Shown: positions 1-64,000 of the stretch, piece by piece | How the letters are laid out: each line of letters begins with the position of its first letter | Numbering within the stretch: position 1 is the first letter of the stretch | NCBI GenBank assembly: GCA_049580385.1 | Contig: JBAUPV010000020.1 | Location: forward strand, 13,366-77,365 | Length of the DNA stretch: 64,000 bases | Source of the DNA: Desulfobaccales bacterium | GTDB lineage: Bacteria > Desulfobacterota > Desulfobaccia > Desulfobaccales > 0-14-0-80-60-11 | Direction of reading: 5' to 3' | Made by a program: the position numbers and the translations under genes | The notes under the pieces: generated by a model | What the model saw: only the letters and a program-made list of their open reading frames with translations | The model's database searches: none | Told to the model about the DNA's origin: nothing

Positions 1-107
1 CTGGCCATTCCATGCAGGACTGTCATCGGGCTCTTTTCATAATAGTCGATACCCAGACCGTCGATGAGTGCCACAACGAGGCGCTGCCTGGATCCCTGAT
101 TTACCAT
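1..107 (-). CDS. Alkaline-phosphatase-superfamily enzyme (nucleotide pyrophosphatase/phosphodiesterase-like), N-terminal fragment; gene continues beyond the left edge
   Basis: Own translation of the reverse strand gives GGAGGAT, 4 nt, ATG (105-107), then MVNQGSRQRLVVALIDGLGIDYYEKSPMTVLHGMA. The hydrophobic strand followed by IDGxG..Y.E resembles the first metal-ligand Asp motif of this superfamily. Only 35 codons are visible. Confidence 0.35.
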   Translation of the reverse strand, partial: MVNQGSRQRLVVALIDGLGIDYYEKSPMTVLHGMA

Positions 108-779
108 TTTATCCTCCTGTTAATTGGCTATCAGCTTAGAGCAAAAACCAGCCGGCGTTTGACCGTCGGAAGCTGCCAGCTAAAGCTTGCTTATAACATG
201 GTCCGGCACAAGCGGGGTAAGACTTAAAAGCCATCTTGGGATAGCAGCATGATTGACGGATTGCCAGGTCCATCTTCTCCCGGTTGATAACTGCTATCTA
301 TTTGCCACTGCATACCAGATAAAAGGGTTGTGATATACAGATGATAGCTGCTTTTCGACGCAGCGGACCTGTTGGCATGACGCCCAGGATCATCCATTTC
401 CCCGCCGCCTTCCACGGCCAAAGAAAGGTGCTGAAAACGGGCCTGACGGTAACCCGGGCGACAAGAAGCAACGATCGGGTGGGGCGTGGGGGCAAGAGGA
501 AGCCAGTAAAAGACCCCAAAAGCGGCGGGGCCGTCCACCAAAGAGCGTATATATTCTGGATATGGGAAGTTTTTAGAGCCGTGATAAGTTTCAGACCATG
601 GCAGTTATCTTCTCTTTAGTGAAGAGATTTTAGAATCAAGTGAAAGGACTTGGTCGGACTTCTGGTCAATCGAGGCCTGTACCATGAGAAAAGTTCCATG
701 GACAGCTTTTGCTCCGGTGTTTGGGGGCACGGTGAAGTTATGAATTGCCTTTCACCTTACCAACCATAATGGCCATGGG

Positions 780-1151
780 TCAATAGCCCTGAGCGGGAGG
801 CCCATAGTTATAGCCCTGCTGCGCAGGCGGATAACCTGCCGGAGGCGGCCCCTGATAATAAGCCTGGGGTGGCGGCGACTGATAACAGGGCTGTGGGGGG
901 GCGACCGAGCGCCCATAGGCTTCTCCAGCCACGCCACCCAAGGCGGTCCCCAGCAAACCGCCGATAGCCGCACCCTTCCAAGGATTGTTGGGACTGGCGG
1001 CGATCCCCAGAGCCGCACCCCCGGCGGCCCCCAAACCCGCACCAGTAAGCAGGTAGGGGTTCTGCTGCGCCATGTTGGTGCCCGCACAGCCTCCCAGAAA
1101 ACTCACGAGTACCACCCCCAGCAGGAGATGGGATGCCCTCACCTTCCTCAA
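780..1151 (-). CDS. Glycine-zipper lipoprotein with Pro/Gln/Tyr-rich C-terminal tail
   Basis: Frame of ORF 780..1307. It has a lipobox-type signal LLLGVVLVSFLGGC, then the glycine-zipper stretch GAGLGAAGGAALGIAAS..GAAIGGLLGTALGGVAGEAYG, then PPQPCYQSPPPQAYYQGPPPAGYPPAQQGYNYGPPAQGY. The start is uncertain: TTG 1151 or GTG 1142 give a normal signal peptide, while ATG 1307 would add about 52 residues. Confidence 0.6.
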   Translation of the reverse strand: MRKVRASHLLLGVVLVSFLGGCAGTNMAQQNPYLLTGAGLGAAGGAALGIAASPNNPWKGAAIGGLLGTALGGVAGEAYGRSVAPPQPCYQSPPPQAYYQGPPPAGYPPAQQGYNYGPPAQGY

Positions 1152-1368
1152 AACGAGCTGCCATTTATCCACAACCCGATCCTCCCCATTGAAGCTATGG
1201 TCCACATTGATCAGCTGCTTTTTCAGCCAGTCCCACTTCACCTTACCAACATATTGGCCAAGGGAGGGGCCGGTCCTGAAGGGGGCGGCCCCCTCCCTCG
1301 AATCCATCTGCGTTATTCACCGGTCATTTCTTGCCAACCAAACCATGAGATTCCTGATAGTCAGCAGC

Positions 1369-2295
1369 CTAAATTGCCCCTGAAGGCGATGCGACTTGAG
1401 ACTGAGAACCGGACTGAAGGCCAGTCTGACTCGCCGGGTTAGTGGTATTATGGTAATAGCCTGACGAACTGGCGGCACTATTGGGAGATTGACCCTGCGC
1501 CGAGTAGCCTGCACGATTATAAGAAGTGCCAGGATTATACTGCTGACCATAGCCTGACGAACTGGCGGCAGTGTTGGGAGATTGACCCTGTGCCGAGTAG
1601 CCTGCACGATTATAAGAGGAGCCAGGATTATATTGCTGCCCCCCATTGGGCGCCTGGAATTGCCGGTTTCCTAAGCCATTCCCCTGGACGAATGAAGGAC
1701 GAGGTTGTTGCCATTGGTTCTGGTGATCATTCCAGCCGTAAGCATCCCGGTGTTGGTCCCACCACTGATGCCCGTGATCATTCCGCCAATAGTCATGCCG
1801 GTGCTCGTCCCACCAATTATGCCGGTGATCATCCCGCCAATAGTCATTCCGGTGATCAACCCACTGGCGGTTTTGGCCGTTCCAGCCGTAGGCGTTGCCA
1901 TTGGGCTGTTGCCACTGACGATTTTGGCCGTTCCAACCATAGGCGTTACCATTGGGCTGCTGCCACTGGCGGTTTTGGCCGTTCCAACCATAGGCGTTGC
2001 CATTAGGCCGTTGCCACTGCCGGTTTTGGCCGTTCCAGCCGTAGGCATTGCCATTGGGCTGCTGCCCTTGGCGGTTTTGGCCGTTCCAACCATAGGCGTT
2101 ACCATTGGGCTGTCGCCCCTGGCGGTTTTGGCCATTCCAGCCGTAGGCGTTGCCATTGGGCTGTCGCGGGGTGAAAGCCTGGCGATTGATCTGTGGGGCA
2201 AAACCACGATTAGGTCCGGCCTGGGCGCTCAGGGGGCTCAGCGCCACAAACAGAGCCATCGTGAGAATAAAGCTCCACCATCTTTCTGGCCTCAT
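1369..2295 (-). CDS. Secreted tandem-repeat protein (6 x 17-aa PNGNAYGWNGQNRQxxQ units, a His/Trp/Asp-rich block, 2 x 31-aa Ser/Gly/Tyr-rich units)
   Basis: ATG at 2295 is preceded by GAGGAGGAT (reverse complement of 2300-2310). Signal peptide MRPERWWSFILTMALFVALSPLSAQA. The repeats are visible at both protein and DNA level. The His-rich segment is HRNDYWRDDHRHNWWDEHRHDYWRNDHGHQWWDQHRD. Confidence 0.7.
   Translation of the reverse strand: MRPERWWSFILTMALFVALSPLSAQAGPNRGFAPQINRQAFTPRQPNGNAYGWNGQNRQGRQPNGNAYGWNGQNRQGQQPNGNAYGWNGQNRQWQRPNGNAYGWNGQNRQWQQPNGNAYGWNGQNRQWQQPNGNAYGWNGQNRQWVDHRNDYWRDDHRHNWWDEHRHDYWRNDHGHQWWDQHRDAYGWNDHQNQWQQPRPSFVQGNGLGNRQFQAPNGGQQYNPGSSYNRAGYSAQGQSPNTAASSSGYGQQYNPGTSYNRAGYSAQGQSPNSAASSSGYYHNTTNPASQTGLQSGSQSQVASPSGAI
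1456..1641. repeat. Two tandem 93-bp repeats (in frame, inside CDS 1369..2295)
   Basis: atagcctgacgaactggcggca... recurs at 1456 and 1549. It encodes GQQYNPG(S/T)SYNRAGYSAQGQSPN(T/S)AASSSGY twice. Confidence 0.9.
1861..2166. repeat. Six tandem 51-bp repeats (in frame, inside CDS 1369..2295)
   Basis: Units start at 1861, 1912, 1963, 2014, 2065 and 2116. Each resembles ccactggcggttttggccgttccagccgtaggcgttgccattgggctgttg with only a few substitutions per unit. Confidence 0.95.
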
Positions 2296-2386
2296 TTGAT
2301 TATCCTCCTCAAGATAAATTGGCACTCCGGGTTCGTTAATTTAGATTACCCCCCGCGTGAAAGGGTTAATGGTCTTTTCCGAATTT

Positions 2387-2737
2387 TTAAAAATTATATT
2401 GTATTGTGCCGGATAAACCTCGAGGTGCGGGCTGGGAGAAATAGGGTTGGGGTTGCGCATAAGGAATTGCCATGACGGGAGCAACGGGCGCGACATAGGC
2501 AACCCGCGGTGGTCCATAAACTCGCTCCACGTAGCGGGGATACTGTGGCCCTCTATAAAAGCGGCGGAAATGCGAATCGTAGCGGCCAAAGTCATGATGC
2601 CTTGGGCCATCCCAGCCATAGGCATTCCCGTGGGGGTGGTGATATGGTTGATATGGTTCCGCTTGGACGGTTAGGGAGTTTAAGGCCAGGATAAGGCCCA
2701 TCATCAGGATAATGCTCAACCATCTTCTCAGGTTCAT
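2387..2737 (-). CDS. Small secreted His/Tyr/Pro/Arg-rich protein sharing the GNAYGW motif with the downstream repeat protein
   Basis: AGGAGG lies 7 nt upstream of ATG 2737. Signal peptide MNLRRWLSIILMMGLILALNSLTVQA. The mature part contains HHPHGNAYGWDGPRHHDF. Confidence 0.65.
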   Translation of the reverse strand: MNLRRWLSIILMMGLILALNSLTVQAEPYQPYHHPHGNAYGWDGPRHHDFGRYDSHFRRFYRGPQYPRYVERVYGPPRVAYVAPVAPVMAIPYAQPQPYFSQPAPRGLSGTIQYNF

Positions 2738-2989
2738 AGGCTTTCCCTCCTGAAAAAATTTTGCAGCCTGGATTTGCTACCTATTTAGAAGTTGGTCAGC
2801 GGAAAGTGTTAAGGGAGATTATTTGCTTGATTGCAAGGAATTACTACTCATTACTTAAGACTGCTAAGACTAATTTTCATAAAATTCCTAATAGTTACGC
2901 TTTTAAACTCATAGAACAGTTTCCTGTTCATCCTGTTAAATGGTCATTATAAGCATAGTAAAATGATCATTTCGTGCATCTGACTGCCG

Positions 2990-3036
2990 ATATGGTCATT
3001 GTGACCATATAAAAATGATCATTAGGTTTATATACT
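2990..3036 (+). promoter_or_regulatory. Copy 1 of a conserved operator/promoter block: perfect palindrome ATATGGTCA-TTG-TGACCATAT plus a TATACT -10 box
   Basis: Palindrome at 2990-3010 and TATACT at 3031-3036. The same roughly 47-nt block recurs at 9437 and 10347. Here it precedes the RBS and ATG of CDS 3120..3350. Confidence 0.5.
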
Positions 3037-3119
3037 TTCATTCCATTTATTCTTACATTTGAACTATCGCAGGTTTTGTTGCCGACTAGGTCGTGGGCCT
3101 GCCGGAAGAGGATAAACCA

Positions 3120-3350
3120 ATGATAAAGATTATCGATTTCGGATGCAACGAACATAATTGGCGTCAAGTCACCCTCACCGACCCTGATGCTGACCTGGTC
3201 AAAGATTGTATTTATAATCTTCCCAAAGATGGGAAGTATCATACCTACGTATGCTCTCACGGTCATACCCATCGTATCCGTGAATTTAAGCTGCCTCATG
3301 TGGTACCGGCGCCCGCAGATGAGAAGAGGTCAAGTCCTTCTAGGCGCTAA
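3120..3350 (+). CDS. Small Cys/His-containing hypothetical protein (76 aa)
   Basis: GGAAGAGGAT lies 6 nt before ATG 3120. Sequence MIKIIDFGCNEHNWRQVTLTDPDADLVKDCIYNLPKDGKYHTYVCSHGHTHRIREF.... It sits downstream of operator/promoter copy 1. I recognise no family. Confidence 0.5.
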   Translation: MIKIIDFGCNEHNWRQVTLTDPDADLVKDCIYNLPKDGKYHTYVCSHGHTHRIREFKLPHVVPAPADEKRSSPSRR

Positions 3351-3668
3351 AGCCGGTCGCGGCGCTCTCCGAGGGGGCAGGCATAGCCCACCGACTTAAG
3401 CCAAAAATTAGCTGGTCCCAATTATTGGCTCTTATTCCTCCCCTTTCTTCCATTCGGGAAGTCCTAGCCGGGGCAGCCATGCTTAGCGACACGGCCAGTG
3501 AGGCTGGCGCCAGGGACCTTCCCGGCCGGCTGCGGGCGATTGTGCAATTGGCGGGCCTCGGAAGTTGGGCTACTGGGTGGCTGCCTCCACGATTGGGATC
3601 AATATCTTGAGTCCTTTGGATCTCCCTGAGGGTGAGGTCTGAGGGGTAATATATTTGCAGGGGATCCA

Positions 3669-3902
3669 ATGAAAAAAATGGTCATTTTAGTTATGGCGGC
3701 AAACTTGCTGCTAGGGGGCTGTTCGGGAATGTCCTACACTGAGCAACGGGTCCTCAGCGGGACCGCCATCGGCGCGGGCAGTGGGACCCTCATCGGCTTG
3801 GCCGCAGGCGGTCCCTTGGTGGGAGCCGCTGTGGGCGCAGGCGCGGGGGCTTTGGGAGGGGTCCTTTATGACCAGTACCAGAAATCCCGAGGGAATCCAT
3901 AG
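3669..3902 (+). CDS. Glycine-zipper (OsmB/SlyB-like) small lipoprotein
   Basis: Lipobox signal MKKMVILVMAANLLLGGC, then GTAIGAGSGTLIGLAAGGPLVGAAVGAGAGALGGV. Confidence 0.75.
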   Translation: MKKMVILVMAANLLLGGCSGMSYTEQRVLSGTAIGAGSGTLIGLAAGGPLVGAAVGAGAGALGGVLYDQYQKSRGNP

Positions 3903-3942
3903 GTGGATTTTCAAATTCTGTGAGGCCGGGGACCTTCTTAAG

Positions 3943-4428
3943 GTGAATACCACAACCGTCAAGGGGCGCCCTGGCGCCTGGACTTGCGCTTTAGGGCTGG
4001 TCATCTGCCTAATGGGCTGCCAGACACCGGTTGCTAAGGCGCCGCAGTTGCCGCCGCGGCCACCGGCGGCCATGCTGCCCCGCCCGGTGCGACCCACTTT
4101 TTATGTGACCGTAAATCAGCTTAGTTTGCGAGCCTGTCCCGGCCTGGATTGCCAAAAAATCTCCACTCTGGATTTAAATACAGAAGTGGAAAAGATGGGG
4201 GTGGGCGACAATTGGACGCAGATCAAGGTAAAAAAGGGGGGGGCTATAGGTTATGTAAATTCACGCTATCTCTCCCAGCACCCCGTGGAAGTCGCCCAAC
4301 CCGCCAAGAAGAGACCCAAAAAGGCAAAACCTCACAAAGCCACCCCGCCTTCTGAAGCAGCGGAGGAAGTGAGGGAAGCCGGGCCCCAGAAGCAGGAGCC
4401 TTCAGGTCCACTCCCCCGGGCCATGTAG
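3943..4428 (+). CDS. SH3-domain lipoprotein with Lys/Pro-rich tail
   Basis: An in-frame GTG at 3943 gives the lipobox ALGLVICLMGC. A bacterial SH3-like segment follows: FYVTVNQLSLRACPGLDCQKISTLDLNTEVEKMGVGDNWTQIKVKKGGAIGYVNSRYL. The track start at 3781 would overlap the previous gene. Confidence 0.65.
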   Translation: MNTTTVKGRPGAWTCALGLVICLMGCQTPVAKAPQLPPRPPAAMLPRPVRPTFYVTVNQLSLRACPGLDCQKISTLDLNTEVEKMGVGDNWTQIKVKKGGAIGYVNSRYLSQHPVEVAQPAKKRPKKAKPHKATPPSEAAEEVREAGPQKQEPSGPLPRAM

Positions 4429-4462
4429 GAGGAGGCAGGAGAGGAGTCAAGATCCTGCGAAT

Positions 4463-5251
4463 TTACATAAATTCTGGCTGCACTTCTGGTTCTTCTCTTT
4501 GCTTAAAAGGTTTAAGTTCATCCTTTGCGGGCACTCCCCGAGGTGCAACCAAAGGCCTGGCTTCCAAGTCGCGGCTGGCAACCCAACCCAAAGCGCCACT
4601 GGCAGGTTGGCGAACCATAAACCAGCCATCGGTTTCTCCCAGTTTTTGCACCTGATCGTTAAACTGCAGAGCCCTGATAACCTCGCTGCGGCTCGCTGGC
4701 CTGGCCAGCAAGTTTAGCTTCCGCACCGCCACATAGTAATAGGCTTTCTGAGCTGGGCTTGGCTGGGCCTCCTCGATGCGTTTCGTAAGTGACGCGGCCG
4801 GCACCCAGCCAAGGCTCCGGGTTTTAATCACCAGGATGCGCCACCAGCCCTGGGCCCCTTCTTCGACCCTTTGCACCTGATCGCCCCGGTAGAGTACCTC
4901 TAAGGGAAGGCAATCGGGGCGCGGGCACCCGCGCAGAAACAAGCTATCCTTTTTAACAAAATAAAAAACGGAAGCCACCGGTTTGGAGCTGAGTAACTCC
5001 TTGCGAATCCATCCAGTCTGCTCACTGCGCAAGACTTTAATGTGCCACCAAGATGATTCGCCGACCTCCAATTTTTCTACCTCATCGCCCCGGTAAAGTG
5101 GGCCCAGCACCTTGCCGCCAACGCCAGGGCTCTCCAGCAAATAAGTCACTTCCGGTATAACGTAGAACGAAACCTCAGGTGGGTTAACGGGGGGATGCGC
5201 ACAGGAGCAGGTCAAACTTAGAATTATAATTAGTATTATTAATCTGGTCAT
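4463..5251 (-). CDS. Lipoprotein with three bacterial SH3-like repeats
   Basis: Signal MTRLIILIIILSLTCSC. Three repeats of the pattern Y-V.....L.R..P......(V/L)..L..GD.V........WW.I.V.....GW(I/V): SSWWHIKV..GWI, QGWWRILV..GWV, DGWFMVRQ..GWV. Confidence 0.75.
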   Translation of the reverse strand: MTRLIILIIILSLTCSCAHPPVNPPEVSFYVIPEVTYLLESPGVGGKVLGPLYRGDEVEKLEVGESSWWHIKVLRSEQTGWIRKELLSSKPVASVFYFVKKDSLFLRGCPRPDCLPLEVLYRGDQVQRVEEGAQGWWRILVIKTRSLGWVPAASLTKRIEEAQPSPAQKAYYYVAVRKLNLLARPASRSEVIRALQFNDQVQKLGETDGWFMVRQPASGALGWVASRDLEARPLVAPRGVPAKDELKPFKQREEPEVQPEFM

Positions 5252-5285
5252 CTCACTGGATTGCCTCTAAATATCAAAAAGATAT

Positions 5286-5879
5286 TTAATTAACATCTTC
5301 CAAGGACTTGATCCGCCATTGCCCCGATTCTTTGCCAAATTTTACTAAATAGGTCTTTGAAACATTATTAGATTTTTGGGTGCAGATATTTTTGGCCTCA
5401 GCCTCCCATTTAACTCGCGCCAGCGCAGTATTATCTGGTAAGAGCTTAATATCTTCGATATTAAATTCTATTTGGGGGTAATCATAGATCTTCCACACTT
5501 TGGAGATGCTTTGGGTTCTTTGAGTTAAGCCCGGGAAGTTGGGCGAATAATAGCTCAAGAGCTTGGATAAATCTTTTTTCTGATTGGCTTCCCGGATCTC
5601 GGAAATCACCTTTTGCAATTGCTCTTTCAGTAAGGCGGTTGATTCCTCCTGGGCAGTGGGAGCCACCAAGTGATTAGGAGGCGTCTTTGGAGTGGGCTGG
5701 CTCTGAGCTTGCGGGACCGGCTCCCCTTGGTTGTGGATTGGCGGGTAGAGCCTTCCCTTAAGGAAATACCAAAACAGAGAAGAAATCAGTATAAATCCGC
5801 ACACAAGCACGATGCCGCGAACCCAGAGAGGTTTCCGCCTGAGCAACTCATCAGAGGATTTTTGGTCATCAGCCATCAT
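5286..5879 (-). CDS. Membrane-anchored hypothetical protein (one TM, Pro-rich linker, about 110-aa globular C-terminal domain)
   Basis: TM segment LWVRGIVLVCGFILISSLFWYFL. The C-terminal part (LSYYSPNFPG...ARVKWEAEA...YLVKFGKESGQWRIKS) looks like a small NTF2/SnoaL-like fold, but this is only an impression. Confidence 0.55.
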   Translation of the reverse strand: MMADDQKSSDELLRRKPLWVRGIVLVCGFILISSLFWYFLKGRLYPPIHNQGEPVPQAQSQPTPKTPPNHLVAPTAQEESTALLKEQLQKVISEIREANQKKDLSKLLSYYSPNFPGLTQRTQSISKVWKIYDYPQIEFNIEDIKLLPDNTALARVKWEAEAKNICTQKSNNVSKTYLVKFGKESGQWRIKSLEDVN

Positions 5880-6240
5880 CCATGATTATCCCATAGTGAA
5901 ACACATAAGAGCAAGCTAGGGTAGGGAGACTGAGCCCTAGATGATAGGTAACTAATTGATATTATGAATTGTTGTCCCTTTGGGATTAAGTGTTTTTGCA
6001 TTTTTCTAAACCTCCCTGCCGAATATTGGGAGACTGACAGTTAAAACACCATCGGGGAATCCCTGGTTTTTAATGGGGAAATTCGGTTTTTTTTCGGGGC
6101 CGATATGAAAGAGAGAACGGAGACCAAGACGCTCTGGATAGGGGGAAGGTTAAAGTGCGTGTGTCCCATGGGGATCATTGAGGTGCTCCCCAAAAATGAG
6201 ACTGTTATAATAAGAGGACCCGAAAGCGGAAGAGACCTTC

Positions 6241-6462
6241 ATGCGGCAGTCTCGGTTTACGGTGGCAGAAATCGGCCGGATTATTGTGAAGTCGGAGTTG
6301 CCGACGTCCGGCATTGCCGGCACAGCCCGGAAGTACGGCATTAAAGAGGCGACGCTGTGCCGTTGGCGAGCCAAGTACAAAGGTCTGGGCAAATCAGAGG
6401 CCAGGCGCCTCCAGCTCCCGGATGATGAGAACCGGCAGCTAAAAAGGCTGGTGCAGTTTTAG
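6241..6462 (+). mobile_element. IS3-family transposase OrfA N-terminal fragment (remnant; no OrfB)
   Basis: MRQSRFTVAEIGRIIVKSELPTSGIAGTARKYGIKEATLCRWRAKYKGLGKSEARRLQLPDDENRQLKRLV is the HTH plus the start of the leucine zipper of IS3/IS911-type OrfA. The frame stops abruptly and unrelated sequence follows. Confidence 0.7.
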
Positions 6463-6622
6463 GGGGTGGTAACCATCGTTAAGCCATCGTTATTTGGGTC
6501 CCAATGCAGATTGTAAATCAGGCCAAGTTGTGCTATTGTATAATCTACCGTGTCTCTCAGACCAGAAGATACCATGGGCTGCTGCCCTTCTAATTTTCTA
6601 AATTATTTTGCAGGGAAAACAA

Positions 6623-8689
6623 ATGTCTTCTAAAGATGATCCTCGGAAATTTCCCTGGCATCTTTTTATTGTATTCTTTATATTATCCATTGGTATTTTA
6701 ACTATAGGATATCTGTATTATAAAAATCAAGAGAACTACCTGAAGAAAGATAAACAGCAAGAGCTTGCCGGCATTATTGCCCTTAAAATTGACCAAATTA
6801 TCGCTTGGCGCCAGGAACGTCTCGATTTTGCCAGTGCGATTATGGATGATCCTTTTTTTACTATGCGGGTCAGGGATTTTCTTAAGGGCAGACCCAAACC
6901 CATGCTCACCAAACAAATTCTCGAACGTTTAGCAGCCTTGGCTTCATATCAATTTCAAAGTATAGCTTTAATCGATCCTCAAGGAAATGTTAGACTCGCA
7001 TTTCCCGCGTCAAAGCAACAACTTAATCCTTATTTGAAATCCTTGGCCCTTCAAGCAGTCCTGACCCAAAAAGTCCTGTTTTCCGACCTCTATCTGGATG
7101 AAAACTCGAAAGTTAGGCTCAGCATTCTAACCCCCCTTATGGTCATTCAGAGGAATGAGAAGGTAGTAGTCGGCATTATTCTGATGAGGATCGAACCTTA
7201 TCAGTATCTGTATCCTCTGATCAAGTCGTGGCCTACTCCCAGTCTGACCGGGGAGACCGAATTAGTGCAACGCGAAGGGGATGAAGTGGTGTTTCTGAAT
7301 GAACTTCGGCATCGGCAGAATAAGCCCCTCGAGTTGCGGCTTTCCGTAAACACACCTAATTTGCCGGAAGCCATGTTCGCTCGGGGAAAGAAAGGCATTG
7401 TCGAAGGGATCGATTATCGAGGTGTTCCTGTCCTGGCGGCTGTCGGGCTTATTGCTGATTCACCGTGGTTTCTGGTGGCAAAGATCGACGTCGATGAGGT
7501 CTACTCCCCGTTGCAGAAGCGCAGTAAGGAAGTAGTTTTTCTCTTGATTACCCTCATTGCCCTTACTGGTATCTGTGTTGCATATTTCTGGAGGAATCAG
7601 CAAATTAGATTTTACCGCAGGGAATATCAGGCCGAGCGTGAACGTCGCGCCATAGCCCAACGTTACGAATATCTGACCAGATTTGCCAACGATATCATCC
7701 TGGTAGCCGACCAAAATTTGAAAATTGTTGAAGCAAACAACCAGGCCGTGGCCTCTTATAGGTATGAACGAGAGGAACTCCTTAAATTACATTTAAAAGA
7801 CCTGTACCGGCCGGGGTCGGAACATGTGCTCAGTACCCGCATGCGACACGTAGAAGATAAAGGCGGGTTGATCTTTGAGACCGTCCAACGCCGCAAGGAT
7901 CGAACCACTTTTCCGGCGGAGGTCAGTTTGCGCCTTTTAGAAGTGGAAGGCCAAAAGTTGTTCCAAGAAATCATCCGGGATATTACCGAGCGCAAGCGAG
8001 CCGAAGAAAAGCTCACAGAATCGGAAAAGAACCTGCGCCGGCTGACCTCACAGCTCCTGAGTGCCCAAGAGGACGAGCGGAAACGCCTTTCCATGGAACT
8101 TCACGATGAATTGGGACATGCCCTGCTGGCCTTGAAGCTCCAATTAGAATCCGCGGAAGAGGAACTATTGCCTCAGCAAATTTCTCTAAAAGATGAGGTC
8201 TCCAAGATGCTCAGGGGCATCTACGCGACCATTGAAAAGGTGCGTCGTCTTTATCTCGATCTCAGTCCAGGCGATTTGGAGGATCTGGGCCTGACCACTT
8301 CGTTACATTCCCTGATCGATGATTTTGCCGAGCTGCAAAAAAACATAGCCTGGACGGTAAAAATAAACCACCTCGATGGCCTTTTCTCGCTCCCCACTCA
8401 GATAGCTATCTATCGGATAGTACAGGAAGCTTTGACCAATATCGGCAAACATGCCAAACCTAAACACGTGTTGATTGAAATCAAAAAAGAAAAACAGGGG
8501 GTCAAATTTCTTATCGAGGATGATGGCGTTGGTTTTGAATGGAATAAGATTGTCATCGAGAAAAAAACCTTAGGCCTCCTGGCTATGGAAGAGCGGGTCA
8601 ATATCCTAGAGGGCTCTTTTGAACTCTGGAGCCGGGAAAACCAGGGAACAAAAATTTCTTTTGCCATTCCCATTCCCGAGGGAGCATAA
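6623..8689 (+). CDS. Sensor histidine kinase (two TM segments flanking a periplasmic sensor domain, PAS, HisKA_3 dimerisation/H-box, HATPase)
   Basis: H-box MELHDELGHALLALKLQL (NarX/DegS-type HisKA_3). PAS-like segment IILVADQNLKIVEANNQAVASYRYEREELL. ATPase motifs QEALTNIGKHA and DDGVGF..GLLAMEERV. ATG 6623 is preferred to TTG 6608. Confidence 0.9.
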   Translation: MSSKDDPRKFPWHLFIVFFILSIGILTIGYLYYKNQENYLKKDKQQELAGIIALKIDQIIAWRQERLDFASAIMDDPFFTMRVRDFLKGRPKPMLTKQILERLAALASYQFQSIALIDPQGNVRLAFPASKQQLNPYLKSLALQAVLTQKVLFSDLYLDENSKVRLSILTPLMVIQRNEKVVVGIILMRIEPYQYLYPLIKSWPTPSLTGETELVQREGDEVVFLNELRHRQNKPLELRLSVNTPNLPEAMFARGKKGIVEGIDYRGVPVLAAVGLIADSPWFLVAKIDVDEVYSPLQKRSKEVVFLLITLIALTGICVAYFWRNQQIRFYRREYQAERERRAIAQRYEYLTRFANDIILVADQNLKIVEANNQAVASYRYEREELLKLHLKDLYRPGSEHVLSTRMRHVEDKGGLIFETVQRRKDRTTFPAEVSLRLLEVEGQKLFQEIIRDITERKRAEEKLTESEKNLRRLTSQLLSAQEDERKRLSMELHDELGHALLALKLQLESAEEELLPQQISLKDEVSKMLRGIYATIEKVRRLYLDLSPGDLEDLGLTTSLHSLIDDFAELQKNIAWTVKINHLDGLFSLPTQIAIYRIVQEALTNIGKHAKPKHVLIEIKKEKQGVKFLIEDDGVGFEWNKIVIEKKTLGLLAMEERVNILEGSFELWSRENQGTKISFAIPIPEGA

Positions 8690-8690
8690 A

Positions 8691-9329
8691 ATGAATCCAT
8701 ACACCGTCATCCTGGCCGATGATCATGCCATGTTCAGAGAAGGGGTAAGAAGGATCGTCGAACGGATTGAGGATCTATCCATAATCTGTGAAGTCAACGA
8801 TGGGCTCGAACTGCTAGACGTCCTAAAAGGGTCCCGCCCTGATCTAATCATCCTCGACATTTCGATGCCAAATCTGCGCGGTTTGGAGGCCATCAGGGAA
8901 ATTAAGAAGATTTATCCAAAAGTAAAAGTTTTAGTATTGACTATGCATAAGAAACGAGAATTTGTCCAACAGGCATTGAGAGATGGCGCCGATGGTTTTC
9001 TGCTCAAAGAAGATGCAGGTGGCGAACTTATCCGGGCAGTGCAAACCATCAGAAATGGTGAAAAGTATCTCTCTTCTCTACTTTCCAGTGTTCTAACTAG
9101 TATAGCTTTAGAGAAAGAAGAACCTGAGATTTTAACGAGGCGGGAAAAAGAAGTTTTAAAACTTGTAGCGGAAGGTAAAAAAACCAGGGAAATCGCCGAA
9201 GCTTTGTACATCAGTCCTAACACAGTGCGCCGGCACCGCTATAACGTCATGGAAAAGCTGAAGATCAAGAGACTGGCCGATTTGGTAAAGTATGCTATAT
9301 CTCAGAATTATATTCTCGACCAGCCTTAA
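8691..9329 (+). CDS. NarL/FixJ-family response regulator (REC + LuxR-type HTH)
   Basis: MNPYTVILADDH..., phospho-acceptor context LIILDISMP, and LuxR HTH REKEVLKLVAEGKKTREIAEALYISPNTVRRHRYNVMEKL. The start lies 1 nt after the kinase stop. Confidence 0.92.
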   Translation: MNPYTVILADDHAMFREGVRRIVERIEDLSIICEVNDGLELLDVLKGSRPDLIILDISMPNLRGLEAIREIKKIYPKVKVLVLTMHKKREFVQQALRDGADGFLLKEDAGGELIRAVQTIRNGEKYLSSLLSSVLTSIALEKEEPEILTRREKEVLKLVAEGKKTREIAEALYISPNTVRRHRYNVMEKLKIKRLADLVKYAISQNYILDQP

Positions 9330-9436
9330 CCTCTCCGAGCCTAATCAATACCCAACAGGGAAATGATCTCCCGCGCCGGGTCCAATCACGCATTTTTGCC
9401 TCAAAAATGTCATTCTGAGCCCCGCGAAAAACCCCT

Positions 9437-9484
9437 ATATGGTCATTGTGACCATATAAAAATCATCATTTAGGATTATATACT
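9437..9484 (+). promoter_or_regulatory. Copy 2 of the palindromic operator/promoter block
   Basis: ATATGGTCATTGTGACCATAT at 9437-9457 and TATACT at 9479-9484. About 45 of 48 positions are identical to copy 1. Confidence 0.5.
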
Positions 9485-9490
9485 GCTTTT

Positions 9491-9592
9491 TTTTAATGCA
9501 TATAATAGATTCAGATTAGGGTTCCCCCATGAGTCCCTAAATCCATGTTTCCTCCTTGGCTGGCTGAGACTCCCCTCTCAGCCAGTTTTTTT
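9491..9592 (+). ncRNA. Candidate small RNA or terminated leader, paralogue A (about 100 nt)
   Basis: The start is predicted about 7 nt after TATACT. Internal hairpin TTAGGG(9516-9521)/CCCTAA(9535-9540). CCTCC at 9551-9555. Intrinsic terminator GGCTGGCTGAGA-ctcccc-TCTCAGCCAG plus T7. No ORF longer than a few codons. Confidence 0.5.
9558..9592 (+). terminator. Rho-independent terminator
   Basis: A GC-rich stem of about 11 bp (GCTGGCTGAGA / TCTCAGCCAGT) followed by TTTTTTT. Confidence 0.8.
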
Positions 9593-9709
9593 ATCAAGAA
9601 AATTTATCTGGGTATTTTTGAGACTCAGCTTGTAATCTTTTAAATCTGGTAACCAAGTCAGTGGCTTAACTATGGCTTGCACTGTATTCATTAGTGGAGG
9701 ATAACTGCC

Positions 9710-10075
9710 ATGAAAATACGGGATTTGAAATGGAAAAGCCTTTCTATGTGGCCCCCGGAATGGTCGGTGTCAGACTATCAGGCAGGAGAAGAAGGGTTTC
9801 TGGAAGACGTTCAGCTGCACCATGAATTATCAGCAAGGGTTATATCTATTAAAGCCAATCATCTTGGGAACTGCAGGAAAGGCATTATGATGCTGGAAGA
9901 TCCTGCCCAGCTTGAACTCGTCTTTGAAAAACTACGAGAAAACCTAGGAAGGCCACTATCCGAAATAAGTGATTTGGAAATAAATTTCACTCCAGTCCCG
10001 CAGAAATATGGCATGAAGCAAGCCCGGCCTAACTCCTCAGCCAGGAATATAAAGCGAGTAGTTAATAGGAAGTGA
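9710..10075 (+). CDS. Hypothetical protein (121 aa)
   Basis: GGAGG lies 7 nt before ATG 9710. MKIRDLKWKSLSMWPPEWSVSDYQAGEEGFLEDVQLHHELSARVISIKANHLGNCRKGIMMLEDPAQLELVFEKLRENLG.... I recognise no family. Confidence 0.6.
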   Translation: MKIRDLKWKSLSMWPPEWSVSDYQAGEEGFLEDVQLHHELSARVISIKANHLGNCRKGIMMLEDPAQLELVFEKLRENLGRPLSEISDLEINFTPVPQKYGMKQARPNSSARNIKRVVNRK

Positions 10076-10346
10076 AACCAGTTGACAATAGCCGCAGATT
10101 GGTTTGTGTTTCCTGTTTCCGTTAGCCAGCCGCCGTTTCCCAACACCTCCGATGAGCTAATTGGGGGATCAAAGTCGGGGAAAGAGCTGCTTGCCCTGCC
10201 GAGAGGTGGTAGTCTGCGAGCCAAGGAGGTGGTATATTCGGGATTGAATCCGTGGGGGGGGAGCCTAAGACCATTGAATGACAGGGATAACCAAGGCTGC
10301 CGGATAAAATTTCGGCTCAGACATTATTGACTACCCGAGTCTTCCA

Positions 10347-10394
10347 ATATGGTCATTGTGGCCATATAAAAATCATCATTTAGGATTATATACT
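10347..10394 (+). promoter_or_regulatory. Copy 3 of the palindromic operator/promoter block (one mismatch in the right half-site)
   Basis: ATATGGTCATTGTGGCCATAT at 10347-10367 and TATACT at 10389-10394. Confidence 0.5.
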
Positions 10395-10400
10395 GCTTTT

Positions 10401-10506
10401 TTTTAATGCTTATAGTTGAATCAGATTAAGGTGCCTCCGTTTGCCTTAATCCAGAGTCTATGGTTGGCTGGCTGAGACTACCCCGGTCTCAGCCAGTTTT
10501 ATTTTT
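10401..10506 (+). ncRNA. Candidate small RNA, paralogue B (about 105 nt)
   Basis: The 5' 20 nt match paralogue A (ctgcttttttttaatgc). Perfect 8-bp hairpin GATTAAGG(10424-10431)/CCTTAATC(10444-10451) with CCTCC (10434-10438) in the loop. Terminator at 10466-10506. No downstream + strand gene. Confidence 0.5.
10466..10506 (+). terminator. Rho-independent terminator
   Basis: GGCTGGCTGAGAC-taccccg-GTCTCAGCCAG followed by TTTTATTTTT. Confidence 0.8.
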
Positions 10507-10661
10507 GCCCTAATTCACTTGGTACAACTACTGGGGGACAGAGCCGCATAGCAGATAGCGGCATTTTAGGATGTGCTCCTGGCAATAATCTGCCAACCTC
10601 ACGCTCCGTTTTTTTGGGAGAAAAAAGAAAAAGTCGCGCCCATATCTTGCATACCCAGTTT

Positions 10662-12767
10662 TCAGATGGAGGTCACCTCTGCATGCAGCACAGTACCAAT
10701 CTTATCGACCTCTATCCAGCGGAAGTGGGGTGGGCTTTTGAAAATCGGGTCGTCACCGATCGGCCCGATGGCCGGGGTCTGGAGGATCAGGGGCCGCGAT
10801 TTATCCAGACAATCCTGCCAAGCGCGAGGATTGCATGTGTAATCCCCATAGTAGACGCTGGGTTGTTTCATCTGAGGGTCCCAGTGCAGGCAGCACTCTA
10901 GCCTCCAATGGGCATGCCCGGCGAGGACCATGGTAACGGGGCGGTACCGGTCCTCAGGGCGTCCTTCGGCGCGACCGAGACAGAGGTGCAGGAACTGGCT
11001 GAGATAATGATTAATGGACCCGTAGCGGATGTTATATTTCCCGGGCTCTAAAGGGATTTCCTGCTGGCCTTGCAGGGCGCTGTCTGCTTTAAGACGCTGT
11101 TTCTTCGAAAGGTTGATGGGCGGGGCGTGCACCCCGATAAAGACCCGGGCCGGGCCGTCAGCTATGCTCTCGCCGTGCCTGATGAGGCGAAGCAGCCCCT
11201 CCATCCAGACGATCTGGCTGTATGGATAAAACTCATTGGCGCCGAAAAAGCCCATGGAGTCGGGAGAACCGCCCAGGGTGCCAGTCTTGATGCCAATGGG
11301 GCCCAGTTTCTTGCGGCCGTCGTCCCAGAAGCGTTGCGTCCGGATACAGTCGAACCCCGTATCCAGGATGAGGAAGTAGTTTTTATCTACCCGGAAGGCG
11401 TAATTAAAATAGGGGTTTAGATTGAGAAAATAGTCTCTCAATGCCGGCCAGCCCGCTTCCAGGGCCATGAGGTCCGGGGACTTCCAGCGAACCAGCCACT
11501 TCACCAAACCGATGACCCAGTTTATCAGGCCCGAGACCCCTACGATCACTACGCCCACCCACTTTGTAGGCAGCTTAGCGCTAGTGGCTATGCCGGAGGC
11601 AAGTGGCGCCAGCACCTGCACCTTCCAGGTTGCCATCCTGGGCAGGAACCAGTCCAGCGGGTTGCCCCGAACCTTGCCATCTCGGAAAACCAGACCCCTC
11701 AGCTTATCACGCAATTTAGGTACCCATTCACCCACATCGTGAAGGAATTTGCCGCCGAGCATGACGTTGGACAGCAGCGCTCCCTCCCCGATCATCTTCT
11801 GGTAGAACTCCTTGGTCGCCTGGGTTAATTCTTCGGGATCATCGGCCCAGAAGGGGTCCAGGGCTTTGGACGACTTCTTGTCCAGTCCATAGGCCGCCGC
11901 GTTGTCCGCAGGCGGGTAAGGGAAGAACCGCCAGTCGTGATTCCCGGTGCTGGTGAATACCGGCACCTTGATTGCGGGCGTTTTCCCGCCCCGGCCCCCC
12001 TTGGCCTCAGCGCCGGTGAGGATATCGCAGAGGAGTTTCCAGTTATTCTCCCCGTAGTCATCCCGGTCGCTGTAATTGTGCTCTTTAAAATCGACGAGGT
12101 CCCCCAGCAGCAGCACGAAGTCGAGTTCTCCCCGGTCGGCCAGGTCATTCGCATGCTGAATGAAACGGCGCAGATTCTTGTTGAAGTTGACAAAGGGAAT
12201 GGGGGAGGAGGCGTTCGCATCCTTTCCGATCTTCGAGGTGGCATCGTAGAGGTCATTGCGCAGCGCCACGTGCAGGTCCGTAGCGTGGATAAAGCGGAGC
12301 ATACCTTCGGCAGGCCGCAGGGCCAGGGCGTGGAAAACTTTGAAGATCTCCTCGGCGCCCTGTTTCAACACCAGGTTATACAGGGTGATCCGAGGACCGC
12401 CGGTGATCGTCCGTTGTTGCTCCTCTGTCAGTTCTGCCGAGGGTCTGGCGGAGAACCGCACAAACCGTGCTTTGCCTGCGAAGATTGAGGCCCTGAGGGT
12501 CGTACTGATATGCCACCGGGTCTGCTCTACCCGCTCAAAGGTACGCGGCAGGCCAGGATCCGTCAGTTCATGCTGAGCTTCCTGAACCAGAGCGAACTCC
12601 TGGCCTCCCCCGAAAGACGGTTTCGCCACGATGCTGTAAACGCTCCGGGCCGCGTCGATCGGCTCCGCAATCACGACATCGATTCCATCCCGCATGAGGT
12701 CTTGCGATGAAATGATGATGGGACAGCCCAAATTAGGGCTCAGAATACGCGGGAGTTTGATGTCCAT
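10662..12767 (-). CDS. Calcineurin-like metallophosphoesterase with an internal hydrophobic (probably membrane-inserted) segment and a unique about 160-aa N-terminal domain
   Basis: The motifs appear in order: FIHATDLHV (D-x-H), LLLGDLVDF (GD-x-x-D), TSTGNHDW (GNH[D/E]) and VLAGHAHW (GH-x-H). Between them lies the hydrophobic stretch KVQVLAPLASGIATSAKLPTKWVGVVIVGVSGLINWVIGLVKWLV. It sits immediately downstream of the FadL-like gene. Confidence 0.8.
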   Translation of the reverse strand: MDIKLPRILSPNLGCPIIISSQDLMRDGIDVVIAEPIDAARSVYSIVAKPSFGGGQEFALVQEAQHELTDPGLPRTFERVEQTRWHISTTLRASIFAGKARFVRFSARPSAELTEEQQRTITGGPRITLYNLVLKQGAEEIFKVFHALALRPAEGMLRFIHATDLHVALRNDLYDATSKIGKDANASSPIPFVNFNKNLRRFIQHANDLADRGELDFVLLLGDLVDFKEHNYSDRDDYGENNWKLLCDILTGAEAKGGRGGKTPAIKVPVFTSTGNHDWRFFPYPPADNAAAYGLDKKSSKALDPFWADDPEELTQATKEFYQKMIGEGALLSNVMLGGKFLHDVGEWVPKLRDKLRGLVFRDGKVRGNPLDWFLPRMATWKVQVLAPLASGIATSAKLPTKWVGVVIVGVSGLINWVIGLVKWLVRWKSPDLMALEAGWPALRDYFLNLNPYFNYAFRVDKNYFLILDTGFDCIRTQRFWDDGRKKLGPIGIKTGTLGGSPDSMGFFGANEFYPYSQIVWMEGLLRLIRHGESIADGPARVFIGVHAPPINLSKKQRLKADSALQGQQEIPLEPGKYNIRYGSINHYLSQFLHLCLGRAEGRPEDRYRPVTMVLAGHAHWRLECCLHWDPQMKQPSVYYGDYTCNPRAWQDCLDKSRPLILQTPAIGPIGDDPIFKSPPHFRWIEVDKIGTVLHAEVTSI

Positions 12768-12943
12768 GGCCTCTCTCCTCGGTGTGTAAGATTATGTCGT
12801 CCAGAGCTTTGGGGCGCGATTCCTAGACATGGCTTCACATTCTGCGTAAGCCGCAAGGGCCACCGAAAATGGGCTCACCCGCCAGATTTTGGGCCCATAT
12901 AAGGGTTGACCCAAGGAATAGGCTTCCCGCCCAATTTGGGAGA

Positions 12944-14170
12944 CTAAAACTTATAACTCACGCTGATGACCGCCGCATGCGACACCCGGCCTTCATAGGT
13001 CGTGGGCAGAACTCCAGCGGCTTGAGATTCGTTGACGGTGTGGTCGGGCATATACACCAGGTAATAGGCCAAATCCAGGTTTATATCCTGATAGCTAAAC
13101 CCGGCTCCGAAGCAAAAGTTGTGGCGGAGGTTGGGGGTGGGCACCAGATAGTCGGCATATTTATCCGGCATGGGTTCGTCCTCCAGGGCATAGCCAGCCC
13201 GGAGAGCCAGCCACGGCAAAGCCTGGTATTCAACCCCGAACTGGCCCCTCCAGTTGTCATGCCAGTCTTCTCGAGCGGATAAAGTGCCCAGGGGGTTATC
13301 AAAACGAAAATCAAAAGTCTTTAATAAGCCCCAGCGGGTATAAACAATTCCTGCTTCCAGAGACAATTTCTGCAGGGGTCGAACCATGATTCCGGTAAAA
13401 ATTTCGTCGGGGAGGATGACGCTGCTCCGGACGTTGGCATCCAGGATATTGAAAGGCTGGAAGTACGCCGGGGAGGAGATTTGCTGCCTCACCTGGCTGC
13501 GGTAGGAGATACCTATGGAGAGATAATCGAGGGGCTTCAGCAGAAGCCCGAAATTGTAACCGAGCCCCCAGCTGTGCCCATCCAGGCTGAGGGTTTGCGG
13601 GCCTATGTACGGTAAGGGCAGCACCCGGTCCTCATCGAAATTAAAATACATAACGTCCAACCCGCCGCCGGCGGAAAGATAATCTGTTATCTTCACGGCC
13701 GCAGTGGGATTGAAGTTTACGGTTTGAATATTGGCTTTGATGACGTTGACATCACCGGGCCAGTTGTCGGGATACTTGACCCCCAGTCCGAAGGGGGAAT
13801 TAATTCCCAGCCCCAGCCAGAGCCGCTCGGCAAGCTGGTGGGAAGCAAAGAAATGGGGCACAAAAGTTGGGCCTGTTTCTAACCCGGTGAGGGTTTCTGA
13901 GGGACCGCCATAGGTGGCGATATCGGCTCGGGGAAAAAAGGTCGAAAAACCGCCCATTACCTGGGTGCCCGGGAGTTGGACCAGACCGGCGGGATTGTAG
14001 AAAATGGTGGAGAGGTCATCTGCCCGGGCCACCACCGCGCCCGCCAGGGCGCTGCTACGGGCGCCGGCCTCGAACAGGGAGAAGCCGGAGGATCCAAGAG
14101 CGGGATCAGGGAGCATCACCATCCAGCCCCAGACCGCAACCACGGCCAACCACCATCGTTTGCTCCTCAT
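12944..14170 (-). CDS. FadL/TodX/OmpP1-family outer-membrane channel for hydrophobic compounds
   Basis: Signal peptide, then the family-typical N-terminus SGFSLFEAGARSSALAGAVVARADDLSTIFYNPAGL. Alternating beta-strand pattern and a C-terminal ...AVISVSYKF. Confidence 0.88.
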   Translation of the reverse strand: MRSKRWWLAVVAVWGWMVMLPDPALGSSGFSLFEAGARSSALAGAVVARADDLSTIFYNPAGLVQLPGTQVMGGFSTFFPRADIATYGGPSETLTGLETGPTFVPHFFASHQLAERLWLGLGINSPFGLGVKYPDNWPGDVNVIKANIQTVNFNPTAAVKITDYLSAGGGLDVMYFNFDEDRVLPLPYIGPQTLSLDGHSWGLGYNFGLLLKPLDYLSIGISYRSQVRQQISSPAYFQPFNILDANVRSSVILPDEIFTGIMVRPLQKLSLEAGIVYTRWGLLKTFDFRFDNPLGTLSAREDWHDNWRGQFGVEYQALPWLALRAGYALEDEPMPDKYADYLVPTPNLRHNFCFGAGFSYQDINLDLAYYLVYMPDHTVNESQAAGVLPTTYEGRVSHAAVISVSYKF

Positions 14171-14507
14171 ATCTACGCCCCCTTAGGGTGATGGCACCGG
14201 ACCATTAAAAATATCGAATATCCAGACTCCTGGCTCGTTCTCCTTTCTCCCAATAAAGGTAAAAATGAGAAGGTTACCTGATAGTTATCTTGACTGCAGC
14301 CGCCGGGTTCGTTCTTAAATGGAGAAAAGGATCGCATCCTCTGCCGCGGACCCAACGAGGCCGCAACCAGCCCGGGATTGCAACAGAAAATCAGACTGAG
14401 GTGGGCCGTCTGGCAACACCCTATCCAACTGAGCGGCGGATGAGGGTGGCGCCAGGATCGTTTTTTTCACTTATACAGATGATGCGATATCTTTGTAAAG
14501 AAAATTT

Positions 14508-14536
14508 TTGACTTTGCTTGCACTTTTTAATATAGT
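14508..14536 (+). promoter_or_regulatory. Sigma-70-type promoter candidate for the cyclase/STAND gene
   Basis: TTGACT (14508-14513), 17-nt spacer, TATAGT (14531-14536), about 170 nt upstream of ATG 14705. Confidence 0.4.
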
Positions 14537-14704
14537 ACCTTTGCCTGGGTAGGTATTACCTAACGATATTCTAACATTGTTTCTCCCCGAACCCATGGGG
14601 TCAAAAAATTGGGTTGGGTAGGTCTCACAAAACACGCCAATCGCCGGCACGAATTTCAGCTAGTTGACATCCCTGCATCGCAAGCCTCAATTTAAGGCAA
14701 GCCG

Positions 14705-17700
14705 ATGAAATGTCCCAGTTGCCGAAGCGTCAATGAGGAGAGAGAAAAGTTCTGCAGGTCCTGCGGGGCCAAGTTGGGGGAGCCCTGCCCTGACTGCGGG
14801 ACCGTTATCTTTCCAGGTGACAAGTTTTGTACCGAGTGCGGGCGGAGGCTCTGGTCCCAAGAAGGTGTCCCCAAAATCCAGGAAGAAGTCCCAGCCGAAC
14901 GCAAGCATGTCACTGCCCTATTCGCCGATATCTCCGGCTACACCGCCATCAGTGAGCGTTTGGACCCGGAAGAATTAAAAGACCTCGTTGGCCCTCTTAT
15001 CGGGGAGATGGCCAAGGTGGTTATCGGGTATCATGGTACTATCGAGAAGTTTGCCGGGGATCAAATTATGGCCTTGTTTGGTTTTCCCCGGGCCCATGAG
15101 GATGATCCGGTACGAGCCATCAGAGCGGCGACGGAAATTCACCAGGTGGTGCGAGAGATAAGCCAGAAGGTCGCGAAGGCCTTAGGACAGCCTCTGGCTG
15201 TGCATATCGGCATCAACAGCGGACTCGCGGTAACCGGGCAGGCCGACTTCGATCACCTGACCCACCATATTGCCGGTGATGCCATCAATGTCGCCTCCCG
15301 GTTGTGCAACCTGGCCAAAGCCGGCGAAACCCTGGTGGGCCAGACCACTTATTCCCAGACGAATGGCTTTTTTTCCTTCGCACCCCTGGAGCCGATCCAG
15401 GTAAAAGGTAAGTCCAAGCCGATCCAGGTCTATCGGTTTTTAGCGCCGAAGGAGTTGCCTAAAAAGACACACGGGGTTTCCGGACTGCGGGCGGAACTGA
15501 TTGGGCGCCACAAGGAAATGGCGACGTTGGCGCAGGCGGTGGACCGGCTCCTTAAGGGAACGGGAACCTTTATCGCCATTTGCGGGGAGGCCGGCACCGG
15601 AAAAAGCAGGCTCATCGAGGAGTTCCGGGTTACCCTGGACGTCAATACGATCAATTGGATCGAGGGTAATGCCTATAACTATACCCAGAATATTTCCTAT
15701 TATCCCCTCATTGATCTACTTAATAGGGAACTGGGCATAGAGGAGAGCGATGCACCGGAAAAGGTGAGGGAAAAACTTGAGGCCCGCGTGGCTGAATTGG
15801 TTGGCGCTAGAGCAGACGTGGCGCCGTACCTTGGGAGTCTCCTTTCTCTAAATTATCCCGAGACTGTGGGGGTGAGTCCTGATTTCTGGAAGTCCAGCCT
15901 CTATCGGGCCGCCCAAGCAATCCTGGAGGCCCAGACTAAAAAAGCCCCCACCGTGATCTGCCTGGAAGACCTTCACTGGGCCGATTCCACCTTTTTGGAA
16001 TTTCTGCATTCCACCCATATGCAACAACGGGCCAGCGCCCTTACCTTGTGCACTTATCGTCCCCCTTTGAAGCTGTTTAGCAGCCAGGAAATCAGTTTGT
16101 TGGGGGAGGCCTATCAGGAGATCGAGCTCCAGGATCTCTCCTTGGAAGAGACTCAAGAGATGGTGCAGTCTATGCTGGAGACGGCCGAGATTCCGGAGGA
16201 GCTGCGACAATACCTTCAGGTGAATATGGGTGGTAATCCTTTTTACCTGGAGGAAATGCTCACCTCCATGACCGAATCGGGAACATTGCGGCGCCATGGG
16301 GGCCGCTGGCAACTCACCAGGACCATTGCCGAATCTGATATACCGCCCACCATCCACGCGGTCATTACCGGTAGGATAGATCGTCTGGAGAGCAGGACCA
16401 AGCACCTGCTCCAGGAGGCTTCGGTGCTTGGCAGAACGGTTCCTTACGAAATCCTTAAAGGAATCACCGAATACCCCGATTCCCTGGACCGGTCCCTAGC
16501 CGATCTGGAACTCCTGGACCTGGTCCGCAGAGATCCCCAGGCAGAACAGGAATATGTTTTCAAACACGCTTTGATTCAGGAAGTGGTTTATGGCAGCCTG
16601 TTAAAAAAGGATCGCCAGGCCATGCACCAGCGAATCGGCCTGGTGATGGAGCAAGTGTTCCAGGACCGGCTCCCGGAAATCTACGAAACCCTCTCCCTTC
16701 ATTTTAAGCACACTGAGCTATCTCAAAAGGCGCTTCATTATCTGATCGAGTCGGGCAGGAAAAGTCTGCAAAAGTATGCCGTGCAAGAATCCCATCGTTA
16801 CTACCAGAAGGCTTTCCAGATCCTAGTCAAAATCCGGGGGAAATCGGAAGAAGAAAAAAAGCGCCTGGTCGATTTTCTCAACGAATGGGCCAATGTATTT
16901 TACTACCGCGGTGATTTTAGAGGGTTCACCAGACTGCTGCTGGCCTATAAAGAATTGGCCGAATCTATCGAGGACAAAGCCCGTCTGGGAATCTACTATG
17001 CTTGGCTGGGCTTTGCCTTGTTCGGTTCCGGCAAGGTGCGGGAAGCTCATGGCTATTCGAGCCAAGCCCTGAAGTTGGGAGAAGAGATCGGAAGTTATCC
17101 CATCATTGGACTTGCCTATGCCAATTTGACTTGGACCTGTGCCGAATTGAAACTGCTGGACCAGGGCATTCAATACGGCATCGAGGCCGAGAAGATAGCC
17201 CGGCTATACGAATTGGAGCCCATGATCTTTTTTCAATCCCTCAGCGGCATGGGGATGATTTATCTATTTAAGGGGAACAGTGAAAAGAATTTTGAAATTG
17301 GCAGGGTGCTGCAGGAATATGGAGAAAACCGCTCCAATCTTCGGAGTATTGTGGTGGGGCATATCATCACCGGCTACGGGCATTATACGAACGGGGATTT
17401 TAACCGCGCGATTGAATGCTGCAAAAAGGCCATTGCATTGTTAAATGATCCATTATTTTCCGAATGGCCGAAGCTGTTCCTTTGCATGAACTATCTAACC
17501 AATGACCAGATAGAAGAAGCCGAGGACCTTATCCGCGAGATTCTTCCGTTTTGCGAAGATCTTGGCTTAGGATACATAGTAAGTGCGGCCCAAGTATTCC
17601 GCGGGGCCGTATTCGTTGCCCAAGGCCAACCTTCCCGGGGGATAAAAATCCTTGAAAAAGACCTGCGGATATTTGAAGATAATGGGCGATTCTACTCACT

Positions 17701-17992
17701 TTACGTAATTCAAACTGCAGTGGCGGAGACCTATTTCAGAATTGCTACTCGGTCCCAGTCTCTCAAATTTATGGATCTCATTAAAAACCTGGGGTTTATT
17801 ATTACGATACTGCCTTTTGCGAGACGCCGCGCCGAAGCCTACTTGAACAAGATTATCCAGGTGGGCCGGGAGGTGGAGTCCCAAGGCTTTGTGCAAGGCC
17901 AGGCTTTGCTCAATCTGGGATATCTGCACCGGTTTAAAGGGGAAGCCGGCCAAGGCCCGGGAATGCTTCTCCGAAGCGCTGCAGATCTTTGA
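14705..17992 (+). CDS. Multidomain signalling protein: double zinc ribbon + class III adenylate/guanylate cyclase + AAA/STAND ATPase + TPR-like C-terminal region (apparent 3' frameshift, see findings)
   Basis: MKCPSCRSVNEEREKFCRSCGAKLGEPCPDCG..DKFCTECG. Cyclase core ERKHVTALFADISGYTAISERL...GTIEKFAGDQIMALFGFP. Walker A ICGEAGTGKSRL. Long helical repeat region. Confidence 0.85.
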   Translation: MKCPSCRSVNEEREKFCRSCGAKLGEPCPDCGTVIFPGDKFCTECGRRLWSQEGVPKIQEEVPAERKHVTALFADISGYTAISERLDPEELKDLVGPLIGEMAKVVIGYHGTIEKFAGDQIMALFGFPRAHEDDPVRAIRAATEIHQVVREISQKVAKALGQPLAVHIGINSGLAVTGQADFDHLTHHIAGDAINVASRLCNLAKAGETLVGQTTYSQTNGFFSFAPLEPIQVKGKSKPIQVYRFLAPKELPKKTHGVSGLRAELIGRHKEMATLAQAVDRLLKGTGTFIAICGEAGTGKSRLIEEFRVTLDVNTINWIEGNAYNYTQNISYYPLIDLLNRELGIEESDAPEKVREKLEARVAELVGARADVAPYLGSLLSLNYPETVGVSPDFWKSSLYRAAQAILEAQTKKAPTVICLEDLHWADSTFLEFLHSTHMQQRASALTLCTYRPPLKLFSSQEISLLGEAYQEIELQDLSLEETQEMVQSMLETAEIPEELRQYLQVNMGGNPFYLEEMLTSMTESGTLRRHGGRWQLTRTIAESDIPPTIHAVITGRIDRLESRTKHLLQEASVLGRTVPYEILKGITEYPDSLDRSLADLELLDLVRRDPQAEQEYVFKHALIQEVVYGSLLKKDRQAMHQRIGLVMEQVFQDRLPEIYETLSLHFKHTELSQKALHYLIESGRKSLQKYAVQESHRYYQKAFQILVKIRGKSEEEKKRLVDFLNEWANVFYYRGDFRGFTRLLLAYKELAESIEDKARLGIYYAWLGFALFGSGKVREAHGYSSQALKLGEEIGSYPIIGLAYANLTWTCAELKLLDQGIQYGIEAEKIARLYELEPMIFFQSLSGMGMIYLFKGNSEKNFEIGRVLQEYGENRSNLRSIVVGHIITGYGHYTNGDFNRAIECCKKAIALLNDPLFSEWPKLFLCMNYLTNDQIEEAEDLIREILPFCEDLGLGYIVSAAQVFRGAVFVAQGQPSRGIKILEKDLRIFEDNGRFYSLYVIQTAVAETYFRIATRSQSLKFMDLIKNLGFIITILPFARRRAEAYLNKIIQVGREVESQGFVQGQALLNLGYLHRFKGEAGQGPGMLLRSAADL

Positions 17993-18203
17993 ACGAGGTA
18001 CCTCGGAAACCCATCTCCAACAAGCCCGGGAGGCTCTGGCATCGGTTAGCTAATCGACCCGGTAAGAGCAGGGACACAAAAACTCAATCTTTGCTCAGCC
18101 ACTATTTTGGAGGTTGGTCTTCGGAAGGAACCAGAAGCAAAGCGGTTCTTTCGTCCTAGTAGGTTTCTGGTTACTGGCCCCACGAAGCAGTTGGAGATCC
18201 TAA

Positions 18204-19535
18204 ATGCGTATCCTGCTGGTCGCCCCCCGCTCAGAATATCCCGAAGCCATTCCAGGTTGGATTCTCATCCCGCAGCTGTCCCTGCTTATTTTAAAGGCAT
18301 TGAGCGGAAACGGCCACCAAGTGGTGACGGTGGAGGAAGACTCGGCTGCCATTCCCCGAGATGGAAAGTGGGACTTGGTTGGGATCACAGTTATGACGGC
18401 CACGGCTTCCCGGGCCTATGCCCTGGCCAGGGAGTTCAGGAAGCAGGGGGCCAAGGTGATCCTGGGGGGCATCCACCCTTCGGTGCTTCCGGAAGAAGCC
18501 GGCCAGCATGCGGATGCGGTACTGGTGGGAGAGGCCGAGGGCCTCTGGCCGGCCATCCTGGAGGACGCAGCACGAGACGCTCTTAAGCCAACCTATTACA
18601 ACCACGTGCCGGAGACGATACAGGTGCCTCTGGTAGATTACAAGCAGAATAAAAAGTCGCTGATCCCCACTGCCTCGCCTGTCATCTCCGGCCGGGGCTG
18701 CCCGAACGGGTGTGAATTTTGCTCGGTTTCCCGGATTTACGGGAGCCGGGTGCGGAAGGTGCCGGTTGAGCAAGTTCTGGAGCAGGTGAAGCGCAGCCAC
18801 AGCCATTATGTCGCTTTTCTGGACGACAACCTTACAGCCGACCGCGACTACGCCCTGGCGCTGTTCGAAGGGCTTAGAAGGCTGAAGGTGAACTTCATTG
18901 GGCAGGTCACTGTCAGGTTCCTCCTGGATGCTATTTTATTCCGAGCGGCCGTGGCCGCGGGGCTCAAAGGAATCTTCGTCGGTTTTGAGACCATTGAAGA
19001 AGAGGGGCGCCAACGCTTGAAGAAATCGGTATCTCTGCAAGCCTATGGCGAGGTCATTCGGAAATGCCGGGCTGCCCGCGTTTTTTTGCACGGCTCCTTT
19101 ATCTTCGGCCTGGACGAGCATGATAAAACCATTTTCAGCCGCACCCTGGACTTTATCATGCAAAACCAGCTCACTTCGGTGGGCGCCTATGTGTTGACCC
19201 CATACCCGGGCACCCCCCTCTTCGACCGCATGGTGGCGGAGGGACGCTTACTCCATCAAAATTGGGCTTTCTATGACCATGGCACCCCGGTTTTTGTCCC
19301 GGAGCGCATGACCTTGGAAGAGCTTGCTGAGGGATACGTTAAATTCCGGGAATCGGTCTTCAGTCTCTGGGGCATTGCGCGTCGGTGTCCTCCCGGATTA
19401 GCAGCCGCCTATGTCGCCCTCCAGGTGAACGCGGCGCTGCGGCGGGTGAACTTACAACTCCGGGACCACTATAAAAACTACTTCAATTGGCTGCAACAAG
19501 CCGATCTGGGGAGACAGATAAAAATAAGTAATTAA
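18204..19535 (+). CDS. Cobalamin-binding-domain radical SAM protein (class B)
   Basis: N-terminal B12-binding-like fold (MRILLVAPR...DLVGITVMTATASRAYALAREFRKQGAKVILGGIHPS). Radical SAM cluster motif GRGCPNGCEFCSV. Confidence 0.85.
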   Translation: MRILLVAPRSEYPEAIPGWILIPQLSLLILKALSGNGHQVVTVEEDSAAIPRDGKWDLVGITVMTATASRAYALAREFRKQGAKVILGGIHPSVLPEEAGQHADAVLVGEAEGLWPAILEDAARDALKPTYYNHVPETIQVPLVDYKQNKKSLIPTASPVISGRGCPNGCEFCSVSRIYGSRVRKVPVEQVLEQVKRSHSHYVAFLDDNLTADRDYALALFEGLRRLKVNFIGQVTVRFLLDAILFRAAVAAGLKGIFVGFETIEEEGRQRLKKSVSLQAYGEVIRKCRAARVFLHGSFIFGLDEHDKTIFSRTLDFIMQNQLTSVGAYVLTPYPGTPLFDRMVAEGRLLHQNWAFYDHGTPVFVPERMTLEELAEGYVKFRESVFSLWGIARRCPPGLAAAYVALQVNAALRRVNLQLRDHYKNYFNWLQQADLGRQIKISN

Positions 19536-19619
19536 CATAATACAATGGTCATGACCCGGTAAAACTATTAATCATCTTCTGCCGACCGGCCCCGGATCCC
19601 TGGCCTAGAGGAGGTAGCC

Positions 19620-22070
19620 ATGGAAACAATGAATAGAGTCACCTTCAAAGATTTGAGCCTGGGAGACATTACCCTGAAGACGCTGCCCAGGCTCGCTGAG
19701 ATGCGGAAGCGCCACTTCAAGAGCCGACCGGAGATCTGCACGGAGCTTCCCCTTAATATTACCCGTTATCTGCAGGATCCGAACCATGAGGCGGACCCGC
19801 CGGGGCTGCGGGCGGGAAAACTCTACCAGTACGTGCTGGAAAAAAAGAAGGCGCGGATTGCGGAGGGCAACTTGCTGGCCGGAACCACCAGCACGAAAGA
19901 CATTGGGGTGATGCTGTATCCCGATCTCTATTCCCTGTCCCTCTGGCCGGAATTGGAGACTATGGCCACCCGGCCGAAAAATCCCTTTAAAATCAAACCG
20001 AAAGATATTGAAATCCTGAATCTCAAAGTCTTCCCTTTCTGGCTCGATCGCACCGTCATGGAAGTTACCCGCAGGGATAATGGCAACCCCCTGTGCCAAC
20101 GGCTCATGGAGCGGCTGCTCTTTTACATGGTGAGCAAGGGGGAAACCATTTCCCACACCATCCCCAACTACGGGGTGGTGGTGGAGAAAGGGCTGGCGGC
20201 CCTCATGACAGAGGCCCAGCAAGGTCTGGCCAAAAGCCATGACCCAGAGCAGCAAAGCTTTTTCCAGGGGGTCGAACTGGCCCTGGGAGGCATAATTAAC
20301 TATGCCGAGCACCTGAGCGAGAAGGCCCTGGAACTGGCTGAAAAAGAGACCGATTCCCAGCGCCGGCAAGAACTCCAGCAGATGAGCGAAATCTGCCAGT
20401 GGGTACCGGCCCATCCGCCCCGGAGCTTCTGGGAGGCCCTGAATGCCATCTGGATCTGCAAGATCGCCCTGCACCAGGAAAACGCCAATCTGGCCCTGTC
20501 CCTGGGCCGCCTGGACCAGATCTTGTATCGCTTTTATGCCGAGGATTTTAAGAATAAAATCCTGACTCGGGCCCGGGCCGTGGAACTGGTGGGCTGCTTC
20601 TGGCTCAGCATCGCCGACCATGTGCCCATGATTCCGGAAGCCGGGGAGGAGTTTATCGGCGGCAGCGGCTCCAACCAGGCCATTACCCTGGGGGGCGTCG
20701 ACCGGCAGGGCCGGGATGCAGTCAATGACCTAACCTATGTCATGCTCCGGGCCACCGAGATCTTAAAGTTGCGGGACCCCAATGTTAATGCCCGTTATCA
20801 TTATGAAGTGAACCCTCCTGAATATCTGGAGCGCCTCTGCCAGGTGAATATGAACACCTGGGCCACTCCCTGTTTCCACAATGACGTGGCGGTCATCCAA
20901 ACCTTGCAGGAAACCTATAAAGCCCAGAAAATCTCTTTGGAGGATGCCCGGGACTATGGCGTCGTGGGCTGTGTGGAGCCCATCAGCGCCGGCCGGACTT
21001 ACGGCCACACCGGCGCCATCTTTATTATCCTCACCGCGGCCCTGGAAATGGCGCTCTTTGGAGGGAAGCATCGCCTGACCGGAGACGAGCAGATCGGGCC
21101 CCGGACCACGCCGCTGGAGTATTTGAATTCCTATGCAGATTTTCAGAAGGCCCTGGAGACCCAGATCGACTGGCTCATCCTTCAGGCGGTAACATTTAAC
21201 AATTACGCCGGGATCACCCACCAGAAGATCCACCGCACCCCCATGCTGTCGGCCCTGATGGAAGGGTGCCTGAAAAATGGCAAGGATGTGATATGCGGCG
21301 GGGCTACTTATAATTCTTCGGGAGCCACCATCATCGGCCTGGCGGAGGTGGTGGACTCGGTGACGGCCATTCAGGAATTTGTCTTCGACAAGGGGGCTAT
21401 GTCCGCAGGCGACATGATCGCCGCCCTCCAGGCCAACTGGGAGGACCCTTATGCCAAATTCCAGGCCAGGATAAAGCATTCTCCGGAAAAATTCGGCCGC
21501 GAGAGTGCTCTGGCCCGGGACAACGCCGACTGGCTGTTGAGGTTTATTCATGATAACTTCGCGGGGCGCCAGAACTACCGGGGCGGCAAGTATAACGTGG
21601 GTTACTGGACCATGACCATGCATGCCGGCTTCGGGATGATTACCGGGGCGCTGCCCAACGGCCGGGAACAAGGGGAGAACTTCGCCAGCGGCATCACTCC
21701 CGTCTCCGGTGCGGCCCCCCAATTGACCCCCTGCCTCAACTTTGTGGGTGGGTTGGACCATCTGCAGATCACCAACGGCCAGGCCCTGAATCTGAAGTAT
21801 TATCCTTCGACCACTACGCTGCCAGCCTTTGCCAAGACCATTGAGGCTTACTTCCGCAATGGGGATGGCAAAACGGGGGGCTTGCAGGTGCAGTTCAACA
21901 TCATTGACCAGGATACCCTGAAAGAGTTGCAGCAGTTTCCCGACAAGTACCCACCCCTGATGGTAAGGGTTTCAGGATATACAGCCTATTTCCAGGACCT
22001 CAACCCGCAGATGCAGCAAGAGATCATCGACCGGGCCGAATACGACCTGATGACCGGACAGCAAATGTAA
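19620..22070 (+). CDS. Glycyl radical enzyme, PFL2/eliminase-like, unknown substrate
   Basis: GGAGG RBS. Thiyl loop VVGCVEP (Cys codon 20970-20972). C-terminal glycyl radical motif MVRVSGYTAYF (Gly codon 21975-21977). 816 aa. Confidence 0.92.
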   Translation: METMNRVTFKDLSLGDITLKTLPRLAEMRKRHFKSRPEICTELPLNITRYLQDPNHEADPPGLRAGKLYQYVLEKKKARIAEGNLLAGTTSTKDIGVMLYPDLYSLSLWPELETMATRPKNPFKIKPKDIEILNLKVFPFWLDRTVMEVTRRDNGNPLCQRLMERLLFYMVSKGETISHTIPNYGVVVEKGLAALMTEAQQGLAKSHDPEQQSFFQGVELALGGIINYAEHLSEKALELAEKETDSQRRQELQQMSEICQWVPAHPPRSFWEALNAIWICKIALHQENANLALSLGRLDQILYRFYAEDFKNKILTRARAVELVGCFWLSIADHVPMIPEAGEEFIGGSGSNQAITLGGVDRQGRDAVNDLTYVMLRATEILKLRDPNVNARYHYEVNPPEYLERLCQVNMNTWATPCFHNDVAVIQTLQETYKAQKISLEDARDYGVVGCVEPISAGRTYGHTGAIFIILTAALEMALFGGKHRLTGDEQIGPRTTPLEYLNSYADFQKALETQIDWLILQAVTFNNYAGITHQKIHRTPMLSALMEGCLKNGKDVICGGATYNSSGATIIGLAEVVDSVTAIQEFVFDKGAMSAGDMIAALQANWEDPYAKFQARIKHSPEKFGRESALARDNADWLLRFIHDNFAGRQNYRGGKYNVGYWTMTMHAGFGMITGALPNGREQGENFASGITPVSGAAPQLTPCLNFVGGLDHLQITNGQALNLKYYPSTTTLPAFAKTIEAYFRNGDGKTGGLQVQFNIIDQDTLKELQQFPDKYPPLMVRVSGYTAYFQDLNPQMQQEIIDRAEYDLMTGQQM

Positions 22071-22104
22071 TCCTTGGTTCAAAAATTCCACGACGAGGTG
22101 TCCC

Positions 22105-22581
22105 ATGTTTGATCCGATAGGATTTATCAAGAACCCGATAGTATTTATCCGGTACTTCCAAGCCAAGAGGAATTTGAAAAAAAGCCGGGGAGACGAGGTC
22201 ACCGAAGACTTCCTGACATTGTTACTTGACCTGATGAAGTGGACCTTCCTGATTGACCCGGATTACCGGCGGAATATTGAGCATTTCACCGGCGCTTACC
22301 GGTTTAAGGACAGGGACGGCAAGGTGAACGTCCTAGTCAAGTTTCACGGCGGCAAAATGGAGGTCAGCGACGACCCCTTCGCCGAGACGAAGGTGATGGT
22401 GACCTTTAAAGATAGCAAGACCCTGCGGGACTTCTTGCTGGCAGTCAAAAAGGATATCCTGCAGGTTCTCGTCCGCAATCAAATCCTGGTTACCGGCAAT
22501 CTCAATTATCTATATAAATTTGCTTTTATGGCCAACCACCCCCTGCGCGGGCTGCTGAATCTGGAAAATGAATTAACTTGA
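22105..22581 (+). CDS. SCP2 (sterol-carrier-protein-2)-like small protein
   Basis: GAGGTG RBS. GAYRFKDRDGKVNVLVKFHGGKMEVSDDPFAETKVMVTFKDSKTLRDFLLAVKKDILQVLVRNQILVTGNLNYLYKFAFM matches the SCP2 pattern: beta-strands, then 'D..l..ll.G......a...g.l...G......kf'. The fold is assigned by eye only. Confidence 0.6.
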   Translation: MFDPIGFIKNPIVFIRYFQAKRNLKKSRGDEVTEDFLTLLLDLMKWTFLIDPDYRRNIEHFTGAYRFKDRDGKVNVLVKFHGGKMEVSDDPFAETKVMVTFKDSKTLRDFLLAVKKDILQVLVRNQILVTGNLNYLYKFAFMANHPLRGLLNLENELT

Positions 22582-23492
22582 TGGGAGACCCTCAGCCCCT
22601 CATCTTGGACATCAAAAGACACGCTCTGGAAGACGGCCCCGGCATTCGGAGTACGGTCTTTTTCAAGGGCTGCAATCTGCATTGCCCCTGGTGCCATAAC
22701 CCCGATGCCATCGACCCCGCCCCAGAAATAGCCTTTTATCCCCGGGACTGCATCGGCTGCGGCGACTGCGTGGAGGTCTGCCCGACGGGCGCCTGCCGGC
22801 TGGAGGGTCAGGTTCTCATCGATCGGGAGCTTTGCAGCCGCTGCGGCGACTGCGCCGGGGCTTGCCCCAGCCAGGCCCTGCGGCTGATGGGGCGCCATTA
22901 TGAGGCCGGCGAACTGCTGGAAATCATTCTCCGGGACCGCACGTTCTATGCCGTTTCCGGCGGGGGAGTGACCCTCTCCGGCGGGGAGCCCACCCTGTTC
23001 CTGGACTACAGCAGGGCAATTCTGGGCCACTTGAAAGAGCTGGGTCTGCATACCGTCTTACAGACTAATGGGATGTTTGTCTGGAGCGAATTCCGGGAGC
23101 GGTTGCTGCCTCTGGCCGACCTGGTAATGATAGACCTGAAGGTTGCGGATGGGGAAAGGCACCGGGAATATACCGGCCAGGACAATGCCCTGGTCTGGAC
23201 CAACCTGGAATCCCTCCTTAGGGAAAAGCCTTTAGCGGCGTTGCCCCGCATTCCCTTGATTCCGGGGTTCACCGCCACCCAGGAAAACCTGGAGGCCCTC
23301 TCGCGGCGGTTGCAGGAGCTGGGTGTCAGAAAGTGTGCCTTGCTTCCCTATAATCCCACCTGGTTTCACAAAGCGGCAAGTATTGGAAAGCCCGTTGACG
23401 CCCGGTTATCCCCACACCTGATGACCCCTGCCGCCCTGGCGGCCTGCCGAGAAATATTTTCCTGGGCTGAAAATTCTGCCAATAACCTGTAG
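22581..23492 (+). CDS. Glycyl-radical-enzyme activating enzyme (radical SAM with two ferredoxin-like clusters)
   Basis: EDGPGIRSTVFFKGCNLHCPWCHNP. CIGCGDCVEVCP and CSRCGDCAGACP. SGGEPT. Its ATG overlaps the stop of the SCP2-like gene (TGATG). Confidence 0.92.
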   Translation: MGDPQPLILDIKRHALEDGPGIRSTVFFKGCNLHCPWCHNPDAIDPAPEIAFYPRDCIGCGDCVEVCPTGACRLEGQVLIDRELCSRCGDCAGACPSQALRLMGRHYEAGELLEIILRDRTFYAVSGGGVTLSGGEPTLFLDYSRAILGHLKELGLHTVLQTNGMFVWSEFRERLLPLADLVMIDLKVADGERHREYTGQDNALVWTNLESLLREKPLAALPRIPLIPGFTATQENLEALSRRLQELGVRKCALLPYNPTWFHKAASIGKPVDARLSPHLMTPAALAACREIFSWAENSANNL

Positions 23493-23586
23493 CACAGGCG
23501 ACTCGCTTGTAGTCCGAGCCGGCACTTATTTCAGAATTGGAGACTTTTTTCCTGGGCAGCTCTTTAGATTTCCAGGTTATTCACTA

Positions 23587-25260
23587 TTATTTAGCCTGGA
23601 TAGCGCTGGAGGAAGAGGATTCCACGGGGGCTTCCGATAACCTTGCCCTGGAACGCCCGGGAACCTCCAGCTGCCGCCCCTGGATGATGGCCGTGGCCTT
23701 TTGCCGCACCACCCTCCTTATTTCGAAGAGATCCTCTCCCATGGCACAGGTCTCGATATATTCTACGAACCTGGTGGGGTTGCGCCTCCACATCCCGATC
23801 ATCTGGGCCCAGAACTGACGCCGGTATGGCGGGCGGACGCCTTGCCACCAGAGGATTTTGAAAAACCCTTTGATTTGGATTAATATTCTGTGCCAGGCCA
23901 TTCCCTGGCCGGGGACGCGGCCCTTTGGCAAGGTATCCCTTGCGGCGACCAATGGGGCCTGGCGAACCGGCCCCATGGCCAGATAATAGCGGTAGGCCCT
24001 GGCCAGGTAACGGGATGGCTCATACAGGTAGTCCCAAGCCTCGATGTATTCCTGGATAATCTCGGCTTCCGGTCGGTCCGGTTGGTAGTTCAAGGCTGAG
24101 AAGGTCCCTGCGTCATCTCCCACATCCTGGCGCAGCCGTCCCTCTCTCTCCAATCGATGCCACAGACTGGTATGGGGGAAGGCCTGCAGGACCCCAAGCA
24201 TAGCCATCGGCATGGCGGTCTGTTCCATGAAGGCACAGATGCGCTCGCCGGTCCCTTTGGGTTCCCCGTCCAGACCGATGATGAAACTCCCCATAACCTC
24301 AATGCCTTTTTTCTGGAGGGTGTGCAGCGATTCCAGGAGCGGGTTGTTGATGTTGTGATATTTGTGGCTGGTTTGCAGGACATTCTCGTCCGGAGACTCG
24401 ATGCCGATAAAAACCTCCCTCAGGTTGACTGCGGTCATGAGGTCGATCATTTCCGGATCCTGCCCCAGGTTCACCGAGACCTGCGTAAAGAACCTGTAAG
24501 GCGCGCCCCGACTCCTCAACCAGGGAGTGAGTTCCTGCAGCAAAGCCCGGGCGTGCTTCTTACTGCCGATGAAGTTATCATCGCAAATGAACACGGTTCC
24601 CCTGGCCCCGAGCCGGTAGAGGGTTTCCAGTTCGGCGATGACCTGCTTAGGGGTCTTATAACGGGGCAAGCGCCCGAAAAGGCTTATCACATCGCAAAAT
24701 TCACATTCAAACGGGCATCCTCGAGAAGTCTGAATCGTATAGGCGGCGTAATCTTTCAGCCGCAACAGATCAAACCGGGGGATCGGCGAGGTCGTCAGGT
24801 CCGGCTTCCCACCGTTTTCGATTATCCCGGTCTTTCCTTGTTCCATCGCCTCCAAAAGTAACGGAATCGTATTCTCGCCCTCGCCCCGCACCACAAAGTC
24901 ACATCCCGCCTCCAGGACTTCCTCCGGGAGTGAAGTGGGGTGGGGTCCGCCGGCAACGACGATTTTTCCACGGAGCTTGGCTTCTCTCACCAGGGCCAAC
25001 AAGCCCGCCCTTTGAATGCGCATGGCCGATAGCAAAACCAGATCGGCCCCCTGCCAATCTTCCTCCGTCAGGCGTCTGGCGTTGAGATCGGCCAGACGCA
25101 GTTCCCATTCCGGGGGCAGCAAGGCGGCCACCGTAAGCAAACCCAAGGGTGGATGAGCAGTTTTGCTGCCTCGGAGCCGGCAAGATTTCTGGAAACTCCA
25201 AAATGAAAGGGGAAATTCTGGGCATACCAACAAAGCCCGCATAGTTATAAAACTCCTCAC
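23587..25260 (-). CDS. Cobalamin-binding-domain radical SAM protein with a long C-terminal extension (DUF4070-like)
   Basis: B12-binding-like N-terminus (ALLVCPEFP...ADLVLLSAMRIQRAGLLALVREAKLRGKIVVAGGPHPT). TSRGCPFECEFCDV. C-terminal about 150 aa helical region. Convergent with the GRE operon. Confidence 0.88.
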   Translation of the reverse strand: MRSFITMRALLVCPEFPLSFWSFQKSCRLRGSKTAHPPLGLLTVAALLPPEWELRLADLNARRLTEEDWQGADLVLLSAMRIQRAGLLALVREAKLRGKIVVAGGPHPTSLPEEVLEAGCDFVVRGEGENTIPLLLEAMEQGKTGIIENGGKPDLTTSPIPRFDLLRLKDYAAYTIQTSRGCPFECEFCDVISLFGRLPRYKTPKQVIAELETLYRLGARGTVFICDDNFIGSKKHARALLQELTPWLRSRGAPYRFFTQVSVNLGQDPEMIDLMTAVNLREVFIGIESPDENVLQTSHKYHNINNPLLESLHTLQKKGIEVMGSFIIGLDGEPKGTGERICAFMEQTAMPMAMLGVLQAFPHTSLWHRLEREGRLRQDVGDDAGTFSALNYQPDRPEAEIIQEYIEAWDYLYEPSRYLARAYRYYLAMGPVRQAPLVAARDTLPKGRVPGQGMAWHRILIQIKGFFKILWWQGVRPPYRRQFWAQMIGMWRRNPTRFVEYIETCAMGEDLFEIRRVVRQKATAIIQGRQLEVPGRSRARLSEAPVESSSSSAIQAK

Positions 25261-26011
25261 AAACCGCCAGTCGGGGGCAACCAGACGTTGGCTGGTTAAC
25301 TCGGTGATCTAAACTATTTTTCGAACTTCGCAACTGTTGTCTTTGCGAAAGTACCTCACCCATGACGAGCTTATATCAAAACCATCTGCGCGGATGAATG
25401 TGGTATTATTTATTTTCAACTTTCCTAAATTTATCTCACTTGCATGATGAGGCTGTTGTGTATTTTGCTTTTAAACTGGGAGAAAAATCTTATCTTATAT
25501 CATTTACCGATATAAAAGTTTATAACTTTAAGCTTTTCTCCCACGGGATGTCCAATGAAAACGTAATGATAAAGGTTAGCGCTCATCTCGGCCTCCATCT
25601 ATTATGTTATAATAAATATCAAAACTTCATCTACACTAGGATTAAGGTAATCACCTTTTCAAACTCGATGGCATCCAGGCATTTATTAACTCGAGATTAT
25701 GAGGTAGGCTTGAGTAATCGAAACATGCCTCTCTCACGAGAAGCAATATGTTAGCACAAAATTTTTCACCAAATCAACACCTTTCCGCAAATTCAATGAA
25801 TACCAGATCTTCAATGGCCCTGGAAGGCTCGGCATTGATTTGGAATTTATAAACCCCGAGTCAACCGGGTGTGGTGCTGAATTGGCGGTAAGGGAGTGAT
25901 TGCTGAGGTGGGCCAGGCCCATAGAAAGGTAACTTTCCGCACTCAGGTTATCCCTGAGTTATCCCTGATATAAATTGGGGTTAGCCGCTTTGGATAACCC
26001 CTTGGTTTCTC

Positions 26012-26086
26012 TGGAGCCGGCACGGGGGGTCGAACCCCGGACCTGCTGATTACGAATCAGCTGCTCTACCACTGAGCTATGCCGGC
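26012..26086 (-). tRNA. tRNA-Thr (anticodon CGU), CCA encoded
   Basis: The reverse complement folds by hand as GCCGGCA-TA-GCTC-AGTGGTA-GAGC-A-GCTGA-TTCGTAA-TCAGC-AGGTC-CGGGG-TTCGACC-CCCCG-TGCCGGC-T-CCA. Confidence 0.93.
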
Positions 26087-26446
26087 TTGGCCTCTATTTT
26101 AGCCCCCTTCCGTCTTTTTCGCAATGCTCCGCTATGGTGTTCCCAACTGCAACTTGGGAATGAGATTATAAGTCTCAGCAACCGGAGGATGGCGCCCATA
26201 TTCTTTTTCTGTCACTTGGTCTCCCGGTGGTTAGTAGATCACACAACACCACCAGGGGAGGCCCCTTGCCAGGTTAAAGGAGAAACCCTACGCAAAAAAT
26301 AATCCTGGGGGATGATACACCTATCCTGTTTCCCCTGGCCGCTTTGGCAGAAACTTGGGCTTGGGTCAAGGATTGCTTTTGCTTAAGGTACTGATTAAGG
26401 TTTCTGGGAAGGCTGAGCCAAAAAGATGAAGGCGGAGGCAACTTCG

Positions 26447-26763
26447 ATGAAAAAGGTCAATGTGATTGAGGCCAATGATTTCTCGGAAACGGGCATGAAA
26501 AAACTGCTGGTACACGACTCTCCCTATTTCAAGATCCTTACTTCAATTTCAAAGCTGGCCAGGAACTCCCGGTCCATGCCCACGACATCGAGGGACAGGT
26601 GAGTTTGGTAGTCTTGGAGGGCCAGGGGGAGTTTCTCGGGAAAGACGGCGCCATACTGCCGGTCACCCAAGGAGACGTGCTGATTTCTGAGATCGCCGAA
26701 CCCCACGGGATCAGGGCCGGGACCGACCTGCGGCTGCTGGTCACCATTGCCCCGCCTATTTGA
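26447..26763 (+). pseudogene. Cupin-domain protein with an apparent 1-nt deletion (frameshift near 26538-26541)
   Basis: GGAGG lies 8 nt before ATG 26447 and gives MKKVNVIEANDFSETGMKKLLVHDSPYFKIL. The next frame continues YFNFKAGQELPVHAHDIEGQVSLVVLEGQGEFLGKDGAILPVTQGDVLISEIAEPHGIRAGTDLRLLVTIAPPI* (cupin motifs). The total length of 317 nt is not a multiple of 3. Confidence 0.6.
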
Positions 26764-26860
26764 GTAGCGAAAAAGATCAGTTTCCTGTTATCTTTCTCTG
26801 CCCTGGGGCCTTTGACTTTGATTCCGCCCTTCCCAGAAAACAGATAACCACCGCTGAGCC

Positions 26861-28591
26861 TTACAGAGGCAGGATGTCGCCGTCCTTGACCTGATAGCCC
26901 ATGGCTCTTAAGATGGCGGACTGCCGCTTGCTGACCGGCCCCACCATCCTTTTGAGCTTGCCCTCCTCTTTCTCCTGAAAGATGGCGGTCCTTAGGGACC
27001 TCAACTCCTCCACGGCCTCACGGGGAGCGAGGTGGAAGCCCTGGGCACTGAGGCGCTGGCACAGAAGGGCCAGGTAGGTCATGGCCGCCACGCAGACAAA
27101 CAAGTGCACCCGGATTTTGGAGCCGGTCCAATGGTAAAAGGGCCTGGGGGCCACCGGCATGGCGCTCAGGGGTTCGCCCCCGTTGGCGGCCCTGAGGCCG
27201 TTGATTTTGCCCCCCGGGTTTTGGGTCGCCAGGACCCACCTGCTGCTGCAGGCCTCAAATATTTCCGCCGGGGCCCAATCCTCCCGGTCGGTGATGAAGA
27301 TCTGTTTCCCGAAATTACGTACGCTGTCAGCCATCCGGCGGTGGTCGAGCTGCAAGACCGGGTGGGAGCGCCCCTTCTCCCGGACCCACTTAAAGAGGCT
27401 GGGGCTGATTTGCAGCCGCTGGCACAACTGAGTCAGGCGGTCTTTGAGGGCCTGGGGCGCCTCTTTCCCCGACCCTGCCTGCAAACAGCCTTGCTCCTGG
27501 GCCGCCATCTCCCTGCGCACTTTTTGGACCTTTTTTCCAAGTTCCCAGTAGCTCTTTTGGAAGGCCTCGGGGTCGAAGGTGACGAACACCCGGCGGGAGC
27601 CTCCCCAGAAGTCGGCCCGGGTTTCATAAAAAAGCACCCGATCGTCGTCATCTCCCAAGGTGGGGTGGAGCCCCTGGGCCAGTCCAGGCAGGGGGGAAAA
27701 CTTCTTCATGGAGATCTTGGTTAATTCCGGAGCCGCCTCGGGAGGGCAGGAGGCGATGAAGTGCAGCCCTTCCTGGCCGTTGAGACGGCTGACCAGGGCC
27801 TCGGAGTCTATCCCGCGGTGGAAAAGCAAGGTGACGTCCTTAACCGGCACCCCCAGATGCGCCACCCGGTCCAACAGCCCATCCAGGCCGCGGTCGAAGA
27901 ACATCCCTTCCGAAAGGTTCCCGGAAAAGATTTGATAATATAAGGGCACCCGCTGCGGCCAGGCGCTCACCAGGGCCAAACCGCTGCCCGGCTGCCGGGG
28001 TTGTCTGATAAACTCCTCGTCCGGCCACGCCTCAGCCAAGAGCGGAGACTTGGGGGTAGCCGGTAATCCGGCGGCTTCGATCAATAAACGTCTTTCCCCG
28101 TTGGCCAAAAGGGAGTTCACTTTTTTAAAAAAGGTGACCGCGATCCGTTCCAGGTCCGAGTCATTGATGCGATCCCAGTGGTTCCAGAAATTCTGGGAAT
28201 TTAGGGACTCCAGGCGCAGGGGCCGGATGCGTTGAATGTCGGTGGTCTCATACCAGGCGGCCAGTTGCCGCTTACTGGTGGGGGCGATGGCCCGGTTCAA
28301 GGTGGCGTAAAAGACCATGTCTCCAAGAGAAGGACCGTTGGTGCGCTTCTTGGGGGGCAGAATTTCATTGACTATCCCGGCCAGATCCAGGTCCTTGTCC
28401 AACTCATTGATGACAAAGACCGACCCGAACTCCTTGGGAGAAATCCCCCCGCGGCCCAAGAGGGTTTCGACCTTGTCCGCGGTGCCCAGATAGACCTGGT
28501 TCACGGTGGTGGACTTGCCTTTGACCCGCTGGTTCTCCCTGATATAGTAATATTCATGCCCTTTCTTAACTTTCTTGTATAGGTGAGCCAT
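26861..28591 (-). mobile_element. IS1634/IS4-superfamily DDE transposase (intact ORF, 576 aa)
   Basis: N-terminus MAHLYKKVKKGHEYYYIRENQRVKGKSTTVNQVYLG and C-terminus ...RPFYHWTGSKIRVHLFVCVAAMTYLALL follow the pattern I associate with IS1634-family transposases. Terminal inverted repeats were not identified. Confidence 0.6.
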
Positions 28592-28808
28592 ATTGCTTCC
28601 ATTCCAGTAAATTTAATTAGACCCTGCCCAATTCCGGGGTGCAAAACCTGAGTTATTTATAGCCCGATATTCGAGATTAAAGAGAATAAATACGCTTTTA
28701 CGTTGGAGCAAACCACTCCAATCCCCGTCACTCTTTCCGCAGCCCCCCAAAATACTCCCCTAATTTCAATGGCTTCGCAGCCGGCGCGCCTGCGGCGCGG
28801 CCCGGGGG

Positions 28809-29417
28809 TCATAGCTCCCCGGCCTTAAGGAGTGCCTGGGCCACCAGCGAGAGCAAGCTCCAGACCGCATCCAGGAACCAGAAGCGGTCCAGGTGGGCCG
28901 GCAGGGTAAAGGAGACCTGGGCCGGAAACTCCTCATCCGCCTGCCACAGGATCACTGCCACCGGCAGCCCGGGAAAGACCCGCAGGGCCAGGGCCGAGTC
29001 CCCTGCCGGCTGAACTTCCGCCCCGAGCTTCCGGCCGGCGGCCAGGAAACCGGCCAGATCCCGGCCAAACCTGGCTTCCAGGGGGGCGTTGGGAAGCATG
29101 TGATGGCCCCGGAAAAAGGTGGCCCCTCCCGGCAATTCCAGGGGGCCGATGGGGGGCCCCAAGCCCGAGGGGACCAAATGCAGCAGGTAGGTGAGGGCCA
29201 ACAGGCAGGCCCGGAACCCCGGGTCCTCCTCCAGCCCCGGAAGCACCCGGACCTGCCGCCGGGCCGGATCGATCCGCAACTCCCGGTCTAGAAAGGGTAA
29301 TTCGTACTCCCCCTCCCGGAAAACGACCCCGGTGCGGCCGGTCACCTCTGCCGGGTCCCGCTCCCCCAAATCACCCCAGAGTTCCTGGCTCACTTCGGCG
29401 CACTTCTCATAGGCCAT
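28809..29417 (-). CDS. DUF3786-like protein
   Basis: MAYEKCAEVSQELWGDLGERDPAEVTGRTGVVFREGEYELPFLDRELRIDP... resembles the conserved opening of DUF3786 proteins. Assigned from memory only. Confidence 0.5.
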   Translation of the reverse strand: MAYEKCAEVSQELWGDLGERDPAEVTGRTGVVFREGEYELPFLDRELRIDPARRQVRVLPGLEEDPGFRACLLALTYLLHLVPSGLGPPIGPLELPGGATFFRGHHMLPNAPLEARFGRDLAGFLAAGRKLGAEVQPAGDSALALRVFPGLPVAVILWQADEEFPAQVSFTLPAHLDRFWFLDAVWSLLSLVAQALLKAGEL

Positions 29418-29597
29418 CTAGTTCTCCGGACCATTTTGCCGGTTGTGTCCGCACCTTGGCAGTTTGCTGCGCCGCCAGCCATTTCCGCAGCAGGCTGCAA
29501 AGGTAGAGAACCATTTTACCAGGATTGGCGATTTTGAGGTTTCGTATTCCTCGCATATTGTATACTATTGCGTTCGGGAACGTCACCAACCATACCT

Positions 29598-31700
29598 ATG
29601 AATAAATTCTTCTATCCAAAAAGTCTGGCAGTAGTGGGGGTATCGGACTCCCCTGACAACCTGGCCCGGGGGATTGTGGCCAATCTCTTGCAGTTTAATT
29701 ATCAGGGGAAGATATTTCTGGTGGGCCGCAGGCCCGGCTCTGCCTTTGGTTTACCCATCCTCCCGAGCCTCCGGGAGCTTCCCGAGCCGGTGGACCTGGC
29801 GGTGATCCTGGCTCCGGCCCGTTTGGTGCCGGCCCTGGTTAAGGACTGCGGAGAGTTGGGCATCTCCCGGGTGGTGGTGGAAGCCGCCGGGTTTTCCGAA
29901 CTTAGTGAGGCTGGCCGGGTCCTGGAAGAGGAAGTCCGGGCCCTTCTAAAAAAGTACCAAATGCGGCTCATCGGCCCCAACGGGCTGGGCTGCATGAACC
30001 TGGAGACCGGCTTGGCCTTGCCCTTCGCCCAATTGGAGCCCCGGCCCAGGCTGGGGCGGATCTCCATCATTGCGCAGAGCGGCGGGGTGGCAACTCATCT
30101 GATGGCCTGGATGACCCGGGAAGGCCTGGGGGTCAACAAATTCCTGAGCCTGGGCAACAAGCTGGACGTGGCGGAAAACGAGGCCCTGGCCTATTTCCTG
30201 GAGGACCCGGGGACTGAAGCGGTCTATCTCTATCTCGAAGGAATCGAGGCTGGCCGGGGCCTCTTGGAGGCGGCCCGGGGGTCCACCAAACCCATTTTCC
30301 TGCAGGTGGCCAACGTGGGGGCGGAGACCGCGGCCATTGCCCAATCCCACACCGCTTCCCTCAGCACCGACGAGGAAGTGCTGGCCGCTGCCTGCCGCCA
30401 GGGCGGCCTGGTGCACCTCCGCAGCCAGGCGGAGTTTCTCTCCCTGGCCAAGCTGGTGGGCCAGCCTCCGGTTAAGGGAAACCGCCTGGTGATTTTCTCC
30501 CGCAGCGGCGGTGAGGCGGTGGTGGGCGCCTATGCCTGCCGCCGGCACGGTTTCCGCCTGCCGCCGTTGGCCCCGCCGCTGGCGGATTTTATCCGCTCCC
30601 ACTCCCGGGCCGGGGTCATCAGCGCCGGCAACCCCATCGATCTTGGGGACGTCTTCGACTTCACCGTCTATACCGAAGTGATGGCCCAGGTCTGCCGCGA
30701 TCCGGAAGTGGACGCGGTCCTCCTCCACTATGGCCCCATGGCCGACTTTGAGATCCCGGCCGGCCGGGAAATGGCCCGGCGCATGGTGGAGCTGGCCCGA
30801 TCTGCCGGCAAGCCCCTGGCCATCACCCTGTTGATAACCCTGGCGGAAGAGGAATTTTTCCGGGAAACCCTGGGGGTGCCGGTGTATCGCTTCCCCGAAG
30901 AGGCGGTCCGGGCCCTGGCCTTGAGCCGGGATCAGGCCCTGGCCTCCGCCCCGGAGGTTGCCGTGGCGGCCGCCCCCTTGCCGGCTGCGGAGGAGCTCTC
31001 CCGGTGGCTGGCCCCAACAAGAGAGGCCAAAGAGACCCGGGAGGGATTCCTGCCTCTGCCCCTGGCCCTCACCATCATTGAGGCCGTGGGAGTGGCGGCG
31101 GCCCCCTGGCAAGTGGCCAAAGGTCCGGAGGAAGCGGCCGCGGCCGCCGTTTCCTTCGGTTTTCCCGTGGTCCTGAAACTGGCCGCCGCCAGCCTGGTGC
31201 ATAAGACCGAAGCCGGGGCTGTCCTCTTGAATCTTAAGGATGGCGAGGCGGTAATGGCCGCCTACCGGCAACTGGCCGGCCTGGCTCAGGAGGGCCTGCC
31301 CCCGGAGGAGCCCTGGCAGGTAGTAGTCATGGCCCAGGTGGCCGGCGGCCGGGAAGTGCTGCTGGGAGGCCGCCGGGATCGGACCTTTGGGCCAGTCCTG
31401 GCCTTTGGGGCCGGGGGTCTGGAAACCGAGATCCTCGCTGACGTGGCCCTCAGACTGGCCCCCATCAGCCCGGCCCAGGCCCGGGACCTCATGGCGGAGA
31501 CCCATATCGGCCGCGGGCTAGCCGGTTTCCGGGGCCAGCCCCCCGCGGACCTGGAAACCCTGAGCCAGGCCCTGGCGAACCTGTCCCAGCTATTGGCTCA
31601 GTTTCCCCAAATCCAGGAGGTGGACCTCAACCCGGTGCTGGTCTTTCCCGGCCGGCCCGGACTTATGGCCCTGGACGCCCGGATTCGAGTTTTTTCTTAG
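29598..31700 (+). CDS. ADP(NDP)-forming acetyl/acyl-CoA synthetase, fused alpha-beta type
   Basis: CoA-binding opening FFYPKSLAVVGVSDSPDNLARGIV. Ligase-CoA domain IGPNGLGCMN..IAQSGG. C-terminal ATP-grasp (FGFPVVLKLAAASLVHKTEAGAV...EVDLNPV). Confidence 0.88.
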   Translation: MNKFFYPKSLAVVGVSDSPDNLARGIVANLLQFNYQGKIFLVGRRPGSAFGLPILPSLRELPEPVDLAVILAPARLVPALVKDCGELGISRVVVEAAGFSELSEAGRVLEEEVRALLKKYQMRLIGPNGLGCMNLETGLALPFAQLEPRPRLGRISIIAQSGGVATHLMAWMTREGLGVNKFLSLGNKLDVAENEALAYFLEDPGTEAVYLYLEGIEAGRGLLEAARGSTKPIFLQVANVGAETAAIAQSHTASLSTDEEVLAAACRQGGLVHLRSQAEFLSLAKLVGQPPVKGNRLVIFSRSGGEAVVGAYACRRHGFRLPPLAPPLADFIRSHSRAGVISAGNPIDLGDVFDFTVYTEVMAQVCRDPEVDAVLLHYGPMADFEIPAGREMARRMVELARSAGKPLAITLLITLAEEEFFRETLGVPVYRFPEEAVRALALSRDQALASAPEVAVAAAPLPAAEELSRWLAPTREAKETREGFLPLPLALTIIEAVGVAAAPWQVAKGPEEAAAAAVSFGFPVVLKLAAASLVHKTEAGAVLLNLKDGEAVMAAYRQLAGLAQEGLPPEEPWQVVVMAQVAGGREVLLGGRRDRTFGPVLAFGAGGLETEILADVALRLAPISPAQARDLMAETHIGRGLAGFRGQPPADLETLSQALANLSQLLAQFPQIQEVDLNPVLVFPGRPGLMALDARIRVFS

Positions 31701-31709
31701 GGTAAGGGG

Positions 31710-32642
31710 ATGGCGGCGAATAATGCGGTTATCTGTTATCTGTTTTCTGTGAAGGGCAAAATCGGCGTCAAAGGCAAGGTAGGGCTGGGTTTTAAACCCG
31801 CCGCTACAGAGACCGAAAACAGGTGGCAACGACTGACCGCGGCTTTCTTGATCGGCCTGGTGGCCGGGCTCTTCGGGGGCCTGATCGGCGTGGGGGGCGG
31901 GGCCATCATGATCCCTCTGATGGTGCGCCACTTCAAATTAAGCCAGCACCAGGGCCACGGCACCAGTCTCATGGCCCTGGTCTTCACCGGGCTGGCCGGA
32001 GCCTTCACATATTATCTGCACGGCTCGGTGGACTTTATGGCCGCCGGCCTGCTGGCCGCCGCCGCCATCTGCACCGCCCGTTTCGGAGCCCTTTATGCCC
32101 ACGCCCTGCCGGAATGGCAACTCAAGAGGGCCTTTGGCTGCTTTTTGATCTGCGTCTCCCTGTTGCTACTGAGCAAACCGTACCTCTCCCACCTGGCGGT
32201 TCTCTCCCATCCCATCGTGGGCTGGGGCAAGGTTGCGGTGCTGCTGGCCTGCGGCGGGGTGGCCGGTTTCATCGCCGGGATGATGGGGGTGGGCGGCGGC
32301 GGCCTCATGATCCCGGCCATGGTGCTGTTGTTGGGCTTTAGCCAATACACCGCCCAGGGGACCTCGCTGTTGGCCATAGCGCCGGGGGGAGCGGTGGGGG
32401 CCTTTACCCACCGGCGTTTGGGCAACGTGGTCCACCGGATCCTGCCCGGCCTGGTTTCCGGGATCATGCTGGGTGCCTACCTGGGCGGCAACCTGGCCCA
32501 TCTCCTGGCCGAAGCCCAACTGCGCCTGATCTTTGGCGCGGCGCTCATCTGGCTGGGAACCCGGGATATCCGGGCCGCCTACCGGAAGCGGCGAAAGGCG
32601 GAGGCCAGGTCCAGGCGTGAGGCCGGCGGCTTGGCTAAATAA
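31710..32642 (+). CDS. TauE/SafE (TSUP, DUF81) family anion exporter
   Basis: Two internal repeats with GLFGGLIGVGGGAIMIPLMV and GFIAGMMGVGGGGLMIPAMV. About 8 hydrophobic segments. The start is uncertain (ATG 31710 or GTG 31749). Confidence 0.8.
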   Translation: MAANNAVICYLFSVKGKIGVKGKVGLGFKPAATETENRWQRLTAAFLIGLVAGLFGGLIGVGGGAIMIPLMVRHFKLSQHQGHGTSLMALVFTGLAGAFTYYLHGSVDFMAAGLLAAAAICTARFGALYAHALPEWQLKRAFGCFLICVSLLLLSKPYLSHLAVLSHPIVGWGKVAVLLACGGVAGFIAGMMGVGGGGLMIPAMVLLLGFSQYTAQGTSLLAIAPGGAVGAFTHRRLGNVVHRILPGLVSGIMLGAYLGGNLAHLLAEAQLRLIFGAALIWLGTRDIRAAYRKRRKAEARSRREAGGLAK

Positions 32643-32816
32643 AGGTAGTGGAGTGTTTCATAACTAGCTGACATAATATCAGGCTCGGAACACTGGACTT
32701 AGCCGAGTTAAGTCCCCCTTTGAAAAAGTGGGATTTGCGGGGATTTCAAGAGGTTATATTAAATCCCCCTCCCCCCTTTGCCAAAGGGGGTAAAGACCGT
32801 TATTAATGTGGGCGTT

Positions 32817-33563
32817 ATGAAGGCCAAACAGAAGGAGATCACCCCGGAGTTCGCGGCGGCCCTGCTGCGCCAGGGGCGGAGGGCGGTGGCCTTGACCGGC
32901 GCCGGCATCTCGGTGGAATCCGGCATCCCCGACTTCCGCAGCGCCGACGGCCTCTGGTCCCGCTTCGATCCTTATGAATACGCCCACATCCGGGCCTTGC
33001 GCGCCAATCCGGCCAAGGTCTGGACCATGCTCCGGGAGATGGAGGGGCTCATCAGCCAGGCCCGCCCCAATCCGGCCCATCTGGCCCTGGCGGAGTTGGA
33101 GGCCCGGGGGATTCTCCTGGGTATCATCACCCAGAACGTGGACAATCTGCACCAGGCCGCGGGGAGCAAGCGGGTGGTGGAGTATCACGGCAACGCGGCG
33201 CGCCTCCGCTGCGACCTCTGCAAGGCGCCGCACCCCCGGGAGTCCGTCGATTTCCAGCAGCCTTCCGCTTATTGCCCTTGCGGCGGCCTCATCCGCCCCG
33301 ACGTGGTCTTTTTCGGCGAGGCCATCCCGCCTGCCGCCCAGGCGGAGGCCGAGGAGCTGGCCCGGGAGTGCGAGCTGCTCCTGGTGATCGGCACCTCCGG
33401 GGAAGTGGCCCCGGCCAGTTACCTCCCTCACATCGCCAAGGAGTCCGGCGCCACCATCGTGGAAAACAACCTGACACCCACCCGTCTCACCTATACCCTC
33501 ACCAACTACTTCCTGCCGGGCCAGGCGGGGAAGATCTGGCCGCAGGTGGTGCAGGCGCTCTAA
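32817..33563 (+). CDS. cobB: NAD-dependent protein deacylase, Sir2 family
   Basis: [42 protein letters not shown], Zn ribbon CDLC...[18 protein letters not shown]. Confidence 0.9.
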
Positions 33564-33586
33564 TCCCTGATAAATTATTTCCTCTC

Positions 33587-33808
33587 GTTCCCAAGCTCCT
33601 GCTTGGGAACGCAAATTTTAACCCCAAGCTCTGCTTGGGGACATCTTTATCTCATCCACAACCTAATGATACTGAGTGATATCATTTGCCAAGCGGGAGC
33701 TTGGCAAATAAGGTGGTTCCCAAGCAGGAGCTTGGGAACCAGGATTCATAAAGGGGCGACCCAACGGGTCGACCCTACCTTCTGGCGGCACCGGCTTCCA
33801 GCCGGTGC
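33587..33808. repeat. Cluster of six short GC-rich hairpin (REP-like) palindromes between convergent cobB and clpB
   Basis: GTTCCCAAGC-tcct-GCTTGGGAAC (33587-33610). CCCCAAGC-tct-GCTTGGGG (33622-33640). TTTGCCAAGC-ggga-GCTTGGCAAA (33685-33708). GTTCCCAAGC-agga-GCTTGGGAAC (33716-33739). GACCC-aac-GGGTC (33758-33770). GCACCGGC-ttcca-GCCGGTGC (33788-33808). Confidence 0.9.
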
Positions 33809-33863
33809 GGCAGGGCCAGTGGCTCTGGCGGCGGGTTTCAAACCTGCCCCCCAATCATAGCGT

Positions 33864-36452
33864 CTATTTCTTCTTTTTGAAGGTTAGCCCTTCCCCGGCC
33901 TTGTCCGCGTCCACCAGGATGTTGTCGCCTTCCTGAAAACGTCCTTCCAGGAGCAGGGGGGCCAGCTTGTCCTGGAGGTAGTGCTGGATGGCCCGGCGCA
34001 GGGGCCGGGCCCCGTACACCGGGTCGTAGCCCGCCTCGGCCAGGAAGTCCCGGGCCTTATCGCTCAGTTCGAGCGTTAGCTGGCGCTCCGCCAGGAGCTT
34101 CCGCAGCCTGGCCATCTGCAGGGAAACGATCTCCCGCAGCTGCTCCTTGCTCAGGCGGTGGAAGATGATGATATCGTCCACCCGGTTGAGGAATTCCGGC
34201 TTGAAATGGAGCCGCAGCGCCTCCATGACCCGCTCCCGCATGAGCTTTTCGTCGCTGATCTCGGAGAGGTACTGGCTGCCCAGGTTGGAGGTCATGATCA
34301 CAATGGTGTTCTTGAAATCCACGGTGCGGCCGTGGCCGTCGGTGAGGCGGCCATCGTCGAGTATCTGCAGGAGGGAATTGAAGACCTCCGGGTGGGCCTT
34401 CTCGATTTCATCGAAGAGGACCACCGAGTAGGGCCGCCGGCGCACCGCCTCGGTGAGCTGCCCTCCTTCCTCGTAGCCCACGTACCCCGGGGGGGCGCCG
34501 ATGAGCCGGGAGACCGTGTGCTTTTCCATGTACTCGCTCATGTCCAGTCGCACCATGGCCGCCTCTGAATCGAAAAGAAATTCGGCCAGGGCCCGGGCCA
34601 GTTCGGTCTTGCCCACCCCGGTGGGACCCAGGAAAATGAAGGAACCCAGGGGCCGGTTGGGGTCCTGTAAGCCGGAGCGGGCCCGGCGCACCGCGTTGGA
34701 GACCGCTTGCACCGCCTCCTCCTGGCCCACTACCCGGGCCGCCAGGCGCTCCTCCATGTGCAGCAGCTTTTGTTTCTCGCCTTCCAGCAAGCGGGTCACC
34801 GGGACTCCGCTCCATTTGGAGACCACTTCGGCGATGTCTTCGGCGTCCACCTCTTCCTTGAGCATGGCCCCTTGCTGCTGCATGTCTGCCAGCTTCTGGG
34901 TTTCAGCTTCCAGGTCCTTTTGCAGGTTGAGCAGCGCCCCGTATTTCAGCTCCGCGGCCCGGGCCAGGTCGCCGAGGCGTTCCGCCTGGGCGGCGTCGGT
35001 CTGGGCCTTCTCGATCTGCTCCTTGATGGCGCGGATGCGGCTGATGACGTCCTTTTCCCGCTGCCAGCGGGCCTTGAGGGCGCCGCTTTTCTCCCTGAGG
35101 GCGGCCAGGCTCTTCTCGATCTTGAGCAGGCGCTCCTTGGAGGCCGGGTCCTGCTCCTTGCGCAGGGCCTCCCGTTCGATCTCCTCCTGGGTGATCCTGC
35201 GCTCCACCTGGTCAATGTCCGCGGGGCGGGAATCGATCTCCATACGCAGCTTGGAGGCGGCCTCATCGATCAGGTCGATGGCCTTGTCCGGCAGGTGCCG
35301 GTCGGTGAGGTAGCGGTCGGAGAGGGTGGCCGCGGCCACGATGGCGCTATCCTTGATGCGCACCCCGTGGTGCACTTCGTATTTTTCCTTCAGGCCTCGG
35401 AGGATGGCGATGGTATCCTCCACCGAGGGCTCGTTTACCATGATGGGCTGGAAGCGGCGCTCCAGGGCCGCGTCCTTCTCGATGTATTTGCGGTACTCGT
35501 TGATGGTGGTGGCCCCGACGCAATGGAGCTCACCCCGGGCCAGGGCCGGCTTGATCATGTTGGAGGCGTCCACCGCTCCTTCGGCGGCGCCGGCTCCCAC
35601 CAGGGTATGGAGCTCGTCGATGAACATGATGGTCTGGCCTTCGGACTCGGTCACCTCCTTGAGCACCGCCTTCAGGCGGTCTTCGAACTCGCCCCGGAAC
35701 TTGGTGCCGGCGATCAGGGAGCCCAGGTCCAGGGCCACCAGGCGCTTGTTCTTCAGGCTCTCGGGGACGTCGCCGTCGACGATGCGCTGGGCCAGGCCTT
35801 CCACGATGGCGGTCTTGCCCACCCCGGCCTCGCCGATGAGCACCGGGTTGTTCTTGGTGCGCCGGGACAGCACCTGGATGACGCGCCGGATTTCGCTGTC
35901 CCGGCCGATGACCGGGTCCAGCTTGCCGTTGCGGGCCATCTCCGTCAGGTCCTTGCCGTATTTCTCCAGGGGCTGAAACTTCTCCTCCGGGGCCTGGTCG
36001 GTGACCCGTTGGGCACCCCTGAGATCCGCCAGGGCCTTGAGGATGGCCTCGGGGGTGAGCCCCTGGGCCTTGAGCAGCCTGCCCACCTCGGTGGCCTTGC
36101 CCGCGGCCAGGGCCCAAAGCAGGTGCTCGGTGGAGACGTAGTCGTCCTTCATCTGGCTGGCTTGCTTCAAGGCCTCGTCCAGGTCTTTATTGATGGCGGG
36201 GGAAAGGTAAACCTGGGCTTCGCCGCTCACCTTCGGCAGCCGGGTCAGCAGGTCTTCCGTCCCCTGGAGGAGTTTTTGGAGATCGACTTCCAATTTCTTC
36301 AGGAGGGGCCCGATGAGCCCCTCCTCCTGGGCCAGAAGGGTCCTGAGCAGGTGGGCCGGCTCCAACTGGTTGTGGTGCAACTGCCGGGCCAATTCCTGGG
36401 CCCCTTGCAGGGCCTCCTGGGCCTTATAGGTCAATTTGTCAACGGGGATCAA
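33864..36452 (-). CDS. clpB: ATP-dependent chaperone/disaggregase ClpB
   Basis: Clp-N repeats. Two AAA modules ([15 protein letters not shown]; [15 protein letters not shown]). Long coiled-coil middle domain. 862 aa. TTG start with GGAGG 8 nt upstream. Confidence 0.97.
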
Positions 36453-36480
36453 GTCTGCTGCCTCCTTCTCTAGTTGGGGT

Positions 36481-36551
36481 GGACCCAGGTGTCCGCCCTT
36501 TTCAAGGGCGCCGGGCAGGCAAGATGCCTGCCCCCACTAGGTGCGCACCTA
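36481..36551. repeat. Four consecutive hairpin palindromes in the clpB 5' leader
   Basis: GGAC-ccaggt-GTCC (36481-36494). GCCCTT-ttc-AAGGGC (36495-36509). GGGCAGGC-aagat-GCCTGCCC (36513-36533). TAGGTGC/GCACCTA (36538-36551). Confidence 0.85.
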
Positions 36552-36598
36552 CAATACCAGTTGCTTCCTGGAAGCTAACAGGAAGTAATCATTACTAA

Positions 36599-36626
36599 AT
36601 GATATGCATCGAATTTCGCCTGTCAA
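36599..36626 (-). promoter_or_regulatory. Sigma-70-type promoter candidate for clpB
   Basis: The reverse strand reads TTGACA (36621-36626), 16 nt, TATCAT (36599-36604), about 145 nt upstream of the start codon. Confidence 0.35.
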
Positions 36627-37026
36627 GGAAACCCACGGAGTACTTGGGAACAAGCGGCCAGCCCGGGGAAATGTATTTGACGGAATCAGCTTTTGAGATT
36701 AATATGAAATTGATATAAAAGATTTTAGTTATTATATGGTATTTCAAGTAATTATCTATATTCGCAAAAGTGCTTCCTTAATAATTTCTTATATCAGTTA
36801 GGCTAGGTGGCGCCTCGATAAGTGATTATTGCCTACTCCACCATCTTCTTTAACTCCTTCCCCCTTGAGGGGGGATGTTGGGGTGGGGGTGGCAAAATCC
36901 TTGGTTCTGGTAGCCGCAGGCTTTAGCCGGCGCTGGCCGCGGCAAGATCCGTTCCTCCTTTGGAACCGGCCCGGCTGGCCTAGAATCAAATCGATCATTC
37001 CCAAAAAGGGGTGGAACCCCGGTTTT

Positions 37027-37788
37027 ATGAAACTCATCGTCCTCATCCCGGCCCGCTACGGGTCCACCCGGTTTCCCGGCAAGCCCCTGGCGCCTATCTT
37101 GGGGAAGCCCCTGATTCAGCGGGTCTACGAGCAGGCCCGGCTTATTAAGGGGCTGGACGAACTCTGGGTGGCCACCGACGACCAACGCATCCGGGCCTGC
37201 GTGGAGGGCTTCGGGGGCCGGGCGCTGATGACCCGGGCCGGCCACCCCTCGGGCAGCGACCGCCTGGCCGAGGCGGCCCAGCTTCTCGGGTTGGCCCCGG
37301 CCGACCTGGTGGTCAACATCCAGGGGGACCAGCCGCTCTTTCCCCCGGAGCTCGTCGGCCAACTGGCCGCTCTTCTCAGGCGGGACCCGGAGGTGGTTAT
37401 GGCGACCCCGGCCCGCAAGTTCACCGACCCCAGGATTGCCGCGGACCCCAACGTGGTCAAGGTGGTCTTCGACCGCCGGGGCCGGGCCCTCTATTTCTCC
37501 CGCAGCCCGCTCCCCTGCTGGTTTCCGGTCTCATCTGCAAGGGACGCCGCCGCCGGCTATTTTTACCGGCACCTCGGCATCTATGCCTACCGGGTGGGTT
37601 TTCTTCAGGAGTTCGTGAAGCTCCCCCCGGGGCGCTGGGAGCAGGCGGAGAGACTGGAACAGCTCCGGGCCCTGGAGCATGGGTTTCCCATCCACATCGT
37701 GGAGACCGAAGGAGACACCCTGGAGGTGGACACCCCGGCGGACCTGGCCCGGGCCGAAGCGCATTTCGCTTTAGGTCTTAAGGATTGA
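37027..37788 (+). CDS. kdsB: 3-deoxy-manno-octulosonate cytidylyltransferase (CMP-KDO synthetase)
   Basis: MKLIVLIPARYGSTRFPGKPLAPILGKPLIQRVYE..., NIQGDQPL, YRHLGIYAYR. The upstream in-frame extension to 36829 runs through repeat-like sequence. Confidence 0.92.
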   Translation: MKLIVLIPARYGSTRFPGKPLAPILGKPLIQRVYEQARLIKGLDELWVATDDQRIRACVEGFGGRALMTRAGHPSGSDRLAEAAQLLGLAPADLVVNIQGDQPLFPPELVGQLAALLRRDPEVVMATPARKFTDPRIAADPNVVKVVFDRRGRALYFSRSPLPCWFPVSSARDAAAGYFYRHLGIYAYRVGFLQEFVKLPPGRWEQAERLEQLRALEHGFPIHIVETEGDTLEVDTPADLARAEAHFALGLKD

Positions 37789-37870
37789 GCCGGAGAGGCG
37801 CAGGGGGCTTCGCTGACCAGACGCAGATAGTCAAGTTGATGCATCAATCAGGATTAAAGGATGATTTGTC

Positions 37871-38413
37871 ATGATATTTTTTGAAGATCCCTTTTTCTGG
37901 GCTTTTATCAGCATGTCTGCATTAGTGGGAGCCTCTCAAGTAGTGAGCGGCAATAATCTGGGAAGGAACGCGTTATTCGGTTCGATCGTTGTGGCCGTCT
38001 TCGACTTGGGGCGATTTATCCTTGTCCTACCTTTTCTCCCTCAACCACATTTCGAGAGCGGGGGATGGCATTGGCTTGTCGGTGGCGTCATCGTTGCCCT
38101 TGGTTTGATATTCTGCATTCCGACCCTGGCGATAAAGCCATTCACCGGGCCAGATGAGAAAGTCGAACTCAAAACCACCGGCTTCTACCGTGTCGTTAGG
38201 AATCCAATCTATCTTGGCGAGGTTCTGTGGTGCCTGGGTTGGTCCATCATGTTTCGATCCGTTATAGGTGTTGCTCTTGTTCCGTTTTGGTGGGCCGGCC
38301 TTTTATGTCATACCATGATTGAAGAACAGACCCTGGAGCGTGAACTAGGCCGGCCGTATTTGGAATATAAGGAGAGGGTTCGAGGCCGCATCATCCCGGG
38401 ATTGCCGATCTAA
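37871..38413 (+). CDS. Isoprenylcysteine carboxyl methyltransferase (ICMT/PEMT)-family membrane methyltransferase
   Basis: Four or five hydrophobic segments. C-terminal signature GFYRVVRNPIYLGEVLWCLGW...EEQTLERELGRPYLEYKERV. Confidence 0.75.
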   Translation: MIFFEDPFFWAFISMSALVGASQVVSGNNLGRNALFGSIVVAVFDLGRFILVLPFLPQPHFESGGWHWLVGGVIVALGLIFCIPTLAIKPFTGPDEKVELKTTGFYRVVRNPIYLGEVLWCLGWSIMFRSVIGVALVPFWWAGLLCHTMIEEQTLERELGRPYLEYKERVRGRIIPGLPI

Positions 38414-38440
38414 GCGTGGCTGGCTGAGCACAGCAAGAAC

Positions 38441-39673
38441 TTATCTAGCCGGGTTGTCCGGGGAAGGGGCGGCGGCCGTCTGGGCTGCCGCGGCCGCGGG
38501 GGCCTTGGCGAACTTGCTGAATTTCTCGGCCAGATACGGGCTCAGCTGCCGGGCCGCGATGTCGGCAAAGACTTCGGCCCCGGCGTCGGAAAAATGCATC
38601 AGGTCGTAGTAATCCCGGGAACTCTTGGGCATCTCCCGGGCCTCATCGATCACCAGCAGGTGCTCTTCGGCCCCCACCCGGCGGGTCACGTCGTTGTAAA
38701 GCTCCAGGACCTGCCAACCCACCTCGCCGTTCATGCCGTTGGCCACCACGATCTTCCCCAGGTCCAGGCCGGTCACGTCGTCGATGGCCTTGCCATAGAC
38801 CACCGGCTGGGTGAGGAGCACCGGGAGGATGTGGTGATCCTCGGTGATCTTCAGGAGGCGCCGCAGCCGCGCCTCATAGGCCGGCACGTACTTTTCCGCA
38901 TGGGTCTTGAGAAGCGCCGCCTTTTGCGCCTCCGACACCTTAAGTTGCGGCAGGGTGGTCAGGTCCAGTTCCCCCATGTCCCGCTCCCCGATGGCCTGCA
39001 CTGATTTGGGGAAGGTATAACGATAGAGGTTCAAGAACATCGAGGCCACTTCGCTGCGGTAAGCCATGGCCGCCAGAAACTTGTCCAGGGAGCGGAAACT
39101 GATCTTGGTGCCCATGCGGGTATCGAACTCCCGGGGGCCGCTCACGCCCACTTCGTTGATGCCGATTAGAAAAACCGCCACCTTCGGCTGCAATTTGTCG
39201 ATAAAGTCGTGCATCAAAATGTAATGGCCGTAAGTCGATTGGCCGCAAAATCCGGCATTGTCGAGCCACAACTTGTTAAAGTCGCGCTGCAGATCGACCC
39301 CCAGCACGTGCGGCCAGGTCTTGTCTTCGGCGATTTCCAGACATTCGGTGGTGCTGCCGCCCACCGTCACCACGGTCAGCCAGTTGGCGAAATCCCGGGG
39401 AGGCTCCGGACCCTTAAAACCCAGGGAATTATTATGGTGCACTACCACGGCGCCGATCTTGGTGGGGTTATCGTGATATAGTATCTCGGTTTTATTAACC
39501 GGCAATATTATGTTGTCGCCTTTAATTCTAAATCCCAGGGGATTGTAGAACCGCAAGGAGACTTCACAGATACTCAACGCCACAAATAAACTGATAAATA
39601 TCAGGATTAAGTTTTTACCGAGATTCTTTAATTTGGACGGCCTGGTTGCCTGGGGCGCATTGTCTTGAGACAT
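38441..39673 (-). CDS. Membrane-anchored SGNH/GDSL-like hydrolase
   Basis: ATG 39673 gives MSQDNAPQATRPSKLKNLGKNLILIFISLFVALSICEV (TM anchor). VVTVGGSTTE (block I-like), NAGFCGQST (block II-like), FLIGINE (block III) and DLMHFSDAG (block V D-x-x-H). Confidence 0.65.
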   Translation of the reverse strand: MSQDNAPQATRPSKLKNLGKNLILIFISLFVALSICEVSLRFYNPLGFRIKGDNIILPVNKTEILYHDNPTKIGAVVVHHNNSLGFKGPEPPRDFANWLTVVTVGGSTTECLEIAEDKTWPHVLGVDLQRDFNKLWLDNAGFCGQSTYGHYILMHDFIDKLQPKVAVFLIGINEVGVSGPREFDTRMGTKISFRSLDKFLAAMAYRSEVASMFLNLYRYTFPKSVQAIGERDMGELDLTTLPQLKVSEAQKAALLKTHAEKYVPAYEARLRRLLKITEDHHILPVLLTQPVVYGKAIDDVTGLDLGKIVVANGMNGEVGWQVLELYNDVTRRVGAEEHLLVIDEAREMPKSSRDYYDLMHFSDAGAEVFADIAARQLSPYLAEKFSKFAKAPAAAAAQTAAAPSPDNPAR

Positions 39674-39922
39674 ATCTATCCTGGCTCCTGTTACCCTAAA
39701 TTTTCGCCAAATCAGCATCGGCTTGTCAACGAAAAAAAACCTTCCCTCTCGGGAGAGATCCTGGCGGGGGCGAACGGCCCAGGGCGAGCCGGCGAATTCC
39801 AGGCCGGAGAGACCGGCTCTCACTCCTTGCCAGCGGGGGCTGATTCGACTATAGTGCTAAAGGGGAGCAAGGGGCTTGCCGGGAGGGAGCCGGACGCCCG
39901 GGCCGCCAACTCCTTTCTTTAG

Positions 39923-39942
39923 GGCGGACTCACGGGTCCGCC
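39923..39942. repeat. REP-like hairpin
   Basis: GGCGGAC-tcacgg-GTCCGCC, followed by CCTACC as in other copies. Confidence 0.7.
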
Positions 39943-39961
39943 CCTACCCAGGCGCTCATCC

Positions 39962-40873
39962 ATGACGTGCTCAACCAGGCGCAAAATTTCGCCCGTGGTC
40001 ATCTCCACCGCCCTGGGCCGGGCGGGGCGGGGCATCTTTCCCTATACCCTGCTGCCGGGCTATCGCCGCCTCCTCCGGGTGGTAAGGGAAACTGGCGCCA
40101 CGGTCTTCACCAAGTCGGCCACCCGCTTCCCCAGGCGGGGCAATTTCGTCCCGGCCAATCCCCTCACCTGGAAATACCTCCGCCGGCTGCCGGAGATGGG
40201 CATGCTCAACGCCTACGGCCTCACCAACCTGGGGGCGGCGGCCTGTTCCCGGGATATCCGGCGCTCCTGCGAGGCCGGCATCCACGCCGTCCCCAACCTT
40301 TACCCCGAATTCAGCAAAGGGACGGAGATCGCCATCCGGGAAACCCTGGAGGCCCTGGAGGTTTACCGGGAGACCCTGGGCCCGCACTTTTGGGCCCTGG
40401 AACTCAATTTCTCCTGCCCCAACTCCCAGGAGGAGATCGCCCAAAACCTTGAGCAAAGCGTAACTTGCTGCCGTCAGGTTAGGGTGCGCTACCCGGACCT
40501 CTTTTTGATCGCCAAGATCAGCATCTGCCACCCCTACGAGTTTTCCCAGGAGTTGGAAAAAATCGGGGTGGCGGCCATCCACGCCATCAATACCATCCCC
40601 TATGAGATTATTTTTCCCCCGGATCGCTATCCCCCCTCCCCGCTCAGGGCCGTGGGCGGCGGCGGGGTCTCCGGCGGCCCGGCCTGGGCGGGGGCGTTTG
40701 CATACAACCGGGGGCTGCGTCCCAAGGTGGGCTGTTTTTTGATCATGGGCTGCGGGGTTAGCCGCCGCCAGGACGTGCAACGCTACTTCGAGATCGGCGC
40801 CGACGCCGTCAGCCTGTGCACCCTGGCCCTGCGGGATTGGCGGGAGGCAGCCGACATTATCCGGTCTTATTAA
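39962..40873 (+). CDS. Dihydroorotate-dehydrogenase-family (class 1-like TIM barrel) protein
   Basis: TKSATRFPRRGNFVP...MLNAYGLTNLG, LELNFSCPN, AINTIP, GGGVSGGP, MGCGVS. This is the family pattern of DHOD/DPD-like flavoenzymes; the substrate is unknown. Confidence 0.75.
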   Translation: MTCSTRRKISPVVISTALGRAGRGIFPYTLLPGYRRLLRVVRETGATVFTKSATRFPRRGNFVPANPLTWKYLRRLPEMGMLNAYGLTNLGAAACSRDIRRSCEAGIHAVPNLYPEFSKGTEIAIRETLEALEVYRETLGPHFWALELNFSCPNSQEEIAQNLEQSVTCCRQVRVRYPDLFLIAKISICHPYEFSQELEKIGVAAIHAINTIPYEIIFPPDRYPPSPLRAVGGGGVSGGPAWAGAFAYNRGLRPKVGCFLIMGCGVSRRQDVQRYFEIGADAVSLCTLALRDWREAADIIRSY

Positions 40874-40915
40874 CGGGCCGTTGAAAAACTTTTCAAAAAG
40901 ATGAGTTCGTGTAGG

Positions 40916-40966
40916 GGCGACTCGATGAGTCGCCAGGGCGACTTGACCACAGGCTGGAAGCCTGTG
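40916..40966. repeat. Two REP-like hairpins
   Basis: GGCGACTC-gat-GAGTCGCC (40916-40934) and CACAGGC-tggaa-GCCTGTG (40948-40966). Confidence 0.85.
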
Positions 40967-41073
40967 CCACTGTCCCCCCTGCGCCTCAACACCCGCTCGT
41001 TTTTAATAGCCTGTTAAAGAAGAATCGCAGGCTGGCGTCAATAAAGGATGGGTTCTCACGGGGTCATGGAGCG

Positions 41074-41901
41074 ATGTCCCTTGAGGCGATAGCCCGGCGG
41101 GCGATACGAGGCGGCCAGGAATTCCTGCTGGCGCCGATGGAGAGCCTGCGGGCTTGGGCGGCGGCCCAGGGGCTCTCCCTGCGCCAGGCCATCGAAGCGG
41201 CCCTGGCGGCGGGCATCTTCCCCGAGGCCCTGGAGCGCAATTTTCCCAGCCTGACCGCGGAGGCCCAGCTCACCTTATGGCGGGGCAGCGCCCTGGTGGC
41301 GGGGCTGGGTGGCCTGGGGGGCTGCCAGGCCATGCTTCTGGCCAGGGCCGGGGTGGGCCGCCTCTTGCTGGCGGACGGCGACGCCTTCACCCCCTCCAAC
41401 CTCAACCGCCAGTTGCTGGCCACCGCCCTCACCCTGGGGCAGAACAAGGCCCTGGTCACCGCCCGCCATCTCCGGGAGGTTAACGAGGGCCTCCTCATTG
41501 AGGCCATCCCGGAGTTTCTGGATCGGGAGCGCCTGCGGCGGGTTCTGCCCGGAGTGCAGGTGCTGCTGGACGCCCTGGATACCCTGGGGGCCCGGCGGGA
41601 CCTGATCGCCGCGGCCCAAGAGGCCGGGGTGCCGGTGGTGTACGGCGCGGTGAGCGGCGTCTTTGGCCAGGTGGCCACCCTCATGCCCCAGGACCGCGGC
41701 GGGTTCGACTTTCAGCCGCTCCTTAACGCCCCGGGGCCGGAGACCGTCCCCGGGGTGCTGGCCCCCACCGTCACCCTGACCGCCAGCCTCCAGGCCCTGG
41801 AGGCCATCCGCCTGCTGCTGGGAAAAGAGCCCAACTACCGGGGCCGGCTGGCCCACTTCGACGGCGCCACCGGCCGCCTGGAGATCTTGCCGCTGGGCTG
41901 A
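41074..41901 (+). CDS. ThiF/MoeB/HesA-family E1-like adenylyltransferase
   Basis: Nucleotide-binding loop LVAGLGGLGGCQAMLLARAGVGRLLLADGDAFTPSNLNRQLL. Confidence 0.85.
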   Translation: MSLEAIARRAIRGGQEFLLAPMESLRAWAAAQGLSLRQAIEAALAAGIFPEALERNFPSLTAEAQLTLWRGSALVAGLGGLGGCQAMLLARAGVGRLLLADGDAFTPSNLNRQLLATALTLGQNKALVTARHLREVNEGLLIEAIPEFLDRERLRRVLPGVQVLLDALDTLGARRDLIAAAQEAGVPVVYGAVSGVFGQVATLMPQDRGGFDFQPLLNAPGPETVPGVLAPTVTLTASLQALEAIRLLLGKEPNYRGRLAHFDGATGRLEILPLG

Positions 41902-41924
41902 TGGTCTTGGGGAGAGGGATAGTG

Positions 41925-41945
41925 GCACCGGCTTCCAGCCGGTGC
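41925..41945. repeat. REP-like hairpin, identical 21-mer to 33788-33808
   Basis: GCACCGGCTTCCAGCCGGTGC. Confidence 0.9.
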
Positions 41946-41989
41946 TGGCGCCGCCCCCGGCCTGGACCATCCTTTGGGGCGATATTCTT

Positions 41990-42229
41990 TCAGCCGCCGC
42001 CGATGGGCGGAAACAGGCCCAGGCGTTCGTTCCCCTCCAAGACAAAATCCGCCTCCCGCCGGCGGCCGTCCACCATGATCAGGGTGACTTCCGGGGCGGG
42101 CAGGCCCAGCCGGGCGATCACCAACGCCACCGTGGCGCCCGCCGGGACTTCCAAGGAAATTCCGTTATACGGATCGTAGCCGGAAACATATTGCCGCAGG
42201 GTGGCGTTGAGGAAGATTTTCAGGGGCAT
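41990..42229 (-). CDS. MoaD/ThiS-family ubiquitin-like sulfur carrier (C-terminal Gly-Gly)
   Basis: 79 aa, MPLKIFLNATLRQYV...LEGNERLGLFPPIGGG*. Lies directly downstream of the AOR-family gene. Confidence 0.8.
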   Translation of the reverse strand: MPLKIFLNATLRQYVSGYDPYNGISLEVPAGATVALVIARLGLPAPEVTLIMVDGRRREADFVLEGNERLGLFPPIGGG

Positions 42230-42328
42230 GTTTATCGGCGCGTTCGCCCTTGGCAGCCGGGACCTGAACCCACGCGGTCAAGGCCCTTGACACTGGTTGG
42301 GACTGGGTTTGGGGGAGGCCAGGGCTTC

Positions 42329-42347
42329 CACAGGCGAGACGCCTGTG
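42329..42347. repeat. REP-like hairpin
   Basis: CACAGGC-gagac-GCCTGTG; same stem as 40948-40966 with a different loop. Confidence 0.85.
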
Positions 42348-42377
42348 CTACCGGCCCTGCCTCCCCCCACCATCTTT

Positions 42378-43838
42378 CTACAAATTTGCCAGCACCTGGG
42401 CGATTTCCTCGTCGGTGAAGTCCCAGGTGACGTTGTGCGGGTTCAGGTTTTCTTCAAGAAAACCCGGCAGGCGGTCCTGGGCCCGGGTGAAGAGCGCCTC
42501 CCGGTTGAAGCTCTTCTCGTCGTGGAGGACCTGCCGGCCCAGGGCGGTCACGTCGGCGGTGGTGAGGCTCAGGCCGTAGCGGGCATTGATCAGGTCCACG
42601 AGGCACTGCAGGGCCTCGGGGTGGTCCAGCACCGGGAAGGCCACGAACTGGCAGAGGCCGGAGGCGTCAATGGCCGCGGTGGCGACCTGGGGGTTCCGGG
42701 AGAGTTCGATGTTGCCTTCCTTTTCTAAGGATTCGGCGCCGGCGCCGCACTTCAGGATATTAGCGGCCGCCGCGTAGCCTGCGGTGTGGTCGCCACCCAT
42801 GGGGCTGGTGGCGTCAGTGAGGCCCACCCCCTTTTCGGGCCGAAGTTCACAGGCGGGCAGGGGCTGGCCCTTTACCGCCGGGACCCGCTCCAGCCCCAGG
42901 GCCTGGCCGGTGAAGACCGAGCCGTTGCCGATGATCAAACCCCAGGGGTCGCTTTTGCCCACCTTTTTCAGCATCTTGATGGCCGCGGACCCCGAGCCCC
43001 GGGGGATGACCCCCCCTTCCATCAGCACACCCAGGGTAACGCCCATTTCGATGGGGTCCAGGCCGAGGTCATCGCAGAGGCGGTCCAGTTGGGCAATTTC
43101 ATCCGGGTGGCGGATCAGGGTATTGGCCCCCAGGGCTCCGATGGTCTCGAAGTCGCAGCCGGGGGTGAGGTATTTGCCCTTGGAGCGGGCGGCGGCCTTG
43201 AATCCCTCCGGGTCAGCCAGGGGAACGCGAGCCGGTGCGCCCTTATCGTCCACCACCAGGGCCTTGAGCTTCTTGGACCCCATCAAGGCCCCCAGGCCGC
43301 CCCGGCCTGCCGCCCGGGCGGGACGGCCGGCGGGATCGCTGACCTGGATACTGGCCGCGGTCAGGCTTTTCTCCCCGGCCGGGCCGATGCTCAATACCCC
43401 CACTCCCCGGCCGAAGCGCTTCCAGAGCAGGGCCATAGTCCGGGAGTTTCCCAGGCCCTCGTATTCGGAAGCAGGGAAGAATTCCACTCCCTCCGGGGAA
43501 ATCTTCACCAGGCAGCAGCCATCAGCCTGCCGGGGTTTGCCCTCCAGCACCACCGCCTTGATGTCCAGGCGGGCCAGCTTTTGGGAAACGGTCCCCCCGA
43601 CGTTGCTCTCCTGGATGGCGCCGGTGAGGGGAGATTTGCCGCCCACTGACAGGCGCCCGGAGTTGGCCGCAAAGGTGCCGGCGAGCAGCCCCGGGGCCAG
43701 CACCAGCTTGTTGGCGGCGCTCAGGGGGTGACAGGTAGGGTCCACTTCCTCCCGGATGAGGCGGGAAGTGAGGGCCCGCCCCCCCAAACCGGCGTAGGCC
43801 GGGGGAACCTCCTGCCAGTGGTAACTCTGGCGGGCCAT
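42378..43838 (-). CDS. Aldehyde:ferredoxin oxidoreductase (AOR) family protein, atypically short and lacking the CxxCxxxC motif
   Basis: AOR N-domain pattern (ILRLDMARQS..GLGGRALTSRLI...NKLVLAPGLLAGT...SGRLSVGGKSPLTG). C-domain patterns (FETIGALGAN, CDDLGLDPIEMG, PMGGDHTAGY, DASGLCQF). The start is uncertain: ATG 43838 cuts the conserved ILR(L/V)D strand, so a non-ATG start a few codons upstream is likely. Confidence 0.8.
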   Translation of the reverse strand: MARQSYHWQEVPPAYAGLGGRALTSRLIREEVDPTCHPLSAANKLVLAPGLLAGTFAANSGRLSVGGKSPLTGAIQESNVGGTVSQKLARLDIKAVVLEGKPRQADGCCLVKISPEGVEFFPASEYEGLGNSRTMALLWKRFGRGVGVLSIGPAGEKSLTAASIQVSDPAGRPARAAGRGGLGALMGSKKLKALVVDDKGAPARVPLADPEGFKAAARSKGKYLTPGCDFETIGALGANTLIRHPDEIAQLDRLCDDLGLDPIEMGVTLGVLMEGGVIPRGSGSAAIKMLKKVGKSDPWGLIIGNGSVFTGQALGLERVPAVKGQPLPACELRPEKGVGLTDATSPMGGDHTAGYAAAANILKCGAGAESLEKEGNIELSRNPQVATAAIDASGLCQFVAFPVLDHPEALQCLVDLINARYGLSLTTADVTALGRQVLHDEKSFNREALFTRAQDRLPGFLEENLNPHNVTWDFTDEEIAQVLANL

Positions 43839-44181
43839 GTCGAGGCGCAAAATCCTGGCTATGGCTGATCTCCTCGGCAAAAATACCAAAAATTCCGGGA
43901 ATGGGCCTTTGCTCCCGGCGAAGGAGGTTGACCAGGGAGTAACCAAATGTTAAGGCGTCATCGCCGAGAAGGCAAGGACCGGGCCGGCAGGAATTTCTCC
44001 GGGCCGCGGGGTCGAGCCAAGCGGCTTTCCCTTGAAAGTTCATATGATTAAGTTATAATTACCGGGCAACTGTCCAGCTAGCTGAGGAGTCAGGGCCGAC
44101 GCAGTCAGGACCGAGGCGCCCCTTAGGGTCGGGGAGCGCACTGAGGAATTGCGGGACACGGTAGCTCCACTGGATGAAGCA

Positions 44182-45498
44182 ATGAGCGATCGACAAGAAG
44201 CCGAGCAGAAGGCAGCCGCCCTGGGAAGGCTTTACCGTTTATTGACCCGGGTGTATGAAACCATTGTGCACGCCCAGGACCAGGAAAGTCTTTTCCGGCA
44301 GGCCTGCCGGATCATGATGGAGGAGGGCGACTTCCGGCTGTGCTGGATCGGCAGGGTCGATTGGGAAGCCGGGCTGGTCCGGGCGGCGGCGCAATTCGAC
44401 CTCCTGGACGATTATCCGCAAAATATTACTATTTCCCTGGGAGATGTCCCGGAGGGCAAGGGACCGACCGGGGTGGCGGTGCGCCAGGGGCGCTGGGATG
44501 TTTGCCTCGATATTGCCGCTGACCCCCGCATGGCCCCTTGGAGGAAAGAGGCCCTGGCGCGGGGTTTCAAGTCCTCCGCCGCTTTTCCCTTGTTTGTGGG
44601 CGGAAAGGTCGAAGGAGTCCTGACCCTCTATTCCGGGCAGAAGAGTTTCTTCAACACGGAAGAGATCTCGGCGCTTAACTCCCTGGCCCAGGAGCTCTCC
44701 TTCGCCATGGTATCACTGGACCGGGAAGCCAGACGCCGGCTGGCGGAAGCAGAGATCCACCGCCTTAACGAAGAACTGGAACAAAGGGTCAAGGAGCGCA
44801 CCGCGCAGTTGGAGTTCGCCAACCGGGAGCTGGAAGCCTTCAGTTATTCAGTATCCCATGACCTCAAGGCCCCCATCCGGGCCATCCAGGGCTTCTCCCG
44901 GATGCTGGCGAGCGAGCATGCCTCCCGGCTGGATGCAGAAGGTCTGAGGCTGCTCGACGTGATCGTCGCCAATACCCAGATGATGGGCAACCTGATCAAT
45001 GACCTGTTGGCCCTGTCGCGGCTGGAGCGGCAGCAGCTAAGCAAGTCCGTCGTCGATATGGAGGCTGTCAGTAAACGGGTCTTCGAGCAACTCCGGGCCG
45101 AAGCGCCGGACCGGGATTTGCAATTAATTGTGGCGGACCCACCCCCGGCCTTCGGCGACCCCAAACTGCTCACTCAGGTGATGATGAATCTCCTGTCCAA
45201 TGCCAGCAAATACACCAGGACCAGAGAGGGCGCAGTCATTGAAGTGGGCGGGCGGGTGGCGGACCAGGAATCCGTCCACTACGTCAAGGACAACGGAGTC
45301 GGGTTTGATGAACGCTATGCCGAAAACCTGTTCGGCGTCTTCCAGCGTCTGCACGGGCGGGGGGAATACGAAGGCAGCGGGGTCGGCCTGGCCATCGTCA
45401 AGCGTCTGGTGCTAAGGCACGGCGGCCGGGTGTGGGCCGCCGGGAAGGTGAACGAGGGCGCCACCTTCTACTTTGCCTTGCCTAAGGAGTGCAGGTGA
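44182..45498 (+). CDS. Cytoplasmic GAF-domain sensor histidine kinase (HisKA + HATPase)
   Basis: GAF-like N-terminal half. H-box FSYSVSHDLKAPIRAIQGFSRML. N box NLLSNASKYT. G boxes DNGVGF and GSGVGLAIVKRLV. No TM segments. Confidence 0.88.
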   Translation: MSDRQEAEQKAAALGRLYRLLTRVYETIVHAQDQESLFRQACRIMMEEGDFRLCWIGRVDWEAGLVRAAAQFDLLDDYPQNITISLGDVPEGKGPTGVAVRQGRWDVCLDIAADPRMAPWRKEALARGFKSSAAFPLFVGGKVEGVLTLYSGQKSFFNTEEISALNSLAQELSFAMVSLDREARRRLAEAEIHRLNEELEQRVKERTAQLEFANRELEAFSYSVSHDLKAPIRAIQGFSRMLASEHASRLDAEGLRLLDVIVANTQMMGNLINDLLALSRLERQQLSKSVVDMEAVSKRVFEQLRAEAPDRDLQLIVADPPPAFGDPKLLTQVMMNLLSNASKYTRTREGAVIEVGGRVADQESVHYVKDNGVGFDERYAENLFGVFQRLHGRGEYEGSGVGLAIVKRLVLRHGGRVWAAGKVNEGATFYFALPKECR

Positions 45499-45925
45499 TG
45501 GCCGGATGGTTCCAGGGGATTGGGGGCCGGCCTGGCCGCTTCGAGAGGGCTGAGGCCGTCTATTTTCGAGTTTTAAGGCTTTTCCCCAGGCCCTGAGAGA
45601 ACCCCTCGATTCCCTCGGTTTCCCTACTTGGCCGGCCCCGCCAGCGCTCAGTTGGCCGAAATGGCCAATACCCCGGTTATCCCTATCTCAAAGACCTCTC
45701 GCATCCTAAGCTATGCAAAGCCAATGAAGTTTCGTCCCAGTCCCGGCGACTAGTCCCGGGTCCGGAAGACGTCTAGCAATTCGCGCCGAAATCTGTCTAA
45801 TGAATAAAAAAGGAAGATGTGCCTGGTTCGGACCAGGGCAACTGATTAAGGTAATTAAAAAAGGAGGCCGGCCGCAAATTTGCAGCCGCCCCAGAGAAAG
45901 ATCCCCAAAACCAAAGGAGCCGTTT

Positions 45926-46393
45926 ATGAAAAAGTTGAGTATCCTGTTAATCCTGGCAATTTTCCTGGGCGTCGGCATGATAGGGGCGATGCCTGGGCTT
46001 TCCCAGGCGCAGGTCTATGCGCCCCCGCCCCCGCCGGGGCCCGTCATAGGAGCCCCCTATGTCGGCCCCAATACCCCCTGGGTCTATAACGCGGGTGACT
46101 GGTTCTTGAATGGCATCCTGTATTACTTTTTCGGCCCACGCTACGGATGGGCTCCGTATTACGCCTATCCCGAAACCTACGTCGTCAGACCCGGCCAATG
46201 GTACGGTCCGAAATGGCAAGGGTGGTATCGGGCCCATCCGGTTTTCTTGAGGAATTTTCAGCACGCCTATCCGATGTGGCGCGGACACACTGTAGGCCAT
46301 CATTATGGCGAAGAGTTCTATAACCGGTATCATCCCGGCCAGGGCGGCGGTTGGCATCACGGGGTCCCCGGTCATGAATTCCACCGGCCTTAA
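45926..46393 (+). CDS. Secreted Trp/Tyr/His/Pro/Gly-rich protein
   Basis: AAAGGAG lies 6 nt before ATG 45926. Signal MKKLSILLILAIFLGVGMIGAMPGLSQA. The mature part includes PPPPPGPVIGAPYVGPNTPWVYNAGDWF...GQWYGPKWQGWYRAHP...HHYGEEFYNRYHPGQGGGWHHGVPGHEFHRP. Confidence 0.65.
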   Translation: MKKLSILLILAIFLGVGMIGAMPGLSQAQVYAPPPPPGPVIGAPYVGPNTPWVYNAGDWFLNGILYYFFGPRYGWAPYYAYPETYVVRPGQWYGPKWQGWYRAHPVFLRNFQHAYPMWRGHTVGHHYGEEFYNRYHPGQGGGWHHGVPGHEFHRP

Positions 46394-46507
46394 GCAAGCC
46401 GGCCGGTGACTGAAAGCGAAAATGAGAGGGGCAGGGCAGGCAAAGGGTGCGGGTTGGACGCCGCCCCTGAGCCTGCCCTCTGCCCAAGGGTCAACTGAGG
46501 TTTCCGG

Positions 46508-47107
46508 GTGCGAAAATTATTAGCGTCGGTCATGGCGGCCATGGCCTGGGCCGCCTGGCTCACCGCCCTGATGGCGCCCCTGGGCTGTCAGCCTTATCCG
46601 CAGCAGCCATACCAGGGTCAACAATATCCCGGGCAGCAGTATCCGCCCCCGTCATCCTGGGGTCCCCGGGCCCAGGCCCCGGCGCACCTTAATGACGTGG
46701 CAGAATGGATCGGGTGCTTCACCAACGAAATCCGCCAGAGATCCGGCCTCCGCCCCCTGGCCAAAGACGGGACGCTCTCGGCCCTTGCCCAGGCTTATAG
46801 CGAGGACATGCTGCGGCGCGGCTTTTTCAGCCATACCAATCCCGAAGGCCTGACTGTCGGGGCCAGGCTCAGACCTTATTTCTCCGGCGGAATTAGCAGC
46901 CTGGGAGAAAACATCTGGGAAGGCTCCAACATGTCCTCCGCCAACCGCGAGGCCCTGGCCCGGTATATTATGAATTCCTGGATGTCGAGCCCCGGCCACC
47001 GGGAAAATATCCTGAGCGGCGACTACAACAGCCTGGGCGTGGGGGTTGCGGCCGTGGGTGGGGAAATCCGGGCCACCCAGGACTTCGCCAATCTTGAAGG
47101 CAGGTAG
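46508..47107 (+). CDS. CAP/SCP/PR-1 (YkwD-like) domain secreted protein
   Basis: NEIRQRSGLRPLAKDGTLSALAQAYSEDMLRRGFFSHTNPEG..., GENIW, MNSWMSSPGHRENILSGDYNSLGVGVA. Confidence 0.85.
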   Translation: MRKLLASVMAAMAWAAWLTALMAPLGCQPYPQQPYQGQQYPGQQYPPPSSWGPRAQAPAHLNDVAEWIGCFTNEIRQRSGLRPLAKDGTLSALAQAYSEDMLRRGFFSHTNPEGLTVGARLRPYFSGGISSLGENIWEGSNMSSANREALARYIMNSWMSSPGHRENILSGDYNSLGVGVAAVGGEIRATQDFANLEGR

Positions 47108-47180
47108 CCCGTCCTCCGGAAGAGGCAGGTTACTCGGAATGGCTGGCAGGACGGTTCCCCGGCAGTGGGCGGCCCGGGAG

Positions 47181-47516
47181 TTAATCCGCGTAGACGAAAA
47201 CTGGCCCCGAAAGGAATTCCAGCGCCACCCCATAGTTGGGGGATTCTTTAGTGGGCTGCTCTACGCGCTTGACTTTCCCGGTGGCCTTGATTTTGTATGG
47301 AATGAGGGGATCGCCGTGGTCGGGCTGGAATGTGAAAATGAAGTCAGCAATGTCGTCAGGTTGCAACCTGGGTGCAGTCTCGGACATATGCAGGCCGCCA
47401 ATGCTGATGTCCGTCATAACGGCCCTCTGGGAAAAGGTATCTTCCGATCCCTGCAATCGGGCCTGGTATTCGAACGGCAAGGACTTATAGATCCGGGGGA
47501 ATAATCGCCGCTCCAT
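47181..47516 (-). CDS. PilZ-domain (c-di-GMP-binding) protein
   Basis: RRxxxR-type motif MERRLFPR and D/NxSxxG motif TDISIGGL at the expected spacing. 111 aa. Confidence 0.8.
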   Translation of the reverse strand: MERRLFPRIYKSLPFEYQARLQGSEDTFSQRAVMTDISIGGLHMSETAPRLQPDDIADFIFTFQPDHGDPLIPYKIKATGKVKRVEQPTKESPNYGVALEFLSGPVFVYAD

Positions 47517-47775
47517 GATACACCCCGCCCAGGGTTGACTGAAAATTCTATGGGCACCCCTGGCTGCCTCTGGCCAAAAAGGGGCCAGGGAATTTCCAAA
47601 AGTTTACATGGACCCACATAAGGTTGATAACCTTAATATAAATATAAGTTCAAAAAATTGAAAAGCTAATTTTTGGATATCGATTATTTGCCCTGCTCCA
47701 AAAACCTGCCTAAATACGGGAATATTTGCTAGCAGTCATGAGGCTCCCTGGTCAGACTCGAAACCCGAAACGAAA

Positions 47776-48486
47776 CTAAATCCCCAGGTAGGCGCGCCTG
47801 ACCTCATCGTTCTTCATGAGGGCCCGGGCCTCTCCTTCCAGGTGCACCCGGCCCTCCGCCAGGACATAGGCGTAGTCGCTCACCGCCAGGGCCATGGTGA
47901 CGTTTTGCTCTACCAGGAGCATGGTGAGACCGGTCTTTTTCAAATGCGTCAGGGATTCGAACAGGGTGAGGGCCAACAAGGGGGAGAGGCCCAAAGAGAG
48001 TTCATCCAGCATCAAGACTTCCGGCTCGGCCATCAGCCCCCGGGCCACCGCCACCATCTGCTGCTCGCCGCCGCTCAGGGTGCCGGCCTTCTGCCGGGCC
48101 CGCTCTTTGAGGCGGGGGAAAAGCTCAAAGGCCTTCTCCAGATTTTGCTGAAAGGAGGGCCGGGCCCGCCGGGAAAAAGCGCCCATCTCCAGGTTCTCCA
48201 GGACCGTCATTTCCGTGAAGAGCTGGCGTCCTTCCGGAACCAGGACCATGCCGGCCTTAGCCCGGGCGTTGGCTGGCCAGTGGCTGACATCCTGGCCGGC
48301 AAAGGTGACGGCGCCCTGCCAGGGGTGCAGCAGCCCCATCATGGATTTCAACAGGGTGGTCTTGCCCACCCCGTTGGAACCCACCAGGGTGGTGAGCTTC
48401 CCCTTCTCCAGGCGCAGGTTCACCCCCCAGAGGATCTGGACCCCCTCGTAGCCCGAAGTGATATCCTTGACTTCTAAGAGATTCAT
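47776..48486 (-). CDS. livF: Branched-chain amino acid ABC transporter, ATP-binding protein
   Basis: LLEVKDITSGYEGVQILWGVNL, Walker A GSNGVGKTT, LSGGEQQM, LMLDELSLGL. Confidence 0.9.
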   Translation of the reverse strand: MNLLEVKDITSGYEGVQILWGVNLRLEKGKLTTLVGSNGVGKTTLLKSMMGLLHPWQGAVTFAGQDVSHWPANARAKAGMVLVPEGRQLFTEMTVLENLEMGAFSRRARPSFQQNLEKAFELFPRLKERARQKAGTLSGGEQQMVAVARGLMAEPEVLMLDELSLGLSPLLALTLFESLTHLKKTGLTMLLVEQNVTMALAVSDYAYVLAEGRVHLEGEARALMKNDEVRRAYLGI

Positions 48487-48546
48487 CTGGTTAGTCTATC
48501 CTTGGCCTGTTTAGATGAAAAACGCCGGCTGCGAAGGAAAACCGCT

Positions 48547-49299
48547 TTATTCGGCCAGGAGCCGCGCCGTCATTTCCGGATCCCCCAGGTAAGCCTCGAT
48601 GACCTGGGGGTTGCTTACCACTTCCTGGGGGTTGCCCGTGGCGATGAGCTGCCCGTAGTCCAGGACGATGATCTGGTCCGAAATACTCATGATCGCCTGC
48701 ATGACGTGCTCGATCATCAGGATGGAGTAGCCCTGGTCCCGGATCTCCCGGATGGTCTGCATCATGTTGGCGATCTCCGAGGGGTTGAGGCCGGCCAGCA
48801 CTTCGTCCAGCAGCAGCAGATAGGGGCGGGCCGCCAGGGCCCGGGCCAGTTCCAGGCGCTTCTTTTGCGCCACGTTGAGGCCGCCCGCCAGCCGCTGAGC
48901 CAGCTCCGCCAGACCCACCTGCGCCAGGGCCCGTTCCGCCACAGTGGCGGCCCGGCCCAGGGAGTGGCGTTCCCGGCCAAAACAGGCCCCCACCATGACG
49001 TTTTCCAGGACGGTGAGTTCGTTCAGGGGGCGGACCACCTGGTGGGCCCGGGCCAGACCCCGCCGGGCCACCTCGTAGGAGGGCAGGCCGCTAATCTTTT
49101 CCCCCCGGAAGAATACCTGGCCGCTGCTGGGGTGATAGACCCCGTTGATCACGTTGAACAGGGTGGTTTTGCCCGCGCCGTTGGGGCCGATGAGCCCCAG
49201 GATCTGCCCCTCGATGAGATCAAAGGTCACGTCCAGCAGGGCTTGCAGGCCGCCGAATTTCTTGGAGATTTCCTGAACCTGGAGGATCATTCCAGCCAT
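48547..49299 (-). CDS. livG: Branched-chain amino acid ABC transporter, ATP-binding protein
   Basis: [47 protein letters not shown]-terminal LivG-type extension. Confidence 0.9.
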
Positions 49300-50255
49300 T
49301 TTCGCAACCCCGGAAAGCGTTTCCTAAGCCAGCCCACGCCCCCCCCGGGGACAAAGAGGACGATGAGCAGGAGAATCAGACCCGTGGTGGCCAGTTGCAG
49401 GTCCTTAAAGAAAACGCTGGTGAGGAGATAATCCCGCAGCTTCTCATAGCAGAAGGCCCCCAGCACCGGCCCCAGCAGGGTGCCATTGCCTCCCAGCATC
49501 ACCATCACCAGGACCTCCAGGGACATCTGAAAATTGAAGGCGTCGTCGGGCTGCACGTTGCCGTTCTTAAAGAAATAGAGGGTGCCGATGAGGCCGGGGA
49601 AAAAGGCGGAGATCAAAAAGGCCTTGGTCTTGTCCCGGGGAGCCTTGACCCCCATTACCATGGCGGTGTCCTCATCTTCCCGGATGGCGATGAGGCCCAG
49701 GCCGAAGCGGGAGCGTCTCACCAGGTAACTCACCACCAGCACCGCCAGGGTGACCAGCCACAAGAGGATGAAGGTGAGCCACAAGGCCTGGCCGGCGCCA
49801 CCGTAGCGGTCGTAGGCCGAGAAGTTGACAGACAGGCCGATGGAGCCGCCGAAGGGCCCAAAATTGCTGACAAAGGCCCCGGCCGCCTGATTGACCCCGA
49901 TGGTGGCCAGGGCAAAGTAGGCGCCCCGCAGCCTGAGAACCGCGGCGCCGATGATGAAGGCGATGGCCATGGCCATGACCCCGCCGGCCAGGGCGGCCAG
50001 GTACAGGGGCCAACCGAATTCGCTCAGCAAATAGAAGCCGAAATAGCCGCCCATGCCGAAAAAGACGATATGGCCGAAATTAACGTAGCCGGTGTAGCCC
50101 ATGATGATGTTCAGGCTGGAGGCCAGGCCGATGAACATCAGGGCCGTGAAGGCCGTTTCCCGCATGGTGTCCTGGCGCAAGACCAGGACCGCCAGGCCGC
50201 CCAGGAATACCAGGAGGAAACTGGGCCATAACCCGGATTGCCGGAAGGGATTCAT
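49287..50255 (-). CDS. livM: Branched-chain amino acid ABC transporter permease
   Basis: Polytopic membrane protein with LivM-type GYTGYVNFGHIVFFGMGGY. Overlaps livG by 13 nt. Confidence 0.88.
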   Translation of the reverse strand: MNPFRQSGLWPSFLLVFLGGLAVLVLRQDTMRETAFTALMFIGLASSLNIIMGYTGYVNFGHIVFFGMGGYFGFYLLSEFGWPLYLAALAGGVMAMAIAFIIGAAVLRLRGAYFALATIGVNQAAGAFVSNFGPFGGSIGLSVNFSAYDRYGGAGQALWLTFILLWLVTLAVLVVSYLVRRSRFGLGLIAIREDEDTAMVMGVKAPRDKTKAFLISAFFPGLIGTLYFFKNGNVQPDDAFNFQMSLEVLVMVMLGGNGTLLGPVLGAFCYEKLRDYLLTSVFFKDLQLATTGLILLLIVLFVPGGGVGWLRKRFPGLRKWLE

Positions 50256-51110
50256 CTATTTGGACCCTAACAGCCCGGAGGGACGGACCACCAGGACCAG
50301 GACAAACAGAACAAACTCCACCACCGTTACCCAGCTCACCGGCATAAAAATGGGAACCACCCCTTCCAGGCCTCCCAGGAACAGCCCGCCCACCAGTGCC
50401 CCCAGGGGGTTGCCCAGCCCCCCCAGGACGCAAATGACGAAGGCCTTCAGTTGGTAGGAGGCGCCGCTCAGAATGGTGAAGGGGAAGAAGGTGGCGGTAA
50501 GCCCCCCGGCCACTGCGGCCAGCATGGTGCCCAGGCCGAAGCTCAGGGCCAGGATCTGGGACGAAGGAATCCCCATCAACTCCGCCGCCGCCTGGTTGCC
50601 GGACACGGCCCGGATGGCCTTCCCCGGCCGGGTGAAATAGAGAAACAGATAGAGGGCGCCGGTGATCACCAGCGCCGCCAGGGCCGCCAGCAGGCGGGTG
50701 CCGGTAAAAATAACCCCACCCCAGTCGAAGGAGCCCACGGAAAAGTTGATATTTCGGGGCGAGGTGGTGAAGACCGCGGTGCCCACCCCGATGATAATCA
50801 TATTCACCGCGAAGGTGGACAGCAGGGTGGACAGATAACTCGACTTGATCACCCGGTGCAGGGCCACCCCGTAAATCAAAAAGCCGAAGAGCAGGGACAG
50901 GACCACCACCACCAGCAGGGCCAGGTAGGGATTCATCGCCAGATCGGCGAACAACATGTAGGTGGCGAACATCCCCAGGGCCATGGTAGCCCCGTGGCTC
51001 AGGTTGATGACCCGCATCACCCCCCAAATCAGGGTTAGGCCCATGGCGGCCACCCCGTACACAAAGCCGATGAGCAGGCCGTCAATTATCGAAGACAGAA
51101 TTTGGGTCAA
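50256..51110 (-). CDS. livH: Branched-chain amino acid ABC transporter permease
   Basis: MTQILSSIIDGLLIGFVYGVAAMGLTLIWGVMRVINLSHG is the typical LivH opening. Abuts livM. Confidence 0.88.
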   Translation of the reverse strand: MTQILSSIIDGLLIGFVYGVAAMGLTLIWGVMRVINLSHGATMALGMFATYMLFADLAMNPYLALLVVVVLSLLFGFLIYGVALHRVIKSSYLSTLLSTFAVNMIIIGVGTAVFTTSPRNINFSVGSFDWGGVIFTGTRLLAALAALVITGALYLFLYFTRPGKAIRAVSGNQAAAELMGIPSSQILALSFGLGTMLAAVAGGLTATFFPFTILSGASYQLKAFVICVLGGLGNPLGALVGGLFLGGLEGVVPIFMPVSWVTVVEFVLFVLVLVVRPSGLLGSK

Positions 51111-51266
51111 CTTGAGGCTCCCGGACCGACAAAATCTTGATCCCGATTACCGGGAAGGCCAGGCCAGTTCCAGTTAAGGGGCCTGCCGCCCGCCCTGGCG
51201 CACTTCCCCGGCAGGGGAGGGCACGGCAGGCCATGCCCTCCTCTCAGCAGACCATCAAGTCCAGGC

Positions 51267-52520
51267 TTAATGCGCCGGATAAAGGATGGCTTTGGCAGTG
51301 GCGGCGCTCGGTGGATACACCGCCACTTTCTCCGGCTTGCCCTGGGCATCCTTCTGCCACTGGATGACGATCATCTGGTGGCCGATTTGGAGGCCGTGGG
51401 CCTGGGGGGTGGTGTCAAACTTGGTGAGGCCGAAGAAAGTGTACATGTCTTCGCCATCCAGGGCCGCCTTGACCTTCTCCGTGTCGGTAGAGCCGGCCTT
51501 TAAGATGGCCTCTTGCAAGATCAGCCCGGCGGCGTAGCCCCCGGCGCTGTGATAGGAGGGGTCTTGATGGTACTTGGCCTTATACGCCTCGATAAATTGC
51601 TCTTCCGTGGGGCCGAACCACATCACACCTTCCTTCTTGGCTGCCTCCGGGCTGTATTTGGCCTCCGGTTCCCACTGGGATGATCCCATCACTCCGATAC
51701 AGGCCTCGCCCAGTTCGCCGAATTTGGGCTCCGGCGGAGCCACCAGCAGGCCTACCATCTTGGGATTGACCTTTTTTTCATAAATCTGCCGGGCGAGGGT
51801 GGTGGTATCGGAGAAGTGGCCGCCGCCCATTACTGCGGCCGTCCCGGGGGGAATCTTGTCGATGTAGGGGGAAAAATCGGTGGTGGTGGGGTCATAGCCT
51901 TCATCCATCACCATTTTATAGCCTTTTTCTGTGGCATATTTCTTCAGACCGTTCACACAGGCCGTGGAGAAATTGTCCTTCGAATAAATGACGGCGAGGG
52001 TCTTGGCCTGGGGGGCCAGCTCGGCCAGCACGTCCACAGGTCCCGCCAGGTAGAAGCCGGCAGGGGTGTAAGCCTGGTAGACCAGGGTGAAGCCTTTGGA
52101 ATACGTGCCTTCCGCAGCCGCCCCCGCGGTGATCATGATCTTCTTATACTGTTGGGCGATGATCGCGGCGGCATCCGCCAGGGGACTGCTGTAGGGACTG
52201 ATGAGGAAGTCGGCTTTATCGGTGCTGATGAGGCGGGTATAAAGCTCTTGCACCCGATCCTTTTTGCTCTCGTCGTCATAGAATTTGGCGGCCACTTTGA
52301 TTGCGGTGCCGTCGGCCAGCTTGATGCCACCCGCTTCGTTCACTGTGTCGATCCAGAGGTTCAATCCGTTAATTTGGCGGATGCCCTCCACGTTGAACGC
52401 TCCGGTCTGAGAGGCGGTAAAGCCCAGAGTTATGGTCTTTTCCGCAGCCATCCCGGGAGCGCCAAGCCCCAAGAACATGACAGCTATGGCCAGACAGCTA
52501 ACCAATCCCAAACGCCTCAT
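51267..52520 (-). CDS. ABC transporter periplasmic substrate-binding protein (Leu/Ile/Val-binding protein family)
   Basis: Signal peptide followed by the type I PBP pattern (ITLGFTASQTGAFNVEG...). First gene of the liv-like operon. Confidence 0.88.
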   Translation of the reverse strand: MRRLGLVSCLAIAVMFLGLGAPGMAAEKTITLGFTASQTGAFNVEGIRQINGLNLWIDTVNEAGGIKLADGTAIKVAAKFYDDESKKDRVQELYTRLISTDKADFLISPYSSPLADAAAIIAQQYKKIMITAGAAAEGTYSKGFTLVYQAYTPAGFYLAGPVDVLAELAPQAKTLAVIYSKDNFSTACVNGLKKYATEKGYKMVMDEGYDPTTTDFSPYIDKIPPGTAAVMGGGHFSDTTTLARQIYEKKVNPKMVGLLVAPPEPKFGELGEACIGVMGSSQWEPEAKYSPEAAKKEGVMWFGPTEEQFIEAYKAKYHQDPSYHSAGGYAAGLILQEAILKAGSTDTEKVKAALDGEDMYTFFGLTKFDTTPQAHGLQIGHQMIVIQWQKDAQGKPEKVAVYPPSAATAKAILYPAH

Positions 52521-52705
52521 AGCTCCTCCTTGGTCCTATTATCGGACCTCGCCAAATGAGTTAAAGACTCCCCTAATAATGGGGCATGCTACTCACAAAT
52601 TGTTTATACAGCAAGGAAAAAGGTGCTTTCAAGGGATATCTTGATCAGCCCCTTGGGAAAATTTCAGTTTCGTTGTTAGGAAATATTCTCATTGGCGGCT
52701 GAGAT

Positions 52706-53272
52706 CTATTGCAAGTAGGGCCGCAGAAATTCCATGCCTTCCCGGGGCGCCACCTCCCCTTGGAATCGGAAAGGTACCGGGATTATCCCTCCCATGACGG
52801 AGGCCAGGCGAAAACTGCCGGAGATTTGGTAGTGGACTTTCCGCTGCGAATTTTGCAGAAAACCGGGCAAAAAGCCCAGCAGGGTGTCCAACTTCACCAG
52901 GATGGGGACCCGGGCCGCCGTCTGCCCCCCGCCAGGCAGGTTCACCGCCTCCTGGGAAGACCCTGTGGCTACGTTGCGGCCTTCGATCCATAACTGATAA
53001 TTGTAGCCCAGCAGGTTCAGGGGCTGGGGGTTGGGATTTTCCAGGAGCAGGTTGGCAGCCAGGGGCCAGCCCTTCGAGGTGGGTTGATAGACGGTGAGGC
53101 CCTGGAAGGTGACCTTGGGGGGCTGAATCTCTCCCCGGGCCAGTTCCTGGACGCCGCAGCCGGCCGCCACCAAGACAGCCAACCCCAGCAGCCAGAGGCA
53201 GGCGCTCCCCCCGAGATGAGTCCAGGAGCCCCCGGAGTGATCGCCGGCACATAATTGCGGTTTAATCCTCAT
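52706..53272 (-). CDS. LEA_2 (NDR1/HIN1-like, water-stress) domain lipoprotein
   Basis: Lipobox LAVLVAAGC. PKVTFQGLTVYQPTSKGWPLAANLLLENPNPQPLNLLGYNYQLWIEGRNVATG matches the LEA_2 beta-sandwich pattern. Confidence 0.7.
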   Translation of the reverse strand: MRIKPQLCAGDHSGGSWTHLGGSACLWLLGLAVLVAAGCGVQELARGEIQPPKVTFQGLTVYQPTSKGWPLAANLLLENPNPQPLNLLGYNYQLWIEGRNVATGSSQEAVNLPGGGQTAARVPILVKLDTLLGFLPGFLQNSQRKVHYQISGSFRLASVMGGIIPVPFRFQGEVAPREGMEFLRPYLQ

Positions 53273-53420
53273 GAGTTATTTTTAAACTTTATAACTGTGG
53301 AGGATTTAGTCAATAGGGCTTCTGTCAAATTGGCGGGCGCAGGGGGCCCCGGCGGCGGGCTGCTCAACTCGCTGAACTGGAACCTGGGGGATGGGGGGGA
53401 TTCGGGATGGCGGACCGGCC

Positions 53421-54386
53421 TCAGCTGTTGCCCTGCCGGAGTTGCTGCAGCTTTTCCAAGGCCCGCTGCAGGTTGGTCTTGGCTTCCTCGTAATAAGAGG
53501 GTCGTAGTTCAATAGCCCGTTGGAAGCACTTGGCTGCCTCTTCATATTGACCTGCCACGAAATAGTAGACCCCGATGTTGTTGTAGGCCTGGGCCTCATC
53601 CCCGGCCTTCATGAAGGCATCCAGGGCCTCATTATAGTGTTTTTCCCCGGCCAGGGCCATCCCCAATTGATTATTGAGCTTTTCGTTTTTCGGATCCCCG
53701 GCCAGCCCTTGTTGCAGACAGGCGATGGCTCGCCGGTAATCCTTCAAATCGATGTAGGCCTGAGCCAGGGGCGAGATGCTGGAAACGTGGCGGGGGTCAA
53801 CCATCAGGGCCTGCTTTAGCTGGACCACCGCCTTGCCGGGCTGGCCACTCTCCAGGTAGGCCACCCCCAGGAGGTGCAGGGAATTGATCCGTTCGGGATC
53901 CCGGCCCAGGACCGTCTGGAATTCATCGATGGCCAGGGGGTAATTCTTTTCCTGCAGGAGCACCAGCCCCATGGCTTCGTGGGCCTGGAGCATATCCGGC
54001 TTGTGCATCAGAACCAGGGCCAGTTCCTGCTGGGCCGCCTGCCACTGGCCGTTGAGCAGGAAAAGGACCGCGACCTTGTAGTGCAGGTCATAGCGATCCG
54101 GGTGGTTCCGGAGAATTGACAGATAGTCGAGGAGGGAGGATTCGTAATCCCCGCCCTGTACGGCGACGTCCCCCAAGGCCTCTTGCCGGTCAGGCGGCAG
54201 GGCTTGGTTATCCCCCGTAAAGTGCGCCTTCATTTTGTTCCAGATGGTGTCGTTGGAAGAGCTGCTGCCGGCAAGGGTCTCCAGTGCGGAGGGACCGGTC
54301 GCCCCTTGTTGCTGGGCGCAACCGGTTGAGAGCATCAGCATGGCCAGAAGCCAGGCGATGGCTGCCAGGGGCTTAATAGTCTTCAT
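53421..54386 (-). CDS. TPR-repeat lipoprotein
   Basis: Lipobox LMLSTGC. At least 6 TPR units (e.g. AHEAMGLVLLQEKNYPLAIDEFQTVLGRDP). Confidence 0.85.
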   Translation of the reverse strand: MKTIKPLAAIAWLLAMLMLSTGCAQQQGATGPSALETLAGSSSSNDTIWNKMKAHFTGDNQALPPDRQEALGDVAVQGGDYESSLLDYLSILRNHPDRYDLHYKVAVLFLLNGQWQAAQQELALVLMHKPDMLQAHEAMGLVLLQEKNYPLAIDEFQTVLGRDPERINSLHLLGVAYLESGQPGKAVVQLKQALMVDPRHVSSISPLAQAYIDLKDYRRAIACLQQGLAGDPKNEKLNNQLGMALAGEKHYNEALDAFMKAGDEAQAYNNIGVYYFVAGQYEEAAKCFQRAIELRPSYYEEAKTNLQRALEKLQQLRQGNS

Positions 54387-56385
54387 TACCTTTCTCGAGC
54401 AAGCGCGCCATGGTTTGCGGCTGGGCCAGGAGATCGCTGCCCAGCAGAATCCTGATGTCCACTCCGGCTCTGAGCTTGAGGGACTTCTCCAATTGGGCCT
54501 TGGGGAAGAACTGGGAGACGAGGGCCTGGGCTACCTTCTCCGTGCCGGGGCGGTAGGAGATCACCGTCGTCTCCGCCCCGAAATCGATATAGTTGCCAAT
54601 TATGCCGACATTGAACCCTTGTTGGGACAACTGCGCCCGGGTCTGGTGAGCCAGCATCTGAGCCCGGGTGCCATTCCGGATCTCGATGACGCTGTCTATC
54701 AGCTCTGCGGCGGTCAGCGCTCCCAGGGGAACCTTAGGGTGGACCAGGGTCTTCGCCGGGGTGGGCGGCGGCCCAGGCAGGGGTGAGCGGGCAGCCCCGG
54801 AAGCGGCCGCACTCGCCAGGATCAGCGAGGCAGCCGGCCTTTGGGAAGCCAACGGCTGGGGTTGCGGCCCACGCGGGGAGGCGCCCGGCTCTTCCCCTCT
54901 TAGGCGGGCCATGATCCGGGGGTGTTCCATGAGATCGCGGCCCAGCAGGATCTTGATGTCCACTCCATTTCTGAACGCGGTAGACTCCGCCAACAGGGCC
55001 TCGGGGAAAATCTTGGAGTTGATGACCCGGGCCACCCGCTCCGCCCCTGGGCCGTAATAGATCACCGTGGAATCCGCTCCGAAATCGATGTAATTGCCGA
55101 TCCGGGCAACGTTGAAGCCTTCCCGGAATAGCAAGCTCCGGGCCAGGTGGGCCAGGTCCTGGCTGCCGTTGCCGTTCAGGACCTCGATCTTGGTCCCCAC
55201 CCGCTCTGCGGCATCCAGGAATATCGGGGGCGCGGCCACTTTGGCAGCCCTTTTCGCCTCAACCTGCGCCGCGGCGGCGAGCACCCTGGCCGGGGCCGGC
55301 CCCGCCGCCAGGGTTTTCCCCTGAACTGCCGCGGGTTTGCTGGGGGAAGCCACCACTGGTGGAGCGGGCGCTGGCGCCACTTTGGCTGCCGCCATCAACC
55401 TTGCCGTTGGCCGGGTAGCCGCAGGCGCGGCTGGGGCCGCCGCCGCGGCAGGGATGGGCGGTTTCGCCGCCGGGAATACGGTTTGGCTGGCAACTAGCAC
55501 CGGGGCCGCAGGTGGCTGTGGGGCCGGCTCCTCGGCTGATTCCGCCAACCCTGCCGCTGGCGTAGCCTTGACGCTGGCCTGCCCTTCAGCCACCACCAGG
55601 GATCCATCCTGGGAAGCAACAATGGCAGGGGCCGCGGCCAAAGGCCGCGCCGGCGGTGCCTTCACGGAGGGGGATGCCGGCTCTACCGGTGATTTGGCTG
55701 AAGAATCGGCCAGTGGCCCGCCTGGCCCCGGCTCCTCTAGATTGGCATAGGCAGGACCGCTCATTCCCAGGAAAGCCAGGGCCTGCTTCATCCTAGTTTT
55801 GGCGAGGATGGCGCCTCCAGCTTCCTCCCAGATCCGTTTGGCCTCCGCCAGCTTGCCCTGGCGGCACCATAAGAGTCCTAAATTGTTCCGGGCGGCCAAA
55901 TTGCCGGGATCACGGGCCAGGGTCTCCTGGAAGCAGGATTCGGCCCGGCGCAAGTCTCCCTGAAGATAATAGGAGAAGCACCAATTGTTGCGCAAGGCCC
56001 GGTTTTCGCCATAGCGTTTCAGGGTCTCCTGGTACAACTCCTGAGCCTGTGGGAATTGTCCCTGCTCCTGGTACATCTGGGCCAGGGCATCCACCACCTT
56101 GATATTAGCGGGATCCACCTTGTGGGCCTGCTGCAATTCCCTTAAGGCGACTTCCGGCCTCCCCATCAACTGGTAATAATGGGCGTTATACAACAAGCGG
56201 GCGGCGTCCGCCGCGGCTGGCAAGGCTGTAACCCGGTTAGTCCCATTACTGGCCAACCAGGAGGCGTTGCAACCCGCCCCCAGCAACGCCACGGCCAGCG
56301 CCGCCCCGGCCAGCGGCCATACCACCCGGCGCCGCCGGACCCCCCTGTCCCCTGGGCATAATTGGTCGAGCCCTGCTGCCCGCAT
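54373..56385 (-). CDS. Lipoprotein with N-terminal TPR repeats, a long Ala/Pro-rich linker and two LytR_C domains
   Basis: Lipobox LLGAGC. TPR units follow. About 200 aa of A/P-rich low complexity. Two copies of I(E/E)(V/I)(L/R)NG.....A......L...GFNV..IGNYIDFGA..TVI.Y.PG.E.VA.........(LytR_C pattern). Confidence 0.8.
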   Translation of the reverse strand: MRAAGLDQLCPGDRGVRRRRVVWPLAGAALAVALLGAGCNASWLASNGTNRVTALPAAADAARLLYNAHYYQLMGRPEVALRELQQAHKVDPANIKVVDALAQMYQEQGQFPQAQELYQETLKRYGENRALRNNWCFSYYLQGDLRRAESCFQETLARDPGNLAARNNLGLLWCRQGKLAEAKRIWEEAGGAILAKTRMKQALAFLGMSGPAYANLEEPGPGGPLADSSAKSPVEPASPSVKAPPARPLAAAPAIVASQDGSLVVAEGQASVKATPAAGLAESAEEPAPQPPAAPVLVASQTVFPAAKPPIPAAAAAPAAPAATRPTARLMAAAKVAPAPAPPVVASPSKPAAVQGKTLAAGPAPARVLAAAAQVEAKRAAKVAAPPIFLDAAERVGTKIEVLNGNGSQDLAHLARSLLFREGFNVARIGNYIDFGADSTVIYYGPGAERVARVINSKIFPEALLAESTAFRNGVDIKILLGRDLMEHPRIMARLRGEEPGASPRGPQPQPLASQRPAASLILASAAASGAARSPLPGPPPTPAKTLVHPKVPLGALTAAELIDSVIEIRNGTRAQMLAHQTRAQLSQQGFNVGIIGNYIDFGAETTVISYRPGTEKVAQALVSQFFPKAQLEKSLKLRAGVDIRILLGSDLLAQPQTMARLLEKGNEDY

Positions 56386-56405
56386 GATTGCTCACCCCGT
56401 TTTAA

Positions 56406-56729
56406 TCACTGCCCTGGGGCCGGCGTGCCACCACCACCGGTAGAGCCCATCGCCGCGCCCATCGGCGCAGGAGCCGCCTTCGCTGCGCCGAAGCTCTTGT
56501 TATAGGTATCCATTTCATTGGTTCCGGCCTGAGGGACCAGCCCCACCGTCGGGGTGTCCGTCAGGCCGGCCTGGGGATTGAGCACCTGCTGGGCTATATT
56601 GTTTTGCACCGAATTGCCGTAGTCCTTTTGGAGGATGTCGGGGCTGACACAACCCGCCAGCCACAACAGCGCCAGGGTCATTCCGATGAGCCCGCTTCCG
56701 GCTTTTATTCTTCGGCTCTCGTTTTTCAT
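56406..56729 (-). CDS. Small lipoprotein (possible secretin partner)
   Basis: Lipobox LLWLAGC. 107 aa with a Gly/Ala-rich tail. Lies between the secretin and TPR genes. Confidence 0.6.
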   Translation of the reverse strand: MKNESRRIKAGSGLIGMTLALLWLAGCVSPDILQKDYGNSVQNNIAQQVLNPQAGLTDTPTVGLVPQAGTNEMDTYNKSFGAAKAAPAPMGAAMGSTGGGGTPAPGQ

Positions 56730-56824
56730 TTCCAGCCTCTGCCTGAGATATGATGAAGGAATAAGTAAATGGTGAAAGGTGAAAAGGCTGGGCGGCCTTT
56801 TAACCTGTTAACCGTTCCCCGCGA

Positions 56825-58288
56825 TTACGGTTTTTGAACCCCAAAACCCGCCGGCATCGGTTGGACCGGCTGCTGGACCTGCACCGGCGCCTCCTTCGGC
56901 GCCCCCTGAGCCCACCCCAGGAAATATTTCTCATAGTCGGTGGGGTCAATCCACTTGTCATCGGACAACCGGGCCATCCCCGGGGTCACGGGCTTCACCA
57001 GGTGCGGGGTCACCAGGACCACCAGCTCGGTCTCCTGCTTCTGCCAACTGCTGGAACGGAACAGGTTCCCCAAAACGGGGACGTCCCCCAGCCAGGGAAA
57101 TTTGTTGACGACATTGGTGTCCAAGTTTTTGAGCAGCCCGGCCATGGCGATGGTCTGCCCGTCCTGGACCTCCAGATGGGTACTCATTTTCCGATCCAAG
57201 AACCCTTCAATGCTGAAGCCGGCGACCTCCACAGTCACGGTTGGATCTATTTCCGAAACCTCAGGTTCCAAGTCCATGGCGATCTTGCCGTTGTCCAGCA
57301 CCGTGGGGGTGAATTTCAAGCTCACCCCGTACGGCTTGTATTCAACGGTGACGGTGGCGGCGCCCACCGCGCTGGGCTGGGGACTCGGCACGGGATACTC
57401 GCCGCCGGCCAGGAAGGAGGCCTGCTGGCCGCTGGTGGTCACCAGGTTGGGCTCCGCCAGCACCCGCCCCAGGTTATTCTGCTTGAGGATGTTAAAGAAC
57501 ATGGTCCAAATGAGCCCGCCGGCCCTAAAACTCGCAACGCCTTGGAGATTGGAACTGAGGGATTGGCTATAGGTAGTGCCGCTGAAAGTACGGGCCAAAG
57601 CCGAGAGGGCATTCAGGGCGTTGATCTGTTGCACAAAAATATTGCCTGAGGAAGACAAGGCGGTCCAGTTGATCCCCATTTGATCCAGAACGGTTCGATC
57701 GATCTCGGCCAGGCGCACCTCCAGCATCACCTGCTGCACCCCCCCGATGTGGATCAGGTTCACCACCTTCTCCTTCTTGCCTCCGCCAAAGGAGCTCGCC
57801 AGGGAGAGCGCGGTTTCCTGGGCCATCGGCCCGGTCACCTCCCCGGAGAGCACCACGGTGTCGCCCGCGGCCTGCACCGCGATATTCTGGCCTGGCAGGA
57901 TCTGGTGCAGCTTCTCTTTCAAAAGGGTGAGGTCCGCCTCCACCGTCACGGTGGCCGAAGTGAACCGGCCTTTGCCCCAGATGCTCAGATTGGTGACCCC
58001 CGAATGGAGGCCGTTCACGTAAACTTCCCTCTCCGAGATCAGGACGATGTCGGCGATCTCCGGGTCGGCCACGGAGATGCGGGTAATGGGATAGGTCGTG
58101 CGCAGCACCTTGGATTGCCCCACCTGCAGGTGCAGCACCTGGGTGATCTCCTGATTCTTCATCCTTTCGGTCAGGTTCGCCCCGGTGGCGCTGCTCCCCC
58201 CCAATCCCCACAGCAGCACCGACACGGACAGCAACCACACCCATCTGGCTGCCATGGTCTTCACCCCCATCTCTTTAATCCTATTCAA
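56825..58288 (-). CDS. CpaC/RcpA-type secretin (outer-membrane channel of Tad/Flp-like systems)
   Basis: N-terminal pilus-formation domain LHLQVGQSKVLRTTYPITRISVADPEIADIVLISEREVYVNGLHSGVTNLSIWGK. C-terminal secretin core ...LAEPNLVTTSGQQASFLAGGEYPV...FPWLGDVPVLGNLFRS...ELVVLVTPHLV. Confidence 0.9.
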   Translation of the reverse strand: MNRIKEMGVKTMAARWVWLLSVSVLLWGLGGSSATGANLTERMKNQEITQVLHLQVGQSKVLRTTYPITRISVADPEIADIVLISEREVYVNGLHSGVTNLSIWGKGRFTSATVTVEADLTLLKEKLHQILPGQNIAVQAAGDTVVLSGEVTGPMAQETALSLASSFGGGKKEKVVNLIHIGGVQQVMLEVRLAEIDRTVLDQMGINWTALSSSGNIFVQQINALNALSALARTFSGTTYSQSLSSNLQGVASFRAGGLIWTMFFNILKQNNLGRVLAEPNLVTTSGQQASFLAGGEYPVPSPQPSAVGAATVTVEYKPYGVSLKFTPTVLDNGKIAMDLEPEVSEIDPTVTVEVAGFSIEGFLDRKMSTHLEVQDGQTIAMAGLLKNLDTNVVNKFPWLGDVPVLGNLFRSSSWQKQETELVVLVTPHLVKPVTPGMARLSDDKWIDPTDYEKYFLGWAQGAPKEAPVQVQQPVQPMPAGFGVQKP

Positions 58289-59120
58289 ATATTTTAACTA
58301 TTTTACTTAATTTTTCCAGAAGGTTAACACCTGCAACACAATAAGAATATTTGCATCAATATAATGTTAAATTGTATTTGTCAAGTTTTTTCCCGATGCA
58401 AGCCCAAAAGTGAAGAGGTATTAAAGCCGCAATAAATCAACCTGAATTCTGAATCTTGATTGCGGAGGCAATGGCCGGGCCGGGATTTATCCGAGATTAG
58501 GCGCCCGCCTGGACCCCGCAGTCGAAAGTTATGTTGCCCCTATCTTGGTGGATTGATCCGGCCTCGTAAATAGGGAAATCCCTGTTTCTTGAGGGGAGAT
58601 TCCCTTATTTATTCGAGATGGGGCGGCATCTTCAGAATGCTTGAATCTTGCTGCTAAGCTTGCTGAAACCATGGCAGCGAAGATATGTAATGGGGTTTAA
58701 CAGTCCGGAAAAGTTCCCTAATCCAGATTCTTTTCATAACATACTGGGAACTTTTCGGGATTAAATTCGGAGAGAGAGGCCACAGGCGGGTTTGGAAATG
58801 GGGCGCCTTAAGGGAGCTGCGTAATCTCCATTTATTGCATCTATTGTTGTGACCACTGGCAGGCCGGCAATGCTAGGTTATTCTTTCCCCCCAGCTAAGG
58901 GTCGTTGCCATGGTCTCGCCTTAGCTCCCCCGTTGGAGAATATCTTTTCAAAAATAGCAGTTAAAAGCGGCCAGGCTGTTATTTACAGAAGCCAATATAT
59001 CAATCTATTTTCATACGTTATGCCGATGGGCGGCTGGCGCCAACTTTGCCTTCCCGGTATGGAAACAGCCCGGATGGGAAGGTAGGCTTGGGTTGTCAAG
59101 GCGCCAATCTTGGGGGCGGG

Positions 59121-59411
59121 TCAACGCGGTAAGGGGGAGGCAATCTGTTCCAGATTGCCATCCAGGTCGCTGACGATCATTCTGCCCGAAGGCAGGCGCC
59201 AGACCCTGGTATCTCCCTCTGACTGGACAAATTCCGCAGGCACCGGGAAAACCTCCGGCAGGTTGGCCCGGATTTCCACCAGGCGGTAACTGGTAGTCCC
59301 CAGCTCCCTTTCGGTCTCCACCTGGCGCTCCTCGTAGGGCACTCCCTCCTTGTTCAGGGCCTCGGTGAGTTCGACCCGATCGGAGCCGTCCTCGTGAACT
59401 AAAATAATCAT
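59121..59411 (-). CDS. Hypothetical protein (96 aa)
   Basis: AAGGAGGAG lies 5 nt before ATG 59411. MIILVHEDGSDRVELTEALNKEGVPYEERQVETE.... I recognise no family. Confidence 0.6.
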   Translation of the reverse strand: MIILVHEDGSDRVELTEALNKEGVPYEERQVETERELGTTSYRLVEIRANLPEVFPVPAEFVQSEGDTRVWRLPSGRMIVSDLDGNLEQIASPLPR

Positions 59412-59695
59412 CTTGCTCCTCCTTGGTTAAGATGGATGGCAACCCCTCGCCCACCGCCCGAGGGCAGCCCGGGATGATTCCTGCCGCCGGACGTTGCCGG
59501 CCAATGTAAAATTAAGAAGGCGAGGGGCGATGTCAATGACTTTGGCAAGATATTCGCATGAATTTGCCAATGAACCCATTCCAAGGAATTGAGGGCGGGG
59601 CGGCCGGCTCGCCGCCTGCGCAGGACCCGGAGCCGGCGGGAAAAAATCATTGCCAGGGCTCCTTTTTGGGGCTATACTTTCCAGAAAATAGCGCC

Positions 59696-60079
59696 ATGGG
59701 AAACAAGCGAAGCCATCACGGCCGGGGCACGGCCCTGGCAGAAAGTCCCGGAGCGGACGGTTTCCAGATCAAAGGCCGCCTCTGGCTGGAAAGGGAGGGG
59801 GAGACTTACCTGAGCTGGGGCCGGGTAGTTCTCCTGGAGCGCATCCGGGAACACCACTCCATCGCCGCGGCGGCCCGTTCTCTGGACATGGCTTACAGCC
59901 ACGCCTGGTCCCTGGTGGCCGCCATGAACCGCCTGGCCGGGCGTGAGCTGGTGGGCCGCAGCTTCGGCGGCCGCCAGGGCGGCCGGGCCTGGATCACTGC
60001 TGCCGGCGAGGAGGCCATCACCCGATTTTGGCTCCTGGTGGCCGAATTCCGGGATTATTTGTCCGACCGCCAGTTTTGA
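59696..60079 (+). CDS. ModE N-terminal-domain-like winged-helix regulator (no Mop domains)
   Basis: IKGRLWLEREGETYLSWGRVVLLERIREHHSIAAAARSLDMAYSHAWSLVAAMNRLAG..LV....GG..GG.A.IT..G follows the ModE/LysR-type HTH pattern. Sits immediately upstream of wtpABC. Confidence 0.75.
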   Translation: MGNKRSHHGRGTALAESPGADGFQIKGRLWLEREGETYLSWGRVVLLERIREHHSIAAAARSLDMAYSHAWSLVAAMNRLAGRELVGRSFGGRQGGRAWITAAGEEAITRFWLLVAEFRDYLSDRQF

Positions 60080-60191
60080 GCCCACTTGCCAATTCCGGCC
60101 GGGGCGTCGGGTCCCGGGGCCGGCCCTGGGGTGAGCTGGCTCGCTCACGTAAGTGATAGAGATATTCCAAGAAAGGAAGGCTGAGGGAGTT

Positions 60192-61166
60192 ATGAGAAAA
60201 CCTCGATTCTTAGGAAGAAGTGTAGCGGTTGGGCTGGCGAGTTTGGTTTGCCTATCCCTTCTGGGCTTCCCAGCGCTGGCGGAGACTCAGGGACAGGTGA
60301 TCATCTTTAATGCCGGCTCCTTGTCCATCCCCTTAAAAGATATGGCTGCGGCCTTCAACCGGCAATATCCGCAGGTAGAGGTGCTCAGGGAGGCGGCGGG
60401 GTCGCGGATTTGCGCCAGGAAAATCATAGACTTGAAAAGGCCTTGCGATATCATGGCTTCAGCCGATTATGACGTTATCGATACCTTGTTGATCCCCAAG
60501 TATGCTTCCTGGGATATCCACTTTGCCACCAATCAGATGGCTATCATGTACCGGCCGGCCTCCAAATACGCCCGGGAGATCAACAGCAACAATTGGTACC
60601 AAATCCTCCTGCGCAAGGGGGTCCGGTATGGCCATTCTGATCCCAACGCCGATCCGGCGGGCTATAGAGCCCTGCTCACCTGGCAATTGGCCGAAAAGTA
60701 TTATAAAGCGCCGGGTCTTTATAAAGACCTCCTGGCCAACTGTCCCCCCCAGAACGTGCGTCCCAAAGAGACGGATCTGATCCCCCTTCTGGAAACGGGC
60801 CAGCTCGACTACGTCTTCATCTATAAATCCGTATGCGAGCAGCACCATCTGCCTTATGTGGCGCTTCCTGATCAAATCAACCTGGGGTCTCCGTCCTATG
60901 CAGACTTCTATAAGCAAGCCAAGCTCAAGATTTCGGGGAAGACCCCCGGCACCTTTGTTGAACAGACCGGGGCGCCCATGCTCTACGGCCTGACGATTCC
61001 CAAGAATGCGCCCCACCCGGAGTGGGCGGTCAAATTCCTGGCTTTCGTACTGGGGCCGCAGGGACGGGCGATCATGGAGAAAAACGGGCAGCACGCCATT
61101 TATCCGGCAGAGGTGTCGGGAGATGCCGCGCAGTTGCCCCCCGCACTGAAGCCCTTGGTCAAATGA
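60192..61166 (+). CDS. wtpA: WtpA-type tungstate/molybdate periplasmic binding protein
   Basis: IIFNAGSLSIPLKDMAAAFNRQYPQVEVLREAAGSRICARKI..CDIMASADYDVIDTLLIPKYASWDIHFATNQM...SKYAREINSNNWYQIL...GHSDPNADPAGYRALL..QLAEKYY closely follows the WtpA pattern as I remember it from Pyrococcus furiosus WtpA. Confidence 0.82.
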   Translation: MRKPRFLGRSVAVGLASLVCLSLLGFPALAETQGQVIIFNAGSLSIPLKDMAAAFNRQYPQVEVLREAAGSRICARKIIDLKRPCDIMASADYDVIDTLLIPKYASWDIHFATNQMAIMYRPASKYAREINSNNWYQILLRKGVRYGHSDPNADPAGYRALLTWQLAEKYYKAPGLYKDLLANCPPQNVRPKETDLIPLLETGQLDYVFIYKSVCEQHHLPYVALPDQINLGSPSYADFYKQAKLKISGKTPGTFVEQTGAPMLYGLTIPKNAPHPEWAVKFLAFVLGPQGRAIMEKNGQHAIYPAEVSGDAAQLPPALKPLVK

Positions 61167-61936
61167 CCAACTTTAAAATCGTCATATCCGGGCTGGGCGG
61201 GATTCTGCTCTTGCTCATAGTGATCCCCCTGGTCGGGATGATGGCCACCGCAAAACCCGCGGTCATGGGATCCACGATAAGCGACCCGGAGGTCATCGAG
61301 TCGATCCTCCTGACCCTGCGGGCCGCCTTGTATGCCACCCTCACGTGCCTGGTGTTTGGCATTCCTTTGGCTTATGCCCTGGCCCGGTGGAATTTTCCGG
61401 GGAAGACCCTGGTCCAGGGCACCATCGATTTGCCGGTGATGATTCCCCATACCGCTGCCGGCATCGCCCTGCTACTGGTATATGGCCCCGACTTTTTGCT
61501 GGGCAAGGCCTTTGCCAGGGTGGGCGTCACCTTTCCGGGCACCGTCGCCGGCATCAGCCTGGCCATGGCCTTTGTGTCCCTGCCGTTTCTGGTCAACGCC
61601 GCCCGGGATGGTTTTCTGGCCGTCGATCCACGCCTGGAACGCGTCGCCAGGACGCTGGGGGCTTCCCCCTGGCAGGCGTTCTTCAAGGTCAGCCTGGCGC
61701 TTTCCTGGCGGTCGATTCTCTCGGGCGCCATTTTGATGTGGGCCCGGGGAATTGCCGAATTCGGGGCAGTGGTCATGTTGACCTACCATCCCATGGTCGC
61801 CCCTATTTTGATTTGGGAGCGTTTCGAGAATTACGGCCTCAAATACGCCTCTCCCGTGGCGGTGATTCTGATCCTCCTCTGTCTGGTGTTCTTTTCCGGG
61901 CTGCGCTGGCTGGCGGGACGGAAACAGGAGGGGTAG
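61163..61936 (+). CDS. wtpB: Tungstate/molybdate ABC transporter permease
   Basis: The ATG overlaps the wtpA stop (ATGA). Six hydrophobic segments. EAA-type loop FLVNAARDGFLAVDPRLERVARTLGAS. Confidence 0.82.
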   Translation: MTNFKIVISGLGGILLLLIVIPLVGMMATAKPAVMGSTISDPEVIESILLTLRAALYATLTCLVFGIPLAYALARWNFPGKTLVQGTIDLPVMIPHTAAGIALLLVYGPDFLLGKAFARVGVTFPGTVAGISLAMAFVSLPFLVNAARDGFLAVDPRLERVARTLGASPWQAFFKVSLALSWRSILSGAILMWARGIAEFGAVVMLTYHPMVAPILIWERFENYGLKYASPVAVILILLCLVFFSGLRWLAGRKQEG

Positions 61937-63022
61937 GTGCTCAGACTTGAAGATATTTGCCTAAGGCTGGGCGAATTCCGCCTCCGGGAAATCTCCCTTA
62001 ACGTCAAGCCGGGAACCTACCTGGGGCTGCTTGGCCCCACGGGCACGGGGAAAACGGTTCTTCTCGAAACTATCGCCGGGGTGCACACCGTAAGCCGCGG
62101 CCGCATCTATATCAGGGGGCAGGAGGCGACTCACCTGGCGCCGGAAAAAAGGCATCTGGGCATAGTCTATCAGGATTATGCCCTGTTTCCGCATCTCACG
62201 GTTTTCGAGAACATTGCCTTCGGGCTGCGCCTGCAAGGCCGCCCCAGACGGAATATCCATAAAGCCGTGGAAAAAATGGCCGCCTTTCTGGAAATCGGGC
62301 CTTTGCTCCAGCGACGCCCCCACCGGCTATCCGGAGGGGAGCGCCAGCGCGTCGCCCTGGCCCGGGCCTTAGTGCTGGAACCTTACGTGCTGTTGCTCGA
62401 CGAGCCCTTGAGCGCCCTGGACCACGCCACCAAGAGTCGCATCCAAAAAGAACTGAAAAGGATCCACACCGAACTGGGGGTGACGATTATCCACATCACG
62501 CATGATGTCGCCGAAGCTTGCTTCCTGGCCGACCGCCTGGCGGTGATGAAAGATGGACGGATCCTCCAGGAAGGGTCCCCGGAGGAGGTGTGCCGGTATC
62601 CCCGGAGCTATGACGTCGCCGAACTGATGGGTATCGAGAACCTGATCGCCGCCAAAGTCGAGGATCAACGATTGGTGACGGCGATGGGGGACCTCGATTT
62701 GGGGCAGGTTGCCGGGCCCGCCGGCGAGCTGCCCGGACGGATCTGCCTGACCCTGCCGGGCTGGAGTGTGGTGCTCTTCCCGGCCGGGGAGCCCCAGGAT
62801 TATTTGTGGCAGGGGAGCCTGAGGATTGCTGAGGTCCATCAGGTGGACGGCGCCGGCATGGTTTCGCTGATTCTGGTCCATGCCGGAGGGGAGTCCCTTA
62901 AGACCTACCTTTCTCCCCGGGAGACGGAAGCCCATGCCGCCGCACTTAAGGTTGGGATGACCGTGAGCGTGGGCCTGCTCGGCAAAGGGGCGCACTGGGT
63001 GCCCCAGGAAGCGTCGGTTTAG
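61937..63022 (+). CDS. wtpC: Tungstate/molybdate ABC transporter ATP-binding protein with a C-terminal regulatory (TOBE-like) domain
   Basis: GPTGTGKT, LSGGERQRVALARAL, LLLDEPLSALD. GTG start abutting wtpB. Confidence 0.82.
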   Translation: MLRLEDICLRLGEFRLREISLNVKPGTYLGLLGPTGTGKTVLLETIAGVHTVSRGRIYIRGQEATHLAPEKRHLGIVYQDYALFPHLTVFENIAFGLRLQGRPRRNIHKAVEKMAAFLEIGPLLQRRPHRLSGGERQRVALARALVLEPYVLLLDEPLSALDHATKSRIQKELKRIHTELGVTIIHITHDVAEACFLADRLAVMKDGRILQEGSPEEVCRYPRSYDVAELMGIENLIAAKVEDQRLVTAMGDLDLGQVAGPAGELPGRICLTLPGWSVVLFPAGEPQDYLWQGSLRIAEVHQVDGAGMVSLILVHAGGESLKTYLSPRETEAHAAALKVGMTVSVGLLGKGAHWVPQEASV

Positions 63023-63134
63023 AGAGGCCGGCCAAGTTGGCAGGATAAGTGACCCCGCCGGCTCCCAAATCAGGACGCTACCCGGCGCCGGATTTCTTGA
63101 CAAGGGGGGTGCATCTGATAAAATTTCTGGGCGC

Positions 63135-63211
63135 GGGCGATTAGCTCAGGTGGATAGAGCGTTGGTCTCCGGAACCAAAGGTCGGGCGTTCGAGTCGCCC
63201 ATCGCCCGCCA
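63135..63211 (+). tRNA. tRNA-Arg (anticodon CCG), CCA encoded
   Basis: Hand fold: GGGCGAT-TA-GCTC-AGGTGGATA-GAGC-G-TTGGT-CTCCGGA-ACCAA-AGGTC-GGGCG-TTCGAGT-CGCCC-ATCGCCC-G-CCA. Confidence 0.93.
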
Positions 63212-64000
63212 AATAATATCAATAACTTAAGGCCAGCCCAGCGCCGCCCGATAATGGTGCGTTAGGGGAAAGGCGAAGGCACAGTCTTCTTGGCTCATGG
63301 GACTGAATATAGCTTGCCACTATACGCCCTTTCGCTAATCTTTCCATATGGTTCGTATATCGGAGCCTTTCAAAAATCGCCTCTCAGTAAATGCGTCTGG
63401 CGCATTCGCAGGGAGTGTTCCTACGGTCACAAATGCCCAGCCGACCGGCGAGGATTTTTCATCAAAAATTTTGAGGCCGGCCTCATACCAGCGGGGGCCT
63501 GCTGCTCTCGCCCCTCGATGGATTTTTGAAAAAATTCCCCTGCCACTCATTATGACCAGGGGGGGTGGAGTCCCTTCCCGCGGGGTTTTGATTCCGGGGC
63601 CGAAAATCCTTCAGGCCGGGATCGGGCGGGACCGGAGCAACCGAGCCGGGATGGTGACGCACCACAGGGGGGTGATAGACGGCAACGCAGGGCCAGGGGA
63701 GGGACGCGCCAGACGCCAAAAGGTAAACGGAGATGAGCAGGACCTTTTCGCTTCCCCTCAAGCGGCCCTCTGAGAAGCCCCACATTGAACGGATAGGCCA
63801 CCCCTTACCCCAACCCTTGCCCCTGGGGCAATCGCTTAAAATGCCCCACTTGGACGAGGGAAAATTGGGAAATCGGGGGGCCCTTGAGGTTGGATCACGC
63901 CAAGGGCCTGACCCGGGAACAGCTTCAGTCGACTAAAATGAATGAATATACCAAACTCCCGGATGACCTGAAAGATATGGTGCCCTCCGGGTCAAAAAAA

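Follow-up and report, generated by a model that had tools for sequence, protein, structure and literature searches.

A lineage-specific family of putative small regulatory RNAs with C/U-rich unpaired segments in uncultured Desulfobaccales

Two copies of a terminator-ended unit

The window, the whole stretch of DNA analysed here, comprises 64,000 nt of a Desulfobaccales bacterium (GCA_049580385.1, contig JBAUPV010000020.1, positions 13,366-77,365, forward strand). Two blocks within it, copy A (9436-9592) and copy B (10346-10506), align end to end. They are direct copies 910 nt apart, with a small CDS between them. In both, a 23-bp palindrome and a TATACT -10 box are followed by a 5' box, then a hairpin and finally a strong intrinsic terminator. 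The features of the locus are the following:

2990-3036, + strand: third palindrome with a TATACT promoter, preceding ORF 3120-3350
6608-8689, + strand: sensor histidine kinase (PAS, HisKA_3 and HATPase_c by domain search), candidate signal input
8691-9329, + strand: NarL/FixJ-family response regulator (receiver and GerE helix-turn-helix by domain search), candidate palindrome binder
9436-9458, strandless: predicted operator of copy A, a 23-bp perfect palindrome, TATATGGTCA-TTG-TGACCATATA (inverted-repeat search, 100% complementary)
9479-9484, + strand: -10 hexamer of copy A, TATACT, without a -35 consensus (a sigma-70 scan finds no full promoter)
9491-9592, + strand: predicted sRNA of copy A, about 102 nt (covariance-model match 9483-9594, 119 bits; 5' end predicted, about +/-3 nt)
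9493-9506, + strand: 5' box of copy A, UUAAUGCAUAUAAU, single-stranded and conserved in the family alignment
9514-9543, + strand: hairpin 1 of copy A (by folding), with a C-rich 13-nt loop, UUCCCCCAUGAGU
9544-9559, + strand: linker of copy A, single-stranded by folding, containing UUUCCUCCUU
9560-9592, + strand: terminator of copy A (terminator scan), 10-bp stem with two more pairs possible, loop CUCCCC, U7; hairpin -19.5 kcal/mol
9710-10075, + strand: conserved hypothetical CDS of 121 aa between the copies, a neighbour and not an obligatory partner of the RNA
10326-10345, + strand: conserved upstream box TTGACTACCCGAGTCTTCCA, directly 5' of the copy B palindrome, also in L001, L002, L003, L008 and L010 (related loci carry L numbers)
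10346-10368, strandless: predicted operator of copy B, identical to that of copy A except for an A to G change in the right arm (sequence comparison, inverted-repeat search)
10389-10394, + strand: -10 hexamer of copy B, TATACT (by alignment with copy A)
10401-10506, + strand: predicted sRNA of copy B, about 102-106 nt (covariance-model match 10393-10505, 114 bits)
10424-10451, + strand: hairpin 1 of copy B, GATTAAGG (10424-10431) with CCTTAATC (10444-10451) (folding, inverted-repeat search)
10468-10506, + strand: terminator of copy B (terminator scan), 11-bp stem, loop UACCCCG, then UUUUAUUUUU; -23.6 kcal/mol

The palindrome and promoter form a 50-nt stretch that occurs at 9437-9486 and 10347-10396 with one mismatch (0 expected by chance). 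An initial, sequence-only reading had described paired end-to-end blocks with palindrome, TATACT, hairpin and terminator, and alignment, folding and the terminator scan bear this out. A covariance model of the family finds only these two matches in the 64-kb window. The fold of copy A reaches -29.7 kcal/mol (z = -4.87) and that of copy B -36.2 kcal/mol (z = -4.61); for either copy, none of 200 shuffles equals this value. The neighbourhood also shows local rearrangements, and a fragment of an IS3-type transposase lies at 6241-6462.

The RNA starts with an A/U-rich 5' tail that contains the UUAAUGCAUAUAAU box. The core of hairpin 1 in copy A pairs TTAGGG (9516-9521) with CCCTAA (9535-9540), and one bulged A lengthens the stem to GAUUAGGG/CCCUAA(A)UC. 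Copy B forms the stem GAUUAAGG/CCUUAAUC plus two wobble pairs. The loop motif is CCCCC in A and CCUCCGUU in B. Each RNA ends in a terminator, with arms CTGGCTGAGA/TCTCAGCCAG at 9560-9585 followed by T7 in copy A, and arms CTGGCTGAGAC/GTCTCAGCCAG at 10468-10496 followed by TTTTATTTTT in copy B. The scan counts 12 (A) and 14 (B) pairs in these stems, with 10 and 11 perfect Watson-Crick pairs.

Copy A is C/U-rich in loop 1, linker and terminator loop; copy B is so only in loop 1 and terminator loop, and its linker is not C-rich. The CCUCC motifs lie where the sequence-only reading had placed them (CCTCC at 9551-9555 in the linker of A and at 10434-10438 in the loop of B). Its statement that GGAGG Shine-Dalgarno (SD) sequences are used throughout the window does not hold, because a full GGAGG precedes only 7 of the 46 long ORFs. 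An SD core of 4 nt precedes 29 of them. Its view that neither copy has an ORF beyond a few codons needs to be amended: a 32-codon ORF (9545-9643) and a 7-codon mini-ORF exist. Neither is conserved, and the 32-codon ORF has no counterpart in copy B.

Palindrome, promoter and candidate regulator

The predicted start lies about 44 nt downstream of the centre of the copy A palindrome. The palindrome also occurs at 2990-3010 in the window and in nine related loci. For every palindrome promoter, the distance between the palindrome and a -10-like hexamer (TATACT, TATAAT, TATATT, CATACT or TAATAT) is constant within 1 nt. Since a -35 consensus is missing, we predict that the promoter depends on an activator.

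The palindrome-promoter is not confined to the RNA copies. Its third occurrence is predicted to drive ORF 3120-3350, which encodes a Cys/His-rich protein of 76 aa, and a degenerate fourth palindrome-promoter lies at 2940-2971. Palindrome-promoters also precede ORFs in L009 and L013. Family searches with the small, putatively co-regulated proteins, including that of ORF 3120-3350, gave no match. To judge from these sequence comparisons, the palindrome-promoter is a shared regulatory module.

Further upstream the two copies differ. The conserved box TTGACTACCCGAGTCTTCCA found at copy B is missing at copy A, where about 340 nt are deleted relative to L010. A conserved element of about 120 nt upstream of copy B yielded no convincing structure.

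Between the stop codon of the response regulator gene (8691-9329) and copy A no terminator was found. An orthologous two-component system (91% and 93% identity) adjoins a palindrome promoter in L013-15, where the gene arrangement differs. Thus the NarL-family system adjoins palindrome promoters in two gene orders, in closely related genomes only. This adjacency makes the response regulator the likely activator of the palindrome promoters. Compared with the UvrY/GacA model it scores 142 bits, below the cutoff of 280.

Relatives, covariation and gene contexts

The RNA body consists of hairpin 1, linker and terminator. Collection scans and neighbour look-ups added 12 distinct copies of it from Desulfobaccales MAGs and peat or wetland metagenomes, with covariance-model scores of 46-127 bits. 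A thirteenth relative, in L013, is a leader version fused to an ORF (22.9 bits). The copies occupy at least five unrelated gene contexts, mostly without a same-strand gene downstream. They lie beside a tRNA (L002/3), beside genes for His-rich proteins (L001, syntenic with 780-2950 of the window), convergent with a small lipoprotein gene (L004/5/7/8/9/23) or after a two-component system (the window and L010). This recurrence in related genomes and unrelated neighbourhoods strongly favours the original reading of each copy as a discrete, terminator-ended small RNA.

As far as sequence comparison reaches, the RNA family is narrow and lineage-specific. Lipoprotein homologues of 68% identity or less have no detectable RNA copy nearby. 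Rfam, to which the sequence-only reading had pointed, provides no family for A or B at gathering thresholds: the window gives only two tRNAs, and four related loci give nothing. The E-value mode yields only sub-threshold alignments to LhrC and CyaR, and membership is therefore rejected. CyaR (RF00112) reaches 22 bits compared to a gathering score of 47. A site at 61770 of the window (TGGTCATGTTGACCT) falls within coding sequence and was set aside.

The RNA body does not always follow the same promoter. It stands behind a different, sigma-54-like promoter in L004 (1778-1898), L009 and L023 and behind unrelated upstream sequence in L006/7. The relatives with the sigma-54-like promoter, termed type-2, are preceded by the box TGGCAG-N5-ATGCA, whose spacing is right for sigma-54, and the promoter is predicted. 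Hence the conserved and selected part would be the RNA and not the promoter alone. All type-1 copies keep the UUAAUGCAUAUAAU box, whereas L006/7 lack it and L009 has only a degenerate form. In the terminator stem, the sequence GGCUGGCUGAGAC does not vary between paralogues or between genomes. Loop 1, linker and terminator loop have a C+U fraction of 0.6-1.0 in nearly all copies, with the motifs CCUCC, CUCC or CCCC.

How well does the family support the structure? MAFFT placed the 3' arm of the hairpin region in inconsistent registers (there is a bulge in A and the arms are A/U-rich), so we counted pairs in a register table anchored by hand. Hairpin 1 forms with at least 5 of 8 pairs in 11 of the 14 versions and with at least 6 of 8 in nine, as the collection of homologous copies suggested by the sequence-only reading now shows. 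It is broken in L008 (5 of 8 pairs, not contiguous) and imperfect in L002, L006 and L007. Double changes occur at three of the eight positions: A-U to G-C in A, L010A and also L013, U-A to A-U in L002/3, and U-A to G-U in L003. The terminator shows a change from U-A to C-G in L023.

Most pairs are simply conserved. The alignment made by the covariance model has 90% paired cells compared to 88% in shuffles, and its covariation score of 0.093 (0.068 in shuffles) is reached by 9 of 500 shuffles. Overall, covariation support for the RNA structure is suggestive. The compensatory change from A-U to G-C on which covariation was first claimed is genuine and recurs, but formal support for covariation is weak, and the hairpin is disrupted in some copies.

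Copy B is missing from L010, a close relative, and is therefore either dispensable or recent; L010 is rearranged at this position. This absence also fits a different explanation, in which the blocks are duplicated promoter-leader cassettes that have no RNA function of their own, spread by recombination and are closed by a terminator. No part is more conserved than the palindrome-promoter, which also occurs without an RNA body (2990-3036; L009), L008 looks recombinant with its hairpin broken, and the locus shows local rearrangements with the deletion of about 340 nt and the transposase fragment. However, a conserved RNA body follows each of three unrelated upstream regions, one of them the sigma-54-like promoter, hairpin and terminator pairing is kept via compensatory changes, and three unpaired segments stay C/U-rich while their sequences drift. 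We thus consider cassettes of this kind improbable.

Alternatively, the blocks could belong to a selfish repeat such as a MITE, either as its copies or as its ends, a challenge that the sequence-only reading had raised against itself. Two direct copies 910 nt apart around a small CDS, and the varied genomic contexts of the family, would fit such an element. Yet terminal inverted repeats are missing (operator, hairpin 1 and terminator account for all inverted repeats), the 64 kb hold only two copies, and viral contigs, phage records and plasmids contain no matches. Unit boundaries vary between loci as well, and a selfish repeat is hardly credible.

A third possibility, also considered in the sequence-only reading, is that copy A acts in cis on CDS 9710-10075, as a leader whose transcription ends prematurely in the manner of an attenuator or riboswitch, with copy B as a relic of this arrangement. 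Copy A lies on the same strand 117 nt upstream of this CDS, and a promoter scan found no convincing sigma-70 promoter between its terminator and the ATG. Other loci do contain leader versions of the module: L013 has the same promoter, 5' box and C-rich hairpin leading directly into an ORF, and in the type-2 copy of L005 a degenerate terminator is followed by a 37-codon ORF.

Homologues of the CDS tell against a leader. Those in L013-16, L017, L018, L019, L020, L021 and L022 lack it, and the RNA is absent from six of the nine distinct loci with such homologues. L013 has its own TTGACA-type promoter at the CDS homologue. Most RNA family members have no same-strand gene downstream, and Rfam matches no riboswitch. 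The terminator is strong and no alternative antiterminator fold was found: the strongest rival pairing open to the 5' arm of the terminator reaches -6.7 (A) and -11.2 (B) kcal/mol, compared to -19.5 and -23.6 kcal/mol for the terminator hairpin, a deficit of 12 kcal/mol or more in both copies. A leader of this CDS is thus disfavoured and seems quite unlikely to us. Varied contexts, CDS homologues without the RNA and the missing antiterminator together point to stand-alone sRNA genes, and not to a conserved leader, a riboswitch or a MITE.

Finally, the transcript could encode a tiny peptide, since the 5' box holds the 7-codon ORF AUG-CAU-AUA-AUA-GAU-UCA-GAU-UAG. A, B, L002, L004, L008 and L010 carry this ORF, with MHIIDSD, MLIVESD, MHIIGSK or MHIIDLD as the encoded peptide. 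Such a coding role is very improbable, because the mini-ORF has no upstream SD, L001 has lost its start codon (ACG) and L003 its stop codon, and in type-2 copies the AUG lies inside the predicted promoter. The stop codon falls within a hairpin arm and is thus constrained for another reason.

Mode of action and known systems

To explain the two copies, we propose that A and B are paralogues within a family of small regulatory RNAs that is specific to a lineage of uncultured Desulfobaccales and probably acts in trans. We hold this to be probable, though by no means certain. The unit is repeated, it folds, it ends in a terminator, and it is conserved independently of its neighbouring genes. Each copy would be transcribed from an activator-dependent sigma-70-type promoter (-10 TATACT, no -35, operator centred near -44), with the adjacent NarL-family response regulator (8691-9329) as the likely activator at the palindrome. 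The sequence shows a strong constitutive intrinsic terminator closing each unit, for an RNA of about 100 nt.

The exposed C/U-rich segments may then base-pair with target mRNAs at GGAGG-type SD regions and keep translation from starting. The C/U-rich loop 1, linker and terminator loop suggest such SD occlusion, as this is the layout of LhrC and resembles RsaE/RoxS. Because the loop and linker sequences of A and B differ, their targets may overlap without being identical. CCUCC is complementary to any SD and hence the motif confers no specificity.

No target of the CCUCC region stands out from duplex scans within the window. Across 58 crude start regions these scans do no better than shuffled seeds; the best duplex in the window (-25 kcal/mol, start region of the phosphoesterase gene) is equalled by 1 of 30 shuffled seeds. 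The 8-mer loop complement AACGGAGG occurs in the window solely as the antisense of copy B's own loop, which gives no target site. Outside the RNA copies it has three sites in related loci, two of them at ribosome-binding sites.

The lack of a specific SD target in the window searches leaves room for a real sRNA that does not occlude SDs. It would bind proteins or act as a sponge, with an RNA chaperone or a protein that recognises C-rich RNA as examples of a partner, or act via the 5' box UUAAUGCAUAUAAU. The invariant terminator stem GGCUGGCUGAGAC is unusual for a mere terminator, and every type-1 copy retains the 5' box. On the other hand, the loops lack the repeated GGA motifs of the Csr/Rsm type, L006/7 have no 5' box and L009 has a degenerate one, and no feature of the body is more consistent than its C/U-rich layout. 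We regard this kind of sRNA as rather improbable and SD occlusion as the mode of action that the layout suggests.

It is conceivable, if unlikely, that the family is passing between two modes, that of an anti-SD leader acting in cis and that of an sRNA acting in trans. One RNA body would then serve in three expression contexts: behind the palindrome promoter, behind the sigma-54-like promoter (L004, L009, L023) and as the leader of a small ORF (L005, L013). In the leader versions of L005 and L013 the C-rich loop shows complementarity to the ribosome-binding site of the very ORF that follows it. If this were true, two separate signalling inputs would be funnelled onto one seed.

LhrC1-5 of Listeria monocytogenes (RF00616) bind SD regions through redundant C/U-rich UCCC motifs and need the LisRK two-component system (PMC4132741). 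Like LhrC, the RNAs described here are multicopy, about 100 nt long and built of a hairpin, a single-stranded stretch and a terminator, with C/U-rich loop A, linker and terminator loop. LhrC is also the best Rfam alignment to copy A, at a sub-threshold 24.8 bits compared to a gathering score of 110. A score so far below the gathering score means no homology, and the likeness is one of design. The taxon differs (Desulfobacterota here, Firmicutes for LhrC), as does the motif (CCUCC or CCCCC instead of UCCC). The LhrC regulator LisR is of the OmpR type, whereas the candidate here is of the NarL type with a palindromic operator.

Exposed C-rich loop motifs that pair with the SD and block translation are described for RsaE/RoxS, RsaA, RNAIII, SprD and FsrA (PMC4132741, PMC3961350, PMC4409812). 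Our family has no sequence or covariance-model similarity to the RsaE/RoxS group, which belongs to a different taxon (Firmicutes). RoxS is under the control of the two-component system ResDE. The alphaproteobacterial NfeR1 (alpha-r14) and CcsR ('cuckoo') RNAs carry CCUCC-type anti-SD motifs in several unpaired regions and are often multicopy. NfeR1 is wired to the two-component system NtrBC (PMC10746234). Neither is matched by Rfam here, and fold (three hairpins in NfeR1) and promoters differ.

The GacA box is a palindromic upstream site through which a NarL/FixJ-family regulator activates sRNA genes. The wiring from GacS/GacA to RsmY/RsmZ (CsrB family) is mentioned in PMC4132741. Our system resembles it in the candidate NarL/FixJ-family regulator and the palindromic site, and its two-component system may likewise act largely via sRNAs. 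The mechanism would be different, since CsrA-sequestering Rsm/Csr RNAs have many GGA loops and the RNAs here have none. The sigma-54-dependent, multicopy Qrr1-5 of Vibrio are similar in the predicted promoter type of type-2 copies and in an RNA body shared by paralogues. They show no sequence similarity, and copies A and B of the window are not of the sigma-54 type.

A literature search found no paper describing sRNAs in Desulfobaccales and, to our knowledge, very few sRNAs have been characterised in Desulfobacterota generally. The family would thus be an entry point to post-transcriptional regulation in uncultured sulfate reducers of peat and wetland. Its operator is clear, and a candidate two-component regulator and putatively co-regulated small proteins go with it. 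Although the host is uncultured, the unit is small and modular (23-bp operator, -10 box, RNA of about 100 nt, terminator), which makes heterologous testing feasible. The family would also add a Gram-negative, non-proteobacterial example to the design that sets C-rich motifs against SDs, best known from Firmicutes.

Architecture and relatives of the two copies

As far as sequence can tell, copies A (9436-9592) and B (10346-10506) are two genuine paralogous small-RNA genes with clear boundaries; their Desulfobaccales family is undescribed and narrow in distribution. We read the region 9200-10800 and aligned the two blocks, and the sequence-only reading proved accurate almost to the base. The 50-nt stretch of palindrome and -10 box (9437-9486 and 10347-10396) has one mismatch, where the chance expectation of such a repeat is none. 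The copy B palindrome carries A>G in its right arm. In both copies a T-run comes after the -10 box, then the conserved box TTAATGC(A/T)TATA(A/G)T, and a 16-nt linker joins hairpin 1 to the intrinsic terminator. The predicted RNAs of ~102 nt have fold energies of -29.7 (A) and -36.2 kcal/mol (B), with z-scores of -4.9 and -4.6 against dinucleotide shuffles.

Parts of copies A and B
9436-9458: palindrome of copy A, TATATGGTCA-TTG-TGACCATATA
9479-9484 (A), 10389-10394 (B): -10 box TATACT, 20 nt 3' of the palindrome
9514-9543: hairpin 1 of copy A, GAUUAGGG/CCCUAA(A)UC
10424-10451: hairpin 1 of copy B, GAUUAAGG/CCUUAAUC
9560-9592 (A), 10468-10506 (B): intrinsic terminator, both detected by the terminator scan

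Scanning a genome collection for the palindrome led to two MAGs, L001 from a Desulfobaccales bacterium and L002 from an 'uncultured delta proteobacterium'. Both contain the whole unit: palindrome, -10 box, 5' box, CCUCCGUU-loop hairpin and identical terminator arm. A terminator-pattern scan of metagenomes added seven contigs from JGI metagenomes (L003-L009). Neighbour look-ups supplied L010-L022, via homologues of CDS 9710-10075, the conserved hypothetical gene between the copies (21 proteins), and L023-L032, via a small lipoprotein gene (175 proteins). R1, a covariance model derived from eight copies, finds exactly two in the 64-kb window (119 bits for A, 114 for B). It had been proposed to collect further copies from related genomes, and they exist: R1 recovers 12 distinct ones at 46-127 bits and, at 22.9 bits, the leader version of L013. 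Viral contigs, phage records and plasmids gave no match to the unit, no Rfam family matches it at threshold in the window or in the four related loci searched, and a full-text literature search returned no paper on sRNAs in Desulfobaccales.

The blocks might instead have been the ends of a MITE, as the sequence-only reading had allowed. They have no terminal inverted repeats, the window holds two copies only, and mobile-element collections contain no match. A peptide-coding transcript is also improbable (its 7-codon ORF is not preceded by an SD, and neither L001 nor L003 retains it), as is a Csr-type sponge (no GGA loops).

Hairpin 1 was compared across 14 versions, with the conserved flanks fixing the register. 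At least five of eight pairs form in 11 versions, and at least six in nine. Compensatory double changes occur at three positions; the changes seen are A-U>G-C (copy A, its orthologue L010A and also L013), U-A>A-U (L002/3) and U-A>G-U (L003). The terminator stem shows U-A>C-G in L023. Since A/L010A and L013 both carry A-U>G-C, the compensatory pair flagged from sequence is real and found in more than one lineage. The wider claim of covariation holds in part: the three positions speak for it, but a formal test of the alignment made with the model is only suggestive (90% of cells paired vs 88% in shuffles; score 0.093 vs 0.068, reached by 9/500 shuffles, most pairs being invariant). In L008 a B-type 5' arm is combined with an L002-type 3' arm, which breaks the stem.

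Small RNA, leader or promoter cassette

The RNA body also occurs behind other upstream sequences. In type-2 copies (L009, L023 and the second copy of L004/5), hairpin, linker and terminator are kept behind a different conserved region of ~100 nt that lacks the palindrome. This region contains TGGCAG-N5-ATGCA, spaced as in a sigma-54 promoter; the -12 part of that motif falls on the 5' box, and further upstream lies a TTGACAGG...TGTCAG inverted repeat. L006/7 have yet another upstream sequence. Judged by these copies, the conserved part of the family is the RNA body. The units could be functionless duplicated promoter cassettes, since L010, a close relative, lacks copy B; we disfavour this reading because three different upstream regions precede one conserved RNA body.

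Type-2 relatives and leader versions
L004:1778-1898 (-): type-2 relative
L009:3042-3175 (-): type-2 relative
L023:3310-3445 (-): type-2 relative
L013:4463-4963: leader version
L005:4800-5108 (-): leader version

The palindrome promoter of L013-15 is followed by the 5' box and by a C-rich-loop GGGGC/GCCCC hairpin, which leads directly to a 129-codon ORF. The type-2 copy of L005 has a degenerate terminator and then a hydrophobic ORF of 37 codons; the RBS of this ORF, AACGGAGGAUA, complements the C-rich loops. Hence, the family has both sRNA and leader versions, and by their sequence both window copies are clearly sRNA versions. In L005 two paralogous ROS/MucR-family zinc-finger regulator genes, 2534-3004 (-) and 4153-4596 (-), flank the RNA copies.

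The sequence-only reading had also considered copy A as a cis-acting leader of CDS 9710-10075, which we now regard as improbable. A promoter scan found no obvious promoter in 9593-9709, so some read-through expression of the CDS is possible. Against a leader, homologues of the CDS in L013-16 and L017 to L022 are not preceded by an RNA of this family, and the one in L013 has its own TTGACA-type promoter. Nor does an antiterminator compete with the terminator: the 5' arm of the latter pairs elsewhere at no better than -6.7 (A) and -11.2 kcal/mol (B), weaker than the terminator hairpins (-19.5 and -23.6 kcal/mol).

The unit is also found in unrelated neighbourhoods. It follows the two-component system in the window and L010/11, where the CDS is 95% identical to 9710-10075, and lies beside a tRNA and an opposite-strand isochorismatase-like gene in L002/3. 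In L001 it comes after His-rich secreted-protein genes syntenic with window 780-2950, where the RNA occupies the position held in the window by ORF 3120-3350. In six loci (L004/5/7/8/9/23) the RNA is convergent with the gene for the small lipoprotein (about 89 aa; 175 homologues; Desulfobaccales). There a conserved stretch of ~45 nt separates lipoprotein stop codon and RNA terminator; only fragments of it are left in L002/3 and at window copy B (GCCCTAATTCA, 10507-10517). The neighbourhoods point the same way, to a stand-alone gene and not a leader.

The window genes 1369-2325 (-) and 2387-2737 (-) encode two secreted His/Asn/Gly/Trp-rich repeat proteins with no family match. The former is made of tandem repeats of 51 nt (1810-2217). 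Both genes have syntenic counterparts in L001 and are divergent from the palindrome promoter region.

Palindrome promoter and candidate regulator

The palindrome core TGGTCA-N3-TGACCA is over-represented in the window (8 matches with at most 2 mismatches vs 1.9 expected). The match at 61770 is intragenic and was taken as chance.

Features connected with the palindrome promoter
2940-2971: degenerate palindrome-promoter copy, ahead of ORF 3120-3350
2990-3036: third copy of the palindrome, perfect, with the same TATACT -10 box, upstream of the 76-codon Cys/His-rich ORF 3120-3350
6608-8689: PAS/HisKA_3 histidine kinase, directly upstream of copy A
8691-9329: receiver and GerE response regulator, NarL/FixJ family, between kinase and copy A
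10082-10200 (L010 4373-4491; L013 4337-4458; L005 3566-3689 (-)): ~120-nt element

Because it also stands ahead of ORF 3120-3350, which has no Pfam or NCBIfam match, the palindrome promoter is a regulon promoter and not peculiar to copies A and B. The ORF is probably in a common regulon with both RNAs. The promoter scan found no -35 hexamer, and the palindrome centre lies ~44 nt upstream of the predicted start. By established promoter architecture, this geometry would be that of an activator-dependent, class II-like promoter.

Dimeric GerE-type regulators (NarL, EvgA, DosR, GacA) typically bind palindromes of about 16-20 bp. The response regulator 8691-9329, closest to NarL, VraR and DesR structures, is the candidate activator acting at the palindrome. 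In L013-15 an orthologous kinase/regulator pair (91% and 93% identity) adjoins the palindrome promoter in inverted gene order; the putative assignment is based on adjacency in closely related genomes. No terminator separates the response-regulator stop codon from copy A. Thus the copy A terminator probably serves the two-component operon transcript as well.

Three further features were observed here. The non-coding ~120-nt element, with TTGACA at its start, shows nucleotide-level conservation across four loci, always just upstream of a palindrome promoter or its remnant. We found no convincing secondary structure or promoter in it; it may be an extended regulatory region. Between response-regulator gene and copy A, ~340 nt of L010 (3385-3725) are missing in the window (9430-9436). 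The deletion, bounded by two TATGG repeats, took out the remnant of a gene as well as the conserved box GACTA..CGAGT that precedes the palindrome. Just upstream of the kinase gene, short ORF 6241-6462 corresponds by synteny to a 66-aa gene of L010/L011 that carries the annotation PF01527 HTH_Tnp_1. We take it to be an IS3-family transposase OrfA-type helix-turn-helix fragment, which hints at local rearrangement.

Proposed mode of action

Copies A and B are most likely sRNAs under two-component control, in which C-rich segments resembling an anti-SD are exposed. In almost every copy, loop 1, linker and terminator loop are 0.6-1.0 C+U, with CCUCC, CUCC or CCCC. Copy A has a C/U-rich motif in all three unpaired segments; in copy B it is absent from the linker. 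GGAGG had been said to be used throughout the window, which overstates the case: the full motif lies upstream of 7/46 long ORFs only, and a 4-nt SD core precedes 29/46.

The exact complement of the copy B loop occurs nowhere else in the window. The best predicted in-window duplex (-25 kcal/mol) joins the copy A linker to the neighbouring phosphoesterase gene, 10662-12767 (-), at its start region. It pairs UCCAUG...UUUCCUCCUUGG with CCGAGGAG...CAUGGA within 12720-12790, spanning SD and start codon. One in 30 shuffled seeds equals this energy, which is not above that of the best shuffled seed, so we treat this partner as a predicted lead only.

The C/U-rich unpaired segments, together with a likeness in design to LhrC, lead us to propose that the exposed segments would occlude the SD of target mRNAs in trans. 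LhrC transcription requires the two-component system LisRK (PMC4132741). LhrC is the best Rfam alignment to copy A, yet it scores 24.8 bits against a threshold of 110. The likeness is one of design, not descent.

Follow-up and report, generated by a model that had tools for sequence, protein, structure and literature searches.

We found that the conserved unit in the window (the whole stretch of 64,000 nucleotides of Desulfobaccales DNA analysed here) consists of three genes, encoding a glycyl radical enzyme (GRE), an SCP2-fold partner protein (SCP2L) and a GRE-activating radical SAM enzyme (AE), and is not a GRE operon bracketed by radical SAM genes. Judged by sequence comparison, the window GRE appears to be the founding member, in this analysis, of a clade linked to SCP2L and distinct from the characterised clades tested. 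All genes, gaps and motifs of a preliminary description of this locus, and its one overlap, were recovered at their coordinates, as follows.

10662-12767, minus strand: 701-aa protein with a weak match to calcineurin-like phosphoesterases (Pfam Metallophos, E 2.8e-6)
12944-14170, minus strand: outer-membrane channel of the FadL/TodX type for hydrophobic compounds, oriented divergently from CYC (Pfam Toluene_X, E 8.8e-50)
14705-17992, plus strand: CYC, 1095 aa, with a double zinc ribbon, a class III nucleotidyl cyclase, AAA_16 (STAND-type ATPase) and TPR (Pfam)
18204-19535, plus strand: rSAM1, a radical SAM protein with a B12-binding domain, 443 aa (Pfam B12-binding, Radical_SAM and a weak DUF4070 match)
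19620-22070, plus strand: GRE, glycyl radical enzyme, 816 aa (Pfam PFL-like and Gly_radical)
22105-22581, plus strand: SCP2L, SCP2-fold partner protein, 158 aa (AF2 model and Foldseek)
22581-23492, plus strand: AE, GRE-activating radical SAM enzyme with a ferredoxin-like insert (TIGR02494)
23587-25260, minus strand: rSAM2, convergent, 557 aa (matching B12-binding, Radical_SAM and, strongly, DUF4070)

The gap between GRE and SCP2L is 34 nt and that between rSAM1 and GRE 84 nt, ribosome-binding sites (GGAGG and GAGG) lie 5' of GRE and SCP2L, respectively, and the one-base overlap of SCP2L with AE was read directly as a TGATG stop/start.

Conservation of the triad was assessed in 80 genomes/loci seeded with SCP2L, the relatives being all uncultured MAGs. 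GRE was found directly 5' of SCP2L in 75 of the 77 assessable loci and AE directly 3' of it in 75 of 79, with constant order and strand in those loci. When loci were seeded with GRE, SCP2L was detected by HMM (E 1e-48 to 1e-59) in all eight that had sequence 3' of GRE. In several lineages (P0014, P0402 and others), SCP2L is fused to the GRE's C-terminal end, exactly after the glycyl radical domain, implying a physical association of the two proteins. That GRE, SCP2L and AE recur in this order in about 75 genomes at species level, and also as fused genes, is beyond chance, and the triad is co-inherited across several phyla, with relatives in Smithella, Syntrophus and Desulfobacterota MAGs. The adjacency, the fusions and the presence of SCP2L in GRE-seeded loci uphold the earlier placing of an SCP2-like gene with the GRE, and show SCP2L to be a true and obligate GRE partner. 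AE scored 268.9 bits on TIGR02494 (cut-off, 174.35). Two typical accessory genes of the family, for a DUF6765 protein (38/80 SCP2L-seeded loci) and a protein of 710-830 aa (34/80), are absent from the window. Genes for an aldehyde or alcohol dehydrogenase, a CoA ligase or a microcompartment, which usually accompany a catabolic dehydratase, do not recur around the triad.

The assignment of SCP2L is weak by sequence, the Pfam SCP2 match (E 0.0095, 16.7 bits) being under the PF02036 cut-off of 21.3 and a precomputed PF02036 match being present in a few members of the family (294 representative clusters at E<=1e-10), but it was borne out by the fold. In a Foldseek search of the PDB with the AF2 model (pLDDT 76), the top matches, about 40, were all SCP2 folds with a probability of 1.0, comprising UbiJ-SCP2, sterol carrier proteins and alkylsulfatase C-terminal domains, and the best was UbiJ (6H6P; probability 1.0, TM 0.55/0.73). 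SCP2L shares with UbiJ and the SCP2 lipid-presenting proteins the proposed role of keeping a hydrophobic substrate available to soluble enzymes, although the identity is 12-17% and SCP2L is unlinked to ubiquinone genes. The family has a distinctive, invariant C-terminal helix (GNLNYxYKFxxMA; GNLNYxYKFxFMA as described for SCP2L of the window) and no conserved cysteines. Lipid binding does not follow from the modelled SCP2 fold alone, and a structural or regulatory subunit could fit it.

Both radical SAM proteins carry the class B signature, an N-terminal B12-binding domain with a CxxxCxxC core (rSAM1: PF02310, 44.9 bits with a cut-off of 32.1; PF04055, 60.2 bits; motif CPNGCEFC. rSAM2: PF02310, 60.7 bits; PF04055, 60.6 bits; motif CPFECEFC), and share these features and DUF4070 with HpnJ, BchE and AprD4. 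Neither reaches an equivalog, the best scores being 90 vs 578 for HpnJ and 108 vs 251 for TIGR04013. The best PDB relative of rSAM1 by profile is AprD4 (6fd2), whose B12-like domain is not known to contain cobalamin. The preliminary description had joined rSAM1, GRE and rSAM2 in one pathway, in which the radical SAM enzymes would methylate or rearrange a lipid and the GRE would cleave it. We regard this as quite unlikely. Nucleotide-level collinearity (90-93%) with the nearest relative stops about 20 nt past the AE stop codon, and rSAM2 lies beyond this break, beside tRNA-Thr and an IS1634 transposase; no ortholog of it was found in any of about 90 related loci or near any triad. We take rSAM2 to be an unrelated neighbour of the triad. 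A distant locus (L060) does have two other B12-type radical SAM genes 5' of the triad, which favours the single pathway, as does the position of rSAM1 5' of GRE: the two genes share a strand, and no terminator is predicted within the 84-nt gap. The rSAM1 orthologs are, however, preceded by a cyclase/AAA/TPR gene corresponding to CYC in 9/9 contexts, and they adjoin the triad in five of these, all distinct loci of the nearest clade (GRE identity at least 66%), to which the rSAM1-GRE synteny is confined; in the other four (L089, L090, L172 and L173) the rSAM1-CYC pair occurs without any GRE. Among the 80 SCP2L-seeded loci, only one has an rSAM1 ortholog.

These contexts indicate that rSAM1 and CYC form a separate two-gene module, which is not part of the triad core. 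CYC, which is TIGR03903-like (278 bits, below the cut-off) and also adjoins GRE triads lacking rSAM1 (L047, L073, L076 and L077), is likely a sensor or regulator and is the constant partner of rSAM1. Since rSAM1 still adjoins the triad where the latter is inverted (L088 and L091, two of the five loci), a functional link between them is possible; the module, often found beside the triad in this lineage, may share its regulation or substrate class. The cooperating operon bracketed by radical SAM genes did not survive the synteny comparison. Accordingly, methylation or rearrangement of a substrate that would then pass to the GRE has no support in the case of rSAM2, and for rSAM1 it is only a weak possibility.

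The GRE matched the Pfam domains PFL-like (E 1.6e-154) and Gly_radical (E 2e-14), and contains, as earlier described, the motif RVSGYTAYF, with Gly786 as the glycyl radical residue, and the thiyl loop GCVEP, with Cys451 and Glu453. Its C-terminus, RVSGYTAYFQDLNPQMQQEIIDR (Gly786), fits the full fingerprint of the superfamily, RVxG[FWY]x6-8[FL]x4Qx2[IV]x2R (PMC13450708). Cys451, Glu453, His179 and Gly786 were invariant in an alignment of 68 family members. The GRE scored 542.7 bits on TIGR01774, below the cut-off of 678.2, and no NCBIfam equivalog cut-off was approached, the scores being 404.7 bits for the CutC model TIGR04394 (cut-off, 1050), 404.8 for the HypD model NF043068 (1100) and 392.7 for the PflD/YbiW model NF007437 (1109). 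The SCP2L-linked family was monophyletic with respect to four references, PFL2, PflD, glycerol dehydratase (GDH) and CutC, to which the window GRE is 29-32% identical. The view that this GRE is uncharacterised thus held, as it fell outside every characterised clade tested.

The AF2 model of the GRE (pLDDT 85.6, pTM 0.90) gave TM values of about 0.9 in a fold search against propanediol and glycerol dehydratases, HypD, CutC, PFL2 and PflD, with HPAD and MASS below all of these eliminase-type folds. The GRE thereby shows the ten-stranded barrel of the superfamily, with the catalytic cysteine, Cys451, on its Cys loop. The GRE 1,2-eliminases (glycerol dehydratase 1R8W, propanediol dehydratase 5I2G/9RCO, HypD 6VXC and CutC 5FAU) have this fold in common with the window GRE (TM ~0.9), together with a single-Cys loop of the form Cys-x-Glu, a His at the position of glycerol dehydratase His164 and a dedicated two-ferredoxin-type activase, at identities of 26-30% and with equivalog scores of about 40% of the cut-offs. 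Unlike them, the window GRE has an obligate SCP2-fold partner and no microcompartment or aldehyde-handling genes near it. The GRE isomerases/C-O lyases PflD/YbiW (8ID0 and 8ID7; PflD identity, 31%) are also Cys-x-Glu enzymes, with anhydro-sugar phosphates as substrates; their Glu deprotonates a hydroxyl and the neighbouring ring ether C-O bond is broken, the Glu of this loop binding a substrate hydroxyl in all eliminases (PMC13450708). In a phmmer search of the PDB, eliminases matched with E 1e-100 to 1e-117, PflD being third-best, as compared with 2.6e-57 for MASS (9o8u) and 2.3e-45 for BSS. The best match by sequence among solved structures was A. fulgidus PFL2 (2f3o, AF1449; E 5e-117, 32% identity), which shares the strand SxxNQA(I/V)T(L/I)GG (Asn352), the His and Cys-x-Glu, but lies outside the SCP2L-linked clade and has Asp in place of Gly465. 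We know of no SCP2 partner for PFL2.

The similarity to PFL2 bears on the possibility that the GRE is a hydrocarbon activator like the X-succinate synthases, as proposed for A. fulgidus PflD/PFL2, the relative nearest in structure, with SCP2L delivering an alkane. AF1449 is cited as possibly serving hydrocarbon metabolism (PMC7229112), a FadL/TodX gene is close by and the Smithella, Syntrophus and Desulfobacterota relatives would fit, and yet we consider this very unlikely: PFL2 itself was still listed with an unknown function in a June 2026 GRE review (PMC13450708), the MASS and BSS matches are far weaker than those of the eliminases, with lower TM and 23% identity, and the eliminase-typical Cys-x-Glu and His dyad is invariant. 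Moreover, no gene for an FeS/rubredoxin subunit was found within 10.6-25.3 kb, in agreement with the earlier remark that the small subunits of X-succinate synthases are absent. Decarboxylation of a hydrophobic carboxylic acid, yielding a hydrocarbon, would suit a hydrophobic carrier partner and recalls that the HPAD and indoleacetate decarboxylase models were matched in part (221 and 274 bits). We hold it to be extremely improbable, as the stretch matched is limited to about residues 180-809 and the scores lie far under the cut-offs, HPAD ranked below all eliminases in the fold search and an HpdC-like subunit is absent.

The active-site equivalences given here are those of pairwise sequence alignments. 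The residues that we take to bind the substrate in glycerol dehydratase are His164, Ser282, Glu435 and Asp447 (GDH numbering). His164, as His179, and Glu435 are kept in the window GRE, while Ser282 is replaced by Ala292 and Asp447 by Gly465 (Ser in the other subclade), so that the residue set of B12-independent glycerol/propanediol dehydratases is incomplete. In the SCP2L-linked family, GDH His281 is Leu/Met, Tyr640 is an invariant Trp663 and Ser642 an invariant Met665. The CutC active-site residues are likewise not retained, Asp216 corresponding to His179 and Phe395 to Asn352 (Asn/Val in the family). These alignments suggest that polar substrate ligands of glycerol dehydratase are lost from the predicted pocket.

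Taken together, we propose that the triad may be a Cys-x-Glu eliminase or C-O lyase that acts on an amphiphilic or lipid-like substrate through SCP2L, with the rSAM1 module separate and rSAM2 unrelated, a reading that we find about evenly balanced between right and wrong; the hydrophobic substrate of the preliminary description remains a reasonable suggestion. The Gly786 radical would be supplied by the GRE's own activase, AE, and the Cys451 thiyl radical would take a hydrogen from the hydroxyl-bearing carbon of the substrate. Glu453 would deprotonate that hydroxyl, and the neighbouring C-O (or C-N) bond would break heterolytically, with His179 as the acid, a chemistry that would be that of the GRE 1,2-eliminases and the C-O lyases PflD/YbiW. 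The substrate may be a lipid or other amphiphile with a beta-substituted alcohol or a vicinal diol in its polar head; long-chain diols, polyol lipids and the ethers or esters of glycerol are candidates. SCP2L would pull it from the membrane and offer it at the substrate channel, comparable to UbiJ with polyprenyl intermediates.

The genes around the triad are relevant to this proposal. FadL lies divergent, 5' of CYC-rSAM1, in 6/9 contexts. The 701-aa Metallophos protein is 83% conserved in L001-L003, and its slot is occupied by a Zn-dependent phospholipase C in L171 and by other lipid/phosphoester hydrolases in related loci; unrelated Metallophos genes stand beside the triad in L004, L006, L174 and L176, and lipase genes also occur nearby. 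FadL and these variable phosphoesterases may import or unmask the substrate.

Every characterised Cys-x-Glu GRE works on a small polar metabolite, which speaks against a lipid substrate and for SCP2L being a structural or regulatory small subunit of a GRE with an ordinary substrate of that kind. HPAD gamma, BSS beta/gamma and MASS beta/gamma/delta are, like SCP2L, small proteins encoded beside the catalytic subunit, with which they are required in stoichiometric association. The small subunits known from GREs make contact with both the glycyl radical domain and the channel (PMC13450708), to which the fusion of SCP2L exactly after that domain would correspond, and GRE and SCP2L co-diverge faster than the neighbouring genes. 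However, the small subunits of HPAD, BSS and MASS are metal proteins that resemble [4Fe-4S] HiPIPs or rubredoxins, whereas SCP2L has an alpha/beta SCP2 fold. The absence of conserved cysteines from SCP2L, the predicted pocket without the polar ligands of glycerol dehydratase and the FadL and lipid hydrolase genes in the neighbourhood also argue against a subunit of this type, which we consider unlikely. The June 2026 review lists only FeS/rubredoxin-type small subunits (HPAD, BSS and MASS) and mentions neither SCP2 nor cobalamin (PMC13450708), in line with the earlier statement that no characterised GRE operon is known to combine the enzyme with both class B radical SAM enzymes and an SCP2 carrier.

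The lipid-directed lyase that we prefer leads to a broader suggestion, which is possible but more doubtful than otherwise, that the SCP2L-linked clade is the first GRE family acting directly on membrane or storage lipids, an anaerobic radical lyase with a built-in lipid-presenting subunit. Such an enzyme would remove or cleave the polar head of a lipid; in alkylglycerol-type or polyol lipids, for example, it would break the C-O bond of the ether. To our knowledge, only an O2-dependent enzyme is known for such ether-lipid cleavage. The SCP2L-linked GREs, which are oxygen-sensitive radical enzymes, form a family that is widespread yet unstudied and, if this suggestion is true, they would provide an oxygen-independent route for the turnover of ether lipids or polyol lipids in sediments.

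The preliminary description of this region had claimed an uncharacterised operon for a glycyl radical enzyme (GRE), bracketed by two cooperating B12-type radical SAM genes. Its array coordinates coincided exactly with the ORF list, and its domain calls and motifs were likewise borne out.

Features of the array and its surroundings in the window
12944-19535: FadL (-), followed by the two-gene module of the cyclase/AAA_16/TPR gene CYC (+) and rSAM1 (+)
18204-19535, +: rSAM1, upstream radical SAM gene, 443 aa, B12-binding and Radical_SAM domains (Pfam, NCBIfam)
19620-22070, +: GRE, 816 aa, PFL-like and Gly_radical domains (Pfam, NCBIfam)
22105-22581, +: SCP2L, SCP2-fold partner, 158 aa, SCP2 match below the Pfam threshold
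22581-23492, +: AE, activase, 303 aa, TIGR02494 above cut-off
23587-25260, -: rSAM2, downstream radical SAM gene, 557 aa, B12-binding and Radical_SAM domains, strong DUF4070 match
26012-26086, -: tRNA-Thr(CGT), beyond rSAM2
26861-28591, -: IS1634-family transposase, beyond tRNA-Thr(CGT)

The GRE carries the motifs RVSGYTAYF (Gly786) and GCVEP (Cys451, Glu453). Shine-Dalgarno-like sequences lie ahead of the GRE gene (GGAGG) and the SCP2L gene (GAGG). The mechanically called ORF of AE opens with TTG at 22578, and an ATG at 22581 shares one base with the TGA stop of SCP2L.

SCP2L scored 16.7 bits against Pfam SCP2, whose threshold is 21.3, and every homolog in its seed alignment is annotated as 'hypothetical'. 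The PDB matches of its AlphaFold model (28 homologs, pLDDT 76) were all SCP2 folds, namely UbiJ-SCP2, sterol carrier proteins and the C-terminal domains of alkylsulfatases. When the SCP2L alignment was scanned against one genome per species, 128 loci were confirmed, of which the best 80 were analysed. All 80 come from MAGs, mostly of Desulfobacterota classes, Geobacterales and Syntrophia, the remaining taxa being Nitrospirota, Nitrospinota, Holophagaceae, Fibrobacterota and Leptospirales. ORF and BLAST tables for these best 80 of 128 loci placed the GRE directly 5' of SCP2L in 75 of the 77 assessable loci and AE directly 3' of it in 75 of 79, with the order and strand of the GRE-SCP2L-AE triad constant throughout. 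Loci seeded with the GRE instead (GRE identity 80, 72, 66, 65, 59, 55 and 54%) all contained an SCP2L gene or fusion, the SCP2L HMM giving E-values of 1e-48 to 1e-59 in the three most distant. In P0014 and other GRE homologs of ~1000-1055 aa, an SCP2L domain (46% identity) is fused C-terminal of the glycyl radical domain. An exhaustive SCP2L profile search returned 294 representative clusters at E<=1e-10; nine longer matches were checked, and five proved to be GRE fusions or fragments thereof, one carried pentapeptide repeats, one showed the SCP2 domain alone and two had no Pfam match. The adjacency in SCP2L- and GRE-seeded loci, together with the fusions, therefore establishes the triad as a real, strongly non-random unit, and by modelled fold, adjacency and fusion the SCP2 partner proposed earlier is genuine. 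The clade of SCP2L-linked GREs extends over at least ~130 species-level genomes, including Desulfobacterota, Geobacterales, Syntrophia, Nitrospirota, Chloroflexota, Acidobacteriota and others. In P0341 (766 aa), a domain of the SCP2L family lies N-terminal to a long pentapeptide-repeat region, with no GRE in the fusion.

The system belongs to the GRE superfamily, and the window GRE reached none of the NCBIfam equivalog cut-offs.

Scores of the window GRE against models of characterised GREs
HypD (hydroxyproline dehydratase): 404.8 bits, cut-off 1100
CutC (choline TMA-lyase): 404.7 bits, cut-off 1050
PflD-type: 392.7 bits, cut-off 1109
HpsG: 389.6 bits, cut-off 1000

The solved structures closest to it by sequence were A. 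fulgidus PFL2 (E 5e-117), described as 'a GRE of unknown function' (PMC13450708), followed by CutC, PflD and glycerol dehydratase (GDH). The window GRE showed 29-32% identity to these four references, whose sequences were taken from HMMER alignments. SCP2L-linked GREs reached at most 36% identity and 427 bits with any reference; their own most divergent pair shared 42.8% identity and 642 bits. In a neighbour-joining tree, 72 SCP2L-linked GREs were monophyletic with respect to the four references. The AlphaFold model of the GRE (pLDDT 85.6, pTM 0.90) gave a TM of ~0.9 to propanediol and glycerol dehydratases, HypD, CutC, PFL2 and PflD, and lower values to HPAD and MASS.

Active-site equivalences were derived from pairwise alignments and an alignment of 68 family members, in which Cys451, Glu453, His179 and Gly786 are invariant. 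By sequence alignment, His179 corresponds to GDH His164 and CutC Asp216, whereas other pocket positions differ: GDH His281 and Ser282 are replaced by Leu/Met and Ala in SCP2L-linked GREs, GDH Tyr640 and Ser642 by the invariant Trp663 and Met665, GDH Asp447 by Gly465 in the window GRE (Ser in the other subclade), and CutC Phe395/GDH Tyr339 by Asn352 (Val in the other subclade). SCP2L-linked GREs fall into two subclades, one of the window type with Asn352-Gln353, His463 and Pro454 (18 sequences), and a second with Val-Pro, Ala and Leu at window positions 352-353, 463 and 454 (50 sequences). The GRE very probably belongs to the Cys-x-Glu eliminase/isomerase group and lies outside every characterised GRE subfamily tested. 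Placement against the four references and the sequence alignments gave a distinct clade with GDH and CutC pocket residues replaced, and the claim of the preliminary description that the enzyme is uncharacterised held, given the missed cut-offs, the separate clade and the low identity to the references.

Loops of the GRE model with pLDDT 45-60 (residues 100-120, 170-180, 338-349 and 660-700) surround the predicted active site and channel and include the segment just N-terminal of the Asn352 strand; they may be mobile gating elements, or may simply reflect a shallow alignment. In a comparison with the closest relative, the Desulfobaccales MAG locus L002, the DNA of GRE and SCP2L (window 19620-22581, L002 10001-13011) was just 79-93% identical in 200-nt windows, and that of the flanking rSAM1 and AE 90-97%; the corresponding protein identities were 80% (GRE), 65% (SCP2L), 94% (rSAM1) and 92% (AE). 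As judged from these identities, the joint divergence of GRE and SCP2L could reflect either co-evolution or a recombined segment.

In all 1,2-eliminases and isomerases with the Cys-x-Glu loop, the Glu hydrogen-bonds the substrate hydroxyl, and in PflD and YbiW a ring ether C-O bond is broken by way of this residue (PMC13450708, June 2026). We propose that SCP2L would hand an amphiphilic or lipid-like substrate to the GRE, where Cys451 would take hydrogen from the carbinol carbon, Glu453 would remove the proton of the hydroxyl, and the neighbouring C-O (or C-N) bond would leave with His179 as the acid. Such a substrate is suggested because the SCP2 partner is obligate and sometimes fused and the polar pocket residues of GDH are lost, and also because FadL lies nearby and phosphoesterases and lipid hydrolases recur. 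Purely on chemical grounds, the candidate substrates are glycerol ethers or esters, long-chain diols and polyol lipids. The hydrophobic substrate envisaged previously is thus plausible, but the cooperation with B12 radical SAM enzymes attached to it was not borne out. The main alternative is that SCP2L would act as a metal-free counterpart of the small regulatory subunits found in BSS, HPAD and MASS. Small subunits have been described for three GREs only, each HiPIP-like or rubredoxin-like (PMC13450708); the accessory subunits known so far are metal proteins, whereas SCP2L has a lipid-carrier fold. We prefer the hypothesis that SCP2L delivers the substrate.

The window and L002 are collinear at 90-93% DNA identity over window positions 10555-23515. 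Collinearity stops ~20 nt past the AE stop, no match being found past 23515, and rSAM2 lies beyond this break. At the equivalent junction, the relative L003 carries an integrase fragment, and window 23515-28591 has the appearance of a hotspot for insertion or rearrangement. BLAST detected no rSAM2 orthologs near the triad in related loci, the matches being cross-hits to rSAM1-type genes only. With its position past the synteny break and no ortholog in any related locus, rSAM2 is refuted as a cooperating bracket gene.

The upstream gene, rSAM1, has many homologs. Its orthologs (58-94% identity) lie directly 3' of CYC in all nine independent contexts (window, L001, L007, L088, L089, L090, L171, L172 and L173), with a divergent FadL upstream in six. 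The product of CYC (14705-17992 in the window) is ~1100 aa long and combines a double zinc ribbon with a class III cyclase domain, AAA_16 and TPR. The genes adjoining CYC-rSAM1 vary (DUF362, lipase, phospholipase C or Metallophos). The triad adjoins rSAM1 in five of the nine contexts and is missing in four; it is on the rSAM1 strand in the window, L001, L007 and L171, and convergent in L088, as it is in the partial contig L091. Only one of the best 80 of 128 SCP2L-seeded loci has an rSAM1 ortholog, and in L047, L073, L076 and L077 the triad has a CYC homolog but no rSAM1 at its side. A metagenome scan with the rSAM1 alignment yielded, besides L091-L094, only paralogs of 33-41% identity, without CYC and without GRE. 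CYC-rSAM1 is a separate module that is often placed next to the triad in the Desulfobaccales-like lineage, and it appears undescribed so far. CYC may be a regulator common to both modules; rSAM1 could in principle pass a metabolite on to the GRE, but the data give no indication of this. The constant CYC partner, the contexts lacking the triad and the single occurrence among the SCP2L loci weaken the case for rSAM1 as a cooperating bracket gene. Of the earlier proposal, therefore, the uncharacterised GRE and the SCP2 partner stand, whereas the radical SAM bracket is refuted for rSAM2 and weakened for rSAM1, and splitting off CYC-rSAM1 as a second, unexplained module avoids assigning it wrongly to the GRE pathway.

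In L060 (3710-6516, a Geobacteraceae MAG), the triad is directly preceded by two B12-domain radical SAM genes other than rSAM1 (37% and 23% identity to it), the sole other radical SAM association among the best 80 of 128 loci. An anti-phage role, suggested by the STAND-like CYC, was rejected, as PADLOC returned generic cyclase and radical SAM similarities and no system. An Rfam scan of the intergenic regions found no riboswitch, cobalamin or other, a tRNA being the sole match.

Recurrent neighbours of the triad were found by clustering all ORFs of the loci. Among the best 80 of 128 SCP2L-seeded loci, DUF6765 (~357 aa) was present in 38, mostly directly 3' of AE, an internally duplicated 710-830-aa protein without Pfam match in 34, and a papain-like C1 peptidase in nine. 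Outside the window's subclade (L016-L087), the usual layout is the 710-830-aa protein, GRE, SCP2L, AE and DUF6765 (for example L026 4937-12416 and L068 7295-14846), sometimes with the peptidase upstream; all three accessory genes are missing from the window. Various mutually unrelated calcineurin-like phosphoesterases also recur near the triad. Beyond FadL lies a 701-aa Metallophos-like gene in the window and a Zn-dependent phospholipase C in L171, and L172 has a lipase gene near CYC-rSAM1. No similarity was detected between the 701-aa window protein and either the Metallophos proteins next to other triads or the 710-830-aa protein, and PDB sequence and profile searches gave no match for the 701-aa protein, for DUF6765 or for the 710-830-aa protein. 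A relationship of DUF6765 to Zn-dependent phospholipase C was dropped (no BLAST similarity to the L171 enzyme, no Pfam cross-hit), as were GXWXG/DUF4334-like domains in the 710-830-aa protein (no Pfam match even at E<=10). A Pfam census of 129 further triad neighbours revealed no recurrent aldehyde/alcohol dehydrogenase, CoA ligase or microcompartment shell. FadL is intact in the window (408 aa) and split in L001/L003 (3856-4987; ORFs of 258 and ~105 aa), suggesting a frameshift or pseudogene in this closest relative. Upstream in the window (4463-9329) are genes for an SH3_3-repeat protein, a PAS/HisKA_3 histidine kinase and a GerE-type response regulator; the same trio occurs in L006 (10666-13424), a few kb 3' of a fused GRE::SCP2L, and may indicate shared regulation, or merely shared ancestry.

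The substrates of characterised Cys-x-Glu GREs are all small polar metabolites, and neither SCP2 nor cobalamin appears in the text of that GRE review (PMC13450708). Full-text literature searches for GREs with SCP2 or sterol carriers and for DUF6765, and literature searches for GREs with ether lipids, found nothing relevant. The three-part GRE-SCP2L-AE architecture is new as a variant within the GRE superfamily. The obligate pairing of a GRE with a lipid-carrier fold points to undescribed radical chemistry on hydrophobic substrates, and the clade offers a testable handle on how anaerobes process hydrolysis-resistant lipids.
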